A DNA stretch of 43,515 nucleotides, counting the filler, from Jimgerdemannia flammicorona (lineage: Eukaryota): NCBI GenBank assembly GCA_003990765.1. It is 2 parts of 2 records of this genome, joined end to end, with 100 filler letters (N's around TTAATTAATTAA, not from the genome) between each part and the next. Parts side by side here need not be neighbours in the genome. Positions count along the whole stretch, not along the records: positions 21,809 to 43,515 come from RBNJ01001407.1; 1 more part is not named here. The stretch is one strand, 5' to 3'. Shown one piece after another: positions 1 through 43,515 of this stretch. The notes beneath the pieces were generated by a model. It was not told where the DNA came from and searched no databases. It saw nothing but the letters and a program-made list of their open reading frames with translations. The first letter of the stretch is position 1. The number at the start of each line of letters is the position of its first letter. The position numbers and the translations under genes were made by a program.

Positions 1-1189
1 TATATCAAAAAAAAAAAAAAAAAACTATAATTAGCTAAGTAATATTGAGAAAAGATAAAAATATTCTAATAAAGTTTTAGTATTAAGAGAAAAATTTTAA
101 GTATTTAAAAAATACTAAAATATTATAAAATAATTATGAAAAAATAAGAGAAGACTAGATTAAAAATATAAAAATATACTATAATTAATAAAATTATTAT
201 ATATATAAAAACTGTTATTATAACTATAAAATCTATAGAAATAATATATAGAATCTACCTTTATCTTTATCAATATCTTTTCAAAAAGAGAAAATATAAT
301 AGCACTCAGTAAGCTACTGCTATAAAAAGATACCAAAAGACCAAAAAAAAATCAAAAAGACTGAGAAAGATGAGATCAAGAAGACTGAGAAGGATGAGGA
401 GACAGAGGAGACCAAGGAGAACAAATAGGCTGAGAGAGGAGAGAATATATAATTTATAATTTTGAAATAAGGAATTATTATATATATATGTGAATTTTGC
501 CTTTGGCTTTATTTTTATTTTCATTGATTCAATAAAAAACTGATAAGAACTGATGATGTGGATTGATGCTAAACCTATAAGAACTAATTCCTATCTAAAT
601 TTGGATTTTGCTCATGATGGTCCGATCCTCATGATAGTCCGCCACCTGTTCGACAATGGCACGTGCGACTCTTTTCCGCAGTTAACATTTAAGGTAATTA
701 TGTTTGCTGGATGTATTATTATTTGATTATATTGATTGTATTGAAAATAGACAACTGCTATCATGTGTGATCCACCTTGTAATACACAACCCGTTCGAGC
801 TTCCGAACTCCGTTACACTGTTGGTATGTGCAGCAATCCGCGTAATTACCAAATACATTGTATTTTCCGGACAACAATACATCTTGGATGCCCTCATAAC
901 TTTTACCTTGATTCAAGATTGGCTCACATAATGCACTTTCCATAATCCTGCTTTTCGAATATAGGTCGAAATCCTAAGACTGTTCAGTAAACTCCAGCCC
1001 CCTGAAACCCTCCAGCCCCACAGCCTCTCCCGCCCGCCCCAGTCCCACGAACCCCGCAATCCCAATTGTCGCGCCCCGATCCATAGGGTGGTCTGTTTTG
1101 ACAGTTCTCGAGTCCAGGATCGTCTGCAACTCCTTTTCAGTGCAAGTCCCTTTCCAAGGTAATGTCTTGGCTGTGTGAAGGTAATTGTG

Positions 1190-1235
1190 TGGATCACGCA
1201 TACTTTTTTTTTTTTATAGTCTGGATCACGCATAC
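1190..1235 (-). mobile_element. Micro LINE-type (TPRT) insertion: GACTAT+poly(A) between 14-bp target-site duplications
   Basis: TGGATCACGCATAC at 1190-1203 and 1222-1235 flanks T12 (1204-1215) plus ATAGTC (1216-1221). The reverse complement GACTAT(A)n matches the GACTATAT(A)n 3' ends of the two LINEs in this window. Confidence 0.75.
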
Positions 1236-1350
1236 TTTCTAACACTCAGTGCCAAAATCAGATAAAAGGCAGCAAAATTACCACTCTCCCTTTTCTTTAC
1301 AGCATTTGCCCTTCCAATTTATTCCATTTCCACCATCCTACTCATCCATA

Positions 1351-2112
1351 ATGTCTCGTCTTGTTATCGCCCTCCTACTATGCTTTCTGATAGTGGTTAT
1401 TGCTCAACCTCAGGCCTCTACCTCAGCGGCTGATCCGACATTCACGCCCGCGACCACAGTTACGCCTTCGCTCTTCGCCGGTCCTTCGTCGTCGGTCGAG
1501 TTTTCGCTGTCGTCGACCCAGCCTTCGTCGTCGGCTGGGCCTTCGTCGTCGCCGACCGAGTCTTTGTCGCAGGCGGACAAGCCTTCCACCACACCTTCGA
1601 CCACTCCTTCGGCCATGCCTTCGGGTACGCCTACCTTCGTTGATCCCGGACCGTGCGTGGACAACTGCAGCCTTGTAAGCATAATTTTTACCACGTCTTC
1701 CCTATTCCATCTTCAAACCGCTCAGCAATTAACCGCTTTTTCCTCTCCATCTCTCCCTTCCCAGACTATCGGCAAAGCTGTTTGCGGTAGCACCTTCGCT
1801 AATGACCCTATTGCCAACAAGACGTGCATCTGCTCGACCACCAACGGCTTCCAGGCTCAGGTCTCCTCTTGCTTCCAGACAAACCAATGCCCAGCAGCTA
1901 ACATATCCATCGCCATGAACCAGACCTCTCAAATTTGTGGAAATATGACCATGAACATGACCACGGCTAACACGACCATGAATCCGAATGCCGCCTCCAC
2001 CTCCGCCACCGTCTCGACCACCGCGTCGCCGAAGCCCAACGGCGCGGAAGGCCTGACGGCGGGATTGTACGTCTTCACGATCGCAGTGGTTCTGGCTAGC
2101 ATGCTTTTGTAG
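1351..2112 (+). CDS. Secreted Ser/Thr/Pro-rich CFEM-domain protein, probably GPI-anchored; exons 1351-1674 and 1765-2112, ~223 aa
   Basis: ATG at 1351 opens a hydrophobic signal peptide (MSRLVIALLLCFLIVVIA). Phase-0 intron GTAAGC(1675)...ATTAAC branch point (1728-1733)...pyrimidine tract...CAG(1764). The spliced product has 8 Cys spaced C-x3-C-x8-C-x13-C-x-C-x12-C-x5-C-x15-C, as in CFEM domains. The C-terminus PNGA followed by a hydrophobic tail (LYVFTIAVVLASMLL) fits a GPI signal. CpG is retained, unlike in the surrounding TEs. Confidence 0.88.
   Translation: MSRLVIALLLCFLIVVIAQPQASTSAADPTFTPATTVTPSLFAGPSSSVEFSLSSTQPSSSAGPSSSPTESLSQADKPSTTPSTTPSAMPSGTPTFVDPGPCVDNCSLVSIIFTTSSLFHLQTAQQLTAFSSPSLPSQTIGKAVCGSTFANDPIANKTCICSTTNGFQAQVSSCFQTNQCPAANISIAMNQTSQICGNMTMNMTTANTTMNPNAASTSATVSTTASPKPNGAEGLTAGLYVFTIAVVLASMLL
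1675..1764 (+). other. 90-nt spliceosomal intron (3n, stop-free)
   Basis: GTAAGC donor, ATTAAC branch point, polypyrimidine tract and CAG acceptor. Removing it restores CFEM Cys2-Cys3 spacing. Confidence 0.85.
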
Positions 2113-3003
2113 ATAGACCCAACGAAATGTAATGATGATTACGTGCTTCGACGAGTAGATTCATCAACAAATTGCTTAGAGCAATTCTTGTATCACTTAA
2201 TAAATTCCAGTATATATAGCGCAACAGCAATGCTTGAGTTTGATTCTCCCAAAGTATCAAGTTGAATGTATAATCTTATCTACTGGATAAAACAATTTCA
2301 CAGAAAACGTATTATTCCAGCCGTACACCGGCCAGCGTGCCCATCCTCTGGAATGTCCGCGGGTGACGTTAGCGCGATCCTGAGGTCCAGAGGGCCGACC
2401 CCTACTAGTAGATAAAATGGCCAGCCAAAGCTTACGGGTTTGGGCATGCGACTTACGCCATTCCACAGCATGACAACGGAAGTCACCAGGTTGAGGCTTG
2501 GCGTACCCTACAAATGGAAATTTATAGCGTAAAGAAAAAAAGCGCCCCTTTAATCTATTCCAGTAAGTGCTTTGTTCGGAACACCTTTTTTTATTTTATT
2601 TTTATATTTATCTTTGCTTGCAGAACCTTCTCATCGTGTGAAACCGGCACCCATAAAGGTTTGGAGCTATTTGCCCTCCCTATCTTGGGATGTTCCCACA
2701 AAGAGTGTAGCTTTTTTTAAACAATGTGACGTAACCCCAACTTTACGAATGGATCTAAGCCAACCATGCCTAGTCAACACTGTGATTTTCACTCTGCATA
2801 AGCCCCATCAAGCAAAGTCTTCATTGAGACCAACTAGAGCAGTCATCATTCGAAGGAGAAGCTCTTTGGGACACTATTCTATTTATTATCTATTTATAAT
2901 ACCAGTACTGAAAGATCTCTTAGCTATCTAAATTCTAATTGATCTATTTACATATGCTGAAAGTTTTCTCAAATATAATAACCACTTTTTTTCTCAACTT
3001 TTA

Positions 3004-4097
3004 GGTAATAAAACTATATGCTGATAGAATTAATACATTACAGATAATCAATAGTAACTATCAGCTCTAAGTTCTGAGTTCTTAAGAAAGTGCTATTCCA
3101 ATTATCTATTGTGGTAGAGTTCAAGTATTGCTTTTAGATTCTTTTGCTAGTGGGAGGGCTGTACTTGTATTCCAAGTTGATCAGGCTCAGAATTATTAAT
3201 AAGTTGGATCTGAGAGTTTCTTGTAATAAGAATACTGCTTTATTCTTATATTCAGAGAAAGTGGAGCTGAGGTTACAATACATTCAGTATAGAGAATATT
3301 TATATATATTTAAAGACTATAACTAAATATAGTATATTAAGTATATCTATATATAGTTATACTACTTTGGATAACTATAACTACTAGTTGGAAATTCTAT
3401 AGAAATTTCTGTAGAATTTCCATTAGAATTTTCAAAGACTTATAGATATATATATATAATAATTTCTCTTCTTTATTTAAGCCTACTCATTAGACTTAGT
3501 ACTAAACTCTAGATATTTGTTAAATTGAAGGATAGTATACTAAACTACTTAAAAAACAATTTTGCTCTATTATTCATTATTCAAATTGATAATATTCTTA
3601 GAAGATACTCTATGAAGATAATCAAGAACTTAGAGTTAAGTACAGAAAAGGATATAGAGTCTTTTGGTAACTATATAAGTGTGGTTGTCAATAAAAAGAT
3701 AGTCTCATTGTTTGATAGCACTGAGGGTAGCTTATTGATAGATAAGACATTCTATCTTATAGTACTTCTTAAGTTCTTATTAATATTAGAAAATCTGAAA
3801 TTATTGGATATTATTAGACTTTATTTAGATCAGAGTATCTAGAGATTCATATATATGGTAGTTCAGTAAAATTCCATTGATATTCAATTGCTTTAAAGAT
3901 AGTGGTGGTAATTTTTTTCTTAACTTATTCTCAGTATTATTACTGGATACTTATATTGGGAGAGAGGGGGATAGATTATCTATATAAAATTATTTAGGCT
4001 ATTTATACTTCTTTTCACTGAAGTTATTCAGAAGTATAACTGTCTTTTGGAAATTTTATCAGAATTTTCATTATACTAAATATTTATATATATCAGA
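3004..4097 (-). mobile_element. Gypsy A' 3' remnant: 3' LTR (~3004-3460), PPT (~3461-3478) and degenerate accessory ORF
   Basis: 3004-~3440 is the reverse complement of the LTR at 4098-4532. A purine tract (AAATAAAGAAGAGAAA on the minus strand) abuts it. Upstream on the minus strand the frame reads KKYYKIECLI...VTKRLYILF. Confidence 0.7.
3500..3950 (-). pseudogene. Gypsy accessory ORF (copy in A'), stop-riddled
   Basis: Minus-strand translation from ~3776: ELKKYYKIECLIYQ*ATLSAIKQ*DYLFIDNHTYIVTKRLYILFCT*L*VLDYLHRVSSKNIINLNNE**. A TATA-like GTATAAATAG lies upstream at 4008-3999. Ends approximate. Confidence 0.6.
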
Positions 4098-4532
4098 TAT
4101 AATGAATCATTACAAGTCTCTGGAATTTTTAACAAAAATTTCTGATCAGTAATCATAGTTATCCAAAGTAGCATAACTATATATAGATATATATACCAAA
4201 GTATACTATATTTAGTCATAGTTTATAGATATATATAAATACTCTCTATACTAAGTAAATTACAATCTTAGCTCTGCTTTCCACAATATAAGAATAAAGC
4301 AGTATTCTTATCACAGAAATCTCAGATCTGACTTGTTAACAATTCTGAGTCTGATCAACTTAGGATACAAGCACTATCTCTTCTAAAGTAAGAACCTGAA
4401 AATAATACTTAGACTCTGTCATATTAGGCAATTCAGAACTCAGTACTTTCTCAAGAACTCAGAACTTAAAGCTAATAGTTACTATTGATTATTCACAATA
4501 TAGTAATTTTATCAACATATAGTTTTATTACA
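4098..4532 (+). repeat. 5' LTR of Gypsy A
   Basis: Starts TATAAT (inferred mutated TGTAAT) and ends ATTACA. Contains TATAAAT and AATAAA. Followed by a PBS-like TGATAATAGTG. Inverted copy at 3004-3440. Confidence 0.7.
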
Positions 4533-6339
4533 ATTTGATAATAGTGATCAGTTTCTTACCATCTATGAGCAACTCTTCTTTAAGAACACTATAAACAATC
4601 AGATAGATCAATATTATCAATATTGATAGTAATAGTTAAGAAACACCTTCACTCTAAATACTCCCCAGATCTAAGCCAAAGAATTTAACAGAATTATCAC
4701 CAAGTAGATCAAAACTCACACCAGCTAAGAAGAGTTTGATAAACTCAATAATGAAATAATCTAAGAAGTATTCAATACTTTTCTCATACTCAATAAAAAA
4801 GTCCCTTATACTCCAGAACTTAAGAAGAGATTCAACAATCTAATTGGTAGTCACTTTTATAAGAAATATATATAAGAATCTATCAAAGCTATAACTAAAT
4901 ATTTCTTGAATTTTCTTCTGAATAATTGCTACTATAAGGCCAAGGCTTTTCTGAACTATAAGAGATACTATATCTACTAGAAGAAATCCCACTTCTACTA
5001 TTGAATTATCTGTATATAAGTAAGAATAATCCAGCAACAAGAGTCACAAGCTGCTGGACTTAGTAGAATTCTTGCCATATTATCCAGACCTAGAAGAATA
5101 ATTAAAAAAATCCCCAAATCTGATCTTGGTAGCCTCAGTACTATTATAGAACTACCACCAAGGATATCAAGCCTACTCAAGATTACAGCAGACCCAACAA
5201 TTACCTCATTGAAACTATTAGTCTATAGATTCATCTATCTTAGTAATATTATAGAAGAATTAGCCCCAATCTACAATTGATATATGATAGTAATTGAAGA
5301 AGAAGAATCTCAACCATCTCACCAAACAGACAATATAGATAGCAGAATAGCATCAACCAATGATAAGATAGTAGTATTTGCTGACCAGATAGTCATACTC
5401 ACTCAAGCTCTCTATTTTAGTATTAAAATGAACAAGCCTACAAAAGGTCTCTACCTCACTTCATTTGAAGGTAAAGCAGACTAAGTAACAATATTTATAG
5501 GACAAGTTAATATCAACTACTATACCAATAGTTGGAATGATAACTGAAGGCCAGAAAATATTCTTAAAAACAATATATACTATAATATTGAAGAGCTCTA
5601 TGCAACTGCAAACTCACAAGTAGAAAAGATCACTATATATTTTATAGACACAGCTGCCCAGTAGTGGTACAATCTACTAATACATCCTCTCATCTGGGAA
5701 ATCTGTACTGAAATCCTTGCAAGTGATAGAGATGATAATTATCTTAACTACAAAGCCTACTCAGCCACCATAAGATTAAAGGAGCTAATCATTCAGCAGT
5801 TCTGTAATAGAAAAGAAGATCTTAAAGTATTTATCACAAGACTAGAAACCCTCTTGAACACTCTAGGATCAGAATATAGTTATTAAGAACAGATAATAAA
5901 TGGAACCTGAGCTGCCTATTTTTTTAATACTATCTCTGAATAGTTATTAGAAAAAATCTGTAAGTAAGGATGACTCTATAATTGCCCATATAAGCAATAG
6001 TACCTAGGACAAGCTGTTATCCAAGCATGTACTATCCTCATAGCTCAAAGACTAAGAGATAATAGAAACAATAACAAAGGAGATAAATAATATTAATTTG
6101 AAAAGAAGTATAAATCATAGAATAAGTCCTCAAGATCACCAAGAGGATTTAAGAAACTATTCAATAAGAAAATAAAAGAACTCATAAAGAAAGAGTATGT
6201 TTCTATTGCAAAAAGAGAGAACATATGTCTTATGAATATCCTGATAAGAAGACTAATACAAATAAAGAACCATCCTCCTCCTACACTATCACTATAATAG
6301 GAGATAACTCTAAAGAAATTTCTGAAAAAATCAAGGTCA

Positions 6340-6740
6340 AGAGATTTTACATTACCATAAAAATTCCAGATAAGGTACATAAATCTTATATTAGCTATAT
6401 ATAATCTCTACTCTAGTATAGAAGTAATCATTGAATCAGGCAAGTAAGCAATCATTAGTACAGGTGTTGAAATAGAAGTATCTAAGAGAACCTACATCTG
6501 CCTTACAGAAAGAAGTAGTCTGGCCAGAGAAGAGAAACTCCATATAGCTAGAGGAGTTATAGACCAGGAATTCAAAGGTACAATCAAAGTCCTATTGTAT
6601 AATACTGGATAAAAGACTGTCAAAATCAAATGTAGAAAACAAATTACCCAAGCTATCATCAAAGTAATATGTAATGACCTCAAAGTAGAAGAAACAAGTG
6701 AACTGTCATCTTCTGATAGAGGAGAAAAAGTCTTTGGATT
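6340..6740 (+). pseudogene. dUTPase domain of Gypsy A (between gag knuckle and protease)
   Basis: ISTGVEIEV...ERSSLAR...RGVIDQEFKGTIKVLLYN...QITQAII...SDRGEKVFG match trimeric dUTPase motifs 2-5. Confidence 0.9.
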
Positions 6741-9370
6741 AATAGAAAAGTACACAAGGAGAAGACCAAGATACAGAAGATTATTCATATTGAAGAACTC
6801 CAAGATCAAGACCAGAAATAGTACCAGTACATTGCTGATAGATATATTGTCACAGGATGATACCCCTATAGAATCAAGATATACTATTTCAAACATAGAA
6901 GAATGTATTACATATGTCCTCAAATCCAAGAAATATAAGCCAACCATCCCAGAATTATAGAATGAAGAGATCAAAAACATCAATAATGAAGATGGAAAAG
7001 CACAAGATTGGAAAGAAGAAGCTACTCTAGAAATAATTGCTATCTAGTAAGAGATTAATACAGAATGCATCTACCTATAAAGGAAAATTAAAGAAAATAC
7101 TATTGAAGTTCTGATTGATAGTAGAGCAAGCAAATACTATCTCAATTAAGAAACTGCTAACAAATTCCACCTCAAGATGCAAGAAACCTCAGAAAGAAAC
7201 ATTGCCACCTTTGATAATAGAATAATATAGAAACTTTCTAAGATATATAAGAATATATTACTACAACTTAGAAACTATACTACAAGACAATTCTATATTG
7301 CATATCTTCTAAGATATAATCTTATTCTCAGAAAATCCTGACTCACTCAAGAGAATCCTTATATCAATTGGTAAATCAATACAATTTCTCTAGGAGATAT
7401 CAAGCTACAATCTGAGCAAACTAAAAAGAAACCAAAGTCTAGATATGATATCATCTCTGTCATCCAAATGGAGAAGTTAATTTGAAAATCAGACCAGTAT
7501 ATCTACATGTATATAGTAAAAAAAAAACCTCAGAAGAAGATGATGAAGAACTTTCTGAGTTCCTAAAAGATGAAGATAATAAGGAAGATAATCTCTAAGA
7601 ACTCCTTAATAAATATGAAGATGTCTTCTAAAACCTCAAGGAGTGCCACCATTCTGAGCAGTAGAATACAGCATCAAAACTATTTTCAATTGTAACTCTC
7701 TCTATCGGGAAATCTACTGATTAGCCCAATCTAATTTAGAGACCCTTGAAGAACAACTAGTAGAATTAACAAGCAAAGAACTTATCTATCTATTAAAATC
7801 ACTATATAATGTATCAATCTTCTTTATTTACAAGAAGGATAGAAGTCTCTGTATATATATTGACTACTAAGCACTCAATAAAATCTCAGTCAAGAACTAA
7901 TATATACTCCTAAGAATCAATAAACTACTTAATCAAGTATATAAGGCCAAGATCTTCCCACTCATCAACCTTGTATCTAAATATTACCAAATTCATATCA
8001 AAGAAGAGGATATTCCTAAAATAGTCTTTCAAACAAGATTTGGCCATTATGGATTCTATATAATACTATTCAATCTCACCAATATATCAGCAACTTTCCA
8101 AATACTGATGAATGATATTTTTTGAAAATATCTTAGAGTCTTTATTCTGATCTATCTGAATAACATTCTGGTATAAGGCATAAGTAATATTATTTACTAA
8201 CAGTACCTATAAATAGTTTTTGATATACTCTATGAATACAAGCTCTTAGTAAAAAAGAAGAAATACCATTTCTTTAAAAAGAAAATTGAATATCTAGGGC
8301 ATATATACATATCATCTCTAAAAATAGTATTACTATTGATCCTAAGAAAACCCAAGCAATCTACAATTGACCTATCTCTAAGACTTTTAAGTCTTTACAG
8401 AGATTTAATAGACTAGTAGAATATTATTAGAGATTCATTCAAGAATTCTCTGCAATTATTATCCCACTTACAAGTCTTGCTAAGAAAGGAGCCAATATTG
8501 AAAAAGAATAGATAGAGGTATACACTATGACCAAGAATACCCTTAAGAGAATATTAATAAATATACTAATCCTAATCAGTCCTCACCCAATAGAACTATT
8601 TATAGTCACCACTGATACTTCCAATATTACTATTAGAGTAGTTCTGATCCAATATAAACATCTTGTCTCAGAAACTCAATGAGTATGAAAGAAACTACAC
8701 AATAAAGACAAGAAACTCTTTGCTATCATCTGATCCCTACAAGCATGAAGACACTTCTTTCTTAGTAAAAAGTTCACCTTATGGACTGATCATCAAGCTC
8801 TGTAATATATCTAGATACAGCCAATCCTCACAGAAAGATAAGCCTGATGGATGTAGATTCTCACACTCTTTGATGTTGAAATCAAGCATATTTCTGGAAT
8901 GAAGAATGAAGTAGCTGATGTACTCTTCTGAAGTACTCAAAAAGAAGACCTCACAGTAATTAGCAATATTATCACTAGTCTATTCAAAGAAGTTAAGAAA
9001 GAGTATATCAAAGATACCAATATATATATATATAATCATCAGAAAAATCCTCAAAGAAGGCAGCAATATTATAAAGAAAGTCTACAAGAATATATCTGTT
9101 CAAAATAGATATATATATCTTAATAATATAAGAATCTAGATCTCTGATATCCCTATCTACTTATGAATCCTATAAGAACTCTATAATATACTTATAGCTA
9201 GTTATATGGAATTTGACAAGATATATATACTAGAATATTACCCAAGACTTCTATTAGCCCAAAATAACTTTAGATATCAAGAATTATATTGTATCCTGTA
9301 ATACCTGCTAAAGGTATAAGCCCAGCAATTAGATACCAACTAGTACTCTACAACTACTACTAATTCCTAT

Positions 9371-11429
9371 CTATCTTATTACCTTTGAGTCCTACAAGTT
9401 AGTCCCAGCTAAACAAAAGCTAGCCACTCATAAGAAGGAGCTACTGACAATAATATATATACTAGACTACTAGTAATACTACCTAGAAGATATTGAGGTT
9501 AATATTATACTGACCATTAAGTACTTAAGTATATTAATACCCAATCTACTCTATTATATCTGTAAGCCAAGTGGAGTCTCAAGCTTCAAATCTTCAATTT
9601 GATGATTATCTACAAGTCTGATAAAATACTTATAGTACCAGATGCCTTATCTAGACATCCAGACCTTACTATAATTATACAAGTTACCTTGATATCTGAA
9701 TTTCTAGACCAAATCAAGCAAGCTTACCAAGAAGATATTATTGCTACTAGAGTTTTCTTAAATGAGCTCAAGGATATATATACTATTGAAGATAATCTAA
9801 TCTACTATCAAGACCAAGTCTACCTATCTGATAACATAAACCTATACTATAAGATTCTGCAAGAACACTATGACTCTCTTCTTACTGTTATTTTAGAATT
9901 GAGAAAACTATCAAAAACATCCAGTATCACTACTATTGACCAAGTATAGTTAAGGAAATCAAGAACTATTTTACTAGCTATAACTTCTACTAGTGCAATA
10001 AGTCTACCAATCAAGTACTAGCTAGTTTGCTATAACTATTACTAATTCTGACTAAGAAATTTAAGTAAGCTACAATAGACTTTATAACTCAGCTACTATA
10101 AACTCAATCTAAGTACTAATGCTATTATCATATTTATTAACCATCTGACTAAGACTATGGTTACTAAACCAACTACTACTAATATTACTGCACTCAAGAT
10201 TGCAAGAATCTTCTTCAAGTCCATCTTCTATTACTATGACCTACTATAAGTAATTATCAGTAATTATGACCCCAAGTTCATCAGTTACTTCTAATAAACT
10301 CTATTTAAGACTCTAGAAATCCAACTGGCTATGTCTACTATCTTTTATCTACAAATTGATAAATAAACTGAGTATATAAACAGAACTCTAGAACAGATAC
10401 TCAGAAACTATATTTTTTATGAATAAGATGATTGAGACTATTACTTAACTTATATAGAATTTGTATATAATAATGCTATCTAATCATCTACTGATCTTTT
10501 CCCCTTTTGTCTACTCTATAGTCAAGATCTCAAGACTCCTGCAAGTTTAGTCTCTTTCAAGAAAAGCAGTCAAATATAAGTCTCTACTATTAAGAACCTT
10601 ACAGACAAAATAAATGAACTACTCAAGATTGCTACCATGACTCTCCAGAAGATCCAATAGTATCAAGCTAAGTATGCTGATAAGAAATACCTATACTATT
10701 AGAGATCAAGTCCTACTGTCTACTGAGATATTCAAGTCAACTACCTATTAAACAAATTCCAACCCAAGTATATTAGATCCTTTGAGATTACTGAATAAGT
10801 CTCTGCATCCTCCTACTATCTCAAGCTACCTGAAATCATAAGAGTATATTTAGTCTTTTATATATCACATCTCAAGATCTGGAACCAGTCATCACTCTAC
10901 CTTGGTCAAATTTTCAAGCCATCTGTCCCTATGATTATTAAAGACCATATTGAGTATAAAGTTAAGAAAATCCTTAACAAGTAAATCTGCTACTATTGTT
11001 CTAAATATCTAGTCAAGTAGATGGGCTACCTTGAATATGATACTATCTGAAAACCACTGGTCAATCTCAAGAACTCTCAAGACCTAGTTCAAGACTTCAA
11101 GATAAAATACATTACCTAATCCCTATAGTGACTTTTTTGAATTATGGATGATCTATAGCAATAACCAGAATCTTATACATCAGAAGTTTACTTTGGGACC
11201 TTGAAACTAGCAGAATATCTAGTAAATAAGAAGTCTACTAAAATGAAGCTACTAGCTGAATTTGAATCTCTCTCAGTTAGTTAATTTAATAATAGACTCT
11301 CTGCTCTATACAAGGATAGCTAGTCCTCACCAATGTACTAATATAAGTTTGAGAAATTTTGGTTAAGTATATTTAGTCTTATATTACCTAAGAACTTAAT
11401 AAGGATATTAGTTTTTAAGAAGAGAGGGA
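9371..11429 (+). mobile_element. Chromovirus-type Gypsy B: RNaseH-integrase-chromodomain-PPT, degenerate
   Basis: RNase H (ITFESYKL..ATHKKELL; VPDALSR), integrase core, chromodomain EYKVKKILNK...KYLVK*MGY...NLKNSQDLVQDF (~10950-11100). PPT AAGAAGAGAGGGA (11417-11429) is followed by TGTAAT at 11430. Confidence 0.88.
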
Positions 11430-12050
11430 TGTAATAATTTTATAATTATATTTTAGTTATAGTACTTTTTTACATTCTTTTGCTAGTCTTTTCTTATTTT
11501 TATATATATATTCTACTATATTCTAGTATCTTCTAAATGTCTAGAAATCTTCTCTTGACATTAAGATATCACTAGAACATTCTTATCTTTTCTTAGTATT
11601 AAGTATCTTATCTTAGCTAGTTATAGACTCTTTTGGAATATTGTAGAATTCTATTAGTCATCTTTATCAAAAACCTATTTCTTGGTTTTTCTCTTCTTTT
11701 CTAAGATTCTTCTGGATCTTTCTTTCAGATTCTATATAAATATCCTTATTCTCTACTTGAATAAAGCTCCAAAATATTTTTTCCCAGAATTTCTTTAAGA
11801 ATACTTGAATCTATAAGTATCTCTTTGAGCTACTTTAGGCCTACTAGAATTACCAGAACTTAGCTACTTCTTCTTAAAGAAACTAGAACTATTATAAATA
11901 CTATCAATAAGGTTGTTATCTGATTGAATAATAATGAACTTAGAACTGATGATGAATATAAGAAGAAGAAGAAGATTGAAGATATAATTAAGTAATTTAT
12001 CTCAAGAACTACCTTTAAAGCTACTCCTAAAGTTATCTCTGAAGTCTTCA

Positions 12051-12052
<2 letters not shown>
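11430..12052 (+). repeat. 3' LTR of Gypsy B (5' part; sequence continues at 17877 after the LINE; end not resolved)
   Basis: TG start directly after the PPT; TATATAAATA near 11733; split by the LINE TSD. Confidence 0.65.
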
Positions 12053-12099
<47 letters not shown>

Positions 12100-12169
12100 T
12101 AGTCACTTGGACTGCCCTTTATTACTGCTATCTATAATTCTAACAATACAATATCACCCCAAACCCTCA

Positions 12170-15100
12170 ACCAATGCCTCATGGACCCATTCCTCTCTCC
12201 TTGACCTCTCTCTGCCTGAGCACAACTCAGTCACCCACTACCCAAATCCTCCTGCCACTCTTCTGGGAGATATACTGTATCAAACCCCTGTGATTCCCCT
12301 TACCCAGCCCCCACCCTCACCACCAGCCATTCAAAATGTCCAGTAGTAACTATTCCCAATATACTACCTTGTTCCCAACCCCAACCCACCATCCCTCCTC
12401 AAATACATATACCCAATGCCCAGCTAACCCAATCTACATAGCCAGAGCCCAGCCAAGGATCAGTCATTCATCCCTAACCCCACTGACCAGTCTTCGGTGG
12501 AGCTCTCCCCATCTCCCCCCTTCCCCTCTCTCCAGGGTACACAGCCCTAACTGGTCCATGATATATCTCCAAAACTCCTCCAAAACCTCACACTCACCAA
12601 GCCAATGTTCGGGCATTTGTACCACTCCTCCCTCCTGACCAATATTGAAAAATTCCTCATACTCAAATATGCCACCATCCACCAAGTGCCCAGACCAATA
12701 GTTCAATATCACATTCTGCTATAGGACTCGCCACCACACCACCCAGAACTTGGGGGGCAGCCACCACCTCACCTATTTGCTCCAAAGCCAGAGTCTATTC
12801 CAGTCCCACTCCTCACCAATTCCAACCCTCTGCTAGGCTTCAGGCCACAGGTCTCCACCCAAGCCCTACAGACACTCTATACCCTCTCCAAGCTGGAAAT
12901 CCTCCACCAGAACACCACCCAGTAGAAGCCTGTCCCACTGCCATATCTACAGTCCCAAATCCTCCTCTGCTTTATCACCTTGCCACCAAAGTCCAATTTT
13001 CTTAGTGCCATCCACTACCCCCCACCAGAAGCCCATAAACTGCATCCTCCTACTCCCATCCATGGCCACCATTGCAAGCAGGTCACCGGAGTCACCATGA
13101 GGGGAATACCGAACCTCCCACACCCTCTGCATGAGTGGCACCCACTCCTGGCCCCTCAGCTCACTTGTCCTCCTCAACCACCAAGCTCTCAAACAATGAA
13201 GCCACTTAGTAAAGTCAACTAAACCCAGCCCACCTCTTTCCATGGGCAGTGTGAGCACCTCCCAACCCACCTGACTTCACTGCCCTCCCCAGATCCATGA
13301 TCTCATCATCTTCAACAGCCCCCTGACCACCCAGGTCAGGAAATCCAAATGATATCCCACATACCACAGCTTCAGCATCCAATACACATTCAGCACTATT
13401 ACCCTTCTAGCTAAGGACATATGCTAACCTCCCCATCACAGCAGAACATTTCCCCACTCCAGAAGTTGTCAGCTCCATCATACATAGAGAAGAAGAGATC
13501 CAAACACTGAGAAGTAGATCTCCAAATAATGTACTGATTTACCAGCTGGTACCACCATTCCAATTACATCACTACCAGCAATTCCAGCACCCAGTACCAG
13601 AGTCTCACATTTGTGCCAGTTTAGTTTAGCACCAGATCCTCTCTCATACCATTACACAGACTACCATAACTCCTCCACATCTACCAAGGAGCCCAGTCCA
13701 ACCACCATATCATCAGCAAAGGCCCCCATCTTCCAATTTATCCTTAGAATGTCCAAACCCCTGATTCGACGCCGAATCCTATCCAGTAGGGGCTCCAGGG
13801 AGAGGGCATACAATACGGGTGACAAGGGGTCACCTTGTGGCACCCCACGACCTAGGAGAAAGGCCACACTCCTGTGGCCATTGATGACCAACACAGCCTG
13901 ACTGTCCTCCAAGAGGCTGATCAATGATCCTTGAAACTCTGAGGAAATACCAATCTATTTCAGTACTCCCTCTAGCCAGATCCTCTGCACTCTATCATAT
14001 GCCTTTTTCTGATCCAGAAATACCAACTATCCATCCATCCCTGTAGCCCAGGCACCTTCAATCACACCATATATCCAAGCTGTCCCATCATGAATCAACT
14101 GGCCACCAACAAATCCATGCTGCTCCACACCAAGCACTTGCTGAGTGATTCCTTGCAGCCTTATTACCAAGATCTTTGTCATCAGTTTGCAGTCCATATT
14201 GAGTAGCATGATTGGCTGCCAGTTCTTCCAATCTTCCCACCTCTTCTTATTCTTTTAGAGTAAGGAGACTAGCCCTAGGCACTGGCCCCCTATCCAAGTA
14301 CCAGACCAAAGAACCTCATCACACATAGCAGTCATTTCCTCCAGCACCTCGCTCACCCCAGCCATCTTCTTCCAAAAATCCCAGGGAAGTCCATCCTCCC
14401 CCTGAGCCATCTCCTTACTCATCGAGGCCAAAATCTTACAGATTTCCACTCTACTCACTGGGTCCCCCAAAGATCCTAGGCCCATTGCAGGGTTTGGGTG
14501 CTAATCCCCCAGCTACCTTTCAATGTCCAAGGCTTCCACCCCTCCTTCCTCCTCACTCCATAGATTCTTCCAATAGTTTTGCAGTAAACCCAGAATTTCT
14601 GGAGTCCCCACCACCAGCTCACCATTTGCATCCAGGACTCCTTCCCACTGCTGCTTCATTTGTCATGCTTGTAACAACCATGATAAAAACCTAGTAGGCC
14701 TCTCCCCCTCCTCAAGTCCCTGCCACTGCAGCTGGGCCACCATCCCCTGCAACCTCACCTCCTTCTCTCTTCATAACACTCCTTTAAGCTCCTCCACCTC
14801 CTTTCGGATCCTCACAATACACCAGTCAGTCACCTTCTCATCTTCTAGCACACCTGCCCATCTCTCCATGAGTGTCACCAGACACTGCGAGGCCCACAGC
14901 ACCCACTGCTATCATTGAGCACACCTTCCTTTCCCCACTTCCCTCCAATACCTCTGAGCATTTGCCTTCAGTCTCCTCCAGCAGTCCCCAATCCCCAGGC
15001 CCTGTTCCCGCTACCTTCCAATATTCCCAACAATCTCCATTTTCCAATCCTCCCACAAAACCCCATCCTCTAATAAGGAAGAATTTAGTTGCCAATGTCC

Positions 15101-15830
15101 AGGCCCATCCTCACTTCCCCCAAACCTCTCCCCTCCTAGCAGCCCCCAGTGATCAGACCATGGACACCAAACTACCTCTAGCGCCATTCAGACATCTGCT
15201 CCCCAGCACTCCGCTGTCAAAACCCAGTCAATCCTGGAGCCCAGCCCTGCCGCCCAGTGAGTGTACATCTGCCGATTGTCCCAAAACTATCTTCCTGAGT
15301 CCACTAAAGAACTCAACCTCTCTGTCTCCAACCAGTCACCCAACCCACCACTCTCACTCTACATACCTCTTCCTCCATCTGTTCTGTCCATCTCCTTATC
15401 CCATACCATGTTGAAGTCACCCTCCAGGCAGTCCAACCCAACCTCACCCAAGACACCAGACTCTTTCAACCCGTGAATCCAATCCACCCTCTCTCTTCTC
15501 TCAGCTGGGCAGTAACAAGACCCAACTGTCAATGAGCCCTGTCCAGGCCTCTTCCACACTCTCCACACTACCCAAGAACCCCAATGTCCAATGTCCCCAA
15601 TGTCCCCCATCCCTTTCCAAATAAGAATACCCACCCTCCCCCTCCATACTACTGCCCCCCCCCCATTCCTTAGTCCAATCCTGTAAATCCACATCTACCT
15701 CATAACGAACATCCTGCAACAAAAAGAGGTCCGCATCTAGTCTCTTTAACCATCCAAATATATACTTCCTCCTAGCCACCCCCCATAACCCATTCACATT
15801 CAAAGAGAATATTCTAGTTATACTGTTCAT
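12170..15830 (-). pseudogene. LINE ORF2: APE endonuclease + reverse transcriptase + C-terminal H..EC motif
   Basis: MNSITRIFSLNVNGL, LFLLQD, CYCPAE, GDFN (APE). QHGFVGG, GVPQGDPLSP, AFADDM (RT). GGLGLVDF; PEHWLGEC. Interrupted by stops and frameshifts; 3' end approximate. Confidence 0.92.
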
Positions 15831-15861
15831 ATTGAAAGAATGTTGCAATTGGGACCCCAGC

Positions 15862-17777
15862 CTAGTATTCCATGCTCATCTCATCCCCAGCCAGATTTAA
15901 GTGCCATTCAGCTTTCAAGTCACCCTCTGCATTAGCCCAAGCATCCAGTGCCTCCAAGATTTCCTGACATTCTACCCTATCCACTACCTTCATCTCTGAC
16001 TGATAGTCCATGCAGACTGCACACCACTTCTCCAGTCCCTTCCTCGAGTTCCACAAGTATAATGCTCAGTCACTCGCAATCCCCCTAAGTTCCTCCTCCC
16101 TCTGATCATCGACTTGATATTCAACTGACTCCAGGAGGACAGTCAGGATCTCGTTCCTTACCTTCCTCGGCACCTCCTCCCCCTATAGGATTTCCTCCCA
16201 ATGTCTCTCTTCCATAACTCTGAAATCCTCTCCCCCCAGCTCCTCTGCCACTACCCCTTCCAGGGTCTTCCACATCCACTTCTCCTCATCCACTGCCTCT
16301 GCCACACCCTGGACGATTTGTCCCCCATCCATCTCAGGGTCCATCAGAGTGCTCCTCCTCACTAACTCATCTCACTCCTCATCCAGCACATCCAGCAGTT
16401 CCTCCTCCCCCTCAGCTCCACCCAGGACACTATACTGAGAGTATACACCTTTGCTCATTTCTGCATCTGCCTCTATACTGCCTTTCCTCTCCTTCTCCAA
16501 TCTAGTCTGAGCTCCACCATGGGCCCTTTCACCCCCCACAGCCCAGGTGCTCTCCTGCAATCCCACATCCCCCTCTCCTGTGCTTCTGCCGGCTCTACCC
16601 CCACCCAACTTCACTAGCAGCTCCTTCTGGATTTTCCTCCCCTGTATCTTCTCCCAGGCCCCCCTCTCCATCCAGACCCTCTTCCCATCCACCTCTCCCA
16701 CTACTGTCCTGGCCTCAAACTCCTTTCAGGCCAATCTCCTCCTTGCAACCACCCCTTCCAGATCCTCCAGAGCTTCCAACAGGTCTTCTTCCTCCTCCTG
16801 GGTCCCCTTTACCCTTGTGACCTTGCACTTCACCAGTCTCCACCTCAGCATCGCTGGCCAGTCCCTCATCTTCCCTGTATTCTCTTTTCCAGCCAGCCTC
16901 ATCCTGACATTGACATCACTAGTCCAGAGCTCCATACCCTCCCAGACCTTGAACTCAACATCCACAATCTCTCTATACTCCTTGATTGCCTCCACAACCA
17001 ACTCTCTAGTCCTCTCCTTCAACAACATTGGGAGATCCAACACTGTCAACTGCACTACTTGGGGGTCCAGCACATGCACCTGGCCATAGAGACCACAACT
17101 CCACCAACTGTCACCCCCTTCTCCAAGGCTGTCAGCAAGGAATCTTCTTCCTCAAACTCCACCTTGACTCCTTCCTTCCCCTTCAAAAACTTCACCGAAG
17201 CTGCTCCCTTTGCCTCCTGCACTATCAGCCCTAAAATCATCCTTACCATCACTGTCAAACCTCTGAAACTCATTGTGACCATGAATTCTGACCTCAACTT
17301 CTTGAGTAACAGGGCTGACATTATGCCCATCACCCCATCTACCAGGTCCCTGGGCCTCATGCCCACTCCTTGTCCTGAATTATCAACTGCCATCACATCT
17401 GGATTTTTTGCCAGATCTCCAGTCACAGCCCTATCAATAGTCACATCTCCAGCCCCTACTCCCACTCCTCCTCTACCACCTGAAACTCCCCTGGGCACAC
17501 CTCCCTGTCCCCTAGCAGCAGCTTTCGACACCTTCCTTAGGCCCAACCAACTATCCAGACCAGAGGCCATCTTTCCCATTCTGACCTTGTTAGCAAAGAT
17601 CGATCTCTCCTCTCCTCTCTGCCTCAGACCACCCCTCCCTCTACCACCAGGGCCTTGGCTAGCCATTGAGGCCCCTGGCATCCCCAAACCATCTCCCCTC
17701 CTCCCCACCTTCTGCCAGCCAAAGGCACTACCACCCCCCTGGCCAGTATACTCACCAGTTTGATTGTTGCCATCCAT
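15862..17777 (-). pseudogene. LINE ORF1 (frameshifted)
   Basis: ATG at 17777 just inside the 5' end. Chained ORF fragments 17055-17777, 16726-17079, 16372-16701 and 15862-16056 lie immediately upstream of ORF2. Confidence 0.7.
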
Positions 17778-18360
17778 GTTGATAGTCGTCAGATACCAAA
17801 AACATTGTAAAAAGTATTGTCTGAGTCTTGCGTCACCTGAATGGTATTAGTGAAAGGTCTGTCTGAAGTCTTCACCCCTGAGACCTTTATCTCTGAAATC
17901 ACTTCTAATATTCCTAAAGCTATTCTTAAAGCCCTAGCTACTATCTAAGCTATCATTATTACTTAAGTTACCCAAGCTATCACTAGTATTATATATCTCT
18001 GTCTTAATAATATATAGATCAGATTTATTTATTTACCAGAGCTGGATCATCAGATTAATACTATAAGAGTACATCTATATTTAAGATCCAGTAATGCTAA
18101 AACTAAATAATATAATTTCTCTAACTCTAAATATAAGCTAGAGATAAAGAAAAAACCCTACAACTAACCAATAAAGAAGTAAAATAGATTTATAGTAGAT
18201 GAGTAAAGAACTTATATATAAGACTATCTCAAAGAGACTGATATATAAACTAAGGTCTAAAAAGACCCCAATCTCACTCTCTAAGCCTACAGACCTTGAT
18301 TATATTATTATATCAGCTCTCAGTTCTAGTTAGATACTACCAAATAAGGAAGGTTTCACT

Positions 18361-18712
18361 TAGTGCTCTCAAATAAATCGAATCAATTTGAATTAAATTA
18401 AATTAAGAGTCATTTAAATTAAATTAAATTGGAGATTTTTCAATTCAAATTAAGTTTAAATCAAATTGAGGGTCTAATTCAAACACTATTTTTCAAAATG
18501 TAATAACTTGATGAAAATATATTAAAATTTAATAATCTTTAGTTTATTAGATTTCTCTTATATATATAGAGAAATCTAACAAACTAAAGATCATTAAATT
18601 TGGACATATTTTCATTAAGTTATTATATTTTAAAAAATAGAGTTTAAATCAAATCTCAAATCAAATTGAATTTGAGCTAAATTTGATTTGATTTGATTCA
18701 TTGAGAGTACTA
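18361..18712. mobile_element. Fold-back MITE family 1 (hAT-type ends), copy 1
   Basis: TIRs TAGTGCTCTCAA / TTGAGAGTACTA; the whole element is palindromic about ~18562. Flanks GTTTCACT / GTCCTACT are consistent with a transition-mutated 8-bp TSD. Confidence 0.85.
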
Positions 18713-20449
18713 GTCCTACTCTCTAAGTTTACAGGCATCAATCATATTACTATATTAGCTCTTAGTTTTAGTTAGATATAGCTAGAACATTAGTCACTAT
18801 ACTACCTTACTATCTACCAGCCAATCAAAAGACTCTACTAAGATAATATCTACTATAACCCCAATAACTACTCCTAGTCTAGCATCTGACTAGTTTACTA
18901 TTATTACTCTTTCTCTTATCTAAAATAGTCATCTTCTCTCATTTTAATCTTACCTAAAAAACAGCTACCTATATTAGAACTATACTTATCAGAAAGCTCA
19001 CTAAAGTTCAGAGAGCTCTACTATAGATACTAATAACCTGCAGATAACCTATACTGTCACTTATGTCTAAGGTTAGCTAACTTTCTACACAGTTTATAAT
19101 ATACTACAATAATATCTCATTAATGATAGTAAAAGAAAGAAAGTACTATATTAAATAGATATATTTCAGATACATATAGCTAGAAGTACTAGAAACTATA
19201 AAAAAGAGGAGAAAGCACTGATCTAATACTGATAAAGAGATAACTCATCACTATTGCATCTCTTCTACTAGTTTATAATAGGTATAGCAAATCAATCTAA
19301 GGTAAAGAGAATGAAAGTTGGAGAAAGAAGACTCAGAAGATTATCTACTAAAATCTTATAATTAGAATAATAGTAGAGAAAGAAGTATTATTAAGAAACT
19401 CTATACAAATTCAAAAATTAGTTACAACTAGTTATATAAACTCAAAATAGTTAATAAAAAACTAATTAATCACTCAGACCTCTCTATAGTAGAAGATATA
19501 GATCTAAAATTATATATATTAGCTTAGAAGAGATAATCACTATAATGATATACTAGATTCAAAACCTATAAGTATAACTAAAATACTAGAAGCTAAAGAG
19601 TATAGTTTCAATAACTCACCCTATAGTTATATCTGTCAGTTTTAAGCCACTTAAGTCAGATATCTTTAATAGTCACTATAAATAACTATCTACTAATATC
19701 TGAATCTTCTAATTAGACCAATACTTTGAGCTGACAAAAATAGAAGTAGATATATAAGTCTAATTTATCATTATACTTCTTTAAGAAAATATAGTTATCT
19801 GATAGTATAATTATATCATAACTACTTCTATCTATCAAGAAATAAGAATTGAGAATTGAGTAGTATTTAAGAAGACTCTTCATAAGTAGTTCAAGTCTAT
19901 AAATACTACCAAACTAGTTAGAGACAGACTAGTAAATATTAAGTAACTTAAATCTATATAGCTATAATGTATAATTTTTATTAATTTTTTTAAAGCTATC
20001 TGATATAGCAGAAGATAAGAAAATAGACCACTATATCTAAGGCTTAAAAGAAAATATATAAATTAAGGTTGAACTAAAAGAACTAAGAACTCTTGAAGAA
20101 GTCATGAATATTACTAATAGATTTAATATTATTACTTATAGTTACTACTTTAAATTAGAATACTATAAGAAGAACTACTTCAAGAACTATTATAAAAACT
20201 AACTCAGAACAGTTGAATCAGCCCTAATAGATTTGGACTCTATAAATAAAAAGAATGCCAAGCTATCTCAGAAAAGAAGAAATATCTAAAAAAGTTAGAA
20301 GTATATTTCTTCTATTACTAGATAGAATATATTATAACCAAATATTCTAAGAAGATAAGTAAATCAATCAGATCAATTACTATGTTGTCTAAAGATATAC
20401 TCATTAATTTTACTACCAGTCAATCAGAACTTAAGATCAAGAAGCTATA

Positions 20450-20830
20450 TCTAAAGACTCAGATCTTTCAATATTAATCAGAAGAAATCATTAGATTTAA
20501 TTTATATTTAGTTAAGTAAGTTATCATTCCTACTAAAGGAAGAGTTCTAATATCTACTAGAATTATAGTTTAATATCTAGAAGACTATTATATAAGAATT
20601 ATAGTCAGATCAGAACTCAGTATCAACTATTATTTAAATATTAGTATTGGTATTATTAATTTAGACTACTGCAGACAAGTTTAAGTTCTACTTGTTAATC
20701 AGAAAAATTAAGATTATATATTAAAGAAGGAGACTAAGTTATACAAATGATTTTAGAAGAAGTAAGTCAACCTAAAGTCATAGAAGTTAAGAACTATCTC
20801 TAATTAAGTAAGATAAAAAAGGTTTTAATA
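20450..20830 (+). pseudogene. dUTPase domain of Gypsy F (between gag and protease)
   Basis: FNLY..VIIPTKGRVLISTRI...RSELSI...GIINLDYCRQV*VLLVN...KGF are transition-decayed dUTPase motifs 1-5. Confidence 0.78.
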
Positions 20831-20965
20831 TATAGTACAGATCAAATAGCAAGTCTATCTAAGAACTGAGCTCAAGCTATACTTACCTTTAAAGGTCTAA
20901 TCAAAGGAAAAAAAACTCAAGTACTTAGCAGTAATAACTTTATTAACTAGAATCTTATTAAAAAT

Positions 20966-21287
20966 TAGTACTCTCAAACTAATTGAATTAATTCAAATTG
21001 AATTAAATTGAGACCTGATTAATTTGAAATATTTATCTCAAATTCAAATATAATAACTCAATAGAAATATATCCAAATTTAATATTCTTTATTATACTAG
21101 ATTTTCTATCATAAGGTATATTAAATAAGCTAAAATTCATTAAATTTAGATATATTTTGATTATATTATTGAATTTTGAAAAATTAGATTTGAATTGAAT
21201 TAAATTAACTCTTAATTTAATTTAAATATTTTGAATTGAATTGAATTGAAGATAAATTCAATTCAATTTAATTTATTCTAAGTATTA
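20966..21287. mobile_element. Fold-back MITE family 1, copy 2
   Basis: TAGTACTCTCAA...AGTATTA; palindromic body similar to 18361-18712; flanks TTAAAAAT / TAAAAAAT. Confidence 0.78.
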
Positions 21288-21388
21288 TAAAAAATCTAAG
21301 ATTCTTATCAAATCTATATCTAAGAATAATAGAGTAGTTACTGCTAATAGTATACTATATTCTATCAAGTCAATTACTATTAAACTAT

Positions 21389-21708
21389 TGTAACGTAGCG
21401 GATGCTTACTCTTGAAAGTACGTTGGATTTCTGTATCTTGAAAACTTGACTGTTCTGACTCTCGCAGAGTCTTCTTGAAGTTGCAGGGGAGGGTGGGTGA
21501 GTTCGAAGTGTATCTGCCCGCAGGCTTACTAGTTCCTTTGCTATCTCTTTGCTTTGAACTATTTCGATCTGAGGTTTATTCACTCGAAGATACTGGGTTA
21601 TTTATACAAGTTTGCTAGCTATGAGAGGGTGGCTAAGTAATAAATGAGTCATTTGGACTTTGTCAAAACATTTAGACAATGTCTAAATGCTATGCTAAAT
21701 CGGGGTAT
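21389..21708 (-). repeat. Young LTR (3' portion) related to the Gypsy D LTR, cut by the assembly gap
   Basis: Reverse complement ends ...GCATCCGCTACGTTACA and aligns with 37938-38178 and 30174-30325. Retains CpGs. Confidence 0.88.
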
Positions 21709-21808
21709 NNNNNNNNNNNNNNNNNNNNNNNNNNNNNNNNNNNNNNNNNNNNTTAATTAATTAANNNNNNNNNNNNNNNNNNNNNNNNNNNNNNNNNNNN
21801 NNNNNNNN
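21709..21808. other. Artificial assembly spacer (N44-TTAATTAATTAA-N44)
   Basis: Exactly 100 nt with a central linker that has stops in all six frames. True gap size and adjacency are unknown. Confidence 0.97.
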
Positions 21809-24351
21809 CAACCCACAATTCATGAGCTCTTTTGACCTGTGAAATGGTTACTGGCAAATTGCCATGAAAGAAGAAGATATCTACAAGACAGCTTTCTGAA
21901 CTCGCTATGGACACTTTGAGTTCCTGGTTATGTCCTTTGGCTTAACTAATGCTCCAGCAACCTTCCAGACTCTGATGAATACCATTCTGCACCCATACCT
22001 GGACAAATTCATTGTTGTCTATATTGATGACATCCTAGTCTTCAGCAAAACCCTGGAAGAACATCTTGAACACCTTGAACTAGTACTACTGAAACTCCAA
22101 GAAAACTGACTCTTTGCAAAACTCAGCAAGTATGAATTTTTTCTGAAAGAAATTCAATTCCTTGGACACATTGTCACTCCGAATGGAATTAAAGTGGACC
22201 CCAGCAAAATCTCTGCAATCAAAGATTGGCCCACACCCAAGAAGCTGAAAGACCTCCAGTCATTTCTGGGATTAGCAAACTATTACAGGTGATTCATTGC
22301 CAACTTTGCTAAAATTGCTACTGCCCTCACCCAAATGACCAAGCACAACAAGAAACAAGAACAACCCTGGACCATGAAACAAGAGAAAGACTTCAACAAT
22401 CTTGTAACATGGGGACCTGAACAAGATACTGCCTTTCAAGCACTGAAAGATGCTCTGATAACCACACCAGTACTTCAAGCGGCAAACCCTGCCCTACCAT
22501 ATGAAGTCACCACTGATGCCTCTGACCTAGCCCTTGGAGCAGTGCTCATGCAAGAAGGACACCCTGTGGCCTATCACTCCCACAAGTTCAATGATGCCGA
22601 AATCAACTACGCAACTCACGAGAAGGAAATGCTAGCCATCGTAGACACTCTGATCAAATAGCGACCATACCTAGAAGGAGCACACTTCACTGTATTGACT
22701 GACCACAAGTCATTAGTCAACATCAAGACCCAGGCTACTCTTTCTCGAAAGCAAGCCAGATGGATGAAAGTCCTCACCAACTTTGACTATGAAATCCAGT
22801 ACCGCCCTGGCAAGGAAAATATTGTTGCCGATGCAATCTCCAGACCACCAATCGAAGAGGTTATCCAAACTCTGACGTTGGTTACCAACACTATCATGAA
22901 ACAAATCATTGCAGCATGTGTTGATGATAAAGAAGCTCAAGCACTCCGAGAAATCCTGAACAATGATGATACCGACAAGCATACCCAGTACAATCAATAC
23001 CAACTCAAGGACAATGCTTTCTACTACAAGGACAGATTGTATGTTCCAAACAACCGAGACCTCCGAAGGACTATCCTATTCAAATGTCATGATGCCCCTA
23101 TAGCTGGACATTTAGGATTTGATAAATGTTACGAAGTTATCTCCCGAAACTTCTATTGGCCCCACATGGCAGATCAGCTCAAGACCTACATCACTTCCTG
23201 TGATGCCTGCCAACGAAACAAGTCCTTAACCTGGCTTACTCCACCCTATTCTGGTACCATCCACAAATTGGGAAAAAATCTCTATGGACTTCATTGTACA
23301 ACTACCTAGAACCAAGAACAGGAAAGATGCAATTGTTGTCCTTGTGGACTATCTCAGCAAACAAGCTCACTTTGTGCCTACTACTACTACTGTAACAGCA
23401 CCAGACATAGCCACACTCTTGTTTGACAACATCTTCCGCTATCATGGTCTTCCCAAGATCATTGTTAGTGACCGAGATCCGAAATTCACCAGCCACTTTT
23501 GGAAGGCCCTCCATACGCACCTTGGAACAAAACTTGCACTATCCACAGCCTTTCACCCTGAAACTGATGGCCAAACTGAAAGAATGAACCGAACTCTGGA
23601 ACAAATGCTAAGGAACTATGTCTCCTACAGACAAGATGATTGGCATGAACACCTCACCACAGTAAAGTTTGCCTATAACAACAGCAAGCAAGCCTCTTTA
23701 GGAATGACCCCATTCTTCACTAATACCAGACAAAACCCAAACACCCCTTTAACACTTATCCGAACTACTGAAGAACCCTCCACAGTCGAAGCTGTTGAAG
23801 AATTCCTACTCCAAATGCGCAATCTAAGCCAGATCGCAATTGAGAATTTATCATGAGCTCAAGAACAACAGTCACAGTATGTTAACCAACACTGCTGAGA
23901 AGAAACTTTTGATATTGGAGAAAAAGTTCTACTGGACATCAGAGGATACCGAGTTGACAACCTTAAGCACAGACCATCCACAAAGCTGAACAGCAAGTTC
24001 ATTGGACCATTTGAAGTCATCACACAAGTCTCTCTAACCTCCTACAAACTAGCACTACCGGACGCCATTAAGATTCACCCAGTCTTTAATGTTCAATGTC
24101 TCAAGTGATACAATGATAATAATGACAAGCTATTTCCAAATCGGACCACCAAACCACCTGCACCTGTCATTATTAATGACCAAGAAGAGTATGAAGTTGA
24201 ACAAATCCTCAACAAACATGGCAACAAGAACCATCCCGAGTACCTTGTCAAATGGAAAGGTTACCCGATCCACGATGCAACCTGGGAACCCAAGACCAAT
24301 CTCCAGAATACTACTGACCTAGTTCAGGAATATGATTCCTTAAACAACTAG
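21809..24351 (+). pseudogene. pol of Gypsy C (partial)
   Basis: Near-intact reading frames broken by a few TGA/TAG stops and a frameshift near 23230. Confidence 0.92.
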
Positions 24352-24881
24352 AACCAAACACTCTGCACCTATCTGTACATACCATATATTATCCTCCCAA
24401 ACATTATAATTATTGTGAACCAAACCAAGAACTCAGCAAAACAAGACAAGAATACTGACCCTCTGAAAAAATAGCAAAACTGAAAGCAAGCCTATTCTCC
24501 CCATACCACTGGTGGGAAACGAGGCGTAGACATTTAAGAAGATTTCTTAGAGGAAATTCTCCAGCAGTAAATGACATCAGAATCACTTCCGGCGCATGGC
24601 ATTGAACACACGACCCTTTAACGTGTGAATCCAACACATTAGGCAACTGTACTACGAGCATGCCACTTTCTGAAAAAATGGACCTTATCAGACTTTTGAC
24701 CTCCTAAATGGTGTAACAACACTAGAACAAATTAGAAGGCCCCGACGAGGACATCAAAAGCTAAGAAGGGGAGAGTTGTAAGCGCACAACCTCCAAGCCA
24801 CCGAAATTACACGTCACCCTCTGAACAAGCCATTGAAATCACACGTGACCTCTGAACAAATCTGGAAATCACCTGCTTGAT

Positions 24882-24928
24882 CACAAAGCTGAGTCAAACC
24901 AAAGTCACAGCGCACAAAGCTGAGTCAA
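24882..24928 (+). promoter_or_regulatory. Duplicated CACAAAGCTGAGTCAA containing AP-1/Gcn4-type TGAGTCA sites in LTR U3
   Basis: TGAGTCA at 24890-24896 and 24921-24927; inverse TGACTCA at 26223-26229. Function inferred only. Confidence 0.45.
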
Positions 24929-25064
24929 TACGAAGTCACAGAACACAAGATCTACACAAACGGAATCTTACCAATCAGGACCAAATGCATATATACTGAG
25001 CACCAAGATGCGTCGAATCAGAGAACCAAAACAAACAACAACCACAACTTTCCAACACACAAAC

Positions 25065-26159
25065 ATGACCACTGAGATCTACAACTGTATCCGCGCTGAC
25101 ATTTGGAATGCCATTGTCAACTGAGCCACACCCCCTCTGCCCCTCATGAATATCCATAGCCTGGTACCCCTCTACTTCGTGGAAGCCCGATGGAATGCCC
25201 TGAACAAGCTTAGCGAGGCCCACTGAATTGGACAAATCTCAAGCTACTACCAGATCGGCCGCCTCCTGGAAGACATGGTCGAACACCACCATGATACAGA
25301 TATTACCCAGATGTCTCAACACCAGAAGCTCATCACCCGCAAACATCGAGAACTCTTCTATGAGTACAACACCTTTATTCCCTGCCTCCGAGTTACTACC
25401 AGCAAAATGATTGCTACCCTGTCCTATGGCCAAATCGATGACATGATACAAGAACTCAACCACAAGTACCTTGAGTATGTCGAAACCACAGACAGAACCT
25501 TCCTGCACCCTGATGACCATATCCTACAAATGCCTCAAGTTGGATATGTCATGAAGGACATCTATGATATAATCCACTTCGACGAAGATGAAGCAGAAGA
25601 CAATGATCCCTCTGACGCCGACATAACCTCTAGCCAAGGATCTCTGCCAACCCTGATCACTCTGCCAACCTTGCCGATGAACCTACAACAGTTCATAACC
25701 ACCTACGAAACTTATTGGGACAATGACCACTGGCATGAATACCAACCCGCGTTTACCCCTGACTACTTCAACTACAATGAAGAGACCGGAGAACACAACC
25801 TGTACCTTCAGACAACCCTTGAGATTGAACCAACCACTCTACCACCCGAGTACAAGCGACATGAACAGCCACCAGTATACTATAACCCTGCAACTCATAG
25901 TGCCATAACCTATAGAAGGTACGCAGATAGTGAATCTGATGAAAGCGAAAACAATACACCCATCCTTCATCCACCAACATCTTATCCAGCCTACGAGACA
26001 GACAATGCCATCCTGTGGGATGGAGATGAAGTCCCAATGTATTACTATCTCAGCCAACAAGGAGAAGTAATCTGTGAACCATTATTCCTAGACAACTACT
26101 TCATCAGAGATGATGCAATTGATGGTGATGTCATCGAGAACTACCCAGACAGTGCCTAA
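25065..26159 (+). pseudogene. LTR-embedded accessory ORF, ~364 aa ancestral (294 aa still open from 25275)
   Basis: ATG 25065 is in frame with 25275..26159. Only two in-frame TGA stops (25122, 25224), both compatible with CGA>TGA. N-terminal motif YYQIGRLL...TRKHRELF; acidic D/E/Y/P-rich C-terminal half. Confidence 0.8.
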
Positions 26160-26990
26160 ACCTATAAATAGTCTAGCAGTCATAGTATAGTTAGATTAGC
26201 CTTGTATGACATGACTGTGAACTGACTCAGCAGTCAGACGATCTCTTAACATGTCAGATTACACTTGTACTACATGACTGCATTCCGACTCAGCAAGGCA
26301 CTTAGTGCTACATCCATATCTAGCATAGTCCAGATAGCCCCTCACTAGTATAAATACCCCCTCCCCCAGATCTCAGAATCTCAGACTTGAACAATCCAAA
26401 CACAACTCCTGAGCACTTCCCCACAATATCCCTTCACACAACTACTCCTAGTATAGCAATATCATGAATAGCAAATAAACCTATTCCATAACCCACAAAC
26501 CACTCTTAAGTAAATCCACTCTCTGTTAGGTCCCACTCCTAACCCCATTACGAAATTTCCTAATTGGGTATTGTCTGCAGCGATACGCCAATTCAACTAA
26601 GCTGGTCTTAGTTTCTTGAACTTCCTGAAATATGGAAAATCCTGAACATCCAGAACTAGTCTGAAAAAGGACTTTGGTTGAGACATCAACCCGATCTTGA
26701 AATCAATAAGCATGGAGGACGTACTCCATATGAAATTGATCTTGACCATAAGAAAACAGTCTTCCAGAATATCCAGAACTTCCAGAAAACCCTTCCAGAA
26801 CTACATAACGATTACCCTAAAAAGTAACCCTCTTACAATTCTAGTGGTTTTCTAAAATCTAGTCCAGAAGTAGCCCCATCAGGTAAAAGAGTAATAGGTA
26901 TTAATAGGACAACCTTTAACTTCAGCCTTGAAGTAGTCAGGAATTCACTTAGATCAAAGTCAATAAGAATAAAATTGTCTTCTATTCTGG

Positions 26991-27183
26991 AAAACTGACA
27001 GGTGGGAAACCAGCAGGCAAGAAACTAGCAGATAAGAAACTGGTAGGCAAGAAACTGACAGACAAGAAACTAGTAGACAAGAAATCAGTAGGTGAGAAAC
27101 TGGTAGGCAAGAAACTGATAGATGAGAAACTAGCAGATGAGAAACTGGCAGGCAAGAAACTGGCAGACAAGAAACTGATAAGA
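26991..27183. repeat. 15-bp tandem array, ~13 copies (AAACTGGCAGGCAAG-like)
   Basis: Read directly; unit differences are almost all transitions. Confidence 0.92.
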
Positions 27184-27243
27184 CAGAAGTATAGTCAATT
27201 ATAAAAAAAAAAAAATAAAGAAACTGTTCAGAATGAGATACCA

Positions 27244-27555
27244 GAGACCAGCTGCAAGAGGTCCTCCTCAGGAGAGAGAGTACTTCATCAGTATAGATTG
27301 AGAGACACCCCCCTGACCAACCTCCTCTAGGGCTGATATCATCTGAGATAGAATGACAGAGACTGGTTGTGAGAGGTCTCTCTTAAGAGAGAGAGTACTT
27401 TGTTAATACAGATCAGGAGATACCCCCCTGAATGGTCTCTATTAAAGCTGATACTATCTGGAACAAGTTGCTGGATACTGGCCATAAGAGGTCTTTCTTG
27501 AGTAAAAGAGTATATCATTGGTACAGATCATAAGACACTCTGATGACCAGCCTCT
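27244..27555. repeat. 115-bp tandem repeat, ~2.7 copies
   Basis: Units start at 27244, 27359 and 27474 and share AGAGGTC...AGAGTA...AGAT blocks. Confidence 0.85.
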
Positions 27556-27865
27556 AAGATACCCCTGCTCCCACTCCTACAGATAAGCCACTGCTGCAGC
27601 CAAACCCCTACTATAGTGAGAAGTAAATATATAATATAGAATAAATGCAATATACCTGAAATGAGCATCAAGGTATATCTAGAAATGAAGAAAAGAGTAA
27701 TGAGACAATGTGTCCAGATGATATATCAATGTGGGTAATAAGATGGTATACTATAATTGGTAGTAAGAATGGGGTAACAAGAACAGAGTGACAAGAATGA
27801 GGTAGTGAGAATGGGGTGGTGAGAATGAGTTAGCAAGACAGTAAGCCAGAATACTGAAATAGATA

Positions 27866-28380
27866 ATGAGACAGAGTGAGACAGAGTGAGGAGATGAGAC
27901 AGAGTAATAAATAAAGCAGAGTGAGAGAATGAGGCAGAGTGAGAAGATGAGACAGAGAGAGGGGATGAGTGAGAGAATGAGACAGAGTGAGGGGATGAGG
28001 CAGAGTGAGAGGATAAGGCAGAGTGGGGGAATGAGGCAGAGTGAGGGAATGAGACAGAGTAAGAGAATAAGGCAGAGTAAGAGAATGAGGCAGAGTGAGG
28101 AGATAAGACAGAGTGAGGGGATGAGGCAGAGTAAGGAGATGAGATAGAGTGAGGGGATGAAGTAAAGTGAGAGGATGAGGTAGTGTAAGGAGATGAGACA
28201 GAGTGAGGAGATGAGATAGAGTGAGAGGATGAGGCAGAGTGAGAGAATGAGGCAGAGTGAGGGGATGAGGCAGAGTAAGGGGATAAGACAGAGTGAGGGG
28301 AGAGTGAGAGAATAAGGCAGAGTAAGGAGATGAGGCAGAGTAAGAGAAATAAGACAGAGTAATAGAAATGAGACAGATTG
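27866..28380. repeat. 18-bp purine-rich tandem array, ~28 copies (ATGAGGCAGAGTGAGGGG-like)
   Basis: Read directly; explains the low-complexity ORFs at 27726-28457. Confidence 0.95.
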
Positions 28381-28484
28381 AGATATAACAAAAATGAGTC
28401 TTCAAAAAAGTATACATCTACTCTACAAACTAGTATAAACTGACTGACATAAACCAATATAAACAGACCTAAGGTGTCCAGACA

Positions 28485-28610
28485 AGATTCAGAGCTTTTT
28501 TTGAGCTATTAGATTTAGAGCTTTTTTTGAGCCATAAGATTTGGAGCTTTTTTTAAGTCACAAAATTCAGAGCTTTTTTTGAAGCTATGAGATTTGGAGC
28601 TTTTTTAAAC
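28485..28610. repeat. ~26-bp tandem repeat, ~5 copies (AGATTTGGAGCTTTTTTTGAGC...)
   Basis: Read directly. Confidence 0.85.
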
Positions 28611-28759
28611 TGCTTCCAGTAGGGAGAAATAGACAGCAGATTTGTTGGAGCCTTTTTTTGAGTGGTAAGAAATGAGATGAGCTACTTAGAAAATATTTCT
28701 TTAAGTATCTGACAAGATTTCACATAGAGCAAGGATAGGGAATAAGAGAGAGAGTACAA

Positions 28760-30113
28760 ATAAAACACTTGGAGGTTGGAGAGGTTGCCATATCTCTCTG
28801 GTGGGTAGGATATTAATTCTGAATGTCTATTGGTTCCCTAAGCTATGGTATGTTGCTTATCATTTAGACTTTCTAGCTTGGGTGGTGAAGAGACTGATAA
28901 AACTGGCTAGAGATTGAATTTGAGCTGAGAGGTAGGCCCAGATTAGCTGGAATGTCCTTTCAATTCTAGTAGATTGAGAGGGGCTAGGACTGGTGGATTT
29001 TTCTAAGCAGCTGTACTATCTAAGAGCTTGGTGGTTGAAGTGCACTGCTGAACTGTGGGGAGGTGGATGGGTGCCTCTGATGCAGATGGTGTGGGAGATA
29101 AGATCCTTATCAAGAGGGGTCTCAGGAGATCTGTTGTCTCTGGTGGATCTAGGTAGGAGTTACTGAATAAGGTATAAAGAATTCTGGTAGGAGGTGGTAG
29201 ATGGAGCACACTGTATTGACTTATACTGATGAAACAATGAGGGAGAGATGCTGTGGAGACCTGCAATGTAGAGATGGGACAGGCTACTACTGAGAGGTAT
29301 ACTCCTTATCAAATTTGATATTGAAGATGAAGTAGAGTGTCAGAGGGGTCTTGGCCAGAACCTTTGGCCTAGTAGTTGGCAGGTGGTAAGAATTGTAGAG
29401 GGGTGGGACTGGGCAGGAGTCTGGTCATAGAGTGCTGAGGTGTAGAGATAGCTCCCTTCTAAGTTCTGAGTAGTATGGTGGAGGATGCTATGGCAAAATA
29501 TCACATTGAATTTCTGCTCTGGTCATCTAGTAGAGGGTGGTCTCTTAGAATGCAAGGAGTGCTATAATGTAGAATAAGTTGGAGGAATAGTGCAGATGTC
29601 AGAACATTGACTGAGAGAGTGCAAAGTGCTGGGGAACTTTTGGATAACTATAGGAGACCAGCTGAGTATCAAGAAGAGACTGAATGGAGAGAGAGATTAT
29701 TGGGAGAATTTGAAAACTAGGTTGGTGGGAGGTGTGGGCAATGAGTGGCTTATACTAGGGTGGGTGCTGGTAGTATGAGTGGGAATGGCTAGACATTGGC
29801 TCTTTGTTTTTGAGGAGAAATGATGGCTGAGATTGCAGAAGAGGTTGTTAAGATGAGAAGGGCTGATGGGAGATGTACTGACAGAGTGGTGGGTTGGGTG
29901 AGGTCCCCAGGGTGGGTATTGGCACTGTCTGGTAGAGGGGATCTGTATGCTGAGTAGGGGAAGGGTGGAGATGATTAATGGCCTAGTAGTCTTTAATTAA
30001 GAGAATTTAGGGAGATGGGGAGGAGCTCTTAGGGGAATTAGATAGGAGTGGATTCAGTGTATTATATATGATATAAATAAGGGTATTAATAAAGAGTACA
30101 GTCTAAGAGACTA

Positions 30114-30173
<60 letters not shown>
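28760..30173 (+). mobile_element. 5'-truncated L1/Tx1-like LINE (second family), ORF2 C-terminal part + poly(A)
   Basis: SLVGRILILNVYWFPKLWYVAYHLDF...GLGLVDF is homologous to LINE 12053-17861. AATAAA at 30088-30093, A57 at 30117-30173. No TSD recognised; start approximate. Confidence 0.85.
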
Positions 30174-30179
<6 letters not shown>

Positions 30180-30325
30180 GCAAAGGGACTAGTAAGTCTG
30201 CAGGTAGATATACTTCAAACTTATCTACCCCTGTATTCTGAAAACTCTGCAGAGTCAAAGAAGATTAAGTTTTTAAGATATAGAAATCTGACACACTTAT
30301 ATAGTTATATATTTACTATATTATA
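30174..30325 (+). repeat. 3' part of the 5' LTR of Gypsy D (truncated at the LINE poly(A))
   Basis: Aligns with 38027-38178; followed by the PBS. Confidence 0.88.
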
Positions 30326-30619
30326 ACTTGGTATCTATTGACTGGTAATTTAAAATGAATTCCTCACTTTCAAGCTGAATAATGAATAACTGTTATCACC
30401 TGAACAACCATACAAATCAAATCAAGACATCCAGACAAGATGGATATAAGACCATCAATATTCTATAAATATATCTCAGATGAATCAATTATCACCTTTA
30501 TTGATAACTTCAAGCAATATACTACTGTAAGGACTCTGATAGCATTATAGCAAGTAGCCCTCATGTTCTTCAGTCTTTGAGGATCAGTAAGAGCAGTATT
30601 CACAGCTGTAATCTATATA

Positions 30620-32212
30620 TAGTAAGGGACAAAACCTTACCAATGTTATATTATTTTTAAATCTTAATCTATTGTAATCTAAATATATATGAATATTATT
30701 AAATTCATATTTTAACTAATAATAAAGGTCTAGAATAAAACAGTATTTATTTTGCTAAATTTGTATAATTATTTCTAAAGTTATAATTCTTTTAAGTAAA
30801 CCACTCATTGGTAAGGTTTTGTCTCCCCCAATGGTTTTAATTCACTAACTCTAGCTCTATGCTTGCTCTGTACCTGAAACTTCACTCCTTTATTCTTTTT
30901 TGATATACTTTTTCCTTCCATATCTCTCACAATGAAAAAAATCTCAATTGACTGTCGCAATCACATTATTAATACTCTGAAGTCTAATATATCAATAAGT
31001 AAGATTGTGAAACAAATGGATGTCAGCACTATGACCATTTCTCATATATGAAAAGAGTTCTACAGTGGTGAGGTTATGCCACCAAAAGGAGATCACCCAT
31101 GTGTATTCTCAGCTCAAGATGAAGCATAGGTTGTTTGCCAGATTATCATGGACAAGGTGGAAACTGTAACTGAGGTCGCAAAAACACTCTAAGAAGCTGA
31201 CAAAACACTTCAAAATGGACTTCAAGATGATGGCAAACCTTCTGTAAGTGCAAAAATGGTATGGAGAACACTGAAGAGGGTCAGCCTGAAGTCAATTGTG
31301 AAGCAGAAGAGGCCCAGATTGCTCAAATGATATATTAAGACTAATTATGAGTTTGTCCTTAAATACAAGGACTGGACAATCAAGGACTGGAAATAGGTCA
31401 TCCTCTCTAATGAAATGAAGATCAACTATCTTAGCTCTGATGGTCAAAAATGGGCATGGAAAAAGCCAGAAATACTATATGACAAGTATCATATGACCAG
31501 AATGGTAAAATTCAGCAGTAGATCTGGGGATATATGATATATAAGAGGGACAGTTACACCTGTCAGATCAATGGTTGCATGGATACAGAGCTGTACTAGA
31601 GCATTCTTGACAATGAATTGCTGGAAACAATTAAATATTACCATATGGATCAGAAAAGATTGATTTTTCAGCAAGATAATAACTTGAAACATATGTCAAA
31701 AAAAACCTGCCAATAGTTCACTGATCACTCAATTTATTTGTTGAGTTGGCCAGCACAATTTCCCAATCTGAATCCAATTGAACATTTATGGTAGCAACTT
31801 AAAAAACAACTTAATGCATACAAGGAGCCCTCTAAGGGAATGTAGAATCTTTGGAAATATGTAGAGCAGGAATGGAATAGGATTCTAAAGAATGTTTGTA
31901 TTGGTTTAATTGAGAGTATACCAAGGAGGGTGGCTGCTATATATAAGGTAAAAGGGGGCTATACTAAATATTGAAATGATCAATAAACTGATTGGTGATA
32001 TGTCAGGAACAAAACCTTACCAATGGTCAGTTTTTCTAAAAGAGTTATAACTTTAGAAATAATTATTCATATTTAGCAAAATATATACTGTTTAAAAGCT
32101 CTAGACTTTCTTTATTATTGGTTAAAATATAGATTTAATAGCATTCATATTTAGACTACAATAGGTTAAGATTTAAAAAAATAAAACATTAGTAAGATTT
32201 TGTCTCTTACTG
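30620..32212 (+). mobile_element. Tc1/mariner DD34E transposon, 1593 bp, ~205-bp TIRs, TA TSD, nested in gag of Gypsy D
   Basis: TA|TAGTAAGGGACAAAACCTTACCAATG ... CATTAGTAAGATTTTGTCTCTTACTG|TA; TIRs at 30620-30823 and ~32008-32212. Confidence 0.95.
30932..31974 (+). pseudogene. Tc1 transposase
   Basis: DWK*VILSNEMKIN, FQQDNNLKH, WPAQFPNLNPIEHLW, C-terminal KGGYTKY*. 34 residues between the second D and E. Confidence 0.93.
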
Positions 32213-34089
32213 TAAGAAATGATGACAATACTATACTAGTAGCACAGAAGGCTTGGTTATAAATTACTTACTATACAGATAAGATTAAGTAAGTCCTGAA
32301 GGATCAGCTCAATATAATATGTTAAGGAATGAGCAAGGATCTCAACATATTCTACACCAGAATCTGATATTAGATAATTCTTACAAATTATTCTACCACT
32401 ATTCAAGATCAAGTAGCTAAGACAACCTTTATGAAAGGAGTCTACTCAGAAATAGTTCTAGCCATCTACTCATCACTAGTAGTTCTGAACTTGCTATAGA
32501 AAATCATCTATATTCAGTGATATTGGATAGCCAGACACCTACAAGACTATATAATGGAAAGAGTTACTAGAGTCAGAATTGAAGCACCTAAGGCAATTAG
32601 TATGATCTCTACCACAGTGATCAATCAAAACACACCTCAGCCAAGAGCTACTGAGTAGTAGAGAAACAGTAACTCAATGGAGAAACTTGCCAAGAAGTTT
32701 GCTGAAATAACAGCTCATCTGAGAGATATGGTAAAAGAAATTAAAGGAAGAGACTATTGCTCAGTTCAGAAGTTTGCTATTACCTCAGACAAGAAGATAG
32801 ATATCTGCTATACTTGTGGAGAAGAGGACCACTACTCATATAAATATATGAGTGAGACTAAGTATAAAGCTTAGCCAAACAATGTTATAAGAAATAAGAA
32901 ACAGGTCAACACTATCACCTTTAAGGAGATTAGAGAATCAGATGAAGAAGAATGAGAGATATACTCCATACAGACTACTAAGAAAGATATCCAAAAAGAA
33001 CCCTATAAGAGACTGCCAGAGAGACTTAAGAAGAACTCTATGAAAAAGCAGATAGAAACTACTACAGAAAGTCAAGGTGAAGAAATAGATCAAGATATAG
33101 AACTAGAATAGGCTGTTTAAGATATCATTCAAGAAACTACCTCAGTCAGTGAAGGAGAAAAGAAGAAGAAGCTTCACAAGACTAAGACTTTCAAGTATGA
33201 CATCTTCAAGGACCTCAGTCAATAAAAGATCAATGCAACCTTTGGTCAGCTGACAGAAATATCTATATTCAGATAGCAAATGAGATACAAACTTACTGAG
33301 ATAACTAAGAAGCAAGGTTGGAAGATAACTGAGGCCAACAATGTTTAAGAAAACTTTGGAGAAAAGAGTGAAGATAATTGCCTATACAATCTATCAAATC
33401 AAAGATAGAATCTTTAAGATCATCATTGATACTGGAGTAGGAGGATGCCTCCTTAGTAAGAAAGCAGTAGACTGCCTAAGTTGGGAGGTTGAAGAAGCAA
33501 CCAAACTGGTATTTATTACAGTAGATAACATAAGAGCCATATCTCTAGGAAAGATCTGAGATGTCCCTATTAAGTTCAGAAGAGCAACTATCTTAGTAAA
33601 TATGATCATAACCAATGCTACCAACTATAACATCCTCATCAGCAACCAGTGACTATAAAGCCAGAGCAATAATTGACCTCAATGCTCAGAAGATACAGAT
33701 TATCTACTAAGATCAGAAGATGTGAATTCCCATCAATATGTATCAATAAAGAAGTACTGCCTGAGATGGAGAAAGAAAAAAGTAAGCAAGAAGAAGTCTA
33801 CATAGTGACTATTCAGAAAAAGAAAAAGAAAGTCAGATGGATCAGTGAAGAAGAATGGTATAAAAGGATCATTGAAGAATATGTACTACAAGGAGTCTGC
33901 TCTCATAGAATCAAGATATACTATATGAAATATATTGATAATTACTATCAATATATCAGTGGAATCAAGAAAATCTATTATAAAAGAAGACAGAAGGCTC
34001 TCAAGAAATAAGCAAGATAAGAAAAAGAGAAGGAAGAGAATGATAAACCACCAGCTCTTCTAAAGAACAGTAATGATAAAGAAGAAATC

Positions 34090-34503
34090 AAGGTCAAGAT
34101 TTGAAAAATCCACTCTGATATAGTTCTACCAGGATATAAGTCAGAAAATGCAGCCAGAATAAATATTGCTATAGTAGAGAAAACTGTACTAAAGCCCCAA
34201 ACAACCACTCTACTTGCAATTAGTCTGAAAATGACCATTCCAAAAGACTATATTGGAATCCTCAAGACAAGAAGCAGCCTAGTTAAGAGTGAGATTACTA
34301 TTGAAGAAGGAGTCATTAATTCAGACTATATTGGGGAAATACTACTTATTGCTAGAAACCATAACTCTATAATTCTATTTTCAATCAAAAAGAAGAACTA
34401 ATTGGTACAGATATTAATCTTCTCAGTTCTTTAGCCAAATATCATAAAAGTCAAGAAGTTGGAGGAAACAGAAAGAGAAAAGAAAGGATTCAGATCTATA
34501 GGA
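34090..34503 (+). pseudogene. dUTPase domain of Gypsy D (between protease and RT)
   Basis: LPGYKSENAARINI...RSSLVK...GVINSDYIGEI...LVQILI...TEREKKGFRSIG match motifs 1-5. Confidence 0.92.
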
Positions 34504-37226
34504 AGAGGAGTATTCACTAGCACCAAGATTACCAAATTAGATTATAAGAAGAAGGAAACCACAAATAAGTATAGCTATACTATTGGAGATAAATTCCCAC
34601 TCAAGAAGAAACTCAAGAAGATACTGTATGAATTTGAGGATGTTATAGCCATAGACTTCAAGAATATCAAGAAAAAGACTCCATACTACTATTATGATAT
34701 AGATATAGGAGATACCAAACCAATTTACCAAAAAGTAAGATCAATTCCACTAGCCTATTATGAATGACTCAGAGAAGAAATCAAGCAGATGGAAGAAGTT
34801 AGTATTATCAAAGAAGTCAGTAGCCCTTGAGCTTCACCAGTTGTATTGGCTCTGAAAAAAGAAAGCAAATCAGAAGAATTTGCCCCAAGACTCTGCACTG
34901 ATTATAAAAGTTTAATCTGGCTATAAAGAAGGATCACCAACTACTGCCCCTTATCAGTAATATCCTTATAACTCTGGGAGATAAAGCACAGTACTATAGT
35001 ACCTTAAATTTATACTCAGAATTCTATCAGATTGATCTCACCAAAGCAACTAGTGAAAAATCAGCCTTCATTACTCTAGATAGAACCTATGTCTACCTAC
35101 AAATACTATTTGAAATATACAATACACCAGCAAGCTTTCAGCAAATGATGAATAAAATCTTCTACTATGACATGAAAAGATAGATAATGGTTTATATAGA
35201 TGATATTATCATCTATAGTAAGATAGCTGAAGAACATCTGCAGTACATCTAGCAGATGATAGAGAAGCTAAGGAAGTATGACCTATATATCAAGTCTAAG
35301 AAGTATAAGTTTGCAGAAATTGAGATCTCCTATCTTGGATACATCATCAACTAAGATAGAATATACACAGACCTACTCAAGATTCAAGCAGTAGTAGTAT
35401 ACCCAAGACCCACTACTATCACTGAAGTCTAAGCCTTTATGAGACTTACCTTATACTACTATAGATTTATTAGAGAATTCTCTAATATTATAGGCCCAAT
35501 CTATAAATTCAATAAGAAGGATGTCAAGTTTCAATAGACTGATAGGCAAAAAAAAGCATTTGATGAACTCAAGATCAGGTTAGTCTAAGTACTCATCCTT
35601 AGAAGATCTGATTGGATCTAAGAATTTATCCTGTAGATAGATGCAAGTACACAAAGACTAAGAGCTGTCCTGACCCAAAAGAAAGACAAAGTAGAATATA
35701 TCATCACATATCTCAGCTAAGGGATCTGAGAAGCTGAAAAAAAATATAAATCTTATAAGTTGGAATGTCTTGCAGTTATCTAGACTATAGAAAAGTTCTA
35801 CTACTACCTTGTCAGAAGACACTTCACTATTCAGATGGACTATTCAGCCCTTACCTGGCTACTAACCACCAGATAATCCAAAGAAATCTATACCAGATAG
35901 ATTATGAAGTTACAAGCTTATGATATAACCATTGTGCACTACTCTGAAAGAACTAATACCAATGTAGATGCTCTCTTATAGATACTTTAAAGGATTTTCA
36001 ACTAACAAATCAACTATAAATAAAGAACTCTACTACAGAATATCACCTATTTGAGACAGTGAAAGATACCTCAATATCTAGAAGAATAAATACAAATAAT
36101 TATCAATAGAACATGGAAACAATTTGAGACTAATAGAGAAATATTGAAAAAAGAAAAGCTATTAGTCATATCCAAATATAAGAAGAAGCAAGCAATGAAA
36201 TCAGTATATAAACTCAGCTATCTAGAAGAAACAAACATCTATGAAAAAGCAAAAAGAATAATGTGGTGACCAGGAATGAAGGAAGATATCAGACAATTTG
36301 TCAAGACCTATAATAAATATTGGAAACAGAAACAAAACCAATGAAATCAGGCCCCAGGATCAGTATAGATAGAATCAGTACCCTTCATATATATTTCAAT
36401 ATATATAATCAGCCCCCTACTGTTGACTTTGAATAGCAACTAATATATCATTATCATCATAGACCTTTTTATAAAATAGATAGAGGTAGGACCTCTCAAA
36501 GAAGTCAATATATAGTTAATTACTGATTTCTTTTACAAAGAAATCATCTGCTGATTCAAGACTCTAGCACAAGTAACTATAGATAGTGAAACAAAATTCA
36601 TGAATCAGTTCTTTGAGTTTCTCTATAAGAAGTATAAGATCTAGCACATTCAGACTATAGCCTATCACCCTCAAAGAAATAGACAAGTAGAAAGAACCAA
36701 CAAGATCCTCAAGAACATCATCACCAAGATCTATAATATGTAACTATGAAAACTAAGATCACTATCTGCCAATAGTATTATCTGCTCTTCAGGATATCTG
36801 ATCACAAAGTACCTATTTCACCCTTCAAGAGATACTGTTTGGAGAAGAAAGTTCTCAAGAAATTTTATCATCTAATGAAAATACTATATAGAAATATGTG
36901 GATATAGAAATATAGAGACTATACTAAATCAGGAAGAAAGCTGAGGATTATATAATCAAGATATAGGCACTATAGCAGAATAATGTAGAAAAAATGCACA
37001 AGTCTCTAAAAGATTATCAAGATAGAAGACAAAGTCCTAGTATATCAGAACATGATAGAAGCTTCATGGTCATGAAAACTAGAGCCTAAGTAGGAAGAAC
37101 CTTACCTTATGCAAAATATAAAAAGAACTACCTTTTGGCTATAAAAACTCTCAGGCACAATTATCTCTACTATCATTCACTGAAACAGACTCAAGAAGTA
37201 TCATAGCTAATCAACAGAGTACTGCT

Positions 37227-37770
37227 ATAGCCCTCAAGATCACCAGTACTACACAATGAGCCATAGAAAGACAATGGTATACTACTGAGCTACTGATCAT
37301 GAAAGAATTCTTTGATAGTATTCAGAGTATAATCCAGATACACTTATCACAAATCTTGTACTTCAAGGCCTACCAGAACTAGACTGAGTTTTAAGAATAT
37401 TTCAAGTTAGAACAACTACTAAACTCACAGTCAGAGATAAGAAAAGAAGACTAGATTAGAGAGTACCAGCTCTCTTACACTCAGATTACTATTACCAAAA
37501 GAGTGTACAAGTTATTTAAAGAAGATAAATAAGCTCTAGCTCATTTCTGAGAAGTAGCTCTAGAAAACTTTGGATATATCAAGAAATACTATTGGAAGAA
37601 CATAATGACATAAATCATACAGTACAAAGAGATACAAATTATAGAAGCTTGGAAGTTTGAGTGAATAAGATACTCTAGAGATAAATTATCTATTCAGGAG
37701 TAAGTTATGATGATTGATCTAAATTAGAAATATGAATTAAGAGAATAGACATTCGATCATAGTATCTAAA
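37227..37770 (+). pseudogene. Gypsy accessory ORF (copy in D), ~180 codons, between integrase and 3' LTR
   Basis: One frame reads ...EYFKLEQLLNSQSEIRKED*IREYQLSYTQITITKRVYKLFKEDK*ALAHF*EVALENFGYIKKYYW.... Start is ATA (inferred mutated ATG) at 37227. Confidence 0.68.
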
Positions 37771-37783
37771 TCTGATTTCTAAA

Positions 37784-38178
37784 TATAATATAGTCTTACA
37801 AATAGCAGCCATATTTCACAAGTTTTAACAAATGTTAAAGTATTTACAAATATTGAAAACTTTACAGATGTTAAAGTTTTGGCAATTGTTAAAGATTTAG
37901 CAGATGTTGAAAAGTAACTTACAGGAAATATAGTTATAACTTAGCCACCTTATAGCTAGTAAACTTGTATAAATATCTTCAGTATTTAGAATAAATAAAC
38001 CTTAGATCAAAATAGTTCAAAGCAAAGAGAAAGTAAAGGAACTAGTAAGCTTATGGACAGATATACTTTGAACTCACTCACTCCTATATTCTGAAGACTC
38101 TGTGGAATCAAAAAAGATTAAGTTTTCAAGATATAGAAATCTAACATACTTACACAGTTACATATCTGCTATATTATA
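37784..38178 (+). repeat. 3' LTR of Gypsy D (~395 bp)
   Basis: TATAATATAG...CTATATTATA is the transition-mutated form of TGTAACGTAG...CTACGTTACA. The 3' end is fixed by two other copies; the 5' end is inferred. Confidence 0.75.
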
Positions 38179-38329
38179 TTGTACAAATCTATACAAATCA
38201 TACATCTATATAATCTATATAATTATAAGTTTTATATGGTTGTACTTTTATATAATTATATAAATTATATAACTATAAGATTAAATAACTATTAAATTAT
38301 AATATTATACTATATTGGGAATCAGACTC

Positions 38330-38855
38330 AGATACTATAATCAAATATCTATCTTTTGATTATATTTCCTAATTTAAATTAACTGTTACAACTTCTTTCT
38401 AAATAAGTAATTTTATCTTTAAATTATCTTATTTAAACTCTCAAGCTTCTACTAGTTATATATTCTGATATTGTATAATCTGTCCAATTATATTCTCTCA
38501 ATAATCTACCAGAAATCTTCTAGAACTACTTCTCAGAAATGAGTTAGAGCTTACTTATTATTTTTGAATAATTTGTAGATCTACTTGATAATAGTGATTT
38601 GAGTGTAAGATATCTAACTGATAATCTACTCTCCTTTGGTCATATTTTTCTTTTTATTTAGTAATTATCTCAACTTGAAGTATTTTTAAAACTCAGTACA
38701 GTTTTGTAGACTCCAAAATATAAAATACATATAAGTATATCTATATATATAATACTTTGAATACTATCAAATAATTCCTCTATAGCCAGTAGTTTAATAG
38801 AGCATTATTATCTTTCTATAACTTACTAGATAGTACTAGTGATCTTGAGAGCTAT
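38330..38855 (-). pseudogene. Gypsy accessory ORF (copy in E)
   Basis: Nucleotide homologue of 37227-37770; reads YFKLR*LL...SYTQITIIK*IYKLFK...ALTHF*EVVLE. Confidence 0.65.
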
Positions 38856-40793
38856 AGTAGTACTTTGTTAGTTAGCTATAGTATTTCTTGAGTTATTTTT
38901 GATAAATAGTAATAAGGATAATTATATGTATCTAATAATTTCTGTAGCCAAAAGATAATTTCTTTTATATTTTATACAAGATAAGATTCTTCTCACTTAG
39001 GCTCTAGTTTTTACAACTATAAAGTTTTTACTATATTTTAACATATCAGAACTTTGTCTCTTATCTTGATAATCTCTAAGAGTTTATAGATCTTCTCTAT
39101 ATTATTCTATTATAATGTCTGTATCTAATTATGTAATTTTCAGCCTTCTTTCTTATTTGATACAATCTTTGTATCTTGGTGTCTACTTATTTTCATATTG
39201 TATCTCTATTAGATAATAAGGTTTCTTTAGAACTCTTTTCTCTGAATAGTAATTTCTGAGAGATAAAGTGAGTACTTGTGATCATATATCTCAAAGAGCA
39301 GATAATGCTATTGGTAGATAGTAGTCTCAATTTTTATAGTTATTGTAGATCTAGTAATAATATTCTTAAGAATCTTATTAGTTCTTTCTATCTGTCTATT
39401 CTCTTAAAGATGATAAGCTGTAATTCAAATATACTGAATCTTGTACTTCTTGTAGAAAACCTCAAAGAGCTGATTTATAAATTCTATTTCTCTGTCTATT
39501 ATTACTTACTTCAGTATCTTGAATTGGCAGATAATTTCTCTATAGAAAAAATCAGTAATTGACTATATATTAACTTCTTTGAGGAGTCCTACTTTTATTC
39601 ATTTTGTAAAGTGATCTATAATAATAATAATATATTGGTTACTAGTTAATTTCAGGGATAGAGAGCTAGTTATATCTATTACAATATAGGCAAATAGTAC
39701 TAGTTTTATATCTGATAACTCTGGTATCTGATTTCATTAATCTTGCTTTTAATTCTAATATTTATTACAGATCTTGACAAATTATCTAATATCTTTCTCT
39801 ATTCCTAGTTACTATATTATTCTTCTTATTTTATTATAGATATTTATTCCTCTTAGATAGCTAAGTTTATATACTGACTTTATTACTTACTCTTTTTTAT
39901 ACTCTGATATAACTAGTAGTTTTCCTTTTTTAGTATTTCTCTATTGGTTTTAAATTATTTCTATATTCTGTTAATAATTATTTATATCTATTCTTTTAGA
40001 TATTAGAGCATTTTTTACTATCTCAGATAGATGATAATTCTATAGTAAAGTTCTTTATTTATATATATCTGTTTTATTAGTTGTAGGTCTTTTAGAGTAT
40101 CTGTAAGAGAGTATCTATATTAGTATTAGTTTTTTCTAAATGGTAAATGATAGTTATATCATAGACTTATAGTTTTATAATCTGTCTGATAAATATTTCT
40201 TTGAGTTTACTTATAGTCAACAACTAGGTAAGGGCTGAGTGATCTATCAGGATGATGAAATGTTTTCTTATAAAGTAGTAGTAGAACTTCTCTACAGTTC
40301 AGATAACTGCAAGATACTCCAACTTATATAATTTATATTCTCTTTCTTCTTTATGAGTTTCTTAGCTGAGATATATAATTATATACTTAACTTTATTCTT
40401 CTTTTATATAAAAACAGCTCTTATCTAATTAAGCTCACATCTATCTATAGAATAAACTCTTAAGATCAGTCAGATCTTCTCAGAATAGATATCTAGATCA
40501 ATTAGATCTTGAGATATTCAAAGCTTATTACTATCTATCAGTTTATTGAAACCTGATATCCTTCTTAAATAGATTATAGATAGAACCTATAATATTGGAG
40601 AATTTTTTGATAAATCTTTTATAATAGGTAGTGAGTCTCATAAAGACTTGGATTTTAGTAACTATAGTAGGTTTTAGATAGACTGCAACTACTTAAATCT
40701 TAATAAACTCTAGTCTAATTGATGATATATCTAAGGTATAAGATCTCAATTTCTGTAAACTTATACTTCTTTAGCTTAATAAATAGATCATAC

Positions 40794-42507
40794 TAGTGCT
40801 CTAAATAAGCTGATCTGGATTGATTTGAAGTAGCTTATAGGTGGTATAATTTGAAGAGAATTCAATATATTAATATTATTATTTTGATTTCCAAATTAGA
40901 TAATTAAATATTTATATCAATAATTTAATAAAATATCATCTAATCTTGATAATTATAGTATTATTCAAAAGTCCTTAATAAGACTTTTCTAATAATATCA
41001 AGATTATTAAAATTGGATAACATATTGCTAAGTTATTAAGGAAAATATCCAACTTGCCAATTTTGGAAATATTGATAACTTGGTAATGTGTCATTCAATT
41101 TTAATATTCTTGATATTATTAGAAAGGTCTGTTTAAGGGCTTTTGAATGAGATTATAATAATCCCCCAAAAACAGCTCCTTTCTCTGCTACCTTACCAGT
41201 CACAAGGTTTGGTAGGTGACCTTTCGAGTCCCCTTTCCCCTAATATTACCCCCCTCTACCTCAGGTTGGTTTGCTGTACCTGCAGGGGCATGGTGGGAGG
41301 AGGGCAATGGTGATAAGTTGCCCCTTTATCAGTATTGGATTGGTGCTTCCTCCACTTTTTCGCGGATTCTGGTGCCTTCAGCTACATCTGGGGTGTACCC
41401 ATTTTGGTATAGTGCCTTCTTCCTTTTGCTGTTGCCAATAAGGTGCTGTCTCAGTGTATCTTGGGCTACATAGGGAGTTGGCCGACCTTAGGTGTCAAGT
41501 GCTCAGTGTAGGTTACCTGCAGGTCCTCGGTGTCTGTGGTGGGGCCCTCTGGCTTTGGCGAGCTTCCCGGCGAGCACAGTTCTGGTGTAGGTGACTGTTT
41601 TTTGGGTATTGTTGGGATGGGAGGGGAGATGGCCATCACAGATAGGAGGAAGGGTGATTACGGTGAACCAGTAGGGTGCCAGGCTGGAGGCAGTTGTCAG
41701 GGCTGGGGCAGGTACTGCTTCAGTGGGGCCTTTTGATTGATGTGGTATAGTTAGGTGGTAGGTGTCACTCTCAGCTTCTTTTGGTGATTTGTGGGGTTGG
41801 GCCTCGGTCATTGGAGGGGGTCGAGGGGCCCGAGGCTACCCATTTCAGACGTCTTGGCTATACTTAACTGGAACTGGGAGCTGATACAGCAATATGATCG
41901 AGGCCCGCAGGCTTAAGTAGGGGTTTCCTCCCACCTCATATATAAGTCCTCTACTCACCTCGACTAGGAGAACCAGGCCCTACCCACCGTGTTGTGCTTT
42001 GATGAGGGTTTTTTCTTTACCTGTCATTCTCTTTGAGGTGGCAGGGGCTATTCTATTCAGCTCGGGCATAGCCTTGTACATACGTTGGGTTCTCGGGAAT
42101 GTGCTTTCGGTCGTTAGCATATGGCTGGGTTTTCCCCTGGTGGTAGGGAGAGCATGGTGCGCAGAATGAGGTGCGGGCTACTTTGCCCTGCTGCACCTGG
42201 CATGGTTGAGCTGCTGGACAATAGCTAGCCTAGGTTAATGGGGGGGCAGTGCTTGATGAGTGGTGGGGGAGGATTTTGGCCTATATAGTCTAGGTTCCCT
42301 TCCAATAAAAATCCGCAGGACATAGAGTCTGTTAAACAAAAAAAAAAAAGAGATTATAATAATCAAAATTGGATGATTTTTTTTCAAGTTATTGATGTAA
42401 ATATTTAATTATCTAATTTGGAAATCAAAATAATAATATTGATATATCAAATTGTACCACCTATAAGCCACTTTGAATTAATCCAAATCAGCTCATTTGA
42501 AACACTA
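40794..42507. mobile_element. Fold-back MITE family 2 (~513 bp without insert), hAT-type ends
   Basis: TIRs TAGTGCTCTAAATAAGCTGA / TCAGCTCATTTGAAACACTA, long palindromic arms, flanks GATCATAC / GACTATAC (8-bp TSD). Split by the retroposon at 41164-42349. Confidence 0.87.
41164..42349 (+). mobile_element. 1186-bp non-coding poly(A) retroposon (SINE-like, or long LINE 3' UTR)
   Basis: Perfect 15-bp TSD GAGATTATAATAATC at 41149-41163 and 42350-42364; AATAAA at 42304-42309; A12 at 42338-42349; no recognisable ORF. Confidence 0.88.
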
Positions 42508-42589
42508 GACTATACTCTCTCAGTTTCTGCAAGATTTAGTAGATGTGGTTCAGATGTTCCTTAGTTATCTTACTGAAGATAATCACATT

Positions 42590-42963
42590 TAGTACTCCTA
42601 ATGAATTGAATCAAAGGTCTAATTTAATTCAATTTAAATTAAATTAAAGATCCAATTTAATTTAATTTAAATCAAATCAAAGATCTAATTCAATTTGAGA
42701 TTCAATTTAAACTCTATTTTTTGAAATATAATAACTAGATGAAAACATATCCAAATTTAATAATTCTTAGCTTGTTAGATTCCTCTATATAAGAAAATCT
42801 AACAAGCTAAAGATTGTTAAATCTGAACATATTTTTATCAAGTTATTACATTTTGAAAAATAGGATTCAAATTGGACCCTTAATTCAATTTAAATTTAAT
42901 TTGAATTAAAAAATCCCCAATTTGATTTAATTTAAATGACTCTCAATTTGTTTGGGAGTACTA
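42590..42963. mobile_element. Fold-back MITE family 1, copy 3, inserted at the RT YxDD-type motif of Gypsy E
   Basis: TAGTACTCC...GGAGTACTA; TSD ATCACATT / ATCATATT (7/8 identical). Confidence 0.9.
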
Positions 42964-43442
42964 ATCATATTATCTATATATATTTACCATTATCTACTTT
43001 TTAATATTATTATAGAAGATCTTATTCATTATTCTCTAGAGCTTACTAGAGTATTATACATTTTAAAGAGTATTTATAAATAGATATAAGTTCTATTTAG
43101 AATGATAAAAACTGACTTCTTACTGACTTTCTTTATAAGGATAATTTAATAGAATTCTGAGTATAAATCTAAAGTAGTGTAGTATTGTACTTTATATTCT
43201 AGTATATATTACTAGAATATCACTATAAGAGATAGTGGTTGACAATCCTTCTTAATAACTTTGTTGAGTTTCTATAGTTTGCATAGAGTCTTAGAGTAAA
43301 TTCTTCTAGCTTACTTTCTTTCTTCAGAGTTAGTACTATTGATAAGGACTATGGACTAATAGTCTTCTTGATGATACTGACTTCTTCCATCTATTTGATC
43401 TCCTCTCTAAGCTATTTATAATATGCTAGTAAGATTAGTCTC

Positions 43443-43446
<4 letters not shown>

Positions 43447-43494
<48 letters not shown>

Positions 43495-43515
43495 TTTTTT
43501 TTTTTTTTTTTTTTT
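43447..43515 (-). repeat. Poly(T) run, probably the tail of another non-LTR insertion extending beyond the window
   Basis: About 69 T abruptly interrupting Gypsy E pol; element body not visible. Confidence 0.55.

What the first reader, a model, noticed from the sequence alone, without database searches (positions are those of the whole stretch)
24777..26837. 2.06-kb LTR with a ~364-codon gene inside U3
Seen: a PPT at 24763-24775 is followed by TGTAAG, and the matching CTTACA comes 2061 bp later. Inside is a sense ORF (25065-26159) with a TATA-like CATATATA near 24989 upstream; a second TATAAATA lies downstream near 26349. The other LTRs resolved here are only ~400-435 bp. The ORF adds ~200 acidic/aromatic/Pro-rich residues that the D homologue lacks. 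Established: U3-encoded genes exist in complex retroviruses (MMTV sag, HIV nef overlap). Inference: the accessory gene moved from the pol-LTR spacer into the LTR. It would then be duplicated in each element and survive in solo LTRs, and the acidic tail could be an activation domain.
Basis: partly seen in the sequence, partly recalled or inferred. Interest (0 to 1): 0.75.

Follow-up and report, generated by a model that had tools for sequence, protein, structure and literature searches.

The report
Selected gene inside retrotransposon LTR
The 2-kb end repeats of an abundant jumping gene in a probably fungal genome carry their own protein gene, kept under strong selection and related to extra genes of other jumping genes there; the layout is known from mouse mammary tumour virus, and the protein's job is still unproven.

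Summary
Confirmed, with one correction. 24777-26837 is the 3' LTR of a Ty3/Gypsy chromovirus (gag-dUTPase-PR-RT-RH-IN-chromodomain). The same 2.04-2.11-kb LTR occurs as 5' LTR (before a tRNA-iMet primer site), 3' LTR and solo LTR with 5-bp duplications; the genome holds 3,443 exact LTR starts. The 364-codon gene is real: shared variants give a non-synonymous/synonymous ratio of 0.08 over 96 copies (integrase 0.04). The window copy is dead (stops at codons 20 and 54); open copies exist elsewhere. Putative RNA contigs peak just after the TATA at 26349, which places the gene in U3 (weak evidence). Its first ~140 residues belong to an unnamed helical family shared by six repeat families; sister elements D and E carry it on opposite sides of the same PPT, so it switches position, direction unknown. 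A non-autonomous 1.49-kb-LTR sister spread without it. Best guess: a trans-acting transcriptional activator (0.4), not shown. No Pfam, PDB or literature match was found in my searches. The scan noted this kind of gene before, on other pieces of this genome.

The parts
21810..24351 (+). Decayed pol remnant (RT, RNase H, integrase, chromodomain) of the element; its 5' part is lost at the scaffold gap
   Evidence: domains by Pfam on sister copies L044 and L011
24352..24762 (+). Non-coding spacer between integrase stop and PPT
   Evidence: no frame shows selection, ratios 0.5-0.9, none significant, 21 copies
24763..24775 (+). Polypurine tract
   Evidence: precedes 1,197 LTR starts genome-wide, control 0
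24777..26837 (+). 3' LTR, 2061 bp, TGTAAG...CTTACA
24890..24927 (+). Two TGAGTCA motifs (AP-1/Gcn4-type site, label recalled) upstream of the gene
   Evidence: kept in 37 and 41 of 41 aligned rows; function not tested
24988..24995 (+). TATA-like box of the putative upstream promoter for the gene
   Evidence: TATATA core in at least 39 of 41 rows; start site not mapped
25065..26159 (+). 364-codon accessory gene in U3; dead in this copy (stops at codons 20 and 54)
25065..25484 (+). Helical N-terminal domain (codons 1 to about 140), member of the family shared with elements D-H
   Evidence: leave-one-family-out profile; alignment A4
25581..26156 (+). Acidic, aromatic, Pro-rich tail (codons 173-364), also under purifying selection
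   Evidence: ratio 0.06; conserved in environmental relative P0001
26223..26232 (+). TGACTCAGCA motif upstream of the main TATA
   Evidence: 39 of 41 rows; function not tested
26349..26356 (+). Main TATA box; the U3/R border is inferred at about 26385-26410
   Evidence: 41 of 41 rows; depth rise in two putative RNA runs
26474..26479 (+). AATAAA, candidate poly(A) signal
   Evidence: 41 of 41 rows; cleavage site not mapped
26838..26842 (+). ATTCT, probable target-site duplication
   Evidence: an LTR preceded by ATTCT on another contig (L114) is the closest of 82 other copies, 95.0% against 93.3% for the next; rare shared alleles do not single it out (5 of 22, tied)
37203..37664 (+). Decayed 153-codon homologue ('D'), directly after the integrase and before the PPT of a distant Gypsy element without chromodomain

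Best explanation
Shown: this is the 3' LTR of an autonomous Ty3/Gypsy chromovirus whose LTR carries a protein gene that active lineages kept under purifying selection as strong as on gag and integrase, and that is copied into both LTRs and solo LTRs. Inferred: the LTR has two promoters. The upstream one (TGAGTCA pair, TATA at 24988) makes a short mRNA for the gene, ending at the R poly(A) site; the downstream one (TATA at 26349) starts the genomic RNA, so the gene lies in U3 and does not block gag translation. Committed guess on function: the protein acts in trans as the element's own transcription regulator, like foamy-virus Tas. The helical N-domain would bind the LTR or a factor on it, and the acidic-aromatic tail would recruit the host machinery to raise genomic RNA from the main promoter.
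For: Selection: shared variants other than C>T/G>A, 42 of 2244 non-synonymous against 110 of 490 synonymous sites (0.08, p 1e-52, 96 copies); integrase 0.04, gag 0.07; non-coding LTR parts 0.4-1.6. Both halves are selected, 0.05 and 0.06. Both LTRs: 7 of 7 same-contig pairs carry the gene in both LTRs, with an exact TSD in 4 and a near one in 1. U3: depth in two putative RNA runs is 954 and 4,720 in the bin at window ~26390-26620 against 14 in the bin just upstream, while a DNA run is flat across both (2,122 and 2,175). Trans action: non-autonomous copies lacking RT/RH/IN also lack the gene yet spread (14 of 60 LTR starts). Activator-like features: a recalled acidic-activation-domain rule fires at aa 205-277 and 289-364 and on the tails of families E, F, G, not on RT, IN or dUTPase-PR. 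In the D model the best-predicted part (aa 60-113, three helices) matches helix-turn-helix regulators TrpR, Lrp/AsnC and ScpB at Z 5.9-6.4. No transmembrane segment.
Against: No functional test. The D homologue has no acidic tail yet is selected equally (0.08; no window passes the rule), so the core function does not need the tail. The acidic rule also fires on a gag linker. The tail is well conserved (39 of 50 identical to P0001 at aa 211-260), more than I recall for activation domains, and may fold. The helix-turn-helix hits are within the tool's background (model pLDDT 51; best Z 7.4 went to unrelated helices); the full-length model is unusable (pLDDT 32). The N-domain is not basic (pI 5.7). 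The RNA evidence is contigs from runs only guessed to be RNA, of another sample; the upstream start site is unmapped, and 17 of 41 rows have an extra ATG between that TATA and the start.
Confidence: 0.4

Rival explanations
1. Anti-silencing factor: the protein protects the element from host DNA methylation or heterochromatin rather than activating directly.
For: Copies are heavily hit at CpG (C>T in 14-22% of CpG positions against 2-7% in other contexts), a sign of methylation; a helical binding domain plus an interaction tail fits. Precedent (VANC of plant VANDAL DNA transposons) is recalled, not tested.
Against: No sequence link to any such factor; gene-less non-autonomous LTRs decay in the same range as gene-bearing ones (5'/3' identity 90-95% against 86-94%).
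Confidence: 0.2
2. RNA-level regulator (Rev/CERV-like): it binds the genomic RNA and controls export, stability, translation or packaging.
For: An LTR retrotransposon precedent exists (CERV of Cer1, PMC10309623, abstract read). In D and G the gene overlaps the integrase stop, as if co-translated. Both N-domain queries list a phage translation-repressor cluster among ESM Atlas neighbours (0.89 and 0.93; lead only).
Against: No Arg-rich motif; the protein is acidic (pI 4.3); no similarity to known RNA-binding families.
Confidence: 0.2
3. Accessory component of the particle or integration complex (chaperone, nucleic-acid mimic, host-protein inhibitor).
For: Acidic, aromatic, conserved tail; highly acidic proteins often mimic nucleic acids (recalled).
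Against: Separate promoter-like elements and no fusion to gag or pol in this family; nothing positive.
Confidence: 0.15
4. Passenger: a captured or nested sequence without a role for the element.
For: All 40 gene-bearing copies of the start-picked sample are broken; a sister family multiplied without it.
Against: Selection equal to integrase in one frame only; fixed position; homologues in five other repeat families. Broken copies are expected after insertion (C>T singletons are neutral, ratio 1.3).
Confidence: 0.02

Closest known systems
MMTV sag/naf ORF in the U3 of the betaretroviral LTR (PMC9412291, passages read)
   Same: A whole gene inside U3, present in both LTRs, with a second promoter in U3 (P2) besides the main one.
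   Different: Here a Ty3/Gypsy element without env; no sequence similarity shown; no transmembrane segment; Sag is a superantigen, a role that cannot apply in a fungus.
Foamy-virus Tas/Bet accessory genes (PMC3185757, passages read)
   Same: Accessory gene at the 3' end with its own promoter; Tas activates the LTR in trans, the role proposed here.
   Different: The foamy internal promoter lies in env and only one ORF extends into the LTR; here promoter-like elements and gene lie wholly in the LTR. Activation is shown for Tas and only guessed here.
Additional ORFs of LTR retrotransposons: plant aORFs (PMC7264820, first third read), rotifer ORF3s (PMC5408684, passages), CERV of Cer1 (PMC10309623, abstract)
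   Same: Conserved extra gene of unknown origin, shared between distant lineages; the D and G versions sit in the usual place between pol and the 3' LTR.
   Different: The passages I read place those ORFs in the internal region, not in the LTR; no family match to env-like, GDSL or DEDD types (Pfam blank).
Fungal chromoviruses with dUTPase (PMC2864245, passages) and crapaud of Podospora with variable U3 halves (PMC10787394, passages)
   Same: Chromodomain integrase, dUTPase ahead of protease, subfamilies that differ in the 5' part of U3.
   Different: No U3 gene is mentioned in the passages read; crapaud is drawn with two ORFs only.

Membership tests
Ty3/Gypsy chromovirus | Order gag-PR-RT-RH-IN | tested here: met
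   Sister copies L043, L044, L011: dUTPase, protease, RT, RNase H, H2C2, rve in this order
Ty3/Gypsy chromovirus | Chromodomain at the integrase C-terminus | tested here: met
   PF00385 E 3e-17 in L011; window copy 92% identical
LTR retrotransposon | TG...CA direct repeats, TSD, PBS, PPT | tested here: met
   5-bp TSD in 4 of 7 same-contig pairs and 6 exact solo LTRs; PBS TGGTAGCAGCGG matches the 3' end of a CAT-anticodon tRNA gene present twice in the genome
LTR retrotransposon | Clade assignment by RT phylogeny (such as Tcn1) | not tested
   No reference RT set was fetched
U3-encoded accessory gene (MMTV sag layout) | Gene wholly inside both LTRs | tested here: met
U3-encoded accessory gene (MMTV sag layout) | Gene upstream of the genomic RNA start | tested here: inconclusive
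   Depth step after the TATA at 26349 in two runs only guessed to be RNA, contigs only
U3-encoded accessory gene (MMTV sag layout) | Own mRNA from a second U3 promoter | not testable with these tools
   Conserved motifs only; low-depth contigs over the gene cannot show a start
env-like ORF | Transmembrane segment or signal peptide | tested here: not met
   Highest 19-residue hydropathy 0.86
Helix-turn-helix DNA-binding regulator | HTH fold | tested here: inconclusive
   D model aa 60-113 against TrpR, Lrp, ScpB at Z 5.9-6.4, within background; no Pfam HTH above cut-off
Tas-like trans-activator | Binds the LTR and activates it in trans | not testable with these tools
   Needs a reporter and a binding assay

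The most novel reading that the evidence does not exclude
A fungal Ty3/Gypsy element has independently reached the design of a complex retrovirus: a two-promoter LTR that encodes its own trans-activator. The gene belongs to an undescribed family that moves in and out of LTRs across distant Gypsy lineages, and every solo LTR is a self-contained expression cassette for it, so thousands of copies could act on the family, on its non-autonomous parasites and on host genes.
Probability: 0.35. Interest if true: 0.85.

Novelty: new variant of a known kind. Interest (0 to 1): 0.62.

Why it matters
LTRs of retrotransposons are treated as non-coding in annotation and as neutral clocks for dating insertions. 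Here half of a 2-kb LTR is a gene selected like integrase, in a family with thousands of LTR copies. It gives a testable case of an env-less retroelement with a retrovirus-style accessory gene, a new protein family with intact natural members to assay, and natural contrasts (gene inside the LTR, gene in the spacer, gene lost in non-autonomous copies) to learn why such genes enter U3.

Tried and rejected
Direct comparison of the window ORF with the window's D ORF: no signal (tblastn, phmmer, shuffled local alignment); two-family profile comparison weak (E 0.044, probability 1%). Pfam: nothing for the ORF, nothing above cut-off for 18 family members; PHROGs best E 0.024; PDB sequences best E 0.09. 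Protein searches found only P0001 and P0014 for this gene, 9 close relatives for D and 3 representatives for the D profile; the wider six-family profile could not be run against that library. Contig scans found no relative. AlphaFold of the full protein failed (pLDDT 32); the viral fold search with the D model gave nothing under E 0.26. The dimer prediction gave no answer. No RNA holder is on record. Old-looking copies (L157, L165) are decayed members, not a new subfamily. The two promoter regions are not duplicates of each other. Self-priming rejected: longest complement of the PBS in the LTR is 7 nt. The 700-bp middle of the short LTR shows no clear coding signal (ratios 0.44-0.77, stops common in all frames). 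A first tRNA pattern missed; one search was the wrong frame. Recalled resemblances to DUF3102, DUF1016 and WW domains got no Pfam support and are dropped.

Full report
OBSERVATION. The coordinates hold: PPT 24763-24775, TGTAAG at 24777, CTTACA ending at 26837, TATA-like boxes at 24988 and 26349. The frame 25065-26159 has 364 codons but two in-frame stops (codons 20 and 54), so this copy is dead. Upstream lies a decayed pol that runs into a scaffold gap; the 5' half of the element is not in the window.

IT IS AN LTR. A genome search gave 46 matches from 40 scored candidates, many starting and ending at the two proposed ends. Of 40 distinct full-length copies (2040-2112 bp), 17 are followed by the primer site, 13 preceded by the PPT, 1 has both, 8 are solo with a 5-bp duplication (6 exact) and 1 is solo without. 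The primer site matches 12 nt at the 3' end of a CAT-anticodon tRNA gene found twice in the genome (CCA added). Seven same-contig pairs 8.3-8.6 kb apart have the gene in both LTRs, with LTR identities of 86-94%; the TSD is exact in 4, near in 1 and absent in 2. Four further 5'/3' pairs on separate contigs share a TSD and are sisters in a tree (support 0.88-1.0); one other TSD match was not a sister. A copy preceded by ATTCT, the window's 3' flank, is the closest of 82 others (95.0%) and is probably the missing 5' LTR. The genome has 3,443 exact LTR starts (control 1), 1,197 of them after the PPT. The internal region (about 6.5 kb) encodes gag with a CCHC motif, dUTPase, protease, RT, RNase H, integrase and chromodomain: a Ty3/Gypsy chromovirus. 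The host is probably a fungus; this is inference from the element type and a host-like gene at 1351-2112, not a test.

IT IS A GENE. Open copies exist: 20 of 59 full-length copies picked by similarity and 47 of the 112 best protein matches (my count). In 60 LTR starts taken in list order from the largest contigs (2 at contig ends skipped), 40 carry the gene, none open; 14 are a shorter LTR type and 6 are cut or interrupted. Singleton C>T/G>A changes are neutral (ratio 1.3) and concentrated at CpG, as expected for decay after insertion. Shared changes of other types show strong selection: 0.08 over 96 copies (42 of 2244 against 110 of 490 sites), against 0.04 for integrase (12 copies), 0.07 for gag (27) and 0.4-1.6 for non-coding LTR parts and spacer. 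The other sense frames give 2.4 and 2.8; the antisense frame sharing third positions gives 0.19 but has 23 stop columns. N-domain and tail are selected alike. These are counts of alleles against the commonest codon, not tree-based rates.

U3 OR R. Four runs were laid on a 5' LTR plus internal region. In two runs guessed to be RNA, depth is 954 and 4,720 in the bin at window ~26390-26620, 14 in the bin upstream, mostly under 20 over the gene (bins of 75 and 279 in one run, owed largely to one 9.6-kb contig about 82% alike) and 0-11 over gag-pol. A DNA run is flat across that step. The step falls just after the TATA at 26349. This fits a main start there and the gene in U3, but contigs cannot map starts and the runs are from another sample. 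Upstream of the gene, a TATA-like box and two TGAGTCA motifs are conserved.

RELATIVES. No Pfam, PHROG or PDB match. One environmental relative is 65% identical over aa 115-364. Element D (about 32.2-38.2 kb; no chromodomain; RT about 31% identical) has a selected 153-codon ORF overlapping its integrase stop. Pairwise evidence was weak. After earlier scan notes pointed to more families, the D profile found four more (E, F, G, H) in the fetched loci. A profile of D-H without this family found 11 of 11 members (E 2e-6 to 4e-3; 16.8-27.2 bits; best of 7,794 reversed decoys 10.1), 183 of 258 untrimmed chunks above that decoy, and the window copy at 16.0 bits. D, E and F link strongly; G and H more weakly. 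Homology covers about aa 1-140. Family E has an integrase about 70% identical to D's in DNA and nearly the same PPT, but its gene lies after the PPT, inside an LTR that recurs 7.2 kb away on several contigs; D has it before the PPT. G has it after integrase; F has it in what looks like an LTR (one copy read). So the gene changes sides of the PPT, and a U3 location occurs in two distant lineages. The direction was not tested.

NON-AUTONOMOUS SISTER. A 1.49-kb LTR shares the first 50 and last ~735 bp, but ~700 unrelated bp without clear coding signal replace the gene. The 3 elements examined keep gag-dUTPase-PR, lack RT, RH and most of IN, and have exact TSDs. The gene is therefore dispensable in cis, like pol.

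MECHANISM. Shown: a selected gene carried by both LTRs. Inferred: a second promoter in U3 and a short mRNA. Guessed: a trans-activator (0.4), from trans action, a helical domain with weak helix-turn-helix hits and acidic-aromatic tails in C, E, F and G. Against it: D lacks the tail, the rule also fires on gag, the fold hits are in background, and the domain is not basic. Rivals are anti-silencing (0.2), an RNA-level role (0.2) and a particle accessory (0.15).

LITERATURE. Eight full-text searches returned no report of a gene wholly inside the LTR of a fungal or other Ty3/Gypsy element; the library lacks most subscription papers, and I opened no supplements or repeat databases, where such an element may be listed. 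Read: PMC7264820 (first third); passages of PMC9412291, PMC3185757, PMC5408684, PMC2864245, PMC10787394, PMC3601003, PMC3248453, PMC7497039, PMC3212995 and bioRxiv 10.64898/2026.05.04.722472 (the last five gave nothing on LTR-borne genes); abstract of PMC10309623. The layout is known from MMTV sag; the protein family and its place in this element class were not found described. Earlier notes of this scan report the same kind of gene on other pieces of this genome; they are leads, not independent support.

VERDICT. Real feature, new variant of a known kind, function open. Interest 0.62.

Noticed in passing
window ~3560-3870, minus strand: Heavily decayed sixth member (family H) of the same accessory gene family; about 40 similar places scored in the genome.
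   Followed up: partly
window ~38300-38990, minus strand: Second, inverted, decayed D-type element facing the first (long inverted repeats 35-43 kb), with its own decayed copy of the 153-codon ORF.
   Followed up: partly
L123, L124, L177-L179 (G000:C5, C7): Non-autonomous 4.9-kb-spaced family with a 1.49-kb LTR whose U3 middle is swapped for ~700 bp of unknown origin but keeps the last ~18 codons of the gene.
   Followed up: partly
L044, L009, L016, just after the primer site: The gag frame is under selection within the first 600 bp after the primer site (0.07), yet no ATG is seen near its start in the copies read; gag has a long N-terminal extension, and the start may be non-AUG, spliced or in U5.
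   Followed up: no
run X13, record of 9,601 nt: A high-depth contig matches only 233 bp of the gene's tail at about 82% and continues with related coding sequence; possibly an expressed distant relative.
   Followed up: no
L072, L014, L017, L024, L029: LTRs preceded by a PPT region and followed by a primer site, as in tandem elements sharing one LTR.
   Followed up: no
window 1351-2112, plus strand: GC-rich 253-aa host-like ORF with signal-like N-terminus, Ser/Thr-rich body, Cys cluster and hydrophobic end; looks like a GPI-anchored CFEM-type protein (recalled; no Pfam hit).
   Followed up: no
window 26985-27219 and 27790-28380: 15-bp and 18-bp tandem arrays on the purine-rich strand of a decayed poly(A)-tailed element next to the LTR.
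   Followed up: no
window 30620-32260: Decayed Tc1/mariner-like transposase frame between inverted repeats (seen; label recalled).
   Followed up: no

Follow-up and report, generated by a model that had tools for sequence, protein, structure and literature searches.

The sag gene of MMTV is an open reading frame (ORF) located inside the U3 part of the LTR, and HIV/SIV nef and foamy-virus bel/bet overlap U3 likewise. The MMTV LTR ORF is also mentioned in an excerpt of PMC9412291. In bdelloid rotifers, according to a portion of Rodriguez, Kenefick and Arkhipova (2017, PMC5408684), the ORF3s of LTR retrotransposons are shared between diverse retroelements and carry recognisable env-like, GDSL esterase and DEDDy exonuclease domains. 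The grass elements Retrosat2, RIRE3 and RIRE8 are described in a section of Gao et al. (2012, PMC3485330) as Gypsy elements whose LTRs are long and whose extra ORF0 evolves fast. Extra ORFs in LTR retrotransposons are thus known, but a conserved gene wholly inside a non-retroviral Gypsy LTR is unusual; phrase searches of the literature on ORFs in retrotransposon LTRs found an LTR-borne ORF noted for MMTV only, although a printed case is still possible.

Here we describe two families of orphan accessory ORFs, of which one lies in U3 of an LTR, in a window of 43,515 nucleotides (filler included) from Jimgerdemannia flammicorona (GCA_003990765.1). Current domain libraries miss both, and repeat annotation would mask them.

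Element C and the reading frame in its proposed LTR

The features of element C, in window positions, are as follows.

21810..24351, plus strand: pol remnant with RT, RNase H, integrase zinc finger and core, SH3/GPY-F and chromodomain (Pfam)
24349-24351, plus strand: pol stop codon TAG
24763..24775, plus strand: polypurine tract AAGAAGGGGAGAG, 13 nt, one base 5' of the LTR start
24777..26837, plus strand: 3' LTR, 2,061 bp, TGTAAG...CTTACA (6-bp terminal inverted repeat)
25065..26159, plus strand: C-type ORF, 364 codons and a stop (by translation), inside the LTR
26163 and 26349, plus strand: putative LTR promoter signals TATAAATA (pattern positions)
26474-26479, plus strand: putative polyadenylation signal AATAAA

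The set of pol domains, with a chromodomain at the C-terminus, identifies element C as a Ty3/Gypsy chromovirus (Pfam E values: RVT_1 1.6e-26, RT_RNaseH 1.8e-31, Integrase_H2C2 1.3e-19, rve 2e-06, SH3_Tf2-1 6.4e-15 and Chromo 2.8e-15). The nearest polyproteins are 50-56% identical to its pol, and the nearest named relatives, from green algae and fungi, are 40-48% identical. Because the element is cut at the gap (21709-21808), its 5' LTR, primer-binding site and target-site duplication are out of view.

The proposed 3' LTR has TG...CA ends with a polypurine tract before them. Within 21810-26900, TGTAAG and CTTACA each occur a single time (at 24777 and 26832-26837), and there are only two purine runs of at least 11 bases, the tract at 24763-24775 being the longer. 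Depth and joints were taken from outside data, namely short contigs assembled from metagenomes and coded organisms, not reads of this genome: in run X1 the contig depth is ~420 over 22000-24804, ~1040 over 24805-26113 and ~2200 over 26114-26861, then 0-1.3, corresponding to ~2.5-fold the pol depth from 24805, ~5-fold from 26114 and zero past 26861, and in X2 the same two steps (24805, 26114) give ~1.9-fold and then ~4.2-fold. Loose contig ends with unlike flanks are found in X2, X13 and X15 before 24777 and behind 26835/26837. One contig joint leads from 26467 to 24786 through TGTAAGTAT, and one X2 contig runs from 26837 into pol position 22666, which is the order expected of a 5' LTR.

The depth inside the proposed LTR is uneven, ~2.5-fold the pol level across the ORF and ~5-fold in the final 720 bp; a shorter LTR together with many pol-less derivatives could give such a pattern too. 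The C-type ORF would then be an ordinary ORF3 situated between pol and a short LTR beginning after 26159, the extra depth coming from pol-less non-autonomous derivatives. Such an arrangement would account for a depth over 26114-26861 that is about twice that of the ORF (X1, X2), and for a TATA box directly after the ORF stop, at 26163. However, neither a purine run of at least 11 bases nor TGTAAG is present near 26100-26200; the sole polypurine tract with TGTAAG lies at 24763-24777 and matches the terminal CTTACA, and the joints and loose ends fall at 24777, not at about 26160. We consider the short LTR improbable for these reasons and retain the 2,061-bp one.

With the long LTR, the C-type ORF lies wholly in U3 on the sense strand, upstream of both the TATA box at 26349 and the AATAAA at 26474, given a U3/R border that we infer to be near 26400. 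One X13 contig begins at 26401 with adapter sequence directly abutting, and in X13 and X15, whose RNA origin is only a guess, depth peaks at 26301-26861; their coverage of the ORF is accordingly not taken as a sign of expression. The first-pass annotation had this ORF 3' of pol; a position ahead of the LTR is not supported.

As for its coding status, the ORF is interrupted by two in-frame TGA codons (25122-25124 and 25224-25226), both CGA>TGA, and at both positions the relative P0002 has Arg. The encoded protein is acidic (pI 4.4), with its N-terminal ~140 residues predicted to be helical and a tail rich in Asp, Glu, Tyr and Pro. Among 1.84 billion proteins it has only two relatives, the metagenome fragments P0001 (66% identity) and P0002 (89%), whose absence of stops is biased by the way they were discovered, as a protein database takes open frames only. 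A search for near-length homologues returned P0001 alone. Aligned with residues 115-363 of the C-type ORF, P0001 is identical at 162 of 246 positions, has all its gaps in-frame and ends at the same C-terminus. The substitutions separating the two have a mean BLOSUM62 score of +0.32, with 54% positive, as compared with −0.45 ± 0.17 and 31% positive in neutral simulations (n=300; z about 4.5), of which 1.3% remained stop-free. Two scans of metagenome contigs revealed no DNA locus for a C-type relative, the ESM Atlas gave no usable match, and the AlphaFold2 model of the ORF (pLDDT 31.7) was too poor to use. A third phmmer match, P0003 (E 7.9e-5), was rejected as spurious, being a 68-residue repeat protein with its score summed over repeats; it also matches 24 unrelated Pfam families, none of them through a single stretch that passes.

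The frame might also be open by chance, in A/C-rich, non-coding LTR DNA. T and G are scarce on the ORF strand (A 0.32, C 0.29, G 0.17, T 0.22), so that fewer stop codons are expected, and the frame comes without a known domain, a confident fold or a proven transcript. Yet over the same 364 codons the other two sense frames contain 14 and 34 stops against 2 in the ORF frame, and a copy 34% diverged in protein keeps the frame, the end point and a conservative pattern of substitution. We regard a chance origin as very improbable; judged from its sequence, the C-type ORF is a real, conserved orphan coding sequence.

The D-type ORF3 of elements D and E and its remnant A'

A second accessory frame is found downstream of pol in element D and in the related element E, and as a remnant in A'. 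The relevant features are the following.

about 30171-30325: element D 5' LTR copy
37022..37210, plus strand: element D integrase C-terminal SH3/GPY-F (...KLEPKxEEPY...RLKKYHS), by frame translation
37208-37210, plus strand: element D pol stop codon TAA, present in E too
37203..37664, plus strand: D-type ORF3 in D, 153 codons, by alignment to the intact P0138, P0139 and P0140
37908..38185, plus strand: element D 3' LTR, approximate ends
21413-21643, minus strand: element D LTR fragment
38420..38879, minus strand: D-type ORF3 in E, frameshifted, by the profile of intact relatives
3597..3921, minus strand: A', the remains of a D-type ORF3, split between two neighbouring frames (collinear pieces 3921-3847 and 3854-3597)
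3005-3396 and 4137-4531: inverted repeats of ~400 bp, 79% identity, enclosing A'

Three intact relatives of the D-type ORF3 exist in metagenomes (P0138, P0139 and P0140, E 1e-38 to 4e-30), and their N-terminus, MANNRST..., aligns exactly at position 37203 of D. The start codon of the D copy, now decayed to ATA, shares bases with the pol stop (ATAGCTAA, from ATGGCTAA); the same overlap is seen in E (ATAGCTAA at 38879-38872). The D copy contains ~9 in-frame stops produced by C>T and G>A decay. An HMM of the intact relatives finds D with an E value of 4e-53 and the E copy as two frame pieces (1.5e-17 and 9e-12). The nucleotide homology of E to D stated earlier is borne out, 35275-37801 matching 40794-38297 with 73% identity over 2545 nt; the differences over 2483 aligned positions comprise 509 transitions and 121 transversions, and the similarity ends at 37907. 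A difference from element C that had been noted at first pass also stands: Pfam detects the chromodomain in C and none in D.

The tail of D had been considered as a degenerate chromodomain. Neither frame gave a Pfam match for it at E ≤ 10, nor was there a match in a set of 137 proteins that included about 120 chromovirus polyproteins, and the reading was dropped once alignment to the intact ORF3 relatives had settled the frame.

The A' pieces are matched by the HMM of the three intact relatives with E values of 0.009 (profile positions 36-121) and 0.04 (positions 10-34); they are the best matches in the window after D and E, with a profile built without any window sequence. A' and D are also reciprocal best Smith-Waterman matches outside D, E and their own locus (582 six-frame chunks). 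A profile of D and E alone missed A', which tblastn matched at E 0.9. The D-type profile recognises A', with a weak match. No pol lies beside it on the minus strand, as the three minus frames of 2901-7700 gave no Pfam matches, and a transition-tolerant alignment showed neither a 3' LTR for element A nor a nucleotide link from A' to A or D. A' is a degraded third member of the D-type ORF3 family, without an adjoining pol.

The first-pass annotation had described four Gypsy copies, from three different Gypsy families, each with an extra ORF at its 3' end. This count does not survive, since the ORF of C is inside its LTR and A' lies between inverted repeats without pol; the families reduce to D/E and one remnant. 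An accessory ORF family 3' of pol is nevertheless upheld by the ORF3s of D and E with P0138-P0140, and by A' in degraded form, but C is not shown to be a member.

As to what the D-type protein resembles, a likeness to DUF1016-N/DUF3102 had been suggested for the whole set and was not recovered: Pfam at E ≤ 10 gave no match for the C-type ORF, P0001, P0002 or the translations of D, E and A', and for P0138-P0140 it gave, below threshold only, HTH_Tnp_Mu_2 (E 0.11, P0139) and NCH2 (E 2.5, P0140). The D-type profile matched nothing below E 0.49 among PDB sequences, the ESM Atlas returned only mixed small helical clusters for P0138, and the AlphaFold2 model of P0138 (pLDDT 47.9) was too poor to use. 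By hydropathy, neither the C-type ORF nor P0138 has the transmembrane segment of an env-like ORF3 (maximum Kyte-Doolittle values over 19 residues of 0.98 and 0.19), in agreement with the earlier annotation. The D-type ORF3 is a real, second orphan accessory family.

Relationship between the two families

The two families were originally joined through a short shared motif, and the four peptide strings concerned are found exactly where they were reported, at 25245 (plus), 3764 (minus), 37398 (plus) and 38682 (minus). The motif begins at residue 61 of the C-type ORF and residue 66 of the D-type ORF3, consistent with the ~60 residues first given for both. Their near-gapless alignment had been taken as a sign of kinship. 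Compared with 300 shuffles, pairwise Smith-Waterman scores sustain this for D-E (z 24.7) and D-A' (z 9.5), but not for C, which gives z 2.3 with D (score reached by 11 of 300 shuffles), z 2.7 with A' (6 of 300) and z −0.8 with E (254 of 300). Neither tblastn of the C-type ORF against the window (E<10) nor the C-type profile found D, E or A', and the D-type profile gives an HMMER E value of only 1.2-1.5 at the C locus, which does not place C in the family. An alignment by purine/pyrimidine only was uninformative, its scoring being outside the local regime.

Further comparisons leave the matter at the border. Profile-profile alignment of C with the D-type family by hhalign (values given as E or P) yields 0.9 with the degraded copies, and 0.081 and 0.029-0.057 with the intact relatives, with probabilities of 0.04-1.7%; no significant similarity that would make C a member was found. 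Could the N-terminal ~120 residues of the C-type ORF and the D-type ORF3 still be remote homologues, forming one helical accessory module to which the C lineage added a long acidic tail before joining U3 as the polypurine tract/LTR border moved upstream? The intact pair P0002-P0138 has a Smith-Waterman score of 59 (z 5.3), reached by 1 of 2000 shuffles, and hhalign improves to 0.029-0.08 once intact relatives are included, its score of 18.1 being reached by 2 of 150 column shuffles, a borderline result. Inside C, the D-type profile aligns best exactly at the originally noted motif; leaving aside D, E and A', only one locus in the window scores better than that of C; and the motif offsets (61 and 66 residues from the start) are similar. 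Both proteins are also predicted to be all-helical over about 150 residues, with similar helix boundaries, in models of low confidence. On the other hand, every method falls short of its conventional threshold, HMMER and hhalign included; P0002 gives p 0.044 with P0139 and p 0.18 with P0140; C against E is negative, and both structural models are too poor for comparison. In addition, the similarity of the C-type and D-type ORFs is no independent test, because it was first picked by eye in this same window. Remote homology is therefore a minority reading for us, possible but rather unlikely; on the sequences at hand, kinship of the two is at most borderline and is not established.

A broader and equally tentative picture is one in which a helical ORF3 module common to divergent Gypsy lineages of a soil eukaryote was absorbed into the LTR of one chromovirus lineage by an upstream shift of the polypurine tract. 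The LTR would then be a self-contained unit of promoter and gene, duplicated at each transposition and maybe expressed from thousands of solo LTRs.

Two probable accessory genes and their known counterparts

The explanation that we favour, and hold to be probable although by no means certain, is that of two separate accessory genes: a selected C-type ORF in U3 of the element C LTR, and the D-type ORF3 in D, E and A'. The C-type ORF would lie wholly inside U3 of the 2,061-bp LTR of a chromodomain Ty3/Gypsy element and would be maintained by selection. Being in the LTR, it would be copied to both element ends in each reverse-transcription cycle, and solo LTRs would retain it. The genomic RNA would carry it in the 3' U3 alone, so that its own LTR promoter or a subgenomic RNA would be needed for expression; a TATA-like CATATATAC is located at 24988, 77 nt 5' of the ORF ATG. 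Our best guess, made with low confidence, is that the C-type protein may be an element-encoded adaptor or transcription modulator working through its acidic tail; the first-pass annotation had put forward a transactivator or anti-silencing factor as a candidate role. If the gene is expressed, every solo LTR could be a gene copy, the annotation of such LTRs as 'junk' in the host would change, and the locus would offer a tractable case of accessory-gene acquisition.

The D-type ORF3 would be a separate gene of 153 codons, predicted to encode an all-helical protein, with its ATG 5 nt before the pol stop (ATGGCTAA). This overlap suggests termination-reinitiation or a short subgenomic RNA, and thus possibly coupled translation in a eukaryotic retroelement.

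Among known systems, the grass elements of Gao et al. (PMC3485330), as far as the consulted section describes them, also combine an unusually long LTR with a lineage-restricted extra ORF evolving faster than pol. However, the grass ORF0 lies in the internal region upstream of gag-pol and not, like the C-type ORF, in the LTR, and no sequence relation to it appeared among the protein-search matches. The rotifer ORF3s (PMC5408684), in the portion of that paper cited above, are likewise extra ORFs downstream of pol, in elements also with dUTPase, and the sharing across lineages that they illustrate, an idea already raised in the first-pass annotation, fits the D/E/A' ORF3. In contrast to the rotifer ORF3s of that portion, the C-type and D-type ORFs are orphans, and sharing across clearly different families is not demonstrated for them.

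A further counterpart, for the C-type ORF, is MMTV sag. The C-type carrier differs from MMTV in being a chromodomain Ty3/Gypsy element without env, and the C-type protein, which is acidic, without a hydrophobic segment and of no detectable family, differs from Sag, a type II membrane glycoprotein. Like sag, the C-type ORF is a sense-strand accessory gene in U3, hence duplicated in both LTRs, and like sag it would need a subgenomic or internal-promoter transcript.

Gypsy elements of the window

The Gypsy elements here carry two orphan accessory ORF families, a C-type family embedded in the U3 of a 2-kb LTR and a D-type family that overlaps the pol stop. The first-pass annotation had read four loci (C, A', D and E) as carriers of one shared family; its observation is confirmed in part and its interpretation is partly supported. 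The elements were identified by Pfam searches of read-through frames and by tblastn with polyproteins:

5341–11107, plus strand: element A, gag to chromodomain
21810–24351, plus strand: element C, RT to chromodomain, 5' side cut by an N gap
about 30171–38185, plus strand: element D, with dUTPase, RT and RNase H and a nested Tc1/mariner copy
30618–32214: the Tc1/mariner-type element nested in D, inverted ends 30618–30822 and 32009–32214 (83%); Pfam gives DDE_3 at 31522–31818 and a weak HTH_Tnp_Tc3_2
40794–38297, minus strand: element E, matching D 35275–37801 at 73% identity, tail to tail with D

This bears out the earlier description of E as a nucleotide homologue of D, and the chromodomain ascribed to C. 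Between D and E, within 37934–38202, is a single short LTR; the internal sequence of E ends at 38202, abutting the 3' LTR of D, and E is without its own LTR on that side. E is interrupted at 40957–42355 by a GC-rich insert (GC 0.48 over 41001–42000), and its upstream part resumes at 42355–43430. A decayed Gypsy 5' part with capsid-like and dUTPase matches (19939–20745, plus strand) is followed by a reversed D LTR fragment (21413–21643); since these stand directly before the two N gaps of the window (21709–21752 and 21765–21808), the junction with element C reflects scaffold joining and has no biological meaning.

In the window, AT-rich, strongly decayed repeats (GC 0.24–0.33) are interspersed with blocks with a GC of 0.40–0.54. 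Large inverted-repeat arms (12386–13435 versus 29826–28777, 64% match; 12053–12124 versus 30160–30087, 93%) bracket the 18–27 kb segment holding element C; these arms, 12053–13435 and 28777–30160, are GC-rich with CpG nearly nil, and their strand skew is strong, with a GC skew close to −0.5 in the left arm and to +0.5 in the right one. An 18-bp repeat forms a tandem array of at least 18 registers at 27895–28362, and short direct repeats (26992–27188) lie directly 3' of element C's LTR. Two A (or T) runs of about 60–70, at 30117–30176 (the site of D's 5' LTR) and 43440–43515 (the window end), match each other at 92–98%.

Coding status and position of the C ORF

From its ATG at 25065, the C ORF (25065–26159, plus strand) comprises 364 codons and is open but for two TGA codons, the other two sense frames holding 14 and 34 stops. 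A phmmer search of 1.84 billion representative proteins gave three matches, two of them from short metagenome contigs: P0002 (128 aa, 89% identity, spanning residues 1–128) and P0001 (247 aa, 66% identity, residues 115–363). The third, P0003, was rejected as a relative, being a repeat protein whose score is a sum over repeats and which "matches" 24 unrelated Pfam families. Both stop positions are Arg in P0002, and the stops are therefore CGA>TGA changes. Together with the extreme scarcity of CpG in the window (observed/expected ratios of 0.41 in element C, 0.12 at 12100–18000, 0.00 at 27000–30000 and 0.01 in D), they favour C>T decay at CpG sites over RIP of the classical CpA type. D and E differ by 509 transitions and 121 transversions over 2483 aligned positions.

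C and P0001 have their C-terminus and 162 of 246 aligned residues in common, with all gaps in frame. Their substitutions have a mean BLOSUM62 score of +0.32 (54% positive), versus −0.45 ± 0.17 (31% positive) in 300 neutral simulations of matched divergence. Only 1.3% of these simulations remained without stops. The absence of stops in the relatives is biased by the way in which proteins come to be in databases; their conservative pattern of substitution is free of this bias. From these sequence comparisons, we conclude that the C ORF codes for a protein or did so until recently. Its product is acidic (pI 4.4; 61 Asp+Glu versus 18 Lys+Arg), with 29 Tyr and 26 Pro. No hydrophobic segment was found in it, a Pfam search at E ≤ 10 gave no match and an ESM Atlas search no usable neighbour; the AlphaFold model (pLDDT 31.7) is unusable, with helices to about residue 141 and then mostly coil.

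The pol of element C stops at TAG 24349–24351. Further downstream, AAGAAGGGGAGAG (24763–24775), the longest of two purine runs of at least 11 bases in 21810–26900, is followed one base later by TGTAAG at 24777; this hexamer and its reverse complement CTTACA (26832–26837) each occur only once in that interval. Contigs of four public sequencing runs, all short, were mapped on 22000–27600 and their depth was summed. In run X1 (a soil metagenome) the mean depth is about 420 in pol, about 1040 in 24805–26113, about 2200 in 26114–26861 and 0–1.3 beyond; the first three values in X2 (organism A) are about 35, 68 and 144. Contigs pass into dissimilar sequence upstream of 24777 (X13) and downstream of 26835/26837 (X2, X13, X15). 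One X2 contig joins 26467 to 24786 through the bridge TGTAAGTAT, and another passes from 26837 to pol position 22666, the order expected of a 5' LTR. The unevenness of depth within 24777–26837 would also suit a shorter LTR accompanied by pol-less derivatives of element C, to which we give a small chance; since the purine tract, the unique hexamers, the depth steps, the contig breaks and the X2 joints come together, we define the LTR as 24777–26837 (2,061 bp, the 5' copy being outside the window). The C ORF is wholly within it and not, as first annotated, between pol and LTR, which is the main correction to that account.

On the 3' side of the ORF stop are TATAAATA (26163 and 26349) and AATAAA (26474), and one X13 contig starts at 26401, directly against adapter sequence. 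On these grounds the C ORF is in U3, with a putative U3/R border.

The D-type ORF3 and its possible kinship to the C ORF

The four peptide strings on which the single family had been based are present exactly at 25245 (C, plus), 3764 (A', minus), 37398 (D, plus) and about 38682 (E, minus). In Smith–Waterman comparisons with 300 shuffles per pair, kinship was confirmed for D, E and A' (D–E, z 24.7; D–A', z 9.5; score reached by 0/300 shuffles in both) and was not shown for C (C–D, z 2.3, 11/300; C–A', z 2.7, 6/300; C–E, z −0.8, 254/300). Among 582 six-frame window chunks, A' and D are reciprocal best (score 90) once D, E and the locus of the query itself are set aside; the best foreign scores of C are 50, ordinary background.

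The degraded translations of D, E and A' were combined in a profile, which, searched against 5.8 billion proteins, found three intact metagenome relatives, P0138 (153 aa), P0139 (127 aa) and P0140 (116 aa), with E-values of 1e-38 to 4e-30. Their N-terminus, MANNRSTAIALKITS..., aligns to D from 37203, where D has ATA opposite their Met, and the stops of D and E are Arg, Gln or Trp in them. In D, the SH3/GPY-F region of the integrase occupies a different frame from ORF3 and ends at TAA 37208–37210. Given this start and this stop, the ancestral overlap read ATGGCTAA, in which the start of ORF3 precedes the pol stop by 5 nt; E shares this layout. Because the ends of the D ORF3 and P0138 coincide, ORF3 has 153 codons (37203–37664), and about 240 nt separate it from an LTR of roughly 280 bp.

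An HMM built from the intact proteins alone and run over the six-frame window recovered D (4e-53) and E (1.5e-17 and 9e-12). After these, A' ranked highest, in two collinear pieces in adjacent frames (E 0.009 and 0.04), and on this match it is recognizable as a decayed member of the family. It is enclosed by inverted repeats (3005–3396 and 4137–4531); no pol was found beside it on the minus strand, nor any nucleotide link to element A or D. Neither Pfam nor the PDB gave a relative of the D-type protein, whose model is all-helical with low confidence (pLDDT 47.9).

With the C ORF as query, tblastn against the window left D, E and A' all undetected at E<10, and a C-family HMM recovered none of them. 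The D-type HMM aligned best within the C locus at nt 25236–25382, on the proposed motif (E 1.2–1.5). The hhalign E-value was 0.9 with degraded copies alone, and 0.081 and 0.029–0.057 (probability ≤1.7%) when intact relatives were added; the score of 18.1 was reached by 2/150 column shuffles (null 11.5 ± 2.2). P0002 scored z 5.3 against P0138 (1/2000 shuffles), its scores against P0139 and P0140 being reached by 82/2000 and 436/2000. The aligned segment starts at C residue 61 and D-type residue 66, in agreement with the motif position of about 60 first given. Significant profile–profile similarity is absent, an outcome that the first-pass annotation itself had named as refuting the single family; the resemblance is borderline, below every conventional threshold yet better than typical noise, and for this reason we regard remote homology of the N-terminal helical parts of the two proteins as conceivable but rather unlikely.

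Proposed mechanism and known systems

The C gene is located in the LTR and conserved. Because of how LTRs are made, it is copied to both ends in each cycle and kept in solo LTRs. A TATA-like CATATATAC at 24988 precedes the ATG by 77 nt, and expression might use this internal promoter or a subgenomic RNA; the product may be an adaptor or transcription modulator acting via its acidic Tyr/Pro-rich tail. For ORF3, translation may proceed through termination-reinitiation at ATGGCTAA. Should the two ORFs prove related, relocation of the polypurine tract to a site 5' of ORF3 would account for the entry of ORF3 into U3.

A literature search for ORFs inside retrotransposon LTRs found no retrotransposon case, and one may still exist in print. 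The sag gene of MMTV is located in U3 and is the closest parallel in layout to the C ORF. For ORF3 types common to several retroelements, the closest systems are bdelloid rotifer elements (PMC5408684). Retrosat2 ORF0 is the nearest case of an orphan extra ORF in an element with a long LTR, although it is upstream of gag and not in the LTR (PMC3485330), unlike the C ORF.
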